Below are positions 1 to 64,000 of a stretch of 64,000 nucleotides of DNA, one piece after another (the stretch's first letter is position 1; every line of letters starts with the position of its first letter). The stretch comes from Sphaerodactylus townsendi. Its lineage: Eukaryota. The stretch is from NCBI RefSeq assembly GCF_021028975.2, contig NC_059427.1, positions 128,898,001 through 128,962,000 of the forward strand, given 5' to 3'. The position numbers and the translations under genes are program-made. The notes under the pieces were generated by a model. That model was not told the DNA's origin. It made no database searches and was given only the letters and a program-made list of their open reading frames with translations.

Positions 1-196
1 TCAAAGAATCCAGTAAACTCAAGGCAAAATCGCAGCTAGGATAGGGGTTGCTACGCAGCCCTGAGCTCTTTTAAATCATTCCCGGGTTATAACTTAACCA
101 AAAGCAGGCAGCCTCTCAGAGCCACCTTCCCACGGATCTTCTTGCAGGTTCGGTTCACTCCACACAACTTGTCCCCATGGTTAACTAATGCCTTGC

Positions 197-333
197 CTCT
201 CGGATGTTCAGCTGCACCTCTCCTCCATCGGGGGCCCGCCCCTGCACTGCTGCCGCATCCTCGCTCCGGAGCACAGCCGCCTCAGCATTCTCTTCTAGCA
301 ACCAGCGCAGTGTAGCACAGCACAGCAATGGTC
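197..333 (-). CDS. FAAP100: FAAP100 coding exon 6 (gene continues left of the window)
   Basis: Encodes GPLLCCATLRWLLEENAEAAVLRSEDAAAVQGRAPDGGEVQLNIRE, resembling human PLCCATLQWLLAENA...QGVAPDG. Acceptor gtcactcag; 137 nt, ending in phase 0 at a probable GC donor GAG|GCAAGG. Confidence 0.88.
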
Positions 334-1399
334 CTGAGTGACACAATCAGAAGAACACATGCCATTAAGAACACAAGAAAAGTCTTGACTGACCAGACAC
401 ATGGTTCATCAGCTCCAGCAGCAGACCCTCACGGTAGCCAGCCAGAGGCCCACAAGTATGGCATGGAACCCAAAGCCTCCCTCAACTACTGCCTTCTGTC
501 CCCACAAACTGGCATTCACAGGTAGACTGTCTTCAAGTGTGGAGGTTCCATTTAGGTCACTGCATGGGTCTAGATCTGGGCTAGACATGCAGAAGAATGA
601 GGTGTTTGAGTAGTATTACTTCAGGCTTTGAAGAAGGGGGGGAATACCATCTCGTTACCCCCTCGCTCTCCTGCATGTGTAGACCATGCCCAGTTGCAGG
701 TTCACCTGCATAGACCCCTCCCTGTATAGGTGGAGAGCAGATTGATGCTCACCCATGGAGACTTATGGATCCAGAATATCTGCAGCTCCCATGCAGAGAA
801 GTCATCCAGCTACAGCAAGGAAATGAATTTCCACTCATGAATTGTTGCTCCCCCCCCCCCTGAAAAACACATATCCCCGAGGAGAACTCAAGATGAGCAT
901 GACTCCAAGCCACTGATTTCCTGGAGTTCAGGGTAATGGAACTTTAATCCAAAGGAAAAGCAAAGATGTGCTGTACTGTACTGGACAATATGTTTAGAAA
1001 AGAGTTTTTAAAGGATCCACCCAGGATCCTGCAGCACTATTCAAGAGAATGAAGGTGTGAGCACAAACTCACAAGTGTCTCTGGAGGAAAATTATCATGA
1101 CCTTTAAATCAAAAGTAGTTTGAAGCACCTTGTCTTTGGGGATATGCCCTGGAGAAAGTTGACAGAAAAACTTCCCTGGACCAGCTTCATTTCCTTGTAT
1201 GGCAGGAGACATTTAACAGGAAACAGAATGGCCTGAAGGCACACAACATAGCTCTGCTGAAGCTAAGCAGGTCTGATCTGATCCTGTATACTACCTGGCC
1301 ACCATGCATAAACCTTCTGTGGGGTAAGGTATAAACATGATCATACACACAAAGGCCACTGGCCACATGGCTTAGATTGAATTCCCCAGAGTTGTCATA

Positions 1400-1538
1400 G
1401 GCTGATTCTGCATGGGCCAAAAACAGCAGTGTGAAAACGGTGTGAAAATGGTGTAAAAGGGTTTAAAACGGTGTAAAAGGGTTTATACTGTTTTTCACCA
1501 TTTTCACACGGCTGTTTCTAGCCCATGCGGAATCAGCC
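1400..1538. mobile_element. PIF/Harbinger-like MITE
   Basis: TIRs ggctgattctgcatgggc / gcccatgcggaatcagcc, 3-bp ATA duplication, internal ggtgt(g/a)aaa repeats. Confidence 0.75.
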
Positions 1539-1556
1539 ATAGTTAAGCATCTAGGC

Positions 1557-1715
1557 CAGGGGTCTGCAACCTGCGGCTCTTGAGATGTTCATGGACTACA
1601 AATCCCATCAGCCCCTGCCAGCATGGCCAATTGGCATGCCAATTGGCCATGCTGGAAGGGCTGATGGGAATTGTAATCCATGAACATCTGGAGAGACGCA
1701 GGTTGCAGACCCCTG
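1557..1715. mobile_element. Palindromic hAT (Charlie-type) MITE
   Basis: CAGGGG...CCCCTG, whole element is a hairpin, perfect 8-bp TSD ATCTAGGC. Confidence 0.9.
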
Positions 1716-1871
1716 ATCTAGGCACATCCCCAACAGCACGTGATTGTAAACAAAAGAATTGCTTCTTCCAATGCATGCAAACAACATCTGGAAACCTTCA
1801 ATACAGAGAGTTGATGAGAAGATGGAGGGGAGAATGCAAACAGTTTAATAGTGCTCAAAGAAATCACACAC

Positions 1872-2668
1872 CTTTGCAAGTGTCTTTCAGGGCAGTTCTC
1901 AGCAACTCAGAGGACACCTTGATAGAAGCCACTGATGGAGCCAAGTAATCTTCTCCCAGAGAACTTGGAACAAGCTCTTCACTGCCTTCCATGCTCTCGA
2001 GGTCAGACTGCACCCGGGACAGTTTCAGGAAAGTATCAAGTGGATCTGCAGGGAGGGAGATGGCAGCTGCAGGTGGGGTAGCTTCAGATCCTCTGCTGCC
2101 ACCATCAAAGCGAAGGCAATGCAGGATGTCAATAGTTACCTCCCTCAAAGGCAGGCAGACACCTTCTCGGTCTGGGGAAAGGCCTGGAGAATCATCAGAA
2201 AACAGGTCATCAAGCAGCTCGGTAGACTCTGAGACAGTGCCCAGGATCTCCCGCAGGCCATAATAGAGAGAACAAGAGACGGTGAAAGGCAGTTCCAGCT
2301 TGGAGCCTTCAGCAGGGCCTAAGGGCAGAGTCACCTCTGTATTGTTCCCAGGAAGGAGTTGATCTATAGGGAAGGTATAAGTGGTGGCAGAATCTGAGGA
2401 GCCTTCCTCACAGTCGCAGGAGCTGGTGAAGAGCTGAATGCAGAGGGTCCAGCCTCGCTCCAGGCTGCACTCGCTTGAGTTCTCTAATATGCAGGAGACT
2501 GTCAACGTATCCTGAACCAGCAGGCGGTTCCAGTTGGCTGTAATAGTGCAAGTGATTGGCTTTTGACCATTCTGGCTGGACAGCAGAGCTGCACTCACAT
2601 TCATCACCTGATTCAGGGTTGTCAAAGCTCGGTTCTTCTGATCCACAACCTTTTTCAGTGATGACACT
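1872..2668 (-). CDS. FAAP100: FAAP100 coding exon 5
   Basis: ORF 1864..2667 (VSSLKKVVDQKNRAL...LERGWTLCIQL...LRTALKDTCK). Acceptor tcctgcag, donor G|GTGTGT; 797 nt, phases 2/1. Confidence 0.95.
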
Positions 2669-3280
2669 CTGCAGGACCCAGGAGAGGAAACAAAATTGGC
2701 ACTAGCAGATTACTTACTGTTAAGGGGATCATTAAAATCTGTTCAATACAAAATTAGATAAACTGGAATCCCAGTATCATAATACGGGGCAGGACAAAAC
2801 CTCCAGATACCTCATTTCTGGCCTGAATACGGACATTAAGTAGAATTTCTACTTAATACCACAGATGACTTAACTGCTTGTATTGCTAGAGTGGCCAAGA
2901 TGATTCCAAATCAATAGACGCTAAACTAGCTAGGGATTATCTGCATGTCTCCCTTAAAGTAGCTCCCAAACAGAAGCTGGCAGCAAGAACCAAACAAATA
3001 TCAGAGTAAGAACCACATAAACTTAACCCCTTCCCCCAACATCTAAAGACGTGTACTTTTCTCATAATTGCCAAACAAGCACTTAAGAGCAAGTAGACAT
3101 CCCTTCAAACTTACTCTGGCTTACAGTGGAGAGATGTCTGCTCTCATTAGATATTGCCAGATGTCCAAAGCCCAGTAAGCCACACAGAAAAATCCAGCAT
3201 TACAAAATGATTGTGGTTTCCTACACTGCAGGGGGCGGGTTGGGGGAGACGAAAATGGGCAAAGGGAGGGTTGATCTGAC

Positions 3281-3434
3281 CTTTCAGAGACGTGGCCTAT
3301 CCCAGAGAGCAGCTCTTTGATCCTCCGTCCAGCTTTATCAGGATTCATGTTGACAGGCTGCATATCGTCTGGGCTGCACAAGCCACAGGTCATCAGTCGG
3401 CCCTTAGCAGACAAAGCCAGAAGCTCAGACTCAC
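3281..3434 (-). CDS. FAAP100: FAAP100 coding exon 4
   Basis: Encodes GESELLALSAKGRLMTCGLCSPDD...IKELLSGIGHVSER. Acceptor ttctcctcag, donor AG|GTCAGA; 154 nt, phases 1/2. Confidence 0.94.
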
Positions 3435-4130
3435 CTGAGGAGAAGGCATGCAGGAACACATGAAACAGAGAGAGGCCAGGAACCATCCTGACAGGATTTG
3501 CGCTTTTCTCCCTCCCTCCCTCCCTCCCTCCCTCCTACTCTCTTCAATGACATGAACAGAGCAAGGAACTTTTGAATGATATACTTAGGAACAAGAATCT
3601 CGCTTTGACGGTGTTTACTCCCATGCACATTAATTTCCATACACCTAAGACCATACAGTGAAATCATGTGAGGATACCTCAGATTTCTCCTCTGCTTCAC
3701 TTTGTTTATAAGAACTTCTCTACAGACTGAGAAACAGAAAGAACACTACTCTATCAAAGGGTACCAGAAATTCAAGAGCAAGGATATGCATTCCTCTTCA
3801 AAAGGGGCAGTAGAACCCCTTGGAATACTTAAAGGTAAGCCATACAAATGCTTGCAGCCAGATATGGCTAATCACTGAACATGAGGTAACAGGAAGTATG
3901 AACTGGAGCCATGGAAATGTTATCCTGGTTAAGACTCAGATGACAGGTTGATACAGCTTTTCCACCATGGGTGGGAGACACTTTTCAGTCTCAGGCTGTA
4001 AAGGACATCCCAGCCAATAGGACTGACTTACCCAAAGAGGTCTGGAGCTTCCCTTTTATTCACTGGGACCTGCATAGCCAATGTATGCCTCATCTTTAAA
4101 TATGGTGCATCTGTTTACATAGCATAAGCG

Positions 4131-4494
4131 CAGAGGTGTACTGACCTAGGGGCATGGGGATATCCATGTCCCCGGGCGCATGCCTTTCAGTCACGTGGGG
4201 GGCACAGGAGGGCTCCCCCATGTGACCAAAGGCATGCGCCCACAGCCGGCACCCCACCCCACTCCCTTACTTGCGAGTCAGCTTCAGGAAGTGGCACGGT
4301 GGTGGATGGAGTGCTCCATCCGCCGTCCCGTCGCTTCCTAGAGCCCGACTTGTGAGCAAGCTGCTTGGCCTCCGGCTGGCTGGAGACTGAGCAGCTGCCA
4401 CTGCCACCAGTTCAGGTAAGTGGTGGGAGGCAAAGAGGGGCCCTCCCAGAGGATGTTTAGTCTCCAGGAGTCATTTGGCCCCCATACGCCTCTG
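4131..4494. mobile_element. hAT-like non-autonomous element
   Basis: Termini cagaggtgta / tacgcctctg, GC-rich interior with short inverted repeats, degenerate TSD. Confidence 0.65.
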
Positions 4495-5782
4495 CACAAG
4501 TAGTCTGGATGACACAAACTTATTTTCTGGAAACATTCTCATCTGAAAAATCCGGCTTCTGTGCAGGAGGACCGCGTCTTCCCATGTGGGAGACGGCTGT
4601 CGGAAAGACTTATTCCAAAGCCACATAAGGAGGCCCAGGCAACCCAGGTAGGAAAACTTAGCAGTAAAGGGATGGGACAGTCTGAAAATTGCTGGGGTTA
4701 AATCTTGCACCAGATATTGCAAAGAGAAGCCATTAGAATGCGGAAAGACCTGCAGTGGAATCATGAGGATTAGTCGTCGTTGAAGGTTCAGAAGTCTGTA
4801 TAAGTTCACAGGGGCAATTCTCCCATAAGCAAGCAATTTCAGAAGCCATATCCTCTACCACCTACTATGAATCCGTGAGCAGGACTATGAGCACATGCAG
4901 GGGGCATATATAAATGGATGGCACTGGGAGAGAACACTCATTGGGAGTGGGGGGAGGATGCACAGCAATCCCAGGGATCCTGTGGAGAAGGAAGCAAAGA
5001 GAAGGCTCCCCGCTGCTGAACCAGTCGTCTCATTACAAAACCAGCTACCAGCTCCTTGCCAATTGGCACACTGTGCCCCCTTCTCCAGGAACGTATGCAT
5101 GGAGATGTGACTTCCTGTTGCTTCTTCTCCACAGAAGGTCACAGTGGGGAGCAATGCTGAAAAAATATCAAGCAGTCAAAGTGTTGGGCTGGAAAACCCA
5201 TTTCCAATAAGAGTTCTTCAGCACCCAGTGGAAGGTGTGCAAAGGTGAGCATTTCTGCTCCACTTGGAGGGCACTTCTGCTGGCCAGCTTGATTTTATTT
5301 TCCATTCAGCTCCATAGCTCCCATTGCACGATCTTACTGAGCGTGTGAAGGAAGGTAAGGAGCTGCTTTACATTGTGTCAAATCAGCTCTAGCTAAGGCT
5401 TTCCAGAGGCCCAGGAAGACGCTCTTGCCCAACAAACAGCTGCATTTTAACCAGAGATGCACAGGGTGCCTGCGGGTGCCTGCGTGCAAAGCATGTACTC
5501 TACGCTTTCCTCCTCATCTGCAAAGCCCTTGTCATCAGGCTATTCAGTGTAGAGGCCAAAGAACTAGCCAGGGCGTGGGGTGTCGTAATGACAGCACTCA
5601 GGATACAGAATTTAACTGCCTGAAATGCTCCAGATTCAAGATCCTCGTTCTCACTGTTCTACAAAGAGGTTTAAAAGAGAAAGAGTCTGCTAAAAGTTCC
5701 TCCAGGAAAGGCCTACAATGAGCACAGATGCAGGGCTTTGGCAGGTTGCACGAAGAGACACCTCTTTTCCATGGCTTTTAGC

Positions 5783-5883
5783 CAGTGGTGGGATTCAAAT
5801 AATTTAACAACCGGTTGTTTACAAGCACCATTTTAACAACCAGTTCTGCTGAAGTGGTGCGAACCTGCTGGATCCCACCATGG
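5783..5883. mobile_element. hAT MITE, CAGTGGTGGGATTC family
   Basis: TIR cagtggtgggattc / gatcccacca-tgg, flanks cttttagc / cttgtagc; same family as the copies at 48949 and 59093. Confidence 0.8.
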
Positions 5884-7502
5884 CTTGTAGCCCCTGTCTT
5901 GTTGCTGCCATTTCCTTCAGAACGCAGGGGGTCTTTCCCCTTTACAGGTGAATTCTTTGGTGGAAATGAGCAAAGGCAGTTTTCAGTTTTGTGGACGCCA
6001 AACGTTGAGAACGTTGTGGACCTCCAAATGTTGAGTCCCTGAGCTTGGTTCATTTGGAACCAAGGAAAGTGTAAGGACCAGCCCTAGCCCCCCTACATCT
6101 CGCTTGGACAACAAGGCAACAGCGCTACCCTGCCTTTGGGAAGCATCAGGGCAAATCATTTTTTTCTGAGTCCTTCAATGCCTACAGCACCTGCTTCTTC
6201 CCCCCATCCTGGCAGTCCACTCTTTCCTTCCACCTAAACACAAGGATGCACAAATGGGAGTCACTGAGCCTTCATCGAACCTTCCTGTAAAATAAGACTG
6301 TTTCTTGCATGCCAGATATTAATCTCTCTTGTGTGGTGAATAAATGCAATGCAAAAGCCCTGTCCAAGAAAATAAGACAAGAGACAGAGAATCTGAACTG
6401 CTGTCTGTGGGCCCTGGTATTTCACAGCTATTGTGTTGAAAAGGGGCAGAGCTCTTGAACTGCCTTTCAAATGTTCTTTTATTCCTAATGTCTAGAGTTG
6501 ATCCAAGCTTGCCCGAAGTCATACTCTGCATAGGGTGCTGAACGCCCCCCCCCCCCCCCGAACTAGTGCAGAATGGGCCCAGTTTCTACCAAAACAGCTA
6601 CATTTTTTCTACAGAGATCATCAAGAAGGCAAACAGTGAACTTGCAGAGTACAATAGGTCACTGGTTGCTCCCCTTCACACTACAAAAAAACCAAACATC
6701 CCACCTTATTCAACTTCTGACTTGGCAAGCCTGATAAAGAGGAACCTCAGAAACTAAAGATAATGCAAAACTTGAGTCCTAACAAGGAAAAGAGGGGATT
6801 AGTAGCAAGGGAAATGATTGGTCAAAGTATGGGTGTACTGCTCTGAGCTCACACGCATCTGTCCCGTGGCCAAAACCTATAGCCCAGGGAGGACTTGGGA
6901 CTTTGCTGGCTGTAGCTTCCCCAGTGCCATGTACAGAACATGTCATCTAGCAATGATCAGCAAGGAAAGTCTACATCTCTGGTCAGCAACTATTTATTTT
7001 ATTTCAGAGAATGTATGCTACCTTTCAACCAACTTAAGATCTGCTGGAGGGACCTTCTGAGAATGGGGTAATTTGGGAAGCTGACCGACCTCCCTAAACC
7101 CACAGAGTCTGCCAAAAAGTCCATGGCCAAAATGCCTACTCTTTCTTGAACTCTTTTTCTCTCTGTAGACTGGCACTCTGTAGACTCAGTATATAACCAA
7201 AAGATTCCGTGTCATGGCCCACGGTCCAGATTTGGCTTGAGGGCCTCCAGTTTTTGACCTAGTATATAACAAAAGCATGGTTTTAGAACAGCTTGGTGTA
7301 GGTTTGATAGAAGAAACTGTAGAGGTAGGGCTACCACCCACAGCCTGTAGATATAAAGATCCATCCTAGCCACATTTTTTGCCCCTTACTATTGGTCAAC
7401 TTTTCCTCACATCTTACAAGAAGCATTTCTGAGAACCATTGCATAACAAAACTATCCCTGTCACCTCTAACCACTGAGTCGTTTCCCAACATACTCTAGT
7501 AC

Positions 7503-8431
7503 CTTCTGACTCTCGAGATGATAAGGAAAGGGCCACCACGCTGCAGATACTCAAGCTGGCAGGAGACAGTGCAGATGGAAGGGTCCCAGGGGCGTCCTCC
7601 AACTTCTCAGTATCTGGGATGTTATTGTCCAAGTCAACAGCATAAATGTCAGAGTGAGTGCTGTAATACATGCGGCTTCCTCCGCTGCATGCTGCACACA
7701 GGACAGGCCCCTGCAGGTAATATTCTCGGAGCTCTGGGACCTTGACTTCTTTCCCCTGTGCTGCCTTGATGGCCACCATTTTCCCATAGTGTCCAAGAGC
7801 CACTACACAGTCACATCCTAAATCCCCAAAGGCAGGCAGCTCTTCGGCATCTGGGGACTTTCGCTCTGTCCTCAAGGCTCCAATGAAGACAACTGGCTCT
7901 TCCAAATGATGAAGGATCTTGATGGGTGAATCTTCACAGTGGCGGTTGTCAGGAGAACTCAGGGACTTCAGAGGCACAGAACACAACTGTCCATCTGGGA
8001 AGCCACAGAGGATCATGGGTGAATCCAGCATGGCAGCATCAACGCCAAAGAGGAGGCTGAAGAGGGGCTCCTCCAGAATGAATCCCCCTGAGTGGCGAAG
8101 GCCCTCTTTGGAGCCACTGGTGCCAGGAGAAGATGCGCAACACAGCACCGGAAGAAAGTGAGCTAGGGACACGTCCCCATCATTGCTTGTGCAGGTGGTG
8201 ATGTCCACATGGCTGATTGGTTGACGTGGCAAGTTCTCCTGGTCCTCAGGGCTTGGGAGCTTGTGGAGATTCATGCACCACTTCCCTTGTACTTGGGAGA
8301 GGGTGACGAGGACATCGTTGAGCAGTGTGAAGGTGCAAAGCGTGGCATCGGGGAAAGTGCAGGCACTGGACCCCATGGGGAGGACGGTGGAGAAGCAGTC
8401 ATTTTCCTCTCCATCTGTCTGCTTCACTAAC
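7503..8431 (-). CDS. FAAP100: FAAP100 coding exon 3 (large exon)
   Basis: Covers most of ORF 7414..8427 (LFSLLFGVDAAMLDSPMILCGFPDGQLC, ILHHLEEPVVFIGALRTE). Acceptor gctttgaag, donor G|GTACTA; 929 nt, phases 2/1 fit the neighbours. Confidence 0.95.
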
Positions 8432-8889
8432 CTTCAAAGCAAACAAGGAAAAGCTTTCAATAGAGCCAGAGGGGAAAGTGTGGTGGAGGGGGAGTAAAAA
8501 AAATGAGTGTTTAGCATCTGCTTCATGGAGCTGAATTCAAGAGCAGTGAGCTGGATAATGCAGAAGGAGACTCTGGAGGGAGGACCCAGTGACTTAACCC
8601 TTTTGGTGCCCTATAAACTCCAGAGCATCACTTTAAAGGCTTAGAAACCAGACAGCAGTGACAGAGGGGCAAAGTCTGCCGAGTGCATTGCTGGTGGTCT
8701 TCAAGAGAATAAAAGATCAGTGCTACACACTCAGCCTTGCAATTACACCCACAAAACCTATTAATCTACATTTTTTAAATTACTAGCTCCTCTGGCCACA
8801 TAACCTATATCCATATGGAAAACTGAAACGCTTTTCCCGTTTCTAAAACTTCCCTGCCTGACAGACGTGATGCAATTCTTACTCAGTGT

Positions 8890-9181
8890 AGGTGAAAAGT
8901 AAAGGTAGTTCAAGCACCAGGTGATCACTGACCCATGAGGTGATGCCACATCATGACATTAACTAGAAAGTCTATGCTTATAGGATGGTTTGCCATTGCC
9001 TTCCCCAGTTGTCTACACTTTACTCCCTAGCAAGCTGGGTACTTATTTTACCGAATTCAAAAAGCTGAGTCAACTTTGAGTTGGCTGCCCGGAATCTGAT
9101 TTCCACAAGGTTATAATTCAGATCGTGAGCAAAGCTTTGACTGCAGTACTGCAGCTCACCACTCTGCAACATGAGCTCCCT
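8890..9181 (-). mobile_element. Sauria SINE
   Basis: Diagnostic tggtttgccattgccttcccc...agcaagctgggtac(t)tattttaccga...gctgagtcaac, with an (ACCTTT)-like tail and tRNA-like head. Confidence 0.8.
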
Positions 9182-9622
9182 ACTCAGTTTTGGCAGGAAA
9201 TGATCTGCAAGCCTTGAGCAAGCTGATTATCCTGCACCCCAGAAAGGCAGTTTCTCTCCTTGCTGCAACATAGGCAATTATTAGGCAATACCTAATATCG
9301 CCTGATATGCAGATCTATAGCCCACTTTGCCAGCACATAGTCCCTCCTGCTATGTCAGGTGACAGGGGAAAGAACCCCATTGGTAATTCACAGCAGAAAA
9401 TACTTGGTGGATATAATTTCTGTCATGCCAATATACTCTCCTGCACCTTCCCTCCACCACTAGGTTTTCTGCTCCTTCTTTGGAAATCAATAAGGCCCAA
9501 TCTCAATGTACAGGAATAAAAGGCAAATTCAGTCAACAATGGGCAGAAGGGCTTCTGGAATACCATAGGAGGGTAGTCCTTAAAGGGAAACCCTACCCCT
9601 ACCCCTCCATTCTGAGGAGCTA

Positions 9623-9855
9623 CCCTGTTTCCCCGAATATAAGACATCCCCGGAAAATAAGACGTAGTAGAGGTTTTGCTGAGGTGCAAAATATAAGGCA
9701 TCCCCTGAAAGTAAGACGTAGCAAAGTTTTTGTTTGGAAGCATGCCCGACAAACAGAACACAGAAAAATAAGACATCCCCTGAAAATAAGACATAGCGCA
9801 TCTTTGGGAGCAAAAAATTAATATAAGACACTGTCTTATATTCGGGGAAACACGG
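9623..9855. mobile_element. Tc1/mariner (Tc2-like) MITE
   Basis: TIR ccctgtttccccgaatataagaca / tgtcttatattcggggaaacacgg, TA duplication, internal ataagac repeats. Confidence 0.85.
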
Positions 9856-9894
9856 TATCAGATAACTGCACTGCACCAAGTCCCTGCATAACAA

Positions 9895-11047
9895 TTTATG
9901 AAATTGTTAATCTCACCTTTGGCATGGTGAGATCAGGAGGGCCGTTGAAGTGATCATTCCTGAGGGTCCATTGTATACTGGGGATCAGAGGGCAATGGAG
10001 CAGGAGCGCAGGTGGAGGAAATAATCGTGCAGATCTGACTAGACACCAGTTAGGGCCCATTATCAGGGTCACCAAGTGGCAGCTGCCAAGATATATTTCT
10101 CCATCCTCACCGCATCTGCAAGTAGCCATCCTGCAGAGTTTTTAGAGTGGTTAATGGCTTGCTGTCCTCCACTCAGAGGACTGTGGCCAGGGTGTTCCTG
10201 GTATCTGCTGTGATGATTTTGCTGCGCACTTTCAAGATAAAGTCACCCAGTCCTGCATGGGATTGAACAGAATCCTGTGGAGGTGTCTGGATTATTGGAC
10301 CAGTTTCATTTCTCAAGGTCCAAGGATGTGGACAAGTTGCTTGCAGTGATATAGCCTACTACTAGTCCCCTGGATCCTTGTCCATCCCAGCTGATAAAGG
10401 GCAACTGGGGGTGGGGGTGGGCTAAACCAGAAGATTCAGGAAGAAGTAAATGCCTCCTTGATGGAGGGAATAGTGCCAGCACTTCTGAAAGCGGCAGTGA
10501 TCTATCCCTTTTGAAGGGGCCCTATGGTTTTGGGCAATTTTTGCCCGGTTGTCACACCAGTCCTTAAAGAATTGCACTGGCTCCCGATTTGCTCCCAGGC
10601 CCAATTCAAGATGTTGACATATAAAGCCCTAAATGGCTTGGGCCCTGCTTACCTGAAGGAGCTCCTGTGCCTGTATGTACCTGCCTAGACACTGAGATCA
10701 CAGGGGAAGGCACTCCTGATGTCACCTCCACCCACTGAGATGCAGGGGCACATGGAAGGGCTTTTTCTCGTGATTGCCTGCAGGCTCCGGAATAGTCTCC
10801 CCTTGGAGATTAGACACCAGCCTTTTATGGGTTTAGGTGCATGTGAAGATCTTCTTCATGCAGGCATTTGGTTAGTCTCCCTAAAAACCCTCTCTACAGC
10901 TGCTGGTCTTTGGGGTGGGGGGCAGTTATTTTGATGTGATTTTAATTGCTGTTCTATTATATTTTATTTATGTTTTTATTGTCGTTTAACACTGTAAGTT
11001 GCTTAGAGACATTAGTATGAAATGGGGTATAAATATCATAAACAAAC
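9895..11047 (+). mobile_element. Degenerate L2 LINE (internally deleted, with 3' end)
   Basis: L2-like RT remnants (cccctggatccttgtccatcc) and 3' region (tataaagccctaaatggcttgggccctgcttacctgaaggag...) ending in an (A/C)-rich tail. Confidence 0.7.
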
Positions 11048-11436
11048 ACATAAAATTCACTGCTGTTTAAACTTTATTCAAATTTAGTGGTTTTTAAAGC
11101 AACTTAAACTAGAACACTCGTAGGAAACCTTACATGTGCCAACAGTGGCACATCAGACCATTTTGCTTGGCAGCCAAGTACAATGTTTCCACCTAAGCAT
11201 TCAAAAAGTGAGCAGCACACCTGGCGCCAACGGTGCAGGAGAAGACAGCAGGCATTGACAAAGACTCATCGTCATCTCCCAGACTTGCAGAGCCATGAGT
11301 GGAGTCCAAGGCTAGCAGTGCTAAGATGCTAGCGTTGTTGCTAGGACTTGGCTTGTTCCTAGCATGTCCAGCTAACTATAATGTTGCATAATTTGAGCAC
11401 TCGGGCTGAAGAGGGTGCCTACCCCTGCCCCAGAAC

Positions 11437-11798
11437 CAGAGATGTAGCTGGCCCAGAGTGCGCCCGGTATGCACTCTGTGTTTTCCGCCCTGCCCCCCCT
11501 TACCTTAGTGCAGGCTGGAGAAGCAGCCTGTTCCCTTCAGGCTGAAAACGGCCTGGTGGGAACTACACTTCCCAGGAGACCCTGAGACTCGCAAGGTCTC
11601 CTGGGAAGTGTAGTTCCCACCAGGCCGTTTTCAGCCTGAAGGGAACAGGTCGCTTCTCCAGCCTGCACTGTTTCACAAAGGTAATTGTGGGGGGGACTGC
11701 AGGGGGGCGGGAGGGGGGCGCCGTGGGGGGACTTTCCGTCCCCCAGGCATGCGCCCGGTGCAACGTGCGCACCCTGGCCCCAGGTAGCTCTGCTTCTG
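11437..11798. mobile_element. hAT-like MITE with a long internal hairpin
   Basis: Perfect 8-bp TSD CCCAGAAC, termini cagagatgtagct / agctctgcttctg, internal palindrome at about 11506-11670. Confidence 0.85.
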
Positions 11799-12412
11799 CC
11801 CAGAACATCGAAATACAAAATCAAAATGTAGGCCAGCAAGAACACATACGAATCTTTGTCAAATAACATTACGCATCCTGTGGAATTAAATGCAATGTTC
11901 CTACAACCAGTCTACAGTCATCAGTGAATTGGCAGAAGCATATGAAGTGGTCTCCTGTGAGAAATCACAGGTCCATCTTGTTCAATATTGTTTACTCTGG
12001 ATGGCAGCAGCTTTTTTGAGGCCTTTGGCAAAGATGTTTGCCAACATGTGAGGACTTCAGATTCTATCTGCCTAGATTTTGGAACTTTTACATACAAAGC
12101 TTTTGCTCCACTGCTACGCAAACCCCCCCTCCCCACATGTAGTTCTATTCTCATAGGAAACTGCTTTATACAGAGCCAGACACTAGTCCATGAAACTCAG
12201 AATGGTCCATTTTGACAGCCTAGAGGGCCACTGCCAGAAAACGACTTTCCTAGCACCTGCTACCTCCTGCATGCAAAGTGTGGACTCTGCCAACAAACTA
12301 CCACCTTTCCTTGAAAAGTGTTCAGTTGCTGCTTGAAAGCAATTATTGAGGTGTCCTGTCAGATCTCCTCAAGGATGACATTCCAGAGAACTGGATCCAC
12401 CACTGGCTAGCA

Positions 12413-12560
12413 CAGGGGTAGGGAACCTGCGGCTCTCCAGATGTTCAGGAACTACAATTCTCATCAGCCCCTACCAGCATGGCCAATTGGCCATGCTGAC
12501 AGAGGCTGATGGGAATTGTAGTTCCTGAACATCTGGAGAGCCGCAGGTTCCCTACCCCTG
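12413..12560. mobile_element. Palindromic hAT MITE (same family as 1557-1715)
   Basis: CAGGGGTAGGGAACC...GGTTCCCTACCCCTG, TSD GGCTAGCA. Confidence 0.9.
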
Positions 12561-12780
12561 GGCTAGCAGGTAAGAAACTAATCACTGGCAATGAAGGCAT
12601 AAATAACTTGGGATCTCTGGAGGGGTGGCAGAGATGGCGAGTGGTGGTAGTAGGGAGATGCCCCCTAGTTTGGAGCTGTCCAACCCAAACTACTAATTGA
12701 ATTTCATGGCAGGTTATCAGCTGGCAAACAGTCTGGTCAAAACTTCAATCCAGCCAGATACTGGCCCAGCCAGCTCTCAC

Positions 12781-12899
12781 CTGCTTTGGTAGTCCAAGGA
12801 CACACAGTAAATGCCCACTCCGGCACACAGGATATAAAGCTGCTGGTGGACAGGCAGGAGTTCCACATGCCAGACTTGATCAGGAAACCTGTAGACAGC
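12781..12899 (-). CDS. FAAP100: FAAP100 coding exon 2
   Basis: Acceptor ttcttcctag, donor AG|GTGAGA. Encodes AVYRFPDQVWHVELLPVHQQLYILCAGVGIYCVSLDYQS(R), resembling human RFPDQVWHLELL; 119 nt, phases 0/2. Not in the ORF track. Confidence 0.93.
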
Positions 12900-15651
12900 C
12901 TAGGAAGAAAACAAGCACAGTGAAGAGGACTGGGAAGGGAGAGAAGGCCCTCTTCAGTAGAACCTTGAGGGGTAGAATTAAATAGGGGAATTGTGAATTA
13001 CCTCTGAAACACTATCCCCTCATCTACACAACTATACTTCATGAAGGCCAAGTATATGAACACATACCCAGGGCTGGTTATTAACGGAGTGAACAGGGCC
13101 TGTCATCATTTTCCTTAAAGTGACCTCTCTGGGAAAGATGCCAATAGGATAGGATATGTTTGGCTTTCATACATATATGCTCCTGTCCTATACACAGGGA
13201 TCATCCATAGGACGGCTCTGCTCCTGTGCCTTCAACAGCAGCCTGACATGTAGAAATGGAACAGATGAAGCGTCACCTGCTTCACAGATAATGGAACAGG
13301 ATAAAACTTCACCTGCCCTATTTCTGTAAGTCAGGCTATTGTTAAAAGGCACAAGAACAGGGCCAGGACAAAGCTGGCAATGCCAATTACCAAGATAATA
13401 TGCAATTTGGTTTAACATAAAAATAAAGGATATAATATCTTGGGAATAGCTCCCCCTGAATACTACAGTCACATGGAGTAGAAAGAAATGAGTTCCAAAT
13501 GAGCATCTGTTACCCCCACCCCCCCACCCCCGTCTTCTCTCCTGCCCACATTAGGTCTGGCCAGACAAAGCATCCCTCAGTCAGCTACTATATTCAGTGG
13601 TGTGCAGTCAAAATCTACAATGTCTGTACATATTCTGATTTAAATGTTTGCCATGGTCATAAAACCTATTGATCTAGTTTTTTTCCTCTTCATTATCTGA
13701 GGATGTACAACTTCTGTTATAGGGTATTTCAGTAAAGGTCTGTTAGAAAAGCATGTCTCACAATAAGTAGAGATTTTTAGATATGAGACAAAATTCATTT
13801 TAAAAGCTCTTAACCAGTGCCTCTGCTGTCATTCTGTGCTGATGAACAAATGACATATTTTACTCAAGATGGGGTTTCATTTCATCACTGAGGGAACAAG
13901 CAATAGCCCACATGGCTGTCTGCAGCAATTCAAAGTGTTAACCCATTTGTGACCTACTTCTCTGGATGAGGTAAAAGTGTAGGAGGTTGAGCCAGATATT
14001 ACCATAATGGGTTCCTTAGAAACAATCAAGGGAATAAATTAAAGATACATTTATAACACAGTGCTAAGGTTTGTCATGAGCCTAGCAAACAATGCAGGAA
14101 AAATGGCAGTCATACAAAAGCCACCAACATTTAGCTTCAGTCAGGAAAAAGAATTTCAATTCTTCTTCAGGGAACAGGGAACAGAAAAACACACATTTTA
14201 AAAGATTTGTCAAAAGTGTCAGAAGTGAGATGTCAAAAAAACTCACAAATAAGATGTTAAAAATTAGATGCCGCATCTAAGTGGATTAGAAAGCACAGGT
14301 AAGATAACTACTCTGCTATAAAAGGGTGCATTGAGAAGTCATTAGAGCACCTGCTTAAAGATTTACAGTGTAATTGCATGCAGATTTATTCCAACCAAAG
14401 CTCAATAAGATCAATAGGTTTAGACTGGAGTAATTCTCCATCACACTGTTAGATGGCTAATCTCAGGTCTCACACATTTGTCAGCATTCCCTGCTGGCTT
14501 TTCATGAAACAAGCTATACCAAAATCACAGGTTGTGTGCTGGGTTGAAGTTGCCAACATAGAGCACACAAGCATTCCTGCAGAACTGAGCCCAGCATTAT
14601 CACCCCAGAAAATAGAGGGAGGGGGCCACCTATGATACTCCAATGCCACAGCCATGGTACATACAAGTGGGCTTATGGGAAGGAAGATGAAAAGGCAACA
14701 CAAATCACACAGAACCCATCACTCTATAACCACTTATGCAAGCCCTGATACAGGATCTCTGTGCCACTGGAAAGCTTGCAATGTTACCCCCCTCCCCCGC
14801 CAACAACCCATTAATCATAGAATTAATGAGCTGATCCACATTCCAATGTGCCGCACTTAGTGATATGCTAAAGTCCTATTTTATCAGCAGTAGAGTGCTT
14901 TGTGTGCCGGCTCCCTTTCCCTTTACACAATATAAGGTGTCTGCAGGCATGGGGCTTTTTCTAATGATCCTCTATGCAATGTGTATCTTCCCCCCTTCCC
15001 CCCTTAGTACATGGGGGATGGGAGGTCAGAGTTCCATTTGTTCCATGACAATTTATACACGTATGCAGATTTTTCAATTTCAAAATACTGTACTGAAAAC
15101 AAAGCCTTTTAGGACTGCTGCTAGTGACAGGTGTACAGAAATACAGTACACGGTCTCCTGTACATGCACAAAAGCAGCTAGGAGCCGTTAACAGCCCCTC
15201 ACTCTGGAAGGACACAGCTATAAAATCTGCCATAGCGACAGCTGGGAATCTGAGTTACTAGGAGAGACTAAGCACATGCTGAAGCGCAGTTACCCCCTAA
15301 CCACTCTAGGATGCATAATACTGTACTCACAATTGGGATGCTTGTAAGGTGGATTTTTCATCATAGCTGGTGATGAGAAACTAGGTTTAGCAAGTAAAAG
15401 CACAAAAGCACAAATGAACTGACACAGTGCACAAATATGGATTCATATGTATGTGCTGTTAAAGGGGAAATCAGACTACTAAGGGTCTTGGACCATCTGC
15501 CCAGCCTTTCTCCTTGGATGCCACTGTGAAGATCCCAGAAGCAGCTCACAGCATCTGACCTACTTTCCAGGGCCTCCACAATTCCCCTGCGAACGACAAG
15601 ACGTCAGCTGGACCAACCTAGACCCGGCTGGGGCAGCCATGTACCACTTAC

Positions 15652-15816
15652 CTTCATTAGCCGCCCTTCTTGATCATAGATGTAGACATACTCCGTGCCA
15701 TTGGAGAGGTAGATCTGGTTCTCGTGGCACAGCACCCTCGGCTTCCCAGCTGCCAGCCCCCCCACCGGGCAGCAGAATCCTGCCAGGTAATCCACCCTGT
15801 GCCCCACTTGTGCCAT
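15652..15816 (-). CDS. FAAP100: FAAP100 (Fanconi anemia core complex-associated protein 100), first coding exon
   Basis: ATG at 15816 gives MAQVGHRVDYLAGFCCPVGGLAAGKPRVLCHENQIYLSNGTEYVYIYDQEGRLMK, matching the FAAP100 N-terminus (YLAGFCCP.GGLAAGKPRVLCH). Acceptor ttcctttccag before 15832; donor AAG|GTAAGT; 165 nt, phase 0. Confidence 0.95.
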
Positions 15817-15849
15817 GATCCCTGGTGCCAATCTGGAAAGGAAACCAAA

Positions 15850-16620
15850 CAGAGATGCAGACATGGGCTGTGTGTGGGAGGGGGGGAGGTGGTGCGGGTC
15901 CGCCCTGGGGCGACTGTCTCCCCACTAGCGTGAGAAAAGAGCGAAAGGGTTGCAAAAAGAACGCAGGGACCCTCCCCCCTCCCTCCATAAACGCCCCTCC
16001 CCTCACACAGAGCAGCCTTCTCAGCGCCCCCACCTGTGCGATTCTACCCCACACCGACGTGGGCTGCCCGTTCCCAGGAAGGACGGCACTAAAAAGGGCA
16101 ACAAAGAGGAGGGAGGGAAAGGCACCGCCCCCCCATGTGCCCCCGCCCCAGAAAAGGAAGGCGACTCCCCTCGGGGCAGGAAGAGAAAGTCCGTAAGGCG
16201 GCAGCATGGGGAACTCAGCTGCCAACTCCCTCCTCACCACAAAGGGGCGGGACTACAGTTCTGACCACGCCTTTTCTGCCTCGCGGCGTCGCTAATTAAC
16301 GGAGCGGGCGGCGCTTCCTCCCCGCTTTACGGCTCCCTCGCTCTCGCAGATGAGGTCTACGCGCGGCAGAAGAAGCGGGCTGGGCGGACGTGGGTTTACG
16401 ACACGTCGTAAAACGGAGTGGAGAAGGCGGGGAGGAGTGTGCAGCGGTTTCTGACATATTGCTGCGGGGGGAGGATAGAGGTCTTTGCACGCTAGAAGGA
16501 CTTCGGGATGGGGGTGGGGGGAAGGACCCCGTTATGAGGTCCAGGGAAGAACTCGGGGTGCTTCCGCCGGCCACTATAGATTACTCCAGACCTGTAAAAG
16601 GCAGCTTGGTTGGGCGACTG
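15850..16620. promoter_or_regulatory. CpG island promoter of FAAP100 with a probable non-coding exon 1 ending at about 16238
   Basis: High GC and CpG density. GC box and ZNF143-like GGGCGGGACTACAGTT at about 16245-16260. Minus-strand donor TG|GTGAGG at 16238/16237 lies upstream of the acceptor at 15832. Confidence 0.75.
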
Positions 16621-17044
16621 TGCTGTTGCAGTGGATGGGAAATGTGCACGTTCAGGGTGGAGAATGAGAGGATGGCCCGAATGCTTTGGAGGGTTATGTA
16701 ACTATAGAGTCATTTCTCTTGGAACCTGGACCCAAGGGGATAGGGCGGGATATACATTTAAGTAAATAAAGGCGGCTGGAAGAGTATTACGAGCACAGGA
16801 AGCTGTGAAGATATGGAACTTCCATAGCTACAGGCAATTTATCGTTTGGTGGAGACAAGCCGCAATGTTGCCCGTGTAATCTGCCTCTCGTCTCGAGACA
16901 TCTGGTTGGTCTTTCTTGGAAAGAAGGTGCTGGACTCGACAGACGTTTTAGTTAAATCTTTAGGCTTTTATACACCCTGACATCCATTTAGTGGTTATAG
17001 GAAAGCATCCTCTGTTTTAATTATATTGTAAGCACGGTGCAGCC

Positions 17045-17250
17045 TTCACTTGGATGGCCCATTCTCTCATGTCACCAGATCTAAGGAGCTGAGCAAGGTG
17101 GAACTGCGGTTAGTATTTGGATGGCGGACTACCGAGCAAGTCCAGAGTCACTATAAAGAGGCAGGCCATGGCAAACCACCTCTGAACATCTCTTGCCTTG
17201 AAAATCTTCACGGTTGCCACAAGTCAGCTATGACTTGACAACATTTTCCA
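17045..17250 (+). mobile_element. 5S rRNA-derived SINE with a Sauria/RTE-type tail
   Basis: 5S-like head (cagatctaaggagctgagcaaggt...ttagtatttggatgg) plus ggcaaaccacctctgaacatctcttgccttgaaaa; relatives at about 28120-28285 (+) and 41575-41735 (-). Confidence 0.6.
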
Positions 17251-17989
17251 CCACTAACACCACACAGAGTACAAGCAGCGACGGGCTATGACATGCAGAC
17301 AGGTGGCTTATAAAAGGCAGGCCTTCTTTGTTGTGTAAAAAAAGCAAGAACCAGCAGATGGCATCATTGCCAACAGTAGGTCAGAGCTACCCTGCGAGCT
17401 GAAAGATAAAAGGATAAAAAGGGAGAGGGTGAGACGGAAAAACCCCCAAGCCACGTATTATCTGTATCTGGTCTAATCAGAGGACGAGAAAGAAAGCAGC
17501 AGGTGGGGGAGCTGGTTGGTTTCTCCACTCAGATCATCGCCTGTCATTGCAGTCTCCAGTCGCTAGCTTCCCCCACCCACCTATAGTTCTCACTATTCCC
17601 TTCACAGCAGCTCTTTTTCATCTCAGTAACAGTGTTTGACCAAAAGGAATAATTCAAAATATTCATATTCTCCAACTGTACAGTTAAAATATTGTTCAGA
17701 TCTTAATGTACACAGTTCTTGAATTTGTAAATTGGTATTTTTAAGGGGAGGGTTGGTCTGATGAGCGAAAATAATGTCTGAAAGAAAAAGCCAAAACTCA
17801 TCAGCATGCATATTTAGAATTAAGTCCTATGAAAAACACAGCTATTTAGTTCCGGGTAAACCTGCATAATTAATTCATGAGGAGGCTTTTTCCCCCCTTC
17901 AAATGACAGCTAATTTCAAATATTTAAATCAAATTTTAATTGCTATTAAGTATGAGAAGGGGCTGTTAAAAATAGCTTGGTTTAAAAAT

Positions 17990-18733
17990 GAAATCTGAAT
18001 GTAATGCAAACATACACCTTGAAACTGAACTTATGAAAGTCTGTTTTCCTTTGTAAACTACAGGGAAGATAACTGGTAGTCATAATGTAGTACAATAGAA
18101 ATGCAGGAAATTATGAAAAAATAACAGTGAAGAAAAAACCTGAAGTTTTTATACTGAGATTAAATGGAGACAATATCCCAAATCAATATAGACTGCTTTT
18201 CATGTATATTTGTACTTCTGCAAGGACAATGTATACCCCAAAATGGAGAAAGGAAAAAATACGAGCCAAGGAAGATTGGATACAGAAGGTCACAGAGTAC
18301 TAAAAAATAGCAAAGGTAACAATTTTAATGAAAGACAGTAACATAGAGAAATTTGTAGAAAACTGGAAACCGTTTACAGACTTCCTTTGGAGAAAATATG
18401 ATAGAAGAGAAATAATCTCAGGATTTGAGACTTAGAACAGCAGACTGAAATAGAGTGCTATAGATCTATAGAGTGCTATAGAGCTATTAGAGTGCTATAG
18501 AGCGTAACTGATGTTTTAATTAGATGCATGAACCTAGAATGGATTAAAATTCAATACTGAGGCAGTGGGAAGTTGTTATTTGGATATTTTCTTGCTTTCC
18601 GTTCTTTTGTTTTTCTTTTTTCAGTGTTTTATTATTATGCTTTGTACTGCTGTGGTGAGATGTGAAAGTATTTGTTTGTTGTTATTTTTTGTGTGTTCAT
18701 GTCTAGAAAATAAATGTATCTATACAAAAAAAA
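17990..18733 (+). mobile_element. L1 LINE 3' fragment
   Basis: Degenerate ORF2 C-terminus (LFMYICTSAR...WIQKV...EKFVENWKPF), T-rich 3' UTR, AATAAA and A tail. Confidence 0.7.
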
Positions 18734-21700
18734 AGAGATAAGTGAACTCTGACCTGGAGAACTTGGTTCAATTCACCACTCCTCTACATGAAGCCTACTG
18801 GGTGACCTTGGGCTAGCTCTCTCAGAACTCTCACCCCATCCAAAAGGAAGCAATGGCAAATCACCTCTGAACATCTCTTGCCTTGAAAATCCTATGGGGT
18901 CTTCATAAGTCAGCTGTGACGACACACACACAGATATTAAGGTCCTTGTGTTTATTTTGGTTGTTTGCAGTTATTCTTCCAGGAGAGGCAAATGCAAGAG
19001 TGGAACCAATTCACACTGCAAGGCTGGCCCACAGCTGCAGTGACCAATACACATATAGTTGCAGTTCTGTGTGCTGACCACTTGTCCAATTCTGGCCTGG
19101 GTCCATCACCACTGCAAGCTGCTTGACAATAGTTTGATCAGCACAGTGATGCCGTTCATGGGGGAGCTGTATCTGTGACTTCGTGGTCTATCAGTGTAGC
19201 TTTCAAAGGCACAGAAACCTTGCTGGAACTAGAGTTTGGCAATCCCCTTCATCTAACTTGCCTTCAGAACTCCATACCTGGTCATGTTCAGTACATAAAT
19301 TGTTGCATATCTCTTACAGTTCTAATTGGGTGAGGTAGGTAGAGATCTATGCTCACCACCTGAGTAACCTCAGTGTCTTCAGCGCAGGACTCACATTGGG
19401 AGGAGCTGAGCAAACAGCCATGCTCCAGCAAGGGAAAGGAGAGAAAGTTCCTCAAGTTCACAAAAGCGTTGATCATTTTATAAAGTTTTGGATCCACTGG
19501 CCAGTTAGAACACACTTGAATCAATGCTTGCTTTAGTGCATTACATTGGTGAAAACACGTTGTGGTTCCTGTAGTAAAGATCAGCAGCAAAACTGCCAAG
19601 GTGACTGCTGCTAGCTTAGAACAGCATGTTGACCTGTTTTTATTTTTTGTACCACTTAAAAGATAGCAAAAGACCTTTTTCACCTGGTTATGACTAAGGG
19701 GACACCAGCACCGAGTGCTGTCATCCTATATTGCCAAAAAATTCTTGTGACTGCAGTTAAAGGCAATTTGCTCATATGTATTTTGTATGCAGCAGCTGAG
19801 TTTGAGTAGTCATCAAAACTAGCTCTCCACAAAGAAAGGCCTTCTTGAGAGTTGTCAAAAGCCGAAACATGCGGAATGTGATACTTGATTCACCAAATCC
19901 TGCTGTACTGTGAAAAAAATGAACTTGTGTTGCAGGCAGGAAACTGGCCATTAAAAAACTAGAAGTGATGAATAACTAGTTGGGGTTGGAGGACATTCAT
20001 TTCTCCCCTTGAAGACCCCTTTGAAGTCCTAAGTACACTTTGTACCCTAATAAACTCATGCTGATGTTAGGAAGAGCTAAAATTCTTACAGATTAGTCCT
20101 GGGACTTCAGGGTTTCAAGTTCCTCTGAAGGTGCTTCAGAAGTTGAACATGCACACATCAGTGTCTTGCAGAATCATCACAAGGTAACATGTTCTAAAAG
20201 TACTGATCAGACTAATTTTTTGTGGTTACTTCCTCCACCCACTGCTACTCCAGATTGACACCTCAGCTTTGGGCAATAGCCTGGTTAGACTGCAATCCAT
20301 GGTAACTGGTCTTAAACAGCACAGCTATTCACTCTAACTGCAGCCAGCTCAGGGTTTTGCAGTCCTTTCCAGGGCTTGAGGGCGCTCGCCAGGTTTACAG
20401 AGAGTACCTCACACACATCAATAACTTTTGTACTTGGAAACAACTTAAAGTCTTCCAGGCTGAAGGAAAAACTCCTGCTTTCCCTTCATCAAAATGCTCG
20501 TGTTTTGCTCTTATGAGAGGGGCCAGTCGCCAAGATTTACATGCAGCTGTACAGATTTTCAGGAAAGAGGAGTGGCCATTAACTCCCAGAGGATGGGAAG
20601 TATTATATAAACTCAGTTACTCATAATTTGGCTGGAGCTCATCTGTGATACTTGGCTTAGTGGCCCTTTGGCTCAACTTAGCCCTTTTCCCTGAAATGGC
20701 CTCAGCTCGTATAGCAAGCATGGAAAGAGTGAAGGTCTCTTAATATTGGGTGGAGGTGGATTTTTAAAAAATGTATTTTGAATGCAGGGCAAATTCATCC
20801 CCACATTGCAGGCAAGAAAGCCAAAAGTACCACTCAGCGTGTGGGACCTCATACAGGAAGACTTGGGTTTTCATTCAAGGTAGAATTTAGATTCTTTAGG
20901 GCTGAAATGTAGCTGTTTGTATTTGTCGTTCTAAGAAGCTTGTACCCAAACAAAGCAGAATCTTGGTTGCTTAAGCATCACAGAAAGCTTGAGAAGACTG
21001 AGGAAATCAATTCTGATTCTACTTTCACTGTTAGCTGCTTTGATTCTGCAGTCTCTCTGTAGTCAATTCTGTTGCCACTCAGCTACTGGCCTAGTCTGCC
21101 CTGCTGGCTTGGTAGACTGCAAAAAGGGCAGTGGTGATTCTCCTCTCTTGGATGGGCTTGCTTCAGTTGCATTACCTTTTACCTCCTTTACGGCTGGAAT
21201 GTTTTAATAATTTTAACATTGCTCTCCACCATGACATCGAAGAGATGTATTAGCACAGAATCAACATGTTGAGAATCTACATATTTCTGCTTTCTGCAGT
21301 GGAGACATGTGGATTGTCAAAAACAAACAGATTTCGATGCAGCTTAGATGTTTTTTTCCCATCAGTGCTTAAGTGCAATATCTACATTACCCAGATAGTG
21401 TAGCCAGTATAATTTGTGCAAGTGTGACAGAAATATTTCCTTCTTGGAATGTTCAGAGAAACTGGAATTTGGCAAAGAACAAGATTGTAATCCACCTGAT
21501 TACTAAGAGATGCAGAGTACTGGCTGGACCTTACAATTTGTCAGGCATGGCACCTGCCTTCCCTGGCATCAAACCACTCAGGCCTCAAAGTCACACCTGG
21601 TCAGGGGAACATCTTTTTATATACCTATCTATCATATTTTAATGCACCCTTTGTTCTAAATCTCTGTGCTTGGTAACATAGCTAAGTAGGCAACCTCGCC

Positions 21701-22199
21701 TGGGACCTCTGGAAGTGGGGAGGAAGGCGCGGAGGCTCCACTCAGAAGACTATTGCTTGACCTTGAGACACTCAGTACTCCATAACAAAGCTATTCACAC
21801 CTTGTTGTCCTATTAAACAGTGGGAAGATTGGGGGGGGGGGGGGGCTGAGGGGGAAAATAAGGGAATAAATGTGTTTGCAGGAGCCAAGATCCCCAGATC
21901 TGGCTTCCTGCAGTTTGAGCCCTTGTTGCCAACCTAATAAAGGCTTCTGATTTCATATCCAGAGTCAATTTATTGATCGTTGTGCCAAGACTGTACACAA
22001 TTGCACCTCTGGCAGCAAATTTCTCCAGACATCTCAAGCTAAAGAGGAGTATTTTAAGGAACAGGCCCTCTTAAGACTAACTTCTTAAGACTAACTAACC
22101 TCTTAATGCCTCCTTCTCAATGGAACTATGCTGCCAAATTCCACAATCCTCAAAACCTATCTGACTTCATCCTGAAAGCAGCTTTGCAACTTTGTGAGA

Positions 22200-22205
22200 T
22201 TTATT
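22200..22205 (-). terminator. Candidate poly(A) signal of the secreted-protein gene
   Basis: AATAAA on the minus strand about 150 nt after the stop; a second AATAAA at 21974-21969. Confidence 0.5.
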
Positions 22206-22351
22206 TTCATGGTAAACAATGATTAGGGCAAAGGGATAGATAGCTCCTATCTAGGTCTTTGGCAGAGTCGTCTTCTAGAGGGAAAAACTGCTTGGTTGAA
22301 CTTCTAGAAGTTCTGCAGTGCACTTGAACCAACTGAGAGTACTCCTATTGC

Positions 22352-22610
22352 TTAGTTGCCATCTGTCAGAGGCTCTCTGAGCTTCTTCCCATCCCGGATC
22401 AGGATTCTCCGTCGTTTGGCTGGCAAGGGCACAGTCTCTGGTTGGATGACTCTGATGGGAGTCTTTGCGGGAGTCTTCCCCTGTCCTTTATTAATCTCAT
22501 CCACAAAAGACTCCACTCCTTCAAAACGTGTAGTCAGTTCTCCAAGACGTTCTTTGAGGGCATTGAATTCTTTGTACAGGTCATCAAGGGCATCAGAAAG
22601 GGGTTTGATC
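22352..22610 (-). CDS. Uncharacterised secreted coiled-coil protein, coding exon 3 (coiled coil, basic tail, stop)
   Basis: Acceptor ctctctcttactctttag, phase 2. Encodes IKPLSDALDDLYKEFNALKERLGELTTRFEGVESFVDEINKG...KRRRILIRDGKKLREPLTDGN*, the 3' part of ORF 22352..22762. Total CDS 489 nt. Confidence 0.87.
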
Positions 22611-22878
22611 CTAAAGAGTAAGAGAGAGAGAATGATGAGTTGGAGGTATACAAAAGACTCTATAGCAGGCTTGCACCTCAGATAATGCCTAGAAGCAAAG
22701 AATATAACCTTTATTACAACCACTACTATATCAGGGAGAAGCCTCACAGCTGAAGCCAACATCTTCCCAGTTATCAGTAGATGTCCTGTTGGGACCCCAG
22801 TACTTGCAGAAAGGCTACTAAAAATTAGATTCTTGATTGTTCACTGAAAATGGAGCTTTAGGCACAGTGCACATACAC

Positions 22879-23077
22879 CAGCAGTTCTCAACCTATGGGT
22901 CGCGACCCCTTTGGGGGGTCGAACAACCCTTTCACAGGGGTCGCCTAGGACCATTAGAAAACACATATTTCCGATGGTCTTAGGAACCGAGACACAAATA
23001 ATTTTATGGTTGGGAGTCACCACAACATGAGGAACTGTATTAAAGGGTCGTGGCATTAGGAAGGTTGAGAACCACTG
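22879..23077. mobile_element. Non-autonomous SPIN (Space Invader, hAT) element
   Basis: cagcagttctcaacct...gggtcgcgacccctttggggg...caccacaacatgaggaactgtattaaagggtcg...aggttgagaaccactg matches the SPIN_NA/URR1 consensus as recalled; lies in the last intron of the secreted-protein gene. Confidence 0.85.
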
Positions 23078-23099
23078 ACACACTGATCAAGACATAATT

Positions 23100-23205
23100 T
23101 ACCTGCCTCTGATGAAGTGGAATTTAAAACCACAAAAGTTGTTATCTTGAAGGTGCCATAAGATTCCTTTCTGTTTTTACTGCAACAGACTAACACAGCT
23201 ACCTT
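23100..23205 (+). mobile_element. Penelope-like element terminal fragment
   Basis: ctgatgaagtgg...ccac(a)aaag...aaggtgcca...ctgcaacagactaacacagctacc. Confidence 0.6.
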
Positions 23206-23240
23206 CAATCACACCAGAAGTCCGCTAACCCCTAACTCAC

Positions 23241-23370
23241 CTTCCATAGTCAGGTAACACAGTCTGGTGATCATAGAGAAGGAGATTCTTGATTTGAGTC
23301 GTGATAGCAAACTTCCAGTTGTCCAGGACAACAGTAAGATTGGCACATCCTTTCATGTTGACTTTGTTAG
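23241..23370 (-). CDS. Uncharacterised secreted coiled-coil protein, coding exon 2
   Basis: Acceptor attttatctag, donor AG|GTGAGT; 130 nt, phases 1/2. Open frame (A)[42 protein letters not shown](R). Confidence 0.87.
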
Positions 23371-24483
23371 CTAGATAAAATAGGATATAAAATCAAGTCG
23401 TAACATCAAAGAATACAGCCCCTTCCCTACAGACTCATTTCTGGACTTGGGTATTTTCCCACCATTTATATTAGACAATAATTGTAATTATAATAATTTG
23501 TCAAGCAAAGGGCACATTTATGAAATCCACCGTAAAACATATGAAATCAAAATAAACTAGGCCTATAAAGTATATGCTAAAGATTTGTGGCCCGTCTTAG
23601 AAGGATTTAAGATGGGCAAAAAGTTTACAAGAACAAAATTATGATGTAATGCCAAACACATACATACTGGGAAAATCTAATAATGGAACCATATTTTTAA
23701 AGGCAAAACTGGGTGTTGCAAAAGTATGGGCAATGGAGAGTTCAGATCTCCTATATTTTGAGCATTTCTTTCTAGGTTATCTCCTCAAAACAGGATGCAC
23801 CTGGCCTCCTAAAAATATATTGTGGAAACCTGGTTACACGTCATGAGGATGAATATTTTGAGTTGAAATCTATTAAAAAGATTATTAAAAGTTATAAAAA
23901 AGTTTATCTGGCCTTGGACGGAGCTCATCACTTAAACAGCTTCTCATTTCAAGCCCTGAGGATGAATAAATTTGGTGGTAGATAACTTCTTGTTCTACAG
24001 TTATAAGGAAGTGTGAACTTATTATTTTAGAAGTGTGCCGATGGGGTGCCAGATGTCACCAGTTCTTGTGAAAAGTAGCCACTGACTTAATGTGAAAGCT
24101 AAACTTACCCTTTTGACTACCAGATGATGCAGAATAAGTATGGGACTCAATACACATGCAGCTGTCAGTATTGTCTCCTATGTCTAGTAGTGGCTTGCTA
24201 GGGCTCTCAGGTTGAAGTTTTTCAAATCGCCTACTACCTAAATCTTTTAACTGGAAACTCCAGGGGTTGAATTTGTGACCTTCTGCATGCAAAACACTGC
24301 TCTAGCAGTGAACTCCGTGAATCTCGGACACTTAGCTAAGGTATCGAGATCTGAACAAAATGATCTAACTTGCCCAGCAGCCACCAAGCATTCTGTTTTA
24401 TCTCTCCCGCCAACCCAATAAAAAAACGTCCTGAGTTGCCTAAATTGCTTCCTAGGGGGACGTACAAACAAGTGGCACATTAC

Positions 24484-24583
24484 CTTCAGATCTGTAGTCC
24501 CATTCAGAGGTTGTCTGCTGCCGCTTTGGCTTGACAGAACAGCTGAGTGCCACGAAAAACAACAGGGAAAGAATCTGCCTCAT
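24484..24583 (-). CDS. Uncharacterised secreted coiled-coil protein (162 aa), coding exon 1 (signal peptide)
   Basis: Acceptor cttatcatcccacaaag| at 24588, then Kozak gcaccATG. Encodes MRQILSLLFFVALSCSVKPKRQQTTSEWDYRSE. Donor G|GTAATG; 100 nt, phase 1. Confidence 0.85.
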
Positions 24584-26023
24584 GGTGCCTTTGTGGGATG
24601 ATAAGAAAGCCATTTATGAGTTTCCCCCTCCCCCTGTACTCTTCCCACAGCATAGCAGAAAGGGCAGTTTCTTGCGCCTCAACCCCCCCCCCCCCCATCC
24701 CTTGGCAGCTCCAAACAGCACTCCTTCAACTGAGAAGCTGAAGGATATCAACTTCATATCACAATGGAATTAGACAAGGGGGAGGGGGGGGAACTCTCTA
24801 GAGAAAGAGGGGTTGTGCAATCCCAGCCGTAGCTCTTGCAGTATTTCATTCTGAAGTGTTTATCCATGGGACAAATCCGAGCAAGTCTTTGCCTGTTATG
24901 CTGTTTGGTACAGTGGTCTGAACTACTTGCGAGGGAACCTGGATCCTGTACATTAATACAAGATTCCCTTCAGATTACCTCCTCGTCTCCATTGATACAA
25001 ATATTCAGAATTTACCCACATAAAGGTATTAACATTTTGATGGGGTGGTTTGCATTTGACCCAGCCCGTGAAGCATTCACAGCTACAAAGGCAGGAAACA
25101 TAGAACATATCAATTCTTGTATCTATAAACTGGCAATTACAGCTCAACAAACAAAAGGAGACCAGCCAGATGTACAGCCCAGATGTGCCAAAACCAGGCT
25201 GGTCTAAGCTTATGGGTATCTGCCTTTGTTAGTCTGCAGCTGAAAGATCAACCCCAGCTTCAAAATATACACTGAAATCACTTGTGCATCCTTAATTCTG
25301 CTTGCACCGGGTACTTCAACCAGAATGTGGCCCATTTGTACCATGCTTTTGAAGTTAAGAGTGACCCACCATCATTTTTGAACGTATGAAACAGAACTGT
25401 CATTCCTCACGGTAGGAGACATTCGTCTCTGTGCAGCAGTCAGCTCTATTCTTGCCTATAATCTCATACTAATGGTACCGATGAGGGGATAAACAGAGCT
25501 AATTCTACATTTGCCTCCACGATCTCATGACTCAGGGACCTGTGCACATCCCTGATCCAAGCTTTGTGAGTTCTCCATCTTACAGACATCAGGTTGGATC
25601 TTGCAGATCCATTCCTCCCATGTCAAGGAGACTTTCCACTGAAGTAGGACTGCCAGAAAAGTCTTTGTCAGGGGAAGGTTCCTTGAACCAGGAGAAAGCA
25701 CTGCTGTAAGTGGGATGGATCTGTGGAAATCAACATCACCTCAGAACTACAGGAGAAACAAGAACCTAGGGGCTCCAATAACACACAGAAGACACACTTC
25801 AAGATGATCCATTTTTTAAAAAAAAGGAAGTGCAAATTTGTCAATGGAATCCCTGCAAAACCTGTATAACAAACAGGACCTCACAAACATTGCAGAACTT
25901 TGGAAATGAGTTCTTCTGCACCCAAGCCTATTCAAATGTCAACAGTTTTTTAGAACATCATTTGGAGACTGCAAAAAAGAGGGGTTATTCAAAAGAATGA
26001 AGCCCAAAACATTGTTTTCCTAC

Positions 26024-26125
26024 CTGCTGAGTAGAAATCCTGGGGAGGCAAGATGGATCAGTTCTTTCAAGTCGGCTTTTCTCCCCTCTCTGGCCAGGAT
26101 TGGCTTCTCTTCTGCACCTTATAAC
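26024..26125 (-). promoter_or_regulatory. Putative TATA box and non-coding first exon of the secreted-protein gene
   Basis: Minus-strand TATAA at 26123-26119, then an ATG-free stretch ending at donor CAG|GTAGGA (26024/26023), upstream of the acceptor at 24588. Confidence 0.5.
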
Positions 26126-29100
26126 ATGCTGCTCTGGAATTCGGCCAAACCACACAGCAGCCTTCTAATTGCAAACAGATCCGTTTGGCCTGCAGAGAGG
26201 TCTCCAAACTGTGACTTGTATGGCTCTTTAGGGAAAACAAACCCACCCCCCCTTTTTAAAAAAAGGATGTCTGCAGGACAGCAAGGCAGAATAACTCTTC
26301 AGGTTGCAGGCACTTGGGCGAAGAAAAGGGTCCTCTTCCCTTTGGCTCACAAAAGAGCTTTGCAATCCAATCCAACTTGCATAACTTGGGGCAGAATCAC
26401 ACCCCCCCCCACCCCGAAGTCATTGTTATTTTAAGGCTAAAGGGGGAAAGTGTTTTCCTTTGGAGAGGAGATTTAGTAGGGGAGAAGAAGCTCTGATTTT
26501 CCTGGGATGCTTGCCTTGTGGAGATGCGGAACCCCACCCCAGTTTCCACATAAAGGGTTTCCTCAAGACCTACAAGTTGGTTTGATGTGCAAAATTTCTT
26601 TTTGCCAACCCTTGGTCATTCAAGTGGCAGGCCAAGGACTAGCAGGATCAATATGATTGGTACAAGACCCACATACTAGCCGGACTCTTCCTTGCAGCCT
26701 TTGCCCACCAGTGCTAAATCAATGGTAGAGAAACTGGGCAAGACTTTTAAGCACAGTAAAAGTTTTAATCTCAGACTAAGTTCCAAAAATAGGCAAATAG
26801 CAGCAAACATGAAATATGAATTTAAAAGAAAATATATATTGGTTTGTAACTTGCTGGGGCTTTCAAAGGCACGCATGGGGCAGACAGAGGAGTGGCTTGG
26901 TTTTGATTTTGTGGCATGCGAATGGACACGATCTACCAATACTTTACTGTTCTGCTATACTTGATCTTAGCCAAAAGACCAAGAAGTAACTATCCAATGC
27001 CATCTTTATCCCAAGTTCCACTCCACTCCCAAAATCTATTTTCTCTGAAGCTGCATATTTTAGATCCTAATGGCCAATACTGGGTTGCCGGTTTCCCTCA
27101 GAGGAAGGAATTGCGTAATCTGTTCTTCATGCCATTTCATTCCTGGCCAAGTGGCAGTTCCACAATAGCTAGGCCTTGCCGACCTCACCAGTTTTGCCTA
27201 TCTAAGCTCAAGCTTTATAAAACTTTTAATTAAGGATCTTGTAATACGTTGTCCAAGAAAGTAAGTTCTGAATACCGGTAAACCACATCCCTGACTGGGC
27301 TTGGCAATGGATTTTACAGATAAAAAGGTTGATGTAAGATTTCCCTCAAAGACAGTCCACACAGCTAGGAAATCATCTCTCACACACATAAGGACTTGGT
27401 ATGAAAACCTCCATGTTGTAAGGGCGCCAAAGTTTCATAGGAACCTTCAAGGTGTCTGCTTATGGAATTCTCTCCACTTCAGCATCATCTTAGTGTGGTT
27501 TCCAAAGCCATAACAAGCTGCATCAAACTCCACTTAATTACTGGTGCAGTTTTAAGGAGTTTTTAGCTATTCCCTGAACAGCACAATTCACAGAGAAGCT
27601 AAATTTATCAGTGTCAGTGCACCAGCTGTGGTCTTTAGGAAGCCATTAGTTGGCTATCTCATCACCCACTCGGCAACAACTGGAGTCTGGGTCTTTTCCA
27701 ACATGGCACCCATGGAATGGACTCCATGAAGAGGTGAAGGAAGCCCTCAGGAGCTGCTGCAAGGCTTGCTTATTTGCCAGGACTGGGGGGGGGGGGTCGA
27801 ATTGGCAGGTATCATTTAAGAGGGGGGAAAAAGATCTGGGCTTTGTTATTTCATTTTGGTTTTAACTGGAAATGTATTTTAACTATTATCACAAGCTGCC
27901 TGGACCCTGGAGAAAAAGCACAGTATAAATGCTTTAATAAACAATTAATACATTTATGCACTTGATTTAAAATAACCACTAATCCGGCTCGCAACCAGCA
28001 GTTTTAAGCCTAAACTTCTTCAGTCTATTTTGTTCCTTGTCATTTCTACTCTCAAATTATACTGCAAAATCACAGTCTGCCTATTTTGCAGGCTTGTGCA
28101 GATGGCAAGAAGGAAGGCAGCATGACATAGCCTAATGTCATCAGATCTCGGAAGCTACAACAGGACTAGCACTTCGATGAGGGACCACCAAGGAAGACCC
28201 TGCAGAGGGAGGCAATGACGAAACACCTCTACCCTCCACTTCCCTTGAAAGCGCCTTGCTTTAAGTCGGTTGTGGCGTGATAGCACATATGCATGTATGT
28301 ATGGCAGATTATAAAACTAGATCACATTGTTTCGTCCCTTTGTCATACGGCTCTTTATATCTGAAAATCACCATCACCAGAAGGCACAGTGGCAAGACGC
28401 CATTATTTTTAAATTGAAATACAAGAAGTGTCAAGCGACAGTTTGCTTTTGATCGAAGTACCCAAACTGAAAGGGTCCCAAAGTGTGCACATGCCATCCT
28501 ACGCGGTTTAGGAAACACAATTTAGTCAGCCAGCTTTCACAACTGTGCAAATATTATTTTAAATCGTTCAGCCAAAGTTGTGATGCTTTCCTGGCCTGTA
28601 CCATTTCAGGTTACCCACTACCAGTTGCACATGGTCACCAATGGGGAGAAACTCCCACCAGGTATAAAATTTATGTCAGAAAGCTACACTGAACCCATCT
28701 CCTGTGCATGCCAGTTTTATGTGCACGGGGAGATTTGCTTTAAAATGGCATGCTAATATGTAATTCTTTCCCGGCTGTAACAAGAAGTGAAACTGGCCAA
28801 GAAAAGGGCCATGACTTGATTACGTGGTACATATAAACAGATTATGTGAGGAAACAGTATTCCTCCTTGCTTGTCAATGCTACAGAGCCAAATAAATTGA
28901 TGTAGAACAGATTACTTCAATGTTTCCTTTGAAAAGCTGTCTTGATCTATTTTACAGTTCGCAGATTGAACCCTGAAAAACATATGGCTGAAATATGAGG
29001 GATGCAAGAGAGAACAACAAAAAATCTTTCCTGTCCCACATTCAGCATTAGCATAAAGGTAGTTATATATGAAACCCGATATGAATGACTGGTCCACCTT

Positions 29101-29517
29101 CTGTTATCAGAATTACCCCATTTGGCACAATTAGCAGGAACGTAGAGGAAGAGGAGAGCAACACCTGGATTTTCTGTTTCAAACCCCAAGTGGCCACTGG
29201 TAGGAGGCATTCTTTCCCGTCTTGCTGGTGGCTGGAAATGTCTTGAGACCAAGCAAATGGGATAGAGCAGGATAGAAAGTACAATAGCCAAATTCACATA
29301 TCCTCTGGATACCTAATGTGTCATAAGCTGCAACACTGATGAATGTGAGTTTTATATTAACAAGCAATTCCTATTACACTTCATAATGTTTTATTTCCAC
29401 TTTGCTGCACAGGCAGTTAAATCCAAGACTATCTTGGCTTGCAAAGAAACCTTGTAAGGGGTCACTCTTCCATAAAAGCACCAAGCGGCAGGATACTACT
29501 ACAGTGAGCTCCCCAGC

Positions 29518-30020
29518 AACATAAGAACATAACATAAGAACATAAGAGACTGCTGCATCAGGCCAGAGTCCATCTTGTCCAGAACTCTGCTACTCGCAGT
29601 GGCCCACCAGGTGCCTTTGGGAGCTCACATGCAGGTTGTGAAAGCAATGGCCTTCTGCTACTGCTGCTGTTCCCGAGTACCCGGTCTGCTAAGGCATTTG
29701 CAATCTCAGATCAAGGAGGATCAAGATTGGTAGCCATAGAGCAACTTCTCCTCCATAAATCTGTCCAAGCCCTTTTAAAAACTATCCAGGTTAGTGGCCA
29801 TCACCACCTCCTGTGGCAGCATACTCCAAACACCAGAAATGTTTCCTTTTATTAGTCCTAATTCTTCTCACCAGCATTTTCAGTGTATGCCCCGATTTTA
29901 GTATTGTGAGAAAGAGAAAAATTTCTCTCCGTCAACATTTTCAACCCCATGCATAATTTTATAGACTTCAATCATATCCCCCCTCAGACGTCTCCTCTCC
30001 AAACTAAAGAGTCCCAAACA
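29518..30020 (-). mobile_element. CR1 LINE 3' fragment
   Basis: (aacataag)n tail; reverse strand reads the CR1 ORF2 end (LFSLERRRLRGDMIEVYKIMHG). Confidence 0.85.
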
Positions 30021-30369
30021 GTTCAACTATAGCAGCTTCTCACACACAGCCATGGCCTGAGTAAAGCCTGTTTCCCTCAGTTGGGAAATGGGATATCAAA
30101 CCCTGTTTTGAGATTACCAGTTCTTTCTCTGGGCAAAACTTCATCTTGAGCTAAAGATGCTGCTGTGGAGCAGGGGATCACACAGTTTGCTCCCATTCTG
30201 CACCTGGTAACACGATACAACAAGAATGTAAAGAGTATGTACTGGGGTTTCAGGTGCAGAAGGTGACTCAGGAGAACCCCACCAAATGCAGTGCTCTTAG
30301 TTTTAAGGAGATGCAAAACTCAGTTGGGGATACCCAAAGGACCTGCAAGTTCAATATGGATGACACAGG

Positions 30370-30420
30370 GGAAATAATAATAAAAAAGAGCAGGAGGCTT
30401 CCATTTCAAATGCTTTTAAT
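30370..30420 (-). terminator. Candidate NPLOC4 poly(A) site
   Basis: ATTAAA (30420-30415) followed on the minus strand by a U-rich element (ctcttttttattattattt), about 1.8 kb after the stop. Further candidate signals: AATAAA at 29395-29390 and ATTAAA at about 27229. Confidence 0.4.
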
Positions 30421-32210
30421 AGAGGTTTGTTTTTTTTTTTAATTTGCAGGGCTGTTATTCCGTTAACTCCGGTCCAAACCAAACATATACCTCTGCAACC
30501 CATAGAACGAAGAGAATAGCAAGAGCAGCTACGGCTCAGTGAGCTCAGGAAATCTAATCAAACGCAAACCCAGGAAAGGAGAAAGAGTCACATACCCTGT
30601 CAGCATTAGAAAGAGGCCAGATGACCAATCACTTGATTGAAACCCTTGAAGGACAAAGCCCCAAATACTTCCACCACGGAAGGCAGAGGCCGCGTGAGTT
30701 ATGGCAGCGGTCTGTGAGCCAGGTCTGCAAGCCCATAATGAAAACAGGTAGCTGGGGTAGAGGCACATTTTTTTTTCCTTTTTGCTGCGCTGAGAACCTG
30801 AAAAGATAAAACTCGCCAAGACTGAAAGGCTCTCCATCCAACTGATAGAACAAATGCCTTGTTTCCCTGTGATGAAGTGGATGGATGTGGCCGAGTGATA
30901 ACAGGCCAGTTGTGCAGAAAATATTGCTGCAGACAGAACTGAACAGTGCCCCTAACAGATAATAGTATTGGCAGGAATGCTGAGAATTCTGGATCAGGGA
31001 AAACCTTCCTGTGCACAACTGGGAACAGGGAAAGTTTGTGCACAGAGGAAATGGGGAATTGGAGGGCTCTGTTGATGTGGTTATGGAAACAGCTGGCAGA
31101 CTAGTGCTCTTGAGACAAAGAGAACCTCAGCTTCCTGAGAATGTAATGTGGAGTGGACAGAGCTCCTTCCAAGATGCCAACAGATGCCCAATTTAAACTT
31201 TGTCCTGCTGGGACGCTATTCAAGTCAACAGCAGGCATGAGGAAGGAACTTGCAAGTTTTCCTGCTCACAGCTATAAGGACCAAGGAACAGTTTTAAATG
31301 CAAAGGGATGCACAAAGATCACTGCTTGTGAACTGTTGCCTGCCCAACTCTGACACAGCCAGGATATTATTGCCAAGATGATGTCTACTTCCTGAGCAGG
31401 AAGCCAACTGGCCCCAATGCCAGATTTGGCAAGGAATGACCCTCTGAGGGAGGAACAGCTGTTGGCTGATCTATTTCACTTGCTGTCATCGTGGTAGGAG
31501 CTGGACGAGAACCGGGTCGGCAGGCAAGCAGAGAGACCATGACCAAGCTGAGAAGGCCGTTTCCTCCGTTCTCTGGTGCCAAGGTGCTTTGGGGCTTAGA
31601 TTAGAGCTCTGAGCTGCTATATGTTCTGCCACCACTAAATTCGGAAGCTCTAATTAAGAGGGCAGGCTGAAATGAATCAGGCACCAGTGACCCAGCGACT
31701 CTGAGGCTGAACGCAAAGCATGTTAAGAGAGCGATGTTAGGCAAGCTAGCCCTGGGAGACCAAGCCGTCCCTTACAACACTGTTGCCTAGCCTCGCTCAC
31801 TGGCTTAAGGCTGGGAAAAGCTTGTGGCATGCAAGCTAACAGGGGGAGGGGGTCGCGACCCCTCGCTGCCATGCGCCTGCAGAGCTGGTGAGCCATTCGT
31901 GCGAATGCAGCTCAAGGGGGAACACGGCCTCTGGCTTTCTACAATACTGAGAGCAAAGAAAAGACAAGGCAGCAGCACAGGTAGAGGGGCTATGTTATGT
32001 TCCCCCACCAAGACATCCAGTTCCAACGGCAAGCGACAACCCTTTGAATGGCACTGTGTGCCTGTGGTAAGGGTCAGATCCCCCCTGCCTCGCCCCTCAC
32101 CGCGCAACATCCCAGGAGGAAGTACAATCCTGCCTGGCTAGGGGTTTGCCTCTGTATTTCTCTGCCAGTTGGTCTGTAATGGCCGCCCTGAATGCCAAGC
32201 CAGACGAGGC

Positions 32211-32368
32211 TTAGCTGCGTGGGAGGCTGCACATCTCACAATGATCTGTGCCTGGCTGGTTCATGAAGGTGCAGTGCTGGCAGGCCCACATGGAAGAGGT
32301 TGCGGCATGTGTCGAGCTACCCATGGCGCCATATTCTTGGAGTCCTGGCAGCTGAACGCCAACAGTGC
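32211..32368 (-). CDS. NPLOC4: NPLOC4 last coding exon (RanBP2-type NZF zinc finger, stop)
   Basis: TVGVQLPGLQEYGAMGSSTHAATSSMWACQHCTFMNQPGTDHCEMCSLPRS*; carries the W-x-C-x2-C-T-F-x-N-x6-C-x2-C motif. Confidence 0.97.
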
Positions 32369-33086
32369 CTGCAAAAAATCACACAAAGCAGAGAGGAGAA
32401 GGTTAAAAAGACAACAGCAGATTCGACAAGCAGGGGATTCTCATGCGGGATCACTGCAGAATGTCTCTGTAGGGCCTTCCCCACCTATCAGGGACTTCAG
32501 GGCCTTCTCCACCTATCAGGGAAAATCTCCTTCCTTTGCAAAGTCTCTGCACAGCTGTGTGAATCCCCCCAAATGTAGTCACTATTATCATTCATGGAGT
32601 ATCTTCACTTGATTGTCTGCTCTAGATCAGCCCATTTAGACCTACTTGAATCAACGCAACAAGAGTGCTTCAGAATTTTTTTTAAAAATCTGTTCTGAGG
32701 AAAATGTCCATTGCATATGTTAGTATGTTACAGCCAAAAGAAAAGGAATCTTGTGTCACCTTAAAGCTTAACAGTGTTATGGTCTCATAAGCTGTCATGG
32801 GCTAAAGAGCTGACTACAGCAAGGTCAGCCCCCCCCCGCCCCCCCCGCCTGCTTCCAGCCCACAAAAACATCTGTTACATCAGATGTCAAGGTGCTAAAA
32901 GCCCTCTTTTGTAGTAGAAAAGTATACTAGTTTTCCCCCACATAATCTATTCCAAGTCATCAAAGGAGGTTAGAATCCATCTCCAACACTGGGCTACCTC
33001 ATATGAAAAAATTAAAGCTCTCTAGCCTTTCTGCAGCAAAATGGTTAAATTTCAGTGTCAAAAAAGGGTGCAAACACAAGACATAC

Positions 33087-33189
33087 TGCAAAGCTGTTCA
33101 ATGGTGGCCCACTGCTCCGATTTTTTCCAAGTCTGTGCCAGCTCCTCATTCCGGGTCCTTACTGCTTCCAGTAACAAGCTGATGCTATC
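33087..33189 (-). CDS. NPLOC4: NPLOC4 penultimate exon
   Basis: DSISLLLEAVRTRNEELAQTWKKSEQWATIEQLC(S); ctttcag / GTATGT; 103 nt. Confidence 0.96.
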
Positions 33190-33644
33190 CTGAAAGAAGA
33201 TAATATTAATTATGGTGTGATCTGTTTATGATGTGAGAGGCAGCGGGCCGCACTCTGGAAAAATCCCTTTGTTCCAAAGCTGTTCTGCTACATACTGAGT
33301 TGGTAATAACAGTTCCCAGCCTTTTCACCTGGCTCTGCTCTATACCCCACACTGTCCCATTCTGTTTTTAAAACCAAGATGGAAATGCCCTGCACTTCAG
33401 TTTCCACTCTCAAATTCAGCATCATGTTATATGTCCATGAAGTGCATTCCATCTCCCTGCTTGCTAAAAGAGTCAGTAACCCAACAAAACAAGACAACAG
33501 TGAGTTGTATCCACCTACTGTTTCCAACAGTGAAATAATGTGAAGTGCTATGATGGCTGCATGAACGACTCTCCACCCAGCTGCCTCAAAGGACAGATGG
33601 CCAGAGCCCAGCCCCATGAACATCATCAGTATTTATGTCTGTGT

Positions 33645-33929
33645 AGAAGAAGAAGAGTTTGGATTTATATCCCACCTTTCAGGAGACTCAAGGTGGCCTA
33701 CAAGCTCCTTTTCCTTCCCCTCCCCATAACAGACACCATGTGATGTAGGTGGGGCTGAGAGAGTTCTGAGCCCATTGAGCCCAAGGTCACCCAACAGGAA
33801 TGCAGGAGTGTGGAAACACATCTGGTTCACCAGATAAGCCTCTGCCACTCAGGTGGAGGAGTGGGGAATCAAACCCGGTTCTCCAGATTACAATCCACCT
33901 GCTCTTAACCACAACACCTCGCTGGCTCT
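33645..33929 (-). mobile_element. tRNA-derived squamate SINE
   Basis: Reverse head gtgtt/agtggttaagagc...ctggagaaccgggtttgattcccc and (TCT)n tail; another copy at about 62873-63142 (+), fragment at about 18740-18925. Confidence 0.8.
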
Positions 33930-34239
33930 AGAGGATGGGTAGCATGTATTTCTTCAAATAGTCAAAACAAGCACGATAACTGTGGACAGGAGTGAATAGC
34001 TGGCAGCAGCTAGGAAGCTGCAATTGTACCCTCCCAGCTCATTCACTTGTCTGTAATGGTTACTATTCACTTATTTGTAATTTTTATTTCCCACAAAGAA
34101 GGGGCAAAATAGCCAAGATACAAAAAAAAATGACTTTGCCAAAGGCAGCAACTTGTACTCCAAACAGCAGAGGGTGCTAGAGGTTAGTTCTACTGAATGG
34201 AAACCTGCAGACAGTTTACTCCTGGGCCCCCGAATGCAT

Positions 34240-34871
34240 TTGTTACAAGGGCCGGATATGACATAAATGTGACTTGGTCGGGCCAGGGCTGGTGGGGGGG
34301 GGGGGGAATGTGGTTACCTTGGCTGTGAAGCCCACAGCAGGCTCACCAGCCCACATCAGCACTGACAGTGATGGTCAGCACTGGGGGGTGTGTGTGTGTG
34401 CCTCAATGGGTGAGCCCCCAGCAGCCTCACCAGCCTAGATCAGCATGGGGGAGAATGTGTGTGGCTGCCTCACCTGGTGAGACTGCATTAGGGGTGGGAT
34501 GGCGACCATAGCTGGAGGGTCATCTTGGCTGGCAAGTCCACAGTGGGCTCACCAGTCCAGAATGGCACTAGGTGAGGTAGCTGGCACTGGGAGGGGTGGC
34601 TGCCTGCAGGTTCACCAGCCCAGATTGGCACAGGAGGGTGGCTCGCCAGGACAGATTGGGAGTGGGGAGGGTGCTTAGACTGGTTAGACCACAAAGGACT
34701 TGCCAGGCCAGATCAGGAACAGGATGAGGTAGATGCCTTGACTAGCCAGCCCACAGTTGGCTTGCCAATCCAGATCAAGAACAAAGGGGGGCTGCCTCAG
34801 CTGGCTCACAGGGCTGATAAGCTCTGTTAAGGGGCCAGCTCCAGCTCCCTGGCCACACGTTTGACACCCCT
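34240..34871. mobile_element. Truncated hAT-like element with internal ~60-bp tandem units
   Basis: Right TIR gtttgacacccctg and repeated ggctcaccagcc(c)agatcagca units. Confidence 0.55.
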
Positions 34872-35784
34872 GGTCTACTCTATCCCACAGATCTGGGGTA
34901 TATACATGCATGTGACCACCCATCTTTTACCCTCAGAAGATATAAGACATAAAAATGGGAAATGCATGACCTTTCTCTTAGTTTCATAACCTGTTCTTTT
35001 ACTCTACTCTCTCCCTTGCCCACACACAAACTTAAACTGGGGGAGGGGAGAGAGAGAGAGAGAGAAATGGTAAGCCAAAATAAGCAACAGGGCAATAAAT
35101 AGCTAATTTGATTGGCCCTGATCTCCAGTTGTCCACTAGCCGCCCAGCTGTTCAGCACATGCTTGGTGTGTTCCATTTTTTGCAAGCTTCTGGAAAACAT
35201 ATGGCCTGAGCTTCTTTTGCTTGCTTTTTTTAAACTGGGAAAAATACTGATGTTATAATCAGAGCCTCGTGTGCAGCCAGACTCTAGCTGCCAGGCCTAT
35301 AAAAATGGGTGGGAGCATGGGCGACGATGCAAATACAAGAAGCCTTAGTAAGGCTGGGTGACTGATACCGCAGTCATTTATTACACCAATTTCTGATTCA
35401 GAGGAGTTTAAAACATTTCCAGTTGTTGAGGCAGCACTCAAGGTGGCTCCAGCTACTTTGAGAACATCCTGATGCAAACGCTACACTCACTGCTCCAAAC
35501 TATGCAAAAGCTGTGCCTGCCAAACCTCAACCCCATTGAGCATCTCCACTATCAATCTTGAAGATTGAAGAACTTCAAAAGCAAGGCAACCTCTGATGTC
35601 TGAGGCAGGGCTTTTGTCAAACAAACTGAAATTAGGTATGGACTGAAACACAAATAGCCACCCCACCAAGCAGGCAGGATGCTCTGGTTGGAGACCGGAG
35701 AACAATTCGGCACCTTTCTGTACAAAGCCCTTCTTGCAAGTTCTCCTAACAGCCTCCAGAATAGCTTTCTTTGCATATACATAC

Positions 35785-35901
35785 CCTTAAAGGCATGACT
35801 TCGTTGGTGACCAAGAAGAGGAGCAGATGGAAATCGGAGATTATGTCAAGGAACACAGATGAGGTGTTCTGGGATAAATATGTAGCCAGACTGTGAAAGT
35901 C
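35785..35901 (-). CDS. NPLOC4: NPLOC4 internal exon
   Basis: DFHSLATYLSQNTSSVFLDIISDFHLLLFLVTNEVMPLR; tttacag / GTATGT; 117 nt. Confidence 0.96.
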
Positions 35902-36639
35902 CTGTAAAGATTGTAAACAGGATAAATTGCTAACTATTATTATTTTATTTAAATAAAGCAAACCAGGCAAATTCTGTCATAAAGTTTACCACTGTAAGAA
36001 TTTTAACAGAAGAATTTTTCCTATAAATTTATACAAAAGTCCCACAATCACATAAACTACTATCAACTGGCTAATTTCAAATATTTGGCTATCCTTCCAA
36101 ACATGCATTAGCCGATCAGAGATAGACAAAATGGACTTAGATTGCCAGTGAGCAGCTATACATAAACCATTTTTCTAAAGGATCAACATTATTTTCCAAA
36201 AAAGCAGTACCCCAAAAATAGGAACTTTAAGAAATTTAGGAATGATATATTCTTTCCAATCCAAAATCTATCTTAAGATTGCCTGCCTGAATGCAGGGTC
36301 ATAACCAAAAATAAGAAGTATTATCTACTGGGAATTCCATCTCTACCATATATTCAGAAGCATATGTAGTAAAGTATCAAGGTGATATGATCTTGAAGAC
36401 ATTCTCCTTTGGACTGGATGAAATAAAACTAAATGGGACATTTACCCAAAGTCAGTTCCACACATTGAATACAATGATTAATAATACAATTTAATATGAA
36501 TGTTAATAACAACATTTAACAACATGTAAAATTGTTCCAGTTTTCAATTAAATGTACATGAGTTTTCTTTCTCTAAAAGGAGAGCATAAAAACTGTCATA
36601 TTATCTTTGGCAACACAACATTACTTTACAAGGTGTGTA

Positions 36640-37381
36640 TAATCATAACATAACATTAGTAATCATGGTCATAACATAACATAATAGAGGCATCAGTAAA
36701 TGCAAGTCTGCCCTGGTTGAGCTGAGACTGCAGTAGAAGAGGGGGAAAGTCATTGTGCTTTCACCTCCATATTCTGCAAGCTTGGCCTGGGCTGAGTCAT
36801 AATTTTGATATCAGTCCATATAAAAGGTGCTTAATCTGAAAATCATAAACAAAGGGTAATCTAAAACAATCACTAGCCAAACTGTTTTCTTACTGCTCCA
36901 TATTCTTATGATCTCTAACAAGATTTGTGACACTCACATTAGCCCAGCAAACTTTGCCACACTATACAAAGAACAAGCAGATATACATCAGATGACCCCA
37001 GGTCACTGTCAATTAATTTCTCAGAAAAAGTATTCAACGCCTTTCCTGCTATTCCATGGTTTATGTGGCCACAAAGCCACCACAGAGAGCCGTGAGCAGG
37101 AGAGCTCTACTCTCCAAGGGGAAGGGGGGGGAGATATTGAAAAGATATGAAAAACAGCATCAGAATTCTTAGTACAAAGTAAGAACAAATGACTAGTGTC
37201 TTCTGACTTTTGCCAGCTGCCAATATCAGCCCAGGCCAAGCTTGCAGAATATGGAGGGGAAAGCACAATGACTTCCCCCCTCTTCTACTGCAGTCTCAGC
37301 TCAACCAGGGCAGACTTGCATTTACTGATGCCTCTATTATGTTATGTTATGACCATGATTACTAATGTTATGTTATGATTA
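36640..37381. repeat. Near-perfect inverted repeat, 156-bp arms (36640-36795 and 37226-37381)
   Basis: The arms are reverse complements with about 2 mismatches; 430-bp spacer. Confidence 0.92.
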
Positions 37382-38394
37382 CTGATGCTTTTGTTGTCAT
37401 AATGCTGTGTTTAAAAGGCAACGCTCATTGTTGCTTAGAATATGTCATAATGTTATGTTTATTGATTCTATGTTATTGATGTTATGTTTTGATTATTGTT
37501 ATTTAATGCTACGATTATTGATATTGTCACTTTGCAGCTGTTGTTCACCGCCCTGAGCCCTTCAGGAGGGCAGCATATAAATCTAATAAACCAAACCAAG
37601 CCTGCATTTCCTTTTTGTAAACAAGCCACACTCTTTAGGTTTGACAGCAATCAGCAAAAGGAAAGCACAAAAAAACTGAAGAGTCTGCAGAAGGTTTGCT
37701 TTTGTGGGCATCTAGCTCAGCATCTCAAACTTTTAAATATCTGGCCAAAAACAGATGCTCCAGGAGAGGTCATAAGAGCAGTTATGGACAGAGCGACCAC
37801 TTATCACTTGCACAGTTCCTGACCTGAAGTTTAAGGACATCTTGAGTACAGACTGTATCTCTAGTTACTTTCCACGCTTGCAAGAGTTGCCAGGGTAACT
37901 GGAGTGAAAAGCAGAGCTAGGGATAAATTGTTGCTAAAACAAGTAGCTCATCAACAACTCCACAGGCACAGGGAGCTGGAGCTCAGATCCAAGCAGTAAC
38001 GGCAAACTCAAAAGGCAAGCTAGACTTGGCTTTCTTCCTACACACTCTGCACCCCCACAAGTCTCCAAGTCTACTACAGTCATATCGTAAGCATCTTCTT
38101 GTTTTAGCAGTGGTACACGGATGTGAACTGAAGAAACAAACAGATGTGTATAAATGTGTGTACATGGGGAAGGGATATTACTAGGACCTTCACACACACA
38201 CACAATTCCTACGACTTGCATTCAAATTCAAATGAGGGTATTTACAACAGTTCTTCCTTTTGGTGCATTTGAATGATGATTAAGAGCAGCTTCTCTCCAC
38301 TGAACCCCTCCCTACCAACAAAGGTGGCGAGAAAACAAACTCAAAATAAGTTATATTCTTCTTATATACTTCTTATATAAAGAAGTAACACACT

Positions 38395-38531
38395 TCTCTC
38401 TGTGATAAAACTCTGAAGATGCCAGCCACAGATGCAGGCGGAACGTTAGGAACAAGATCTACCAGACTATGACCACACAGCCCGGAAAACCCACTACAAT
38501 CAGTTGAGTCCGGCCATGAAAGCCTTCAACA
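38395..38531 (+). mobile_element. Penelope-like element fragment with a degenerate hammerhead ribozyme
   Basis: ctctgaagatgccagccacagatgcaggcggaacgttagga...cacacagcccggaaaacccac...tccggccatgaaagccttcaacaat. Confidence 0.75.
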
Positions 38532-38562
38532 ATGCAAGAAAAGAAGTTACATCAGTCACTTA

Positions 38563-38703
38563 GGCCCCTTCCGCATACGCAAAATAATTCGTTTTCAAAC
38601 CACTTTCACAACTGTTTGCAAGTGGATTTTGCCATTCTGCACAGCTTCAAAGAGCATGGAAAGCAGTTTGAAAGTGCATTATTCTGCATGTGCGGAATGA
38701 GCC
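38563..38703. mobile_element. PIF/Harbinger-like MITE
   Basis: TIR ggccccttccgcat / tgcggaatgagcc, TTA duplication. Confidence 0.75.
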
Positions 38704-38850
38704 TTAGCTTTTCAACTGTTTATCCCTTTTTTGGTACAATTCCCTATATAATTGAGAAGGGGAGATACCGGTATGTTCTATTAATTAATTAAGAAAAGAA
38801 AAGAAGTTTCATTATGTAGGGTTGTTGATCCTCTCCCTTCAACCTCTTAC

Positions 38851-38946
38851 CTGCGTTTCTCCCAGTACATCACGATTCTCAATAGGGAATGGATTTTGAG
38901 AAATAGAAAATGTATAAACTGGATCCTTAGGGAACGTGGTAGTAAT
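38851..38946 (-). CDS. NPLOC4: NPLOC4 internal exon
   Basis: ITTTFPKDPVYTFSISQNPFPIENRDVLGETQ; ttttaag / GTAAGA; 96 nt. Confidence 0.96.
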
Positions 38947-39430
38947 CTTAAAAAAAGAAGAAAAAGGACTATTCAAAGCACAACCCATGAAGTGCAAGAA
39001 ACCAAGGCCAGGTGTACGGCAGATGTAGACTTTAATAGAGTGTCTTCCACAGGTGAGAGCTAGGGACCCAGCAGGGAAGGTCAAGGGGAGCGGAAGAAGC
39101 GATGCTTCTCAAGAGTTCTCCAATTTACTCTCATTTACACATATTTGATCCTCATCCCTTTCCCCAAAGCGACACTTCAACAAGCATGGCTAAAAGAGGG
39201 GAATGTAACAGGGAATTCTATTTCAAACAGCAAGGGTTACTCAGGACCATACAGACTTGCACAGGATGGTCAAGAGCAGTCCTCCTTTAGGCAGATGCTG
39301 CTGCAATCCCTGGGGCCGAATCCATTACAGGTTCAAGCTCCCACCCTTTCCTCCCAGAAAAAGTGACCCTCCAGACTCAAAAAAGCATTACTATATACTG
39401 AAAATCAGACACACAGCTATCCTTCTAGAC

Positions 39431-39507
39431 CAGGGGTAGGGAACCTGCGGCTCTCCAGATGTTCAGGAACTACAATTCCCATCAGCCCCTGTCAGCATGG
39501 CCAATTG
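39431..39507. mobile_element. Half copy of the palindromic hAT MITE
   Basis: Left arm only, ending at the hairpin centre ccaattg, yet flanked on both sides by TTCTAGAC. Confidence 0.85.
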
Positions 39508-40858
39508 TTCTAGACAGTGCTCTGCTGAAGGAAGACAGCTGTGCTTTTTGTATTCCTACTCTCGTTCAATGGGAAGAACACCATGCTTGCTGATCCCACA
39601 CAAGTCGCTCAAGGCAGGCTGATATTACAGGCTGTTGCATTTCATGCAGAAATACTGTCATATCCCAATTGTGATTCTATCGAGCTTGCTAACAAAGGGC
39701 TTTTCAATCAAGGACTGGCACAACTTGTAACGGACACCAAAGGTGCAGAAATAGTGCATTATAATAGAATAATTAAAAAGGTGAAACACTGCAAAGAAAG
39801 GCTTCAGAAATTCAGTTTTTAATCTCTTTCTCAATTCCTCCTAAGTGCACGCTCTGTCAATCTGTTTTCATCTTAATTATACCCCAGGTAGTCCAAAAAC
39901 AGATGCCTCTGCTGCTTGGGTAATAAATATGTTTCAGGGCTGTCAACTGAAATAGAACATCGGCAGGCTGAACACAATGGCCACCATCACTGCAAAAGGC
40001 AAAATTCACTGCGTGAATCAGACATTAAAATGCCTTCAGCCGCAACAATGCCTGCAATTTATGTGAATACATGGATAAGGAGAAAGAACAAGTCTGCAGC
40101 CCACACTCCAGGCTCCTGCACAAGATCTCTTTGGATTCAGTTATTTTAGACTGAGTGTAGCTACTTTCTCCATTTGATCTTCAGATGGTACGCTCACCTC
40201 TATTATACTCTTCCATCCTGCAAAATGCTCTGCTCCTTTCACTGTTTTAAAGCTAACTTTGACAGATGTGTTTATATTTACTATGTTTTCATTAACAGAG
40301 GCAAGATTGTTGATATGGAGGTACCATACTTCATCCTTACTTCATAGCAGAAGGGATCCCATTTCCCTGTGGAAGAGAGCCTGCCGTTGCACTGCAGATG
40401 AGCTATTTCACCCACGCCGTAGACTCTGCTAATGGCAGTGGAGATGCTATAGGCTTTCAAGCCCTGTCTGGCTCAGCCACTATAACAAGCAGGCTGCTTA
40501 ATCACTCCTCTGAAAGGCACAGTAGACACTTACTAACAAGCTCCTGGTGATGTAATCGCCAGAATCTCTGCAGGGGGTGACAGTTTCTACTCATCTAACG
40601 GATAAACGTCATTTCATAAAAGCTGTGCGAGATGCTACAAGCAGTGCCTAACAAGAAGGCTAAATGCTTCCCCTCAGGTTCGTACTACCCTACCCCAAAG
40701 GAAAAGCTGCAAACAACAAGTCATAAGTTGCTTGCTAACAGAGGAGAGGGGGCACAGTTAGGAATAAGGTGAAAATTCCAGTTTCAGATGTGGGATAAAT
40801 ATTGCTCCATTTATATTTTCCTCTGCAAAAGAAAAGGACAAGCATAGTAGATACTTAC

Positions 40859-40930
40859 ATCAATTATTAGATACTCGACCGGGAGTGGACGGGCTAGCTG
40901 AGTGATCTCGTTGCCAAACTTGTCTATATC
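40859..40930 (-). CDS. NPLOC4: NPLOC4 internal exon
   Basis: DIDKFGNEITQLARPLPVEYLIID; tttttcag / GTAAGT; 72 nt. Confidence 0.96.
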
Positions 40931-41839
40931 CTGAAAAAAACAGCAACCCACTGGTTAGACAGAATGATTAATGCACAGTCACTAAGGAACAGGAGATCAG
41001 AGTGCACAGAAGGCAGATTGTGCTCAGTCTATGGATGAAACCACTGACAAGGTTTCTGGTGGATGTGAACCAGCAAGGTACCTGTGGGATGCAAGAACTA
41101 GGATTCTCTGAAAGAATATGGTGTCCTGGGTGCACCGGGACCTGATCCAGCACAGCAGTTGTGCTCTTAAACAAGAGGGGCACACTCAGGTACACTTAAA
41201 AATATGTGTTATGCTTTAAATATTGAAATATTCCAAGAATTCTCTCTTGCTCCAAAAATTTAATACACATCAGTGCAGCACATGGATTTTATTTTTTTAA
41301 TTAAAAAAAATGGATGACACAACACAGAAGTCACTCCGGCAGGCAATGCTTCTGTAGAAAAAAAATGTTGCACAGCGGTATGAAATACTTTTCTCCATTA
41401 TAACTAAGTAGATATTTTACCATCAACAAAACAACAACCCCCCTCCAAAAAAGATCCAAACAAACCAGGAGCTATTTAACTTGACTCTCATATACCATAC
41501 AGTTGGTCCATCTAGCATAGTCACTTGCTTGATGCTGGCTGGCACTCTTTTTTTGCCACAGTTCACTTTCTGTGGCACTGCAGGGTTTTCAAGGCAAGAG
41601 ACGTTCACAGGTGCTTTGTCATTGCCTGCCTCTTTATAGCAGCCTCAATATTCCTTGGTGGTCTCCCAGCCAAATACTGACTACAGCTGACCCTGCTCAG
41701 CTTCCGAAATCTAACGAGACTGAGCTAGCCAGGGCAGGGCAGGGCAGGGAAGGCTGGCCTTAGATGTTACCAAGTGGGATGATATAGCAGTGTCTCTTAG
41801 AGATATTCTCACACATGCAAATGAAGCGCTCTCTCTCTT

Positions 41840-42250
41840 TCTATTGAATTTATACCCCGCTCTCTCCCCCGGCCCTGACCACAGTCAAACTTGGAGCAGG
41901 GAAACAACCAATACAAAAGTTAAAACCATGCAACAATCAACATCCATAAATTTTAATCTAATATAGATGGAGACTGAAGTCCCAAACCTAAAAACACTCT
42001 CCATCCCCTATGGTATTCAGTTTCCCAAGGGGGAAGGGGAGAGGGACAAAGGGATGGGGAGAGGAAAGGGGGGGAGGGGCAATACGCAAGATGGAAAGCT
42101 TGTGTGATGTTCCAGGTGGTATCATGGCACCAGATATAATTGGGTGTGGGAGGCCAGCTAAATCAAATGGATCATTAACTCACAGAACAGCCTCAACTGA
42201 AGACCTGATGGAACATCTCTGTCTTACAGGCCCTGCTCCATCTTACAGGC
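41840..42250 (-). mobile_element. L2 LINE 3' fragment
   Basis: tttataccccgctctctcccc tail and gtcttacaggccctgc motif, shared with 62350-62868. Confidence 0.55.
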
Positions 42251-45124
42251 CCTTACTGGTTAAGGGTACTTTCTATGTAAGCATTAACATGGCTGTATAA
42301 TTCTGCCACTATTTTCACAACTGCAGCAGCCACTGAATACTTGATGGAGCCTTATATACAGTTAGACCATCAAGCTCAGAATTTTTTACTCTTACTAGCA
42401 GCAGCTCCCCTGAGCCTCACATCTTCTGCTACCTGACCCTCTTGACCGAACATGCCAAGCACTGAACCCGGATCTTTTGCATGCAAAGCTGGTTCCTTTG
42501 CCACTGAGCCACAGCCGCATCCCATTCCTGCAGCCTCCCAAATAAGTAAAGGATCACTTTGTGAGGGAGATGAAAAAGAAAAAGCTACTGGTTCACATGC
42601 ATGAAGTGATCTTTAAGGACACTTTCTACATCATGCATTACAACTGACTGTACTCTCAATCACATACTTTCTATATTCCTCTGGGAATTTATTTCCTCCT
42701 CCCCAATGTTCTAGTTGCTACCTGAAACTACTACATGCTATTCAACAGGTCAAACTAGAAACAGAGTAGATAAATGTAGTTTTTCCTCACATGTCCTGCT
42801 CACAGTGAGATGAATCTTAAAATAGAAAGCGGTATGTGGGTGAGAAGCTGAAAAAACACCCACCGTTCTCTTCACCTCCCATTGTTTCAGATGTGCCTGT
42901 GTAGCTCAGCAACAACACTGAAAGTGAGCTGGGCTGAGAAAAAAGCATAGGAGTGTGGTGCTCCCTTCAAATACATGCCTCATTCTCTTTTAAAACCATA
43001 CATAGATGCCTCTGCCACCTCTAGATTGACCTCTGATCAAAAGATGGCAAGATGTACTTCTGCTAACATTCCAGATCCATCGGAATTTTCTTTCTTCCTT
43101 AATACTTGCAGATTACAAAAAAAAGAGCAATTATTTGCATCTGAAGCAACTAAAGGCCTGGCAAAGGAACTTTCCTAAGGCATAGGGTGGGTGCCACATA
43201 GGGGAATGGCACTTTGAAGAGCCTCACATGGGTGCTGGGCCACTATCACTTGTCCAGAGAAATTCAGCAACAAGCCCAAGGCTAGAGATGATGTAGCAAG
43301 GAGAACACAACATCCAACACAAGTGTGCTGTTTTTATATCAGAACATCTCTGTAACACACACAGTCACATTGATACTTTGCCATGTTGGACTTGGAGATC
43401 TAAGTCTCCAATCAGACCTAACTTTCTCCAGCTATTGGCACCATCAAAAAGAGAAAACACAAAGCAATCCAGCCATCTTTTCTAGGAAAGGCCCAGAACC
43501 TGCCAAAGCCTCAACTAGTTTCACTTTGTCTGATGAACTGAATGCAAGTTAGGGGGAAAAATGGCCAGCATATGTTCATTAATCACAAAGTGACAATTAG
43601 ACCTGATTTACGTCAAACATGCCAAGCTCAAACATTGCTTCAGAAATAAATTCATAAGAACAGACACTTTTCATTAAAGATTCTACAAGTGGGGGGCTGT
43701 ATTTTCCACCTAAATCACCACTTACCAGCATATAAATCATTCACTCAGACCTACATAAATTATACATTCGTAATTTTTAATCAGAGGCCTTACATAAAAG
43801 TTTACATTCGCTAAGCTTTCAAAAGCATGTGTGGCTATGAGGCAGATCCCAAGGACAAGTACTCGGACGCTGCTGTCAATCTATGTGTTTGATTTACTGC
43901 CTGGAGAGGGGGAGGGAGAATGCACATACAGATCACTCTCTGCATTGCAAGTTGTATAAGGCAAAGACGGACATCTGATTAGCACTGCCAATCAGCTCTC
44001 CAAGGAGACGGTTTGCACTGCATGGCTAAAATTCTAAAAGATGCAGGTTCAGATCTCAAATTTGTCTCTCATGTACGGTTGGTGCCTTCTTTTTTAAAAA
44101 ACATTTTATCGTTTATAATTTGATTTAAAGGTCGTTTTGCCTTTAAATTCTCTTTGGAAGCCAGTCTCTTTTCACTGGCATTAAATGCTCTTATGGAGGG
44201 TGGGAAAAGAAAAATCAGAAGTATTTATACAGGGCAGCTAATTTCATAGTCCCCCACAAAATTTCAGCCTATGCTGATCAGTGATGGTATAGCAGAAAAG
44301 AATTTATTTAGAAAGTTTATGTGGCACCTCATGAGAGACCTGCTCAAGGCTTCTAACAAGGTACAAACAAAACAACAATAAGATTATGAAAATAGAATTA
44401 AAATGATCAATGTTAATACACTATGGACAAAAAAGTAAAAGAGTCAATGTTCATCAGCTTAATTCACAATTTTAGCAAGGAACATAAAACAATGTTCACA
44501 AGGCAGTTCTCAGTCTAGAAACAGCCAGGCCTAGAACAGAACACCAACTTGGTCACTTGTCACGACCTGCCTGGATGGGTTAACAAAGAACAGGGCTTGG
44601 GAGGAAGACGAGCTAGACTGTATGAGTGAGGGCAATCTTTGACATACTCTGGTCCCAAGCCATCAGGTCCTGAAACGGTAAGAACTCTGAACTGAGTCTG
44701 GAAAGAAACAGGCAATCAATGCAGATCTTGCTGTACAGATCGGGATCCCTGCATCTATTCTAGGAGGTGATAATAGCTGAATTTTGGACCAATGGTGTCC
44801 ATTTTTCAGAAGTTTTCCAGTGGAAACAACGGAAAACCCCTTTGGGGGACCCATAAAATTGACTTAAACTACACCAAACTTGGTGATTCTTCCAAGGACA
44901 GTCATCTGCAGCTATGATGCAAACGTGGTATCTCTACTTTGAAAAACATCCCCTCAAGCCTCCCCACCCCAAATTTCCCATAGCCTTTAATGGAGCTAAA
45001 AAACAAACAAAAAAAACACCCACCCATAAATATTTGCCTTTTTTTTAGGTCCATAAACCCGAATCTGAAAAATCCTGAAAAACAGTGCACACCCCTAGGT
45101 CCCTCCCTACCTTCTGGACTAATA

Positions 45125-45350
45125 TTTTGTTTACTGGCCTCATGCATCCTTCCCAGGCATTCATTCAGAACTTCCACAGACTTGCCTAATTCAGCTATTG
45201 GGGGGAAGAACAACTGGGTGTCATTTATATATTGATGCCAGCTCACTCCAAATCCTGAGGCTATCTCTTTCAGAATTTTCATGCAGATTAGTTAAACAAG
45301 GGACACAAGACAGGTCACAGCAGGACCCCGTAGTAGGTCTAAGAGCAGTC
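45125..45350 (-). mobile_element. L2/CR1 reverse transcriptase remnant
   Basis: ORF 44902..45282 begins EIASGFGVSWHQYINDTQLF, a decayed HQYADDTQL motif. Confidence 0.6.
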
Positions 45351-45386
45351 CTTCAGTATCAACTTCAAGCACAGGCCAGTCAGATA

Positions 45387-45879
45387 GGCCCTTTCTGCAC
45401 GGCGACGGCAGCGCTTATGCTGGTGGAGGTGTGGGGACTGCTCCCTCCCCCTCTCGGTCATCCTCCCCCACTCACCTGCCTCCCCAGCGTCGCTTTGGAG
45501 AGCTGCAGGGACCCGCCCACGCTGCCCTCCGACCCCTGGAGGTCAGAGGACAGTGTGGGCAGGTCCCTGCAGTCCTCCAAAGCGACGCTGGAGAGGCAGG
45601 CGAGTGGGAACGACAGGGAAAGTGGTGGCTTCCCTGCGGTGTGGTGCGGTTTGCACCGACCCGCCGGGAAGACGCAATATTTTGAAAACCTCACTCATTG
45701 AGTGAGGTTCACTCAATATTTTGAAAACCTCACTCATTGTCAGGGACAGCTTCACACTGCCCGCGGAAAAGCAGGACGGCGCTGCTGCGATGCAGCAACG
45801 TCGGCCATGCGAACACTCTCCCAGGGATGGCGGTTTTGCTGTCCCTGGGACGCTTCATTTGGCCCCTGCAGAAAGGGCC
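45387..45879. mobile_element. PIF/Harbinger-like non-autonomous element
   Basis: TIR ggccctttctgca / tgcagaaagggcc, ATA duplication, internal hairpin at about 45483-45592, CpG-rich. Confidence 0.8.
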
Positions 45880-47120
45880 ATAGAGTGGAACTATCAGACA
45901 GCACAATAATACCTCTGCAACAAATGCAGGCAACTCTCCAGGAGACAACCATAGTAAGTGGTATTGGATTCCACCAAAACGTCCAAAGAATCACAAAAGT
46001 TATATTCCCCCATCACTGTTCTACTGAAGACATTCAAGAGAGACCAAAGCCTTTTGCATCTAAATCCAGACCTGGGTCCAGGTAGAAATGGGTCTAGATA
46101 AGCTGTCTACTTCAGGACTGTTGTCTGCCTTTTAGATATGCTTGCCATGCTTCTGACTATGCACTATGGAATCAAGATAGCTGCAGTAAAAACAGATGAT
46201 GTTCCGGAACATCCTTAGTAATAAAAAGACAGCAAAATCAAAATCAAATCCAATGAAACAAACTCATAAACATACTTCAGCAAAAAAAGGAACTTGCAGC
46301 ACTGTATATATAATTAGCCTGTATATCTAATTCAATTCGAATATGCAGAATTTTCCCCCAGCACTAGTTCACTTTAAAGTTGCCCTCTAAGAAGTTGCAT
46401 GTTAAATGCTTTTTAAAGAAGTGACTAAATTATGGAAGAGACTCAATAACGTTGTAACTATCAAACAGAAACTTTCCTCTTCTCACTGCAAGAAGCATCT
46501 GTAACCCTTTCCCTCAAAAGAGGTATTCACCTATGATGCTTTGACCTCCAATGAAATATGTTTTTAGGCAAATACGTGCCTATAGGCCTTAGCAAATACT
46601 AAGCTGGTAGAATGCAAGCTCTTTCATTGCCATTAGGGCAGTGATCCTGTGTGGCTTGTTATTGTAGCTTAAAATTTTTACAGCATGGAATGCCATCTGG
46701 CTTGCAGAGGCAGCTCTCTAAAGAGAAAAGAAGAAAGTTAAAATCGACGTCTATTTGAAGGCTGCAGGAATACTCATGCGGCAGAGAGACATGCTGAACC
46801 ACATTAAACCAGCATTCATTGGCCATACAATTAGTATGTTCTTTAAAACACAGTCTGACATGAAGGTGGAAGCCCTTGTGACTCCCAATCAGTAAATGAT
46901 TCATCCACCACAGCACAATGGCCACGTCTGAATAAGACACTGTCAAAGCCTTTGGTTATTCAAGTTCGCTGAATTCATATTGGGCCCATATACTGCATTT
47001 TTAAAAAGTTGCTGTGAACAAAACGGTCCAACAGGAAGCAACAGCATGTAAGAGAGTCAAACGAGCAAAACTGCCATTTATTCCCCAGGCCAGCGTATTT
47101 TTAACTTTCCTTCAAACTAA

Positions 47121-47693
47121 GGCCCTTTCCGCACCACAACGGTGCGGGGGTGCATTGGCATAAACAATACCGACGCACGCACGCACGCACGCACGCACAC
47201 ACACGCACGCACACACACACACACCCCGGACCGTTCACATTAAGGATGTGGTCCTGGGAGGGCGGCAACGCAGCCTTCGCACAGGCTGCACCGTCGCCAA
47301 ACGCCTACCTTGTCTCCTGGCTTTCAGCTCGTTGCAGAAGCCAGAGGACACGCCCCTGCAGCCTGGAGCGACGGCTCTGGAGTCGCAGGCCAGGGGGGCG
47401 TGTCCCCTGGCCTCTGTGACAAGCCGGAAGCCAGGAGACAAGGTAGGCGTTTGGGAAAGGGGGAGGAAATGGTGCCTTCCAGCTGCTGCCATTCGCACGG
47501 CAGCGTTTGGAAGCCGCTGTTTCCGAAATACCTCGCTCAGGGAGCGAGGTTCGGAAACAGTGGCTTCGCCCCGCTTGGGGATTGCAAGGCTGCCGCTGCT
47601 GCGATGTGGTGGCGGCGGTCGTGCGAACCCCTGCCCAGGGACGCTGTTTTTAGCGTCCCTGGGACGCTGTATTCTGCCCGTGTGGAAACAGCC
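47121..47693. mobile_element. PIF/Harbinger-like non-autonomous element with (GCAC)n/(AC)n microsatellite
   Basis: TIR ggccctttccgcac / gtgtggaaacagcc, TAA duplication; shares subterminal gtccctgggacgct with 45387-45879. Confidence 0.8.
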
Positions 47694-48539
47694 TAAGTTT
47701 TTGGTCTGGTCTGCTGCACGCAGTTGCACAAGGAACCAATGCAATCCAAACAGCACCTGTGATCCCTCTCAGTTTGCGTTCCATTTCCTTCTCCCCCCCA
47801 CATTGGAAAACAAAAACTTTTGTGCAAGTCATGTAGGCAAAAAGCTTGCACTGAGTTGTTCTTGACCACTGTTTGGTTCATCTTTCTCTTTCAACTGCTA
47901 CAGTCTCTCGTTATGGTGAATTTATAGCATTACACTCTTGCACCCAGCAACAACTTAACCTGGCTACTTCACAGTGCTACTGATGGATCTCCTTCCCCCC
48001 AACACCAAAAGAGGATCACATGTGCTAGTAATGAAGTTCTACAAGTAATCTCTCATTAACACAAGCTTAATACACCCCCAGCTGAAAATTTAATACACCC
48101 CCATGCACAAATTTAATCTGAGACATAAAGGTGCAACACAAATGAAGTCTGGTTGGAATATATATTCCAACATGTCCTTATTTTAAAGGAGAGCTAATTT
48201 CACTATATGGGAGCACCTGTCATATAATCATATCTTCCCTTTTTTACTTCTAAACAGAGACAGTGTTTACTATTCACAACTTTTTGCAAGAAAAACATCT
48301 CGTTCACCCCAGCAAGCCTAAGAAGGATGGAACTAGGGTTGGTGGGTAGAGATGCCTTCTCTAGTTTGACACAGGCACATGAGTCTGTTGCCTCCATTTA
48401 GATAAAAGAGTGTGTGGTAAACTGAATAAAAGCAGTCAAAACTTGAAATCTGATGCTTAAAGAGTCTGCTCTCTGGATTCTTCTGATCACACAGCTACTT
48501 CTGATTATTTATTGGCAGAACCACGTATTATTTTCAATA

Positions 48540-48730
48540 TATAGAATCATAGAGTTGGAAGAGACCACAAGGACCATCAAGTCCAACCCCCTGCCATGAA
48601 GGAACACACAATCAAAGAACTCCTGACATATGTTCATCCAGCCTCTGTTTAAAAACCTCCAAAGAAGGAGACTCCACCACTTTCAGAGGCAGTGAATTCC
48701 ACCGTCAAACAGCCCTGACAGTCAGAAAGT
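48540..48730 (-). mobile_element. CR1 LINE 3' end
   Basis: atagaatcatagagttggaagagaccacaagg...tccaacccc, the typical CR1 terminus. Confidence 0.8.
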
Positions 48731-48948
48731 TCGCTAAGATGTGGCTGCTGCCTATTTGAAAAAGGGGTGTATGACAACACTAGACTCCTGCAAATGAAGA
48801 CTATCCTCCCAGTAAAGCAAGGTCTCTGAATATCCAAGATGAACCAGCACAGGAATCCACTTGCAAATGGTAGAAATAGCCCTGAAATTTAAGATTCAGA
48901 GAACAAACTGACATTGAAAGCACTTACAGCTATTTAATACATTTTACC

Positions 48949-49084
48949 CAATGGTGGGATTCAGCAGGTTCGCACCACTTCGGCAGAACCAGTTGTTAAA
49001 ATGGCACTTGTAAACAACCAGTTGTTAAATTATTTGAATCCCACCACTGAAACCGGTTGTTAAACTATTTGAATTCCACCACTG
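48949..49084. mobile_element. hAT MITE, CAGTGGTGGGATTC family
   Basis: TSD attttacc / attttgcc, duplicated right terminus. Confidence 0.8.
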
Positions 49085-49959
49085 ATTTTGCCCCACTCTT
49101 CCTACACAGGGCTCAGAGTTCAAAAAATACATGGTTCACTCTTCCCAGCTTTTTCCCCTTCAGTCTACCCTAGCCACACTATTGTCCCATACCAGCTAAA
49201 GACAAAAAGCAATCTTGCTCCAGGAAGCAGGGACACCTGCTCGATAAGAACAGGCCTCATCTTGCCCAGAATTCTACCTACAAAAATCAAACACCTCCAA
49301 AAGATGACAAGCAGGACATGCTGGTGATAGTGTCATCTAGCAAAGCCTCCTCCCCAACAATCCTTAACCACAGTTTGGATGGGGGTGTCATAGGCTACTG
49401 CTCTTTGCTACTACTTCTGATAGGTAGACTAATTTTACTAACAAAAGTTACAAATTACTGTTAGGAGAGCAGCAAATTTCACATTTTGAAACTCTCAGGT
49501 CGATGCTTTCTGCACTCAGTGATTTGTTAGTTCTGTCAATTAGCCCTAGAATTTAATTTTGGCACCTCCGTTCTTCAGATGCCCTCCCAGAAAATAATGG
49601 ATTTTACGTGGATGGATAACCACTTCGTGTCTTTCATAACAAAGACCTTCTTTCTTGTTTGTCATTTAATGGCTGAATCTGCCCCCTAGCTACTTTCACT
49701 CTCCTGACATATTTAAAAGTGTTTAAGCAGTATGTTGATTCCTGAAAACTTCATTTTGTTTGCCTTACCATCAGTTTATATTTCTCTTCCTACACTTAAA
49801 ACAGTTTTTTTTCTCTCACACACATGCACTCAAACTAAACAACCCCATTCTAGATGCCTAACCAGCAATAAGTATGAAGACATGTTCAATGTTCCTTATA
49901 AAAAAAATACAGGGAAGCTGGAACAGCAAAGAATTTACTGGGGTCAGGAAAGAGAAGGG

Positions 49960-50300
49960 GGAGGGGAGAAAAGAGATGGCAAAAACAATTAAAAATGTTT
50001 TTGCATCCAAAGAAGATTGGCTGGAAAGCAGAAAGTGTTTCATAATCAAAGGAAAAATGGACATTGAAAAAAGCTCCTGAGAAGTTTCACAGAAGGTTTT
50101 ATGAAAATAACTAACTACACATCTGTGAACCAACGCTGTGCCCCCAATATTGGGGAGGACAGCCTAGAAATGTGGAAAATAAAATATCTACTATATATTA
50201 AAAACTCTTTAATTCCACAATGCCATGAATTAGAAGACAAGGATATCAGCAATACCAATTGTGCCCTGCAAATGAATTGCCGCTGGATTTAACTTCACAG
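49960..50300 (+). mobile_element. L1 ORF2 fragment
   Basis: A-rich degenerate coding-like stretch (…SKEDWLESRKCFIIKGK…). Confidence 0.4.
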
Positions 50301-53254
50301 ACTAGAACTATGTATACGAGACCTGGTGCTGAAATGAACACTGAGCAACTGGTAGTTCTTCAAGCCAGAGTACCAAAGGATGCTGAAGCAATAAGCCAAA
50401 TGCAAAAACCTTACCCAGCTATCCTCCTAGGCAAAGGGCAAAGGTCCATTTGTAACACAAGTGTCATCAAGAAAGTCTTTAATCTTTTACCATCCCCAAG
50501 CAATTTCCTGGACATTAGAACATCAATAAAAGAATAACTCACTGAAAGAAGATGACATTCTGCATCAGTGCTCAGATCACAGGTATTTTTCTAAAGTCAA
50601 CAAGGGAACAGAGTCCTGCAAAAGCACTAAACCTCAGCCACTTTTTGAATGCTTCAAAGGACCCATAAAATTCAAATTCCCCCTTTGGATTATTTTCTGG
50701 TGTGCTACATTTGATGGAATGTTGAGACGTCCATGAAATAAGCCAAGAGCTGGAGTCCTGCCGTGCAGCAACCAACTTCAAGAGCACGCTGCAGCCTGGA
50801 GCTCACAGGGGTGCCCAATAATATGACAGCGAGATAATGGAAAGTCAGACTTGGCAGACTAGCTGCATGCGGCTTCAGGAAGAAGAGGAGGTGTTTGTAA
50901 CACCCTGAAAGGCAAAAATGCAGAGCTGCTCGCCACAAGCATGAATTACAAATTTATGCCCAGAGCAACTATTTAGAAAGTTCAAATACTTGTGCACTTT
51001 TGATGGTTTCATCTCACTGCGGAACCGCAGCTTTTGCAAGAGGTTTTGGCGACAGGTGGGAAACATGTGCGCAGATTAAATAAATAAATATGCTCTTAGA
51101 AGGGACAGCTCAGATTCATGGACGATGTACCTGTCGCAGGATTTTTCTTTCTTTTCTAACATTTCTAGTCTTACAAGGGGCTATATTTGAACACAAGGCC
51201 CAATCAGGTCAAGACACATTCCAAGTTTAAAAGAGACAGAATTAGCAACAGCTGGCTGAACGGAGAAGAAAAGATCTCCTAGAGTGCAACCCTGCATCTA
51301 CGAGATTTCTGAAAAGAGGAGGGATGTCTTAAAGTTTGCTTAGAGTTGAGTATCAATGGCATGACACTGATCTGAACGCTGTGGTATCACAGTCGCCAGC
51401 AGGCACCTCCAACCAGGAAAAGTGAACAGACAAGAAGTACTTCCCTGTGCAACTATCTGCTGGGAAAAGAACTATTTAAGCAGAACAGTTTGGTTCTGGA
51501 TGCTCTTCTTCATCTTAGGATAATCATCCAGGCAGCCATGAATCGAGCATCCAGGTGGAGATTGCAGCCTTGCTGCCAGTGCTGACTTGGTCTTTAAAAG
51601 GCCAACATAAAGAGAGTGGTAAAGACATAAAAGACTCGCCGGGCCAGAGGCCTTAGGCAAAATGCCTGGCTACAGGAAGCTGGGGCAAATCTGGCACTGA
51701 TGGTTTTCCTGTTTTTGTGATATTTAAGACACGGATGAGTCATGCTAGTTCTCATGGGAACCAGCAATGTCAGGAACAGGCTGCCATGGGTACAACACCC
51801 TCTGGCCCCGTCCCACCAGCATACGCTGATGCACACCACAGAAACGTGGCTCAGGAGACAAAAGGTATTTTTAAATATATATATATTTATATATATACAA
51901 GCACATCTTCACTCACTGAGACTGGGCAGCCAGTAACTGCAGTCAGCAATTTCTCACAGCTCAGAGGCCCTGCTCTCAATGCTGGGCTTCTGTTTGCACA
52001 GCAGTACTAATTCAGACAAATTTATGAAATTGTTTTCTGACAGAAAAAGAAATACCATACTAGGGACCACATACCTTATGCAGTGAACAGGCTTTTGTAT
52101 AGATGCTGCTTCAAGCCTCTCTGATTTTACATGCATCACCTTCTCTCTGACTGCAGGAGCTTAAACAGCATCTGTTCTCCTACCCAGCAAGACCACACGG
52201 CTTCTGTTGTACTGAAATTGCTGCTAACCTTCAGAGATAAGTGTACTCCATATTGCACAAACACTGACTTCTTGGGTTATTACCAAGATTTCTAAAAGCC
52301 CTTTCATCCAAGCGCTTAGCAACATATAACTTCCTTCCAAACCATTCCAATGCATATTCTTCCTTATACTAGAGAAGTTATTCCAGTTTATAATAGCCAA
52401 AATAAGTTGCCAAAAAAAGGGCTATTAAATTTTGGGAGATCAAACTGTGAAAACCTTTGCTCCAATAAATCATCTAATCAAAGTAATGTATTCTCTTCCC
52501 CCAGTTCTGCAACTGTTCAGAAGGCACACTGAGTGGCTAGAGCTTCACCTATCTAAAACACTAACTTAGATTTCATAACCAGTGTCTAAAGCCAGGTCTT
52601 TCGTATTTTCTGAGTTACAAATTGCTCATAAGAGCAGCCTTGACTAAACCTGCCACTGTCTTTATAATGTCACAAAAGCAAAGGGAGGAATAGAGTAAGC
52701 CTGACATGCACAGGATGACTAAATGTGCCAAAAAAGACCATGACTGACAAACAGCACAAATGTAGGTAATGAGTTACAAAAAGATCTGAACCAGACTGAA
52801 ATTACACCTAGGAAAATCACTAGTGTGATTTGCTGCTTATTCATAATGAGCCTCAAAACTGTTCAGAGAAATGAAAACGTGGATAACAGCAGTGATTCTC
52901 CACAGGGACCAAAGACTTGGTACACAGCATGACGGGAGGTGGTGGTATGCATGGGAAAGAAACTACTGGAGCTATCAAGCCATCTGTCTCTGTTGCATTC
53001 CACAGCTTTTAGCTGCATGTAAAATCAGAAACATAAAGAAGCAAAGGAGAACAGTCAAATACCACAGTCCCATAATACACCCCACTTGCAATTCACCACA
53101 AAAAACTCTTTAGAAGCATACAGCAAGTACGAGATTTACTCCTTTCACTTATGATATAATCAAAACAGTATGTAAAGCCAGAGACAGTAGCAAAAACAGC
53201 AGCCTAAAAGGCCAGATCACCAGACTATGAGGCAATCGTTCAGGAGAAAATAAC

Positions 53255-53600
53255 AAAAACCCAACCACTGGATCCAACCAGTGATCCATCTAGTCCAGCA
53301 TCCAGTCTCACACAGCAGCCAATCAGATACTATGGAGGGCAAACAGAGTATAGAGGCCAAAGTTGTTACCTGACATTGCCTCCTGGCACTGAAATTCAGA
53401 TGATTGATGCCTCTGAAAGTGGAGGTTTCCTTTAGTCGCCATGGCAAGTAGTCACTGATGGACCTATCCGCTATGATCTAATCTTATTTTAAAGTTGTCT
53501 ATGGTTGTGGCCTTCACTACATCCCCTGACAGAAAATTCCAGATTTCAATCACCTGTTATGAAAAGAACATCTTGATTCTACTGTCCATCAGCTTCACTG
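53255..53600 (-). mobile_element. Old CR1 3' fragment
   Basis: ctggatc...ccatctagtccagcatcc...tctcacacagcagccaatcagat...tagtcactgatggacctatcc. Confidence 0.65.
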
Positions 53601-53639
53601 GATAATACTGACTACCTAAGTTAGGAAGCATTCTTATAC

Positions 53640-54500
53640 CCAAAAATGGAGCAAAACAAAGATTCTTGGACAAATTTCTGGGATGTTCCTGCAGGGGGTG
53701 CATTCTTTGATGTATTGGCACCAAAATTTCAGGGTATCATCTGGAAACTGTCATGATGGGACCCCCCAATTTTGGTGCAGTTTGGTTTAGCGGGTCCAAA
53801 GTTATGGACCCTCAAATGGGGTGCCCCATCCTTCATTCTTTGCTAAGGAGATGGGGGCTACCCTTTTGAGGGTCCATAACTTTGGACCCCCTGAATCAAA
53901 CTGCACCAAACTTGGGGGATCCCATCAGGACAGCCTCTACATGATATCCTGAAATTTTGGTGCTGATATGTCCAAAAATGCATCCCTGCAGGAACATCCC
54001 AGAAATTTGCCCAAGAATCTTTGTTCTGCATTGAGTTTTCTGCATTGCTGTCAATGGGGATTGCAGGCTGGGGGAAGGGGGCACATTTCTGAAGGCACAG
54101 TCTCAAAACTTTCATGGTCTCATCAGGAGACCTCCCTAATGATACCCCCAGATTTGGTGCAGTTTGGTTCAGGGGGGCCAAAGTTATGGACCCTCAAAAC
54201 TGTAGCCCCCATCTCCTATTAGCTCTCATTGGAAACAATGGGGGATGGGGGCACCCCCTTTGGGAGTCCATACCTTTGGACTCTCTGAACCAAACCTCAT
54301 CAAACTTGGGGGGTAGCATAAGGACAGTCTCCTGATGATATGCTGAAATTTTGGTGCTGCTAGCCTAAAAACTGCACCCCCTGCAGGCCAAAAATAGAAA
54401 ACCACTAAAAATACCCAAAAATGAACCCTGCATTTTGATGCCCCCCACAAGGTGGTGCCGTGGGCAGCTGCCCACCTTGCCCAATGGGCATTACGCCCCT
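53640..54500. mobile_element. Truncated DNA transposon (hAT-like) made of inverted-repeat modules
   Basis: Arms of about 175 bp (about 53656-53830 and 53850-54025) plus a second hairpin module; right TIR ttacgcccctg; related fragment at about 44790-45100. Confidence 0.6.
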
Positions 54501-56135
54501 GCTTCTAGGTATTACTGCATAGACTAGGGATGGTTGCATCCCACACAAGTACACTCAAACAAGACTGCCAGTTGAAACATCTGCCGACTCCCATTCTGGA
54601 AGTTAGCCACCTCAGCTGTAGATAAGGGACATGAGCTCCCCAAAGACAAGGTAAGCTGACAATGGAAAATGCCAGTTATGGCGGGTAAATAAACTTGTAT
54701 CACCTATGCCTCGTGCTCTCTGTTGAAAGACAGGCACGAAGTGTTGTTTTGAAAACAAATATTAGCCTGAAAAAACTCCCCAGCAATGACATGTGAACAG
54801 CACAGGGACTGCACTACTTCCAATTCCCCCTTCCCAAGCATGAGTAATGCACAAGACCAGCCTGCTCTTGAAGCAGCCAAGACCATCAAGAAACGAATGA
54901 TATCCTAGGCTTGGAAGTGACATCAGAACCTGGAGAGAGATTGCCCCAGCTGGGCTGTAAGATCCGCCTCAGCAGCAAGGAGGGGGGGGGGGGGGGGGGA
55001 AAGGAAACTAATTTGGTGCTGTGGCTTTGTTTTGAAAGGAGCAAAAAACTGAGGGTGGACTGATAGCCCATCGGAGCTCAAGAGAAACCAAATCGGGGGA
55101 AAATTAGTTTGACCCCGCTGCAGATGTTTTGTTGGCCAGGTCTTGTGCATGCCTTTGGGAGTTATTACTGCCATGGTGACAACATTATTTGAATCTGAAC
55201 GGCTGCTATAACTTCGTGTTACATATTTTACTTGTAAGCTGCCTCGAAATCATTTGTGGAAAAGATGTAGATATGTGGAAAAATTAAACTTCATTTTCCC
55301 CATTTCAAAATCTTCTGGTTTAGGACGCGAAAAAAAGTTGAACACTGAGGAAAAACTACCTCCAATTTTCAGTGTGGCCTGAAAGATTTCAACAACGAGA
55401 AAAATGCTGATAGCAAAAGGAGTCAGGCTCCACACTGGAATTTGGCTACAGTGATGCCTTTCCTTGCATATTTTGCTCTCTTCACTTTACCGCCCCCCAA
55501 GGAGCTGACTTAATCCTTGTTTTCCATTTTGTTGCTTTATATTCTGTAGCTATTGACACTGCTCACCAGGCAGCTTTAGAAGTATATTCCATACAACAAA
55601 AGCGATTCTCACTGGCTGTCAGAATCCTGCAGCTTTTATTGCTGCATCATTTTGCTTCAGTGAACACTTCACCTAAACATAATTGGGCAGAAGAAACACC
55701 AAACAATATCTAGGGAGTAAAAGTAAACTGAAGGGTGGCAGCCGCAGCCAAACAGAAGTAGTATCACTAATTTAGAAGACTAGCCAGAAGGCACAAAGCA
55801 GCACACCGCAGATCTCGCACTGTTGCTGTGGAAAGCCTGAAGAACGATGGGAGCACTCTGGAAAAAGGGGAAGTGGAACTTATGCAATAACTGAGGCATG
55901 GAGCTTATGCAATAACAGATGAACACATTGTTTTCACACACACTACTGTTGCTAGGTTTTATACAAAAGAATTCACATTCCAGCTGTTCTTCAGTCACAG
56001 GGCTTTTTTTTACCATGATCCTTTGATTACCCCACCCCCTAACCTTGAGGTGCTCAGAGGATTCCTCAAAGACTCAAGAAAGATGCTGCAAAAACTGCAG
56101 AAGACTTAAGGCCCAACTACCAAGATTGGGAGCTT

Positions 56136-56657
56136 AAGAAAGATTTAAAGGCTCACAAACATCATTTTAGGAGCAGCAGAGGGCTGTGTTGATGCATCTG
56201 CCCCTCCACCCAGCATAAGGTCCTTACACGTTGGAAAAGAGCGAACGAACTGGCACCCTTCAGCTCCATGGTGGGCAAACCCAGAAATGGGCTCTGCCAT
56301 TGAGTTAATGCTGGCATCCAAGTAGATGCCAGTGGGACTAAGAAGATTTAAGGCTCAAACATCATTTGGGAGCAGCAGAGGGCTGTGTTGATGCATCTGC
56401 CCCCTCCACCAGCATAAGGGTCACCCACACCGGTGGAAAGAGCGAACGAACTGGCACCCTTCAGCTCCATGGTGGGCAAACCCAGAAATGGGCTCTGCGG
56501 GCTGTGTCGCACCAGAGGCGTCCACCAGCATAAGGGTCACCCATTAATCGTGGTGGAAAGAGCTAACGAATCATAACCCTTCAGCTCCATGGTGGGCAAA
56601 CCCAGAAATGGGCTCTGCCATTGAGTTAATGCTGGCATCCAAGTAGATGCCAGTGGG
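56136..56657. repeat. Imperfect tandem triplication of a 160-200 bp unit
   Basis: Three identical copies of cccttcagctccatggtgggcaaacccagaaatgggctctgc with indel-rich flanks. Confidence 0.85.
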
Positions 56658-57387
56658 GGGGGGGGCACCAGGGCGTCCTTGGGGGTGGAGCTGACTTTAG
56701 TCGGCTTCCACCACGGTTCCAGTCTGGGAATGCCGCCCTCCAAGCCCACAGACATGAAAGTGCAGAATAAGCCTGTTTCAGCTATGGGGCGATTTGGGCA
56801 GCAGGAGGGTTTTTAAATTTCCCTCCTTTCCACACCACCCAAAGGCCCTTTCGGAGGTGGCATGGCTCTGCCTTCACCACACTGCCCCTGACTGCCGCAG
56901 CCCTCCCCCCCACTCAATCTGGATTGTGCTGCCTGTGTATCAGTTGGGAATCCAAGCTTAAATGACACTCCGGAATTAGACTGTTCAGCTGAGAAGTGAA
57001 CCACTGTAAATTCAAGCCAACTGCTCCAGCACAGGATGTGGCGCGATAATGACATCTTACTCTTGTGCATTGTTAAGCCACACAGATACTTTCCAAAGCA
57101 CGCCAGAGGAGGGGAGTGGCCAGAAAGATTGCTGCCTGTGCAAAGATCAGAAAGAGGTGAGTTGTCATGGGAAACCTACTCTGGAGCTCCCCAAAATTAC
57201 ATTTTCCTCCAGGGCAGAAGAAACCATCTGTTCTTAAGAACTGGGTAGAGGCTACCCCCACAGACTGCAACAGACATCTCATTCCCAAAGAGAAGCAGCA
57301 GAGTGGGAAAGAATCTTCATATTACTGTTATTTTCAGAGAGAGGCAAGGGCCACACAGAAATACAAATGGAGGTTATCAATACTTGC

Positions 57388-57548
57388 CTTATAAAACACA
57401 TCAGGAACATATTGCTCACTGCTGGATTCTTTTGCATAGCCAAGTTCTGGAGCATCACGGCATGGCAGCAGGCACTCATCACGCACCAGGGCCATGCACT
57501 GATTGGATACCTGGTAGCCCTCAAAGTGGACTTGGTTGTCAGGACCAC
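57388..57548 (-). CDS. NPLOC4: NPLOC4 internal exon (GC donor)
   Basis: GPDNQVHFEGYQVSNQCMALVRDECLLPCRDAPELGYAKESSSEQYVPDVFYK; 161 nt; donor AAG|GCAAGT. Confidence 0.96.
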
Positions 57549-59092
57549 CTGAAAAATAAATTATCTTTCAGCTACTAAAGAGGGAAAAGGCAGATGTACA
57601 GAACTTGTAGGCTGCTCCAAACAGCAACCATAAATTGTCATCTCTGGATATAATGAACTGGCCAGATGTATTTTTTCCCTTACATGGTTTTATAATGGCT
57701 GACTGGGTCTCTCTATTCACGCAGCAACAAGCAGCAGCTATCAAACTGCTCCTTTTGTGATTTTTATATTGCGGTCTACTACAAGCCATTTTAAAAAATC
57801 CTTGGAACAGCCTAATAAGAGGAGCATTTCAGTAGGTAGACAAAGTGTTGGCATACAAAGTGCTGGCACAGACTGTACTTTTTAAAAACAAAATTATGTA
57901 TCTTTATGGTAAGGCTGAGCTCAGCTACATTTCAACTGTCCTCGTCTTGCCTAAGAATGCCACTGAATACTACTTTAAAAATCTCATCCACATTCAGGAA
58001 TTTGCAAACTTTGGTTAACAACCTGAATTGTGTGTGTGTGTTTTTTTTAAATCCAAGGAGGGGGTGCCACAAGGATCACAGATATCTCTCATGTTTCCCT
58101 CCCTTCCAGAAGCCCTTTCCAACTTGAGGAAATATAATTCCAGGGTTGCAGGACTGCACAGTTTATTAGTCACGTGGGTTGGGAGGCTGCAGTAACTGAG
58201 GGATACTGGAGATGCAGGAAAGATATGTGACCATCGGCACTTTTCATTGATGGATCGCAGGATCCAACCTAAGCTAAGCTTACCAATAGTTTTGCAGCAA
58301 CACACACATAGCAAACAATATAAATAAGAAGGCTAACTGATGTCTATCAAAACACTCTCTGCAACTATGCAAAATCTCTAACTGGAAGCTGAGAAACTCA
58401 TAATTCCGCAAAGCGCATGGAGGCCACAAGCTCTGTGTCACCCCCGACACAGGCTAAGCCAAGTTCTACCTTTGCCTTTATGTTACAATACTCTTCAGAT
58501 ATTTTCTCAAAGCTCAACATAGAGAAAGATGGTCTCCCAATCCCCAAAAGCCAATTTCAAACCCAAACATCCATGTAATGTTCATCCTGCATTTACCTCA
58601 TGGGACCAAGCAGGGGGACCATGTTTACTATTCCAAACACATTTAGGCTAGTGTAGCAAGAAGGTCAGCTACGAGCAAATATATAGCATCCCTGTCAGCA
58701 ATGGACAGACAGGGACAAGCATGACACAAATTATGAGTGACTACCTGCAGCTGGTTCTTTGCATGGGTGACAGAATCACAGTGCTTTCAATTTGAGCAAT
58801 TTAAACATCAGCCAGTTACACATTAGACAAGAGACACAATGTCAAAGAAAACTGAGCATATGCAAATGAGGAGGATGGCATTTGCTGGAGTTGATGAGAT
58901 ACATATATGAAAATTTAATACTACAAATCATGTACATGCATTTATTTTACAGACACCATGGAGTCAAAATGTTTGGCCCTGATTTAACCAGGGGGGAGAA
59001 GGGGTTATCTGTAACAGATGTTCCAAAAAAAGGAGCTTCCGTTCTCAGTCACATACAACTCTGCAAAAGAACACAAAATTTTGCACGCACAC

Positions 59093-59228
59093 CAGTGGTG
59101 GGATTCAGCAGGTTCGCACCACTTTGGTAGAACCGGTTGTTAAAATGGTGCTTGTAAACAACCAGTTGTTAAATTATTTGAATCCCACCACCGGAACCGG
59201 TTGTTAAATTATCTGAATCCCACCACTG
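59093..59228. mobile_element. hAT MITE, CAGTGGTGGGATTC family
   Basis: TSD acgcacac / acacacac; closely similar to 48949-49084. Confidence 0.8.
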
Positions 59229-61392
59229 ACACACACTAATTCAATGTAACCACAGTCTCCTCTGTCAGTTGAATGGTCATATCTTTCGGACTAACTTGAA
59301 GTATTTAGGAGGAAACTGTAGAATGATACCATTCATTCAAGTGGTTTACAGAAAATGGTATTATATATTTTAAAACCTTCAAGAACATATCTGTATCCTG
59401 ATGTTCCCAAGGTAAGAAAGCCATAAAACATCGACAAATACATATTTTATAGAAAATGCTACATATTCATATTTTATTCCTTGTTCTAATAGACCCCTAA
59501 ACTAGACAAATACGCTTTTGAGGAATGAAGTTTCAGAGTAAGGTCTGCTTCTGCAGCAAGTATTTATGAACCCATCTGCTCACCATGTGTCACAAAATTC
59601 TACTGAAACTTCTAGACACTCTCAGTCATAGAAACCCTCCGGGGGTGGGGGGGAAGAAAATATTTGTTGGTTTCCCAAACTACAAATAAGAGGATGTATT
59701 CACTTGATCCTTCGAGATATTTCTTGCGCCAATTCATTACACATTTTTAGAAGGCAAAATGTGGGTGATGCAATGACTAATGAACCATAGCATACCAGTT
59801 GCCAAGAAGTTGAGTAATTTTTTTCTCTTAGTTACTAGCATTTCCCCAAATGGAAAGGCCCTGTGAATTGGATACATGAGGAAAACAAGCCTTGTGAGAA
59901 TATTTAAGGTCTTCATTACATGGCAAAAAGCCGTTAAAACTTCCCACAAGGCACTACCCAATTTCCAAACCATAAAACCAGGGGAACACAGAGGGAGAAA
60001 AGAGAGCAAGGGAGGCTGCAGCAGAGGGAAGCAGAAAGGGGTGAAATCACCTTGTTTCTACCATTAGCAGAGGTCTACTGACAAAAGAGAGGATAACTAC
60101 ATTCCATTCACCCCTCTCCGTTGCAGCCACCTGAACTATATGGTTCTTAGACCAAATGGGCCCCACAACCCTAAGAGTGAACTTTCCAAGGGGTGGGAAA
60201 AATTGCACAGGATAAGGGAACACAAGAAATTTCTACAACTTCTAGTGCCTGTCACTGACAGATCGTAGAATCCAACTGGATTCTCACTTATTAGAGAGGG
60301 TTGCTCAGTTTGTTTACTGCTACATTTTTTCCTTAACTATATTAATGGTGGCATTTTGCCTTTATTCAGGCTAAAAATTTGCTCTAGCTGCTAACCTGAT
60401 TGTCAACCTTTGTAGCTTGTGATCATCAATTATCATTAACAACCACTAACAGCAAACATGCAATCACTCAGCACTTTCATCTAGTAAAACTAGACTGTAA
60501 GTAGTTCAAGACAGAGGCTGTTAAAGTTTCAGAGCTTTTTAAACCACTGCTTTTATAGACTAATTTATTTTATTGTATTAATTTGCAGCGTTTTTAAAAT
60601 TGTTATTGTATTTATTGTATTTTTATTGCAAACCAAAAGGTATTTTATTAATTGCTGTTAGCTGCTTCGAGTCTCACTTTGTGATGGAAGAATGCAATAT
60701 AAATTGAAGTAGATAAATAAATCATAATAGATATCCTTCAATTCATTGTTCATATAAAAGGGACTGGGCCCTGCATTCACATACCCCACATTCTCCTTTC
60801 ATATGTGGTGTCTTCCTTCCTTATCTGGCATGCACAACCACAATTTGCTAGAACATTCAGCTGAGGCAACCAGTGATTTGTGGAAACCAGGTGTACCTCT
60901 CAACTATGGTTTGCAAACCCACTTCAAATTAAAATTTCAAATATTGTATGGAGGCACTTTCTGGTTAACAGATAATTTACATAATTCTTCTAGTATAGCA
61001 GGCTACGGTTACAAAGATTAGGAAGGAGAAATGGAAGTAGAGGCATCCAACCCATGGCACATTTTTAAAATTCCTAACCATGGTTTGAAGAACTGAGAAC
61101 ATGATGTCTGAAATGAGGCACAGATTTTAGTGTGCTATGATGCTTTTGGTACATTCAAAAAGGTATAAAGCAGGAATCAGAACAGAAAGTATCCCATCTG
61201 GTTGACTGTACTGACTCACTCTGTGTAATCCACCTTGAGTCCCTGTGAGAAAGGCAGACTACAAATAATGTAAATAAATAAAGCAAAAGAGAGCCTATTT
61301 TACCTGGCTGATCTGAAAAAAACCTGGAAAATTTGACTGCTTTATTTCTATGTACTTCAGGCAACTGAGAAACAGACTGTATTTTTTTTTAC

Positions 61393-61519
61393 CTGTTGCC
61401 ACAACAGTTACAAACTTGGATCCAAAGTGACCATCCGGAGACAGGCGGCATATATTTGGTTGCTGGTTCTGAAAATGCCCAGCTGTGATGCACTCTTCTG
61501 CGCTGAGGAAATAGGCATC
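61393..61519 (-). CDS. NPLOC4: NPLOC4 (NPL4 homolog, p97/VCP-UFD1 cofactor), internal exon
   Basis: [42 protein letters not shown](G); AG/GT boundaries; 127 nt, phases 0/1. Upstream exons lie beyond the window. Confidence 0.96.
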
Positions 61520-62349
61520 CTAAAAAAAAAGTTGTGGGGGAGGGAGAGAATAAAAATGGAAGGTAAAATGATGGATTCTTTGCACTGGGCTGTATTATAG
61601 GAGCCAGTACCACCCATTGAGACTTCATTTTAAGAAAGTAACTTCACAATTCATAACGTGTTGGGAAACCATCAAAATCTAGAGTCATAGGCTTCATCTA
61701 TATACATTAAAACCCTATTTGCAGCCAGCTGAGTGTCTATCACCTTACAAAATAGGGGTAACAATAATTCAAGGGGTCTGAAGGCTTTTATTTATAAGCT
61801 GTTTAAGAGGTCTCAAGGCCTTTATTTAGAAGTTGAACACCTGTGTTTTGCATAGTTTTAGTTTCAGCAAGCAATTCCTAGGATACTGGGAAAACTTAGA
61901 GAAATACATTCAAGCATCTTTATTTGGTGGCTGATCTCCAAAGCCATAACTACTGAAAGTGCTTCGTGGTAACCAAGGTTACCTCTAAACCATGGTTTCC
62001 AAACCTACTTCATTTTAAATTTTATGAAAGTTTTGACTGCCTGGAAGCCAGCAAAAATCTAGCTGAGAAATAAGAGTCTTAAATGTTATATATAATGTGG
62101 GGGCTGCATGCTCACCACTGACTCTTACTGGGCAGATGTTAAGAATGGAAGGTAGCAGAAAGGAGGTTGAGGAAAAACTAATCAATGACTTTCCCAGAAA
62201 AGATTCATTTCACTGTTGGATATTTCACTGGCAGAATACAAGTCAATGCTTGGCAATCACATAGACAGCACTTTTGCTTTAATGCTTGTTGAAAGTTTAG
62301 GCAGCATCTCTCACAGGAGAAAAGGTGAAGGAAGGAACCATTCTATACT

Positions 62350-62868
62350 ATTTTTATTTATTTATTTATTTTATTTAATATACCGCCCCATCCCCGAAGG
62401 GCTTTGGGTAGTACAACATAAAATAGTATATATAAAATCAGCATGAATATAATTCCAAAAATACACTTAAAACAGTAATTGTTCCCAGAAAAAGGCGTCT
62501 CACGAAACCTTACTTAAACTAAAACTTAAACTTAACCCTCCTAAAAAGGAGAAGGGGGGGGGGAGGTAGTGGGTCCTGATGACATTGAAGACCCAGAAAG
62601 TAAGGGGGGGGGGCACACTCAGCGGCTGGTCTCTTCAAAGGCCTGGTGGAACAACTCAGTCTTACAGGCCCTGCGGAAATCACCAAGGTCCCGCAGGGCC
62701 CAGACAGCTGGAGGGAGAGTGTTCCACCAGGCAGGGGCCAGAGCCGTGAAGGCCCTGGGCCGGGTGGAGGCCAGCCGCATCATTGAGGGGCCAGGGATCT
62801 CCAGTAAGTTGGCCTCTGCCGAACGGAGAGGACGAACTGGGACATAAGGGGTAATGCGGTCCTGAAGG
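62350..62868 (-). mobile_element. L2 LINE 3' fragment
   Basis: (TTTA)n tail, ataccgccccatccccgaagggct, and gtgttccaccaggcaggggccagagccgtgaaggccc. Confidence 0.75.
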
Positions 62869-62872
62869 TGTA

Positions 62873-63142
62873 AGTGTAAGTGTAGTGGTTAAGACCAGGT
62901 GGACTGTAATCTAGAGAACCAGATTTGACTCTCCTCTCCTCCACATGAATGGCAGATTCTTCTCTGGTGAACCAGACATTCCCGCTGGGTGACCTTGGGC
63001 TAGTCACCGTTCATTCAGAACTCTCTCAGCCCCACCTACCTCACAAGGTGGGAGAGGAAGGGCAAGGAGTTTGGAAGCCACCTTGAGTCTCCTTACAGGA
63101 AAGAAAAGGTGGGGTATAAATCCAAACTCTTCTTCTACTACT
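62873..63142 (+). mobile_element. tRNA-derived squamate SINE
   Basis: tgtagtggttaaga...gctgggtgaccttgggctagtca...ggggtataaatccaaactcttcttc. Confidence 0.8.
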
Positions 63143-63841
63143 ACGATTCATTTTTGGCAACAGAATAGGGGTTAGTTGGAGTTCATAGTAAAACTTGAGA
63201 AAGAGTAACAAGTATAAATGAGACCAAAAAAGAGAGTTCTGGAAAGATGGCCCCTGAAGCAGATGGAGCTTCTTGGAGCTCTCTGACACACACTACTGAA
63301 AGGGGCCATCATTGGCACAACAGCAGACAGGGTCTGACTCTGGCCTCCCCAGGAACTCTGGGGACCTTTAATTCAACAAGTGAATCAGTTTGGGTTCCTT
63401 TTTGATCCACTAGCTTGGATAAAATCGAGGATAAAAAGCAGCCTCTCCACCTTCTCACGCCCTTCTTCCCGTTTCCTACTTTCATTTTCTTTGGGTATTT
63501 AATTTACTTTTGGGCTGTTTGTAAGTTTCTTATTATTATTACGTTTCTTTTTTTACTGGATCTGTGGCATGATTTGTAATCTACTGAAGGATTACAAATT
63601 GTTTATCTAACTAGAAGTTTTCCTACAGTATACTGATTATTGCAGAGCCATGTGATTTTTCTTTTTCTTTTTCTAAATATTTTCCTTTTATTATCATATT
63701 TAGTGGGTTATTATATTATCATATTTAGTGGGGGGGAAATTAAAAAGAGAGAGGCCAAAACCAGGGAAAAGCTAATTGGAATATCCTCCCAAAGGCAGAA
63801 CAAAACGCAGTGAGATGCTGCTATGTGTTGGTTGGAAACTA

Positions 63842-64000
63842 CCATATATACTCACGCATAAGCCGAGTTCTTCAGCCCATTTTCCGGGCTGAAAAATGCC
63901 CCCCTTGGCTTATACGCAAGTCACGGAGGCTGCCCAGTTGGCTGGGGAAGAGGGGAGATCTTCCCTTCTTCCCCAGCCAGCTGAGAGACCTCCATACAAG
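63842..64000. mobile_element. Tc1/mariner (Tc2-like) element, left end
   Basis: TA followed by ccatatatactcacgcataagccgag...ggcttatacgc; runs off the window. Confidence 0.6.

What the first reader, a model, noticed from the sequence alone, without database searches (positions are those of the whole stretch)
22352..24583. Precursor-like architecture of the orphan protein: KPKR|Q site, single Cys, NLT sequon, five heptads, KRRR tail
Seen: after a signal of about 16 aa comes VKPKR|QQ, a basic site exposing an N-terminal Gln. The mature chain has one Cys (GCANLT) next to an N-glycosylation sequon. The heptads LSDALDD-LYKEFNA-LKERLGE-LTTRFEG-VESFVDE-I are followed by a Pro/Lys/Arg-rich tail with KRRR and KK. 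Known: KR sites are cut by proprotein convertases, N-terminal Gln can cyclise to pyroglutamate, and basic tails often bind glycosaminoglycans. Inference: a processed oligomeric ligand or matrix component, possibly disulphide-linked.
Basis: partly seen in the sequence, partly recalled or inferred. Interest (0 to 1): 0.7.

Follow-up and report, generated by a model that had tools for sequence, protein, structure and literature searches.

The report
Headless trimeric tendon-matrix protein family
This is a real spliced gecko gene for a small protein conserved from sharks to birds, predicted to be secreted and to form a sugar-bearing three-stranded rod with basic tails; its fish relatives are expressed in ligament, fin-fold and intermuscular-bone tissue, so it is likely an undescribed connective-tissue matrix protein that mammals have probably lost.

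Summary
Three GT-AG exons give a 162-aa protein identical to an uncharacterised Sphaerodactylus townsendi record, lying between NPLOC4 and FAAP100. It belongs to an unnamed family with three paralogue groups: A (this gene; si:dkey-282h22.5, si:ch73-127m5.3), B (si:ch211-76l23.4) and C (si:ch211-243a20.3). Cys42 is kept in 112 of 112 A proteins and the sequon Asn44 in 111 of 112; B and C mostly have Val or Ile instead of Cys. The KR|Q cut is not a family feature: 31 of 111, canonical furin site 0 of 111. A three-copy model gives a parallel trimer (0.80, best control 0.01). Zebrafish tables put C among jaw-ligament markers, B among fin-fold fibroblast markers, and A and C up in intermuscular bone. 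Best reading: a secreted trimeric coiled-coil matrix adaptor with no head domain. No true mammalian record was listed, but listings were incomplete. Function is untested.

The parts
24484..24583 (-). Coding exon 1 (100 nt): ATG in strong context, signal peptide, basic linker, start of the WDY segment; phase-1 donor
   Evidence: identical to P0001; RNA reads of a relative cover it thinly
24536..24583 (-). Predicted signal peptide, residues 1-16 (contains Cys15)
   Evidence: hydropathy; signal-like stretch in 111 A, 14 B and 21 C proteins; cleavage point inferred from the small-residue rule, no signal predictor run
24521..24532 (-). KPKR (18-21): basic patch after the signal; convertase site in lizards at most
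24611..24613 (-). In-frame upstream ATG (would add 10 aa), weaker context
23241..23370 (-). Coding exon 2 (130 nt): helix 1 with Cys42 and the NLT sequon, and most of the conserved LPDY hinge; phase-2 donor
   Evidence: donor confirmed by RNA joint
23333..23347 (-). Cys42 to Thr46: single mature Cys on a core position, Asn44 sequon on an outer position
22352..22610 (-). Coding exon 3 (259 nt with stop): main coiled coil, Pro-rich linker, basic tail
   Evidence: acceptor confirmed by RNA joint
22490..22609 (-). Helix 2, residues 78-117: 12 hydrophobic a/d slots, predicted parallel three-stranded coiled coil
22511..22528 (-). RFEGVE (105-110): g-to-e Arg/Lys-Glu pair resembling the R-h-x-x-h-E trimerization motif, but with Phe at a
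22355..22489 (-). Low-confidence Pro-rich linker and basic tail (118-162, pI 11.4) with KRRR at 22406-22417
21969..22205 (-). Two AATAAA signals in the 3' UTR region (starting at 22205 and 21974)
   Evidence: RNA depth in one run extends to about 21950; use not shown

Best explanation
[quoted passage not shown] Steps: (1) shown: three-exon gene, signal-like N-terminus, two helices joined by a highly conserved LPDY hinge, disordered basic tail, no globular head. (2) Predicted: three chains zip together in register through helix 2 (78-117) and helix 1 (42-70); the three Cys42 meet in one core layer, Asn44 glycans point outwards. (3) Inferred: three thiols can form only one bond inside a trimer, so the spare thiol would link two trimers or another matrix protein; B and C chains, with Val or Ile there, would form unlinked rods. 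(4) Inferred: the three basic tails, clustered at one end, and the short basic patch at the other end would bind glycosaminoglycan chains or acidic matrix proteins with avidity, holding the rod in the matrix. (5) Inferred from fish relatives: it is made by fibroblast-type cells of tendons, ligaments and myosepta. KPKR is likely a basic patch, trimmed in some lineages at most, and not a propeptide switch.
For: Gene and splicing. Core identity to the gecko residue 0.71 (helix 1), 0.82 (hinge), 0.71 (helix 2) against 0.20-0.31 for signal, linkers and tail across 144 aligned proteins. Helices H39-66 and H81-120 at pLDDT 75-97, tail under 55. Three-copy model: score 0.80 (runs 0.79, 0.80, 0.80), best of 3 controls 0.01, at least 74% contact agreement, partner pLDDT at least 76; in-register pairs 75-75, 78-78, 85-85, 88-88, 92-92, 99-99; residue 42 in the interface of all three copies; the mark was reached by 21 of 30 microbial proteins solved as pairs and 0 of 23 solved as single chains, in eukaryotes by 17 of 29 and 0 of 30. 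Glu110 in 111 of 112 A and 15 of 15 B with Arg/Lys105 in 108 of 112 and 15 of 15. Tails: median net charge +7 (A), +7 (B), +13 (C). Expression of relatives: si:dkey-282h22.5 and si:ch211-243a20.3 up in intermuscular bone against muscle in two cyprinids, and up (+2.40, +1.43 log2) in runx2b-null zebrafish tail together with the tenocyte gene clec3bb (+2.03) while spp1 falls (-1.30) (PMC11689531 tables S11, S15); si:ch211-243a20.3 is one of 10 markers listed for the jaw-ligament cluster with tnmd, ucmaa, ognb, thbs4a (PMC12891946 table S2); si:ch211-76l23.4 marks cluster Scl6 (25.9% against 1.4% of cells) with and1, and2, fbln1, the genes that define fin mesenchymal cells in that paper (PMC10651129).
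Against: No protein-level evidence of secretion, glycan, disulphide or binding exists in anything I read. Only three copies were modelled, a job unlike the tool's two-copy calibration; only 1 of 7 eukaryotic pairs without an older solved relative reached the mark, so a pass may come from memory of generic coiled coils. The strict R-h-x-x-h-E motif is met at 105-110 in only 1 of 148 A proteins because a is Phe, and the motif also occurs in dimers (PMC3653964). The best sequence match among solved chains is the DC-SIGNR neck (E 2.4e-4 summed over repeats, no single stretch passing), which I recall as a tetramer. The cell-type evidence is for paralogues B and C; group A names were found in 0 of 4 tendon or fibroblast papers' supplements searched (3 of 15 files unsearched), so group A rests on one bulk study. 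The chicken C gene was also reported in oviduct tissue (PMC4625885). Tissue of the gecko-relative RNA runs is unknown.
Confidence: 0.52

Rival explanations
1. It is a secreted signalling ligand or enzyme regulator made only of a coiled coil (in the manner of ANGPTL8 or the N-terminal fragment of ANGPTL4, recalled), released by connective-tissue cells; the basic tail limits its spread.
For: Small size, no collagen or known matrix-binding domain (Pfam: nothing over cut-off); conserved positions that are not core, such as D50, D87, E91, K96, Y75, R77; modest expression (baseMean 127-637); paralogues retained for the whole of jawed-vertebrate history.
Against: No match to any ligand family; marker lists place the paralogues with matrix genes, although ligands from the same cells would do so too.
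Confidence: 0.2
2. The physiological unit is a heterotrimer: two Cys-bearing A chains with one Cys-free B or C chain, which leaves exactly one disulphide and no free thiol.
For: A, B and C share the core register and hinge; Cys only in A; A and C rise together in both fish comparisons; the gecko keeps A and C.
Against: The homotrimer already scores 0.80; B moves the opposite way in runx2b mutants (-1.65); B and C mark different cell clusters; a mixed trimer was not modelled.
Confidence: 0.12
3. One reading: a precursor activated by convertase cleavage at KPKR|Q that leaves an N-terminal pyroglutamate needed for function.
For: KPKR|Q in 8 of 11 squamates; some dibasic pair after the signal in 70 of 111 A and 14 of 14 B; [KR]-X-[KR]-R with a non-Pro next residue in 46 of 111. 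Many fish proteins start with Gln directly after the signal-like stretch, so a blocked Gln end could arise either way.
Against: R-X-[KR]-R in 0 of 111; [KR]R|Q in 31 of 111; absent in catfish, sharks and group C; most birds have Pro right after the basic run; the linker is the least conserved part of the N-terminal half (0.26).
Confidence: 0.08
4. The oligomer is a dimer, tetramer or higher bundle rather than a trimer.
For: Phe at two a positions and Leu at both a and d do not fix the number of chains (established coiled-coil knowledge; PMC3653964 passages); weak likeness to the DC-SIGNR neck; a dimer would satisfy the single Cys.
Against: Confident, reproducible parallel trimer model; strict trimer motif in 10 of 26 C proteins.
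Confidence: 0.2

Closest known systems
Unnamed vertebrate family si:dkey-282h22.5 / si:ch73-127m5.3 (group A), si:ch211-76l23.4 (B), si:ch211-243a20.3 and chicken LOC417962 (C)
   Same: This gene is a group A member (clade support 97/96); same core, same two intron positions and phases as the gecko C gene.
   Different: These are database names only; no functional description was found in the papers searched.
Tetranectin (CLEC3B), CLEC3A and osteolectin (architecture recalled)
   Same: Secreted, trimerised by a coiled coil, basic heparin-binding segment, found in tendon, cartilage and bone; clec3bb moves with groups A and C in runx2b mutants.
   Different: No C-type lectin domain here; no tetranectin chain among the 6 solved sequences matched at E up to 10.
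Matrilin, thrombospondin/COMP and tenascin oligomerisation domains (recalled)
   Same: Short parallel coiled coil with cysteine at its N-terminal end for interchain bonds, in cartilage and tendon matrix.
   Different: Those carry paired cysteines and large VWA, EGF or FN3 arms; here the coiled coil is the whole folded protein and has one Cys; no Pfam or PDB sequence match.
ANGPTL8 and the ANGPTL4 N-terminal fragment; adiponectin (recalled)
   Same: Secreted coiled-coil-only chain (ANGPTL8); a single N-terminal Cys that joins trimers into hexamers (adiponectin).
   Different: No sequence match; no fibrinogen, collagen or C1q part.
Actinodins (and1, and2)
   Same: Co-markers with paralogue B in fin mesenchymal cells; recalled as matrix proteins lost in tetrapods, as group B seems to be.
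   Different: I did not compare sequences; the recalled Cys-rich actinodin repeats cannot be present in a chain with one Cys.

Membership tests
si:dkey-282h22.5 family, group A | Full-length sequence likeness and clade membership | tested here: met
   profile E 4e-74; inside the 36-row A clade at 97/96 in a 50-row tree (4 of 54 chosen rows dropped for lack of the anchor motif)
si:dkey-282h22.5 family, group A | Cys42 and Asn44-X-Thr46 | tested here: met
   112 of 112 and 111 of 112 in alignment A3
si:dkey-282h22.5 family, group A | Position next to NPLOC4 | tested here: inconclusive
   met in the gecko; elsewhere only indirect: a Labeo member is named 'Nuclear localization 4 like'
Parallel trimeric coiled coils with R-h-x-x-h-E | Arg(g)-[ILVM](a)-x-x-[LIV](d)-Glu(e) | tested here: not met
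   RFEGVE has Phe at a; strict motif 1 of 148 A, 0 of 17 B, 10 of 26 C (definition from PMC3653964)
Parallel trimeric coiled coils | Three chains in register | tested here: inconclusive
   model supports it (0.80 against 0.01); other chain numbers not modelled; no measurement
Proprotein-convertase-processed precursors | Conserved R-X-[KR]-R or dibasic site after a propeptide | tested here: not met
   R-X-[KR]-R 0 of 111; [KR]R|Q 31 of 111; linker identity 0.26
Tetranectin / CLEC3 family | C-type lectin domain after the coiled coil | tested here: not met
   no Pfam lectin match, one mature Cys, tail unstructured
Matrilin / thrombospondin / tenascin | Oligomerisation coil plus VWA, EGF, TSP or FN3 domains | tested here: not met
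   no such domain in 162 aa
Secreted matrix (matrisome) protein | Secretion and deposition in matrix | not testable with these tools
   indirect only: signal-like N-terminus, sequon, marker tables
Heparin-binding basic-tail proteins | Binding to glycosaminoglycan | not testable with these tools
   composition only
Any solved fold | Specific structural match | tested here: inconclusive
   best Z 5.3 over 50 residues among 48161 chains, a flat list of unrelated helices

The most novel reading that the evidence does not exclude
An overlooked family of headless coiled-coil matrix rods, as old as jawed vertebrates, whose paralogues divide the connective tissues among them (C ligament, B fin fold, A myoseptal tendon), assemble as Cys-coded homo- or heterotrimers, and were shed stepwise: B with the fin fold at the fin-to-limb transition, alongside actinodins, and A and C in mammals.
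Probability: 0.3. Interest if true: 0.78.

Novelty: new variant of a known kind. Interest (0 to 1): 0.54.

Why it matters
The vertebrate matrix parts list is built mostly on mammals. A conserved three-paralogue family that marks ligament, fin-fold and myoseptal cells but has no name, domain model, structure or functional paper is a missing component for fish, amphibian, reptile and bird tendon biology. It gives direct knock-out targets in zebrafish for intermuscular-bone formation, ligament development and fin-fold fibrils, and, if the losses hold, a matrix correlate of the fin-to-limb transition and of mammalian tendon evolution. A coiled-coil rod with no head domain would also be an unusual design among oligomeric matrix proteins.

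Tried and rejected
Pfam: nothing over cut-off for the exons, the whole protein or four relatives. ESM Atlas: only the family's own unnamed clusters (0.95-0.96); no usable named cluster for residues 26-120. Foldseek with the first monomer model: 0 matches at E up to 0.001. VIA-align with the second: best Z 5.3, none at 8. Solved sequences: 6 matches at E up to 10, all generic coiled coils. Papers by gene name, Ensembl id or LOC id: 0, 1, 1 relevant of 5, 0, 1, 0; only main texts of the open library are searched and names written with spaced hyphens can be missed, so absence from print is not shown. Supplements of PMC12040314 (12 of 15 files) and PMC12912267 held none of the four names; the supplement of PMC11689531 was cut when stored, so its single-cell tables S16 and S17 were not seen. 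No indexed RNA holder was listed. Earlier scan notes: nothing. A paralogue elsewhere in the window: none. Group B in the gecko genome: only this gene matched. The one mammalian label (Mustela on P0083) sits on a tilapia accession that clusters with a second tilapia species, so I treat it as a mislabel. Rejected: propeptide processing as the family's mechanism; strict RhxxhE motif; orphan status; a conserved furin site in the tail (R-X-[KR]-R in 10 of 110 A tails).

Full report
1. Observation. The minus strand carries three coding exons, 24583-24484, 23370-23241 and 22610-22352, with GT-AG introns in phases 1 and 2; they give 162 residues and a stop. The product is letter for letter the UniRef record P0001, an uncharacterised protein of Sphaerodactylus townsendi. 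The coiled-coil pattern is far from chance: 12 consecutive a/d slots, I78 to I116, are hydrophobic, which 0 of 20000 shuffles reached. RNA reads of a related organism, laid at 85% likeness, show the exon 2-3 joint in 3 of 3 RNA runs (1, 53 and 61 reads); the exon 1-2 joint is not among the joints listed, and many reads end near 23344, probably because of mismatches close to that exon start (inference).

2. Surroundings. The gene lies on the same strand between NPLOC4 (NPL4 domain at 57337-57567; last exon with the zinc finger ends at 32211) and FAAP100 (FANCAA domain at 1867-2709). In human, NPLOC4 and FAAP100 are named in one cluster with TSPAN10 and PDE6G (PMC12375114 passages); that no coding gene is annotated between them is recalled, not checked. 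Intron 2 holds a very high-copy repeat.

3. Family. A profile of 33 relatives found 724 proteins, 120 listed; a word-free search of 1.84 billion representatives found 193, 150 listed. A tree of 50 core sequences (4 of 54 dropped) separates group A (97/96; sharks, ray-fins, coelacanth, amphibians, turtles, squamates, birds; an alligator fragment), group C (100/100; lungfish, teleosts, chimaera, newt, birds) and the B sequences between them, which are not resolved as one clade. A and C profiles align over 116 columns (probability 99.9). The gecko has a C gene at G000:C6:43835208-43843710 with the same intron positions and phases, just upstream of a SOUL-family (HEBP1-like) gene, and no B match. 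All B members that carried a name were fishes. Of 144 distinct clusters listed by the three named searches, 122 carry an organism name and none is a mammal, apart from one tilapia accession with a second Mustela label. Because 604 of 724 hits were not listed and the representatives carry no names, loss in mammals is likely but not shown.

4. Cys: 112 of 112 A, 0 of 15 B (Val), 0 of 17 C (mostly Val or Ile). Sequon Asn44: 111 of 112 A, 14 of 15 B, 0 of 17 C (a wider count of 148, 17 and 26 agrees and includes 10 falcon isoform rows). KR site: KPKR|Q in 8 of 11 squamates; among 111 A proteins with a usable N-terminus, any dibasic pair 70, [KR]-X-[KR]-R with non-Pro next 46, [KR]R|Q 31, canonical R-X-[KR]-R 0. 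The linker has mean identity 0.26 against 0.71-0.82 for the core. So Cys, sequon and heptads pass; the cleavage site does not. Tail: 130 of 141 have 5 or more K/R in 12 residues and 92 of 141 a basic-aliphatic-basic pattern; a canonical furin site is in 10 of 110 A tails.

5. Structure. With 144 sequences AlphaFold2 gives helices 39-66 and 81-120 at pLDDT 75-97, short helices around the LPDY hinge, and a tail under 55; pTM is 0.30, as expected for a lone chain of a coiled coil (first model). No specific fold match was found. Three copies of residues 22-121 fold into an in-register parallel bundle: 0.79, 0.80, 0.80 against a best control of 0.01, contact agreement at least 74%, partner pLDDT at least 76; the mark was reached by 21 of 30 and 0 of 23 calibration proteins (pairs, singles), in eukaryotes 17 of 29 and 0 of 30, but by only 1 of 7 without an older solved relative; the alignment was not used and the job is unlike the two-copy calibration. 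The interface runs from residue 42 to 117, so helix 1, hinge and helix 2 form one rod; between 56 and 78 the model's contacts (56, 60, 64, 68, 72, 75) leave the plain heptad register that I assigned. Residue 42 is in the interface of all three copies; Val or Ile there in B and C fits a core position. Arg/Lys105 and Glu110 form a conserved g-e pair, but Phe106 fails the strict trimer motif defined in PMC3653964 (passages; counts).

6. Where relatives are expressed. PMC11689531 (abstract, sections 7-9, supplement rows): si:dkey-282h22.5 and si:ch211-243a20.3 are up in intermuscular bone against muscle in two cyprinids and up in runx2b-null tails (+2.40, +1.43) with clec3bb (+2.03), while spp1 (-1.30) and si:ch211-76l23.4 (-1.65) fall. 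That pattern points to tenocytes or fibroblasts rather than osteoblasts (inference). PMC12891946 (table S2 whole, passages): group C is a listed marker of the mc-pq, pq-hs ligament cluster. PMC10651129 (table S2 rows, passages): group B marks Scl6 with and1, and2 and fbln1; the paper names the cluster with those genes fin mesenchymal cells, and the link of Scl6 to that name is my inference. Group A names were not found in these two supplements or in those of PMC12040314 and PMC12912267. PMC4625885 (table rows) lists the chicken C gene as down after mating in the utero-vaginal junction. None of the passages I read assigns a function. I did not hold the zebrafish sequences; orthology rests on database names inside clade A, where teleosts have two copies.

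7. Mechanism. Shown: gene, conservation pattern, absence of a head domain. Predicted: secretion, glycan at Asn44, parallel trimer. Inferred: one disulphide per trimer with a spare thiol that links trimers or partners; clustered basic tails binding glycosaminoglycans or acidic matrix proteins; a role as a short adaptor in fibrous connective tissue. Overall 0.52. Rivals: soluble ligand or regulator (0.2), other chain number (0.2, overlapping), heterotrimer with B or C (0.12), convertase-activated precursor (0.08).

8. Comparison and novelty. It works like the oligomerisation parts of tetranectin, matrilins and thrombospondins (recalled), but fails membership of each for lack of their defining domains. 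The gene is annotated in databases, so it is not new as a sequence; the family grouping, the trimer model, the Cys code among paralogues and the connective-tissue pattern were not found in the papers searched. Verdict: real, conserved, uncharacterised; a new variant of secreted coiled-coil matrix proteins; interest 0.54.

Noticed in passing
window 22877-23082 (intron 2): Very high-copy repeat with 16-base inverted ends (14 of 16 matching); contig depth about 890,000. It resembles a MER20-type hAT DNA transposon (name recalled).
   Followed up: partly
G000:C6:43835208-43843710 (+), loci L007-L008: Gecko group C paralogue, three exons, same intron phases, no Cys42 or sequon, about 7 kb upstream of a HEBP1-like gene; a chicken member was once annotated as a HEBP1 isoform, so this neighbourhood is shared.
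   Followed up: yes
window 1867-16700 and 32211-57567 (-): FAAP100 and NPLOC4 flank the gene; in human this cluster is a strabismus and myopia GWAS locus (PMC12375114). No link to this gene is implied.
   Followed up: partly
proteins P0015 and P0299; PMC11689531 table S8: In Brienomyrus the A and C genes share a contig length (39,554,573), and grass carp accessions of the two are 15 numbers apart, hinting at linkage in teleosts, whereas the gecko genes are on different contigs.
   Followed up: no
proteins P0144-P0146, P0152-P0154, P0276-P0287: Bird group A proteins sit on a long branch (0.53), have an eroded WDY segment and have mostly lost the basic-aliphatic tail motif, while exon 2 stays conserved.
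   Followed up: partly
window 22488-22490: RNA runs of the relative differ by a 3-base deletion at the end of the coiled coil (43 of 45 reads in one run, 5 of 55 in another), so the runs hold different alleles or species.
   Followed up: no
window 25875-26435: Low RNA depth upstream of the start codon in two runs could be an untranslated first exon or the end of the NPLOC4 transcript; the bases before the ATG could also be a splice acceptor.
   Followed up: no
window 21539-21991: A further moderately repeated element in the 3' flank (contig depth up to about 2,000).
   Followed up: no

Follow-up and report, generated by a model that had tools for sequence, protein, structure and literature searches.

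The stretch of DNA analysed here (hereafter the window) comprises 64,000 nucleotides of the genome of the gecko Sphaerodactylus townsendi (contig NC_059427.1, positions 128,898,001 to 128,962,000) and carries on its minus strand, between the genes NPLOC4 and FAAP100, three coding exons with GT/AG borders and compatible phases (Table 1). The two codons split at the junctions are restored as G|CT (Ala) and AG|G (Arg). The start ATG (24583-24581) stands in the context gcaccATG, coding exon 1 runs into GTAATG, coding exon 2 lies between TTTTATCTAG and GTGAGT, and the last exon is preceded by TACTCTTTAG and terminates in TAA. In-frame translation of the exons gives, residue for residue, positions 1-33, 35-76 and 78-162 of a 162-aa S. 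townsendi entry, UniProt A0ACB8ELR8 ("Uncharacterized protein"). The exons were translated and searched separately, and the full-length analyses used this entry. The splice sites, phases and start context proposed in a preliminary description of the locus are hence borne out by both the sequence and the exact database match. The same description had noted that a mechanical list of open reading frames holds the last exon alone with a false N-terminus, and the only frame listed at the locus is indeed 22352-22762 (136 aa). It had also called the gene hidden, which needs qualification: the gene is real and conserved but, since its translations match the UniProt entry exactly, it is missing from the naive ORF track only. 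Public annotation already holds the exact 162-aa model, together with orthologues under NCBI LOC numbers in more than 100 species, and the gene prediction itself is not new.

Table 1. Features of the gene and of its surroundings, in window coordinates.
Feature	Position	Strand	Remarks
Last coding exon of NPLOC4 (upstream neighbour)	32214..32395	-	tblastn, pieces of gar NPLOC4 against the window
Conserved promoter-like block	26096..26192	-	invariant TTATAAGG at 26124-26117
Candidate non-coding exon 1	26024..26094	-	ends CAG|GTAGGAAAA; donor GT 26023-26022
Candidate acceptor (3' splice site) of a non-coding exon further upstream	24589..24612	-	pyrimidine tract and AG (24590-24589) abutting gcaccATG
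Coding exon 1	24484..24583	-	100 nt; ATG, predicted signal peptide, basic KPKR, start of the conserved core (EWDYRSE); donor GT 24483-24482
Coding exon 2	23241..23370	-	130 nt; phase 1 in, phase 2 out; Cys42, N44-L-T46 sequon, predicted helix 1 (VLDNWKFAI...LLL), LPDYG turn
Last coding exon	22352..22610	-	259 nt including TAA; predicted coiled-coil helix of five and a half heptads, variable proline-rich linker, basic KRRR tail
Candidate poly(A) signal AATAAA	22200..22205	-	147 nt past the stop; from sequence only
Second AATAAA	21974-21969	-	378 nt past the stop
First coding exon of FAAP100 (downstream neighbour)	15643..15897	-	tblastn, pieces of vulture FAAP100 against the window

Regarding the neighbourhood, the location of the gene between NPLOC4 and FAAP100, as previously proposed, was confirmed by mapping both neighbours with tblastn. 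Besides the last coding exon, pieces of gar NPLOC4 matched further minus-strand exons at 33.1, 35.8 and 38.9 kb, while on the other side large FAAP100 exons were located at 7498-8433 and 1870-2673, with a Pfam FANCAA match at 1864-2667 (E 6e-106). NPL4 Pfam domains are recorded for the NPLOC4 genes of gar, Paroedura and vulture. In the vulture the order is also NPLOC4, gene and FAAP100, on one strand throughout, and a bird-like contig (L007) has this order too; in Paroedura and gar the gene comes after NPLOC4. A position directly downstream of NPLOC4 and on the same strand is therefore found in the window, vulture, Paroedura, gar and the bird-like contig. At the shark and Xenopus loci, there were no neighbouring genes within 10 kb.

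The exon borders recur in a spliced transcript. When a Logan mRNA contig from a relative (L001; 2597 nt, with an intronless coding sequence at 56-559) is aligned to the window, it falls into three blocks ending at the predicted junctions: the first (window 24591 to 24484) stops precisely at the exon 1 junction, and the two others pair contig positions 154-285 with 23372-23241 and 284-549 with 22612-22359. Turtle, gar and bird proteins also break at 24484|23370 and 23241|22610, the layout of three coding exons being common, and their identity to the gecko protein over exon 2 is 75-89%. The dN/dS ratio, a check suggested by the preliminary description, was 0.17 against Paroedura and 0.21 against the mRNA contig when summed exon by exon, which indicates purifying selection. 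The S. townsendi runs covering the locus are four in number, all of genomic DNA and from a single study, and yield contiguous contigs with no splice joints; they contain three exonic variants (22412, 22484 and 22523), all in the last exon and all synonymous third-position changes, next to about 13 variants in unique intron and flank sequence. Since homologues are found across vertebrates with E values of 4e-47 and weaker (4e-47 to 1e-12 against named members), the exon model is not a product of chance. The three exons form a real and working protein-coding gene, probably with one additional non-coding exon upstream.

The family to which the protein belongs counts 192 clusters at 50% identity in one search and 585 proteins in another and is retained in sharks, ray-finned fishes, coelacanth, amphibians, turtles, squamates and birds, "uncharacterized protein LOC..." being the label of the orthologues in birds, reptiles, amphibians and sharks. 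Among 20 sequences from gecko to bichir, 41 columns are invariant, and the core (residues 27-117) has a mean majority identity of 86%, versus 40% in the linker. Three old clades can be distinguished; SH-aLRT support is 98-100 for those linked to NPLOC4 and to HEBP1 and 82 for a fish-only one. The window protein is placed within the NPLOC4-linked clade (support of the clade 98), which extends from sharks to birds and includes zebrafish si:ch73-127m5.3 and si:dkey-282h22.5; the fish-only clade contains fishes and the coelacanth (si:ch211-76l23.4), and the HEBP1-adjacent clade si:ch211-243a20.3 and bird LOC102086159. The gene is thus the gecko orthologue of an uncharacterised gene of jawed vertebrates and a plain member of its clade. 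The two zebrafish genes of this clade, Paroedura LOC143833021, Xenopus laevis LOC108700980 and Falco LOC129783766, among others, are 57-91% identical to it at the protein level and resemble it in length, three coding exons, position after NPLOC4, predicted signal peptide, G-C-x-N-L-T motif, LSxALxDLYKEFNxLKERLGEL heptad helix and basic tail, with no essential difference. The two paralogous clades have the two-helix core, the predicted signal peptide and the basic tail in common with it, and T46, L49, W52, L72, P73 and L102 are invariant in 149 sequences. However, both are without Cys42 and lie in another genomic neighbourhood, whereas all 59 NPLOC4-linked members, the window protein included, have Cys42 followed by an N-x-T sequon. 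The HEBP1-linked clade moreover has no sequon, a basic core (median net charge +4 versus -6) and an identity of only 26-36%.

The 162-aa product is predicted to start with a cleavable signal peptide (residues ~1-17), followed by the short basic KPKR, an acidic core of about 90 residues, a variable proline-rich linker and a basic C-terminal tail (KRRRILIR...). Two predicted amphipathic helices make up the core, one spanning residues 39-66 and the other 81-119, with an invariant LPDY-x-RI turn between them. AF2 likewise models two helices, at 39-66 and 81-120, the pLDDT of individual blocks reaching 98; the pTM of the monomer is 0.27-0.31, and the packing of the helices is not fixed by the model. 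Over residues 81-118, the a and d positions of the heptads are hydrophobic in 11 of 11 cases. A hydrophobic N-terminal segment is found in 147 of 149 family members, and in every clade 90% or more of the members have a basic tail, defined by five or more K/R in 10 residues and with a net charge of +7 to +9, despite the tail sequence itself being poorly conserved.

The preliminary description could not assign the protein to a named family, and our searches of Pfam, the PDB and the ESM Atlas lead to the same conclusion. With the exons, the false ORF and 24 family members as queries, Pfam returned nothing above the gathering threshold and coiled-coil noise only; membership in DUF7310 or DUF5798 was rejected, with best scores of 13-15 bits against cut-offs of 27-40. 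Foldseek gave no match in the PDB, a wide structure search with VIA retrieved generic long single helices only (Z of 5 at most), and the ESM Atlas returned only the protein's own unnamed clusters, its named-only search being empty. A four-helix-bundle cytokine or hormone was also discarded, as only two long helices are predicted, next to these Foldseek and VIA results. A sequence search of the PDB found no relative, only a coiled-coil-type match to the neck repeats of DC-SIGNR (CLEC4M; PDB 3jqh), which have a similar heptad motif, Y-x-E-x-x-x-L-K-x-x-x-G-E-L. Against the repeated CLEC4M neck, the family profile reached a whole-sequence E of 4e-7, with no single stretch passing alone. That neck is an extracellular oligomerising helix, and we propose that helix 2 of the gecko protein may work likewise. 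Unlike CLEC4M, the gecko protein lacks tandem 23-residue repeats, and it contains neither a C-type lectin domain nor a membrane anchor. Membership among the lectin necks was rejected (one heptad helix only, no Lectin_C match in Pfam, no passing stretch), and we treat the likeness as a coiled-coil resemblance and not as homology.

These features make a secreted, oligomeric factor that binds the matrix or a receptor the most likely nature of the product, and we regard the explanation as a whole, a working gene for such a factor, as likely. The protein would enter the secretory pathway, be N-glycosylated at N44 and oligomerise through its canonical heptad helix. In the NPLOC4-linked clade, an interchain disulfide at Cys42, the only cysteine of the mature window protein, could lock the oligomer, and the positive tail might hold it on glycosaminoglycans, the matrix or a cell-surface partner. 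From secretion, oligomerisation and retention by the tail would follow a role as an extracellular ligand or a matrix-associated factor. As neither of the other clades has Cys42, the disulfide cannot be essential to a role shared by the whole family, and this residue may be irrelevant to the core function.

A different reading, which we regard as unlikely but the best placed of the alternatives, is that of a prohormone-type precursor that convertases would cut after KRRR145 and after KPKR21, the latter cut exposing an N-terminal Gln able to cyclise; a processed fragment or a short C-terminal peptide, and no oligomeric scaffold, would be the active product. In proalbumin and pro-parathyroid hormone, both secreted, the signal peptide is followed by a short basic propeptide. 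Like them, the gecko protein has a K/R-x-K/R-R motif, here a putative cleavage site, a few residues past the predicted signal cut, and in many orthologues the next residue is Gln or Glu. Dibasic or furin-like motifs occur right past the signal peptide in 40 of the 59 NPLOC4-linked and 21 of the 22 fish-only members, and KRRR is kept in squamates and a turtle. There is, however, no sequence relation to either precursor, and the N-terminal motif is missing in about one-third of the NPLOC4-linked clade and in 63 of 68 HEBP1-linked members. Moreover, strong conservation concerns the 90-residue helical core and no short peptide, the segment past KRRR having a mean majority identity of only 36%. Processing and oligomerisation are in any case mutually compatible, and we retain the secreted oligomeric factor as the preferred reading.

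Concerning the distribution of the gene, the preliminary description had suggested that it was kept in non-mammalian vertebrates and lost in the human lineage. Its retention from sharks to birds is observed, and no mammal is present among the matches listed (the best 120-150 of each search, about 420 family members retrieved); the loss itself we infer from these lists and from placeholder names. All the tetrapod matches listed for the HEBP1-linked clade, with E values from 1e-85 to 1e-33, are amphibian, reptile or bird proteins. The zebrafish members all have clone-based names and the NCBI orthologues all LOC names, the persistence of which usually indicates that a human orthologue has not been recognised. 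It could be argued that a mammalian orthologue or paralogue exists which is too divergent, unannotated or otherwise named, since the matches seen are the best of each search, and bird orthologues, with their divergence and GC-richness, already fall beyond the best 120 of 585 proteins. The GC-rich divergent representatives that were looked up were nevertheless all birds, and this reading, set against the lists and names above, appears quite improbable.

Still less credit can be given to the hydrophobic N-terminal segment being a signal anchor that stays uncleaved, or a targeting signal of another kind, which would leave the protein membrane-tethered or intracellular. Basic residues directly follow the hydrophobic stretch, as would suit an anchor, but the run spans just 11-12 residues or so and ends in a small-residue motif (S-C-S in the gecko, C-A-A in other squamates) that fits the -3/-1 rule of signal peptidase sites; furthermore, an invariant N-x-T sequon together with a single conserved Cys is readily understood in a protein of the secretory lumen. 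As for a chance ORF or a decaying pseudogene, the S. townsendi runs with the locus are admittedly genomic DNA only, but the intact frame under the selection measured above, the borders shared with spliced mRNA and the hundreds of orthologues in conserved synteny refute it for practical purposes.

The family deserves to be recorded for a core that is nearly unchanged from sharks to birds and for three ancient paralogues for which we found no domain model or structure and, in a literature search, no paper on this gene or family and no functional, expression or phenotype results. Both of its tetrapod members, NPLOC4-linked and HEBP1-linked, are missing from mammals among the matches listed, which makes it a candidate marker of biology that mammals have given up. 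More speculatively, and with rather low confidence, the three clades might constitute an orphan system of jawed vertebrates that acts outside the cell in signalling or in the matrix, with a disulfide-locked, heparin-binding coiled-coil ligand, of which mammals would have lost both the NPLOC4- and the HEBP1-linked genes, perhaps with the receptor or the tissue served. Constraint of this strength on a secreted protein usually goes with a specific partner, and studies of the family in zebrafish, Xenopus or chick would be reasonable.

Finally, several non-coding elements surround the gene (Table 1). Two AATAAA hexamers lie downstream, where the preliminary description had noted one. Upstream, the pyrimidine tract and AG before the ATG are a candidate 3' splice site of a non-coding exon, and a matching layout is seen at the ATG in Paroedura (TTTCTTGTCGTCCCGCAG|aggcatcATG) and in the mRNA contig of the relative. 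Over 97 columns, the promoter-like block shares 89% identity with Paroedura, the background being 67-69%; in blastn comparisons with the vulture, gar, Xenopus and pigeon loci the block gave chance-level matches only. The block of the candidate non-coding exon 1 is about 75% identical to Paroedura, versus 67-69% in its surroundings, and its donor and flanks show no change between the two geckos.

The gene lying between NPLOC4 and FAAP100, which the preliminary description had presented as a hidden gene for a small secreted coiled-coil protein, is real, and its model and reading are sound; it is however already known as an annotation and not new. The homology search, whose query was the window ORF 22355-22762 limited to its genuine part, recovered A0ACB8ELR8 (our P0001), a Sphaerodactylus townsendi "Uncharacterized protein" of 162 aa whose residues 1-33, 35-76 and 78-162 are identical to the three exon translations. 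The proposed 162-aa model is thus the same as the deposited one, and "hidden" applies only in a relative sense, the protein being already in UniProt. Full-length protein analyses were based on A0ACB8ELR8 or on alignments including it. What remains undescribed is how this deeply conserved family, apparently absent from mammals, functions.

Features of the locus (window positions) and of the 162-aa protein (residues)
Feature	Position	Strand	Details
Start codon ATG	24583-24581	minus	context gcaccATG
Coding exon 1	24583-24484, 100 nt	minus	then GTAATG
Coding exon 2	23370-23241, 130 nt	minus	preceded by ...TTTTATCTAG, then GTGAGT
Coding exon 3	22610-22352, 259 nt	minus	preceded by ...TACTCTTTAG; TAA at end
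FAAP100 (Pfam FANCAA match)	1864-2667		E 6e-106
FAAP100	15897 down to 176	minus	mapped vulture FAAP100 pieces
NPLOC4	32214-38946	minus	mapped gar NPLOC4 pieces
Signal-peptide helix	residues 2-16		AF2; then low-confidence stretch
Helix	residues 39-66		AF2
Short turn	around invariant L72-P73-D74-Y75		AF2 and alignment
Helix	residues 81-120		AF2, block pLDDT up to 98
Tail	after the 81-120 helix		AF2, low confidence

The three minus-strand exons, their matching phases and the start context are borne out by the sequence and by separate exon translations, the codons split at the junctions being G/CT (Ala) and AG/G (Arg); in the mechanical ORF list the last exon indeed appears alone, within a 136-aa ORF whose N-terminus is false. 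L001, a snake-like (by sequence) Logan mRNA contig of 2597 nt from run SRR6291265 with an unbroken 167-aa CDS, gives three alignment blocks on the window (24591-24484, 23372-23241 and 22612-22359) whose ends are the predicted junctions, and turtle, gar and bird proteins aligned to the window are interrupted at the same places. In a relative, at least, splicing follows the predicted model. Regarding selection, dN/dS amounts to 0.17 versus Paroedura picta and 0.21 versus L001 (Nei-Gojobori counts, exons summed): the gene is under purifying selection. The search for sequencing runs found four that contain the window locus, all genomic; they differ at three coding positions (22412, 22484 and 22523), each a synonymous third-position change by hand count, and at about 13 positions in unique intron and flank sequence. 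Within intron 2, 22879-23077 is a very high-copy interspersed repeat, probably a SINE-like element, with many variant copies and loose ends in the genomic runs and a Logan word depth of 10^5 to 10^6 versus about 20-90 in the flanks.

From the mapped FANCAA, vulture FAAP100 and gar NPLOC4 positions, the minus-strand order is NPLOC4, the gene and FAAP100, which confirms the proposed location. Order and strand are exactly the same in the king vulture; in Paroedura and spotted gar, NPLOC4 is followed by the orthologue, the next gene in gar being RNF213-like. The same arrangement recurs in L007, a GC-rich Logan contig (65% GC) of run SRR18112698 whose best alignment is to the vulture locus and extends to some non-coding stretches. 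It has introns of about 70-90 nt and, at 8001-8640, an intact NPLOC4-linked orthologue.

A 20-sequence profile matched 192 clusters at 50% identity and a broader one 585 proteins. Three clades were found in a tree of 43 labelled family members: an NPLOC4-linked clade (support 98; sharks, coelacanth, ray-finned fishes, amphibians, turtles, squamates and birds), in which the window protein is placed beside Paroedura; a second clade (support 82) of fishes and coelacanth only, including si:ch211-76l23.4; and a HEBP1-linked clade (support 100; sharks, lungfish, ray-finned fishes, amphibians, squamates, turtles, alligator and birds), whose ray-finned fish member is si:ch211-243a20.3 and whose member in the pigeon has a SOUL-domain (SOUL/HEBP) gene 4 kb away. 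Among the matches listed, nearly all names are "uncharacterized", "hypothetical" or a zebrafish clone name, and the few others are evident annotation errors. Chicken XP_015144850.1 (our P0184; HEBP1-linked clade) is called "heme-binding protein 1 isoform X2" in one source, a name apparently taken over from the neighbour gene. Ten divergent GC-rich representatives were identified (eight bird clusters, one stickleback cluster and one Logan contig). The proposed retention in non-mammalian vertebrates holds from sharks to birds; as to loss in mammals, none occurs among the roughly 420 family sequences retrieved (among the matches listed), which supports the loss but does not prove it.

As in the preliminary description, the protein could not be assigned to a named family, with no assignable relative in Pfam, PDB, Foldseek or ESM Atlas searches: Pfam scans gave coiled-coil noise below threshold, Foldseek no match, a wide structural search single long helices only (Z of 5 or less) and ESM Atlas the family's own unnamed chordate clusters. 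The literature search yielded no publication dealing with this gene or its family. The family profile did match the repeated coiled-coil neck of DC-SIGNR (PDB 3jqh; summed E 4e-7), the family's heptad motif DLYKEFNALKERLGEL at profile positions 82-104 resembling the 23-residue neck repeat; no single stretch passed, and the match is taken for coiled-coil likeness rather than homology.

AF2 predictions (two runs, 24 and 149 aligned sequences) do not fix the helix packing, since pTM is only 0.27-0.31. The heptad a/d positions of residues 81-118 are all hydrophobic (11/11). The core (27-117) averages 86% majority identity, the linker 40% and the tail 36-51%. An N-terminal strongly hydrophobic segment occurs in 147 of 149 members. 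In the NPLOC4-linked clade, 59/59 members carry Cys42 plus the N44-x-T46 sequon; across the 149, Cys42 is missing in both other clades and the sequon in the HEBP1-linked one. Every clade has a basic tail (at least 5 K/R per 10-residue window in at least 90% of members; median net charge +7 to +9), and the core is acidic (-6) in the NPLOC4-linked clade.

In the most likely mechanism, the predicted signal peptide would direct the protein into the secretory pathway, N44 would be glycosylated and the heptad helix would drive oligomerisation, a Cys42 interchain disulfide fixing the oligomer in the NPLOC4-linked clade; the basic tail would attach to glycosaminoglycans, matrix or a partner on the surface. 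That the core is so strongly constrained points to a specific binding partner. Cleavage by a convertase after KPKR and KRRR, yielding a processed protein, is possible but secondary, as not all family members have such sites and conservation lies in the core.

Upstream, the proposed promoter and first exon gain support as candidates from gecko conservation at 26024-26192. The two geckos, S. townsendi and Paroedura, share 89% identity over block 26096-26192, versus 67-69% in its surroundings; TTATAAGG within it and a candidate donor CAG/GTAGGAAAA at 26024/26023 are invariant. A pyrimidine tract and AG just before the ATG are found in both geckos and L001. Together with the conserved non-coding block and invariant donor, this fits a candidate promoter and a non-coding exon 1 that would lie about 1.4 kb before the ATG and be spliced to 24588. 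Between 24690 and 24800, at 100-200 nt before the start codon, there are long homopolymer-like stretches of G and C, with a G run at about 24690-24700 and, at about 24780-24790, CCCCCCCCTCCCCC (minus-strand reading).
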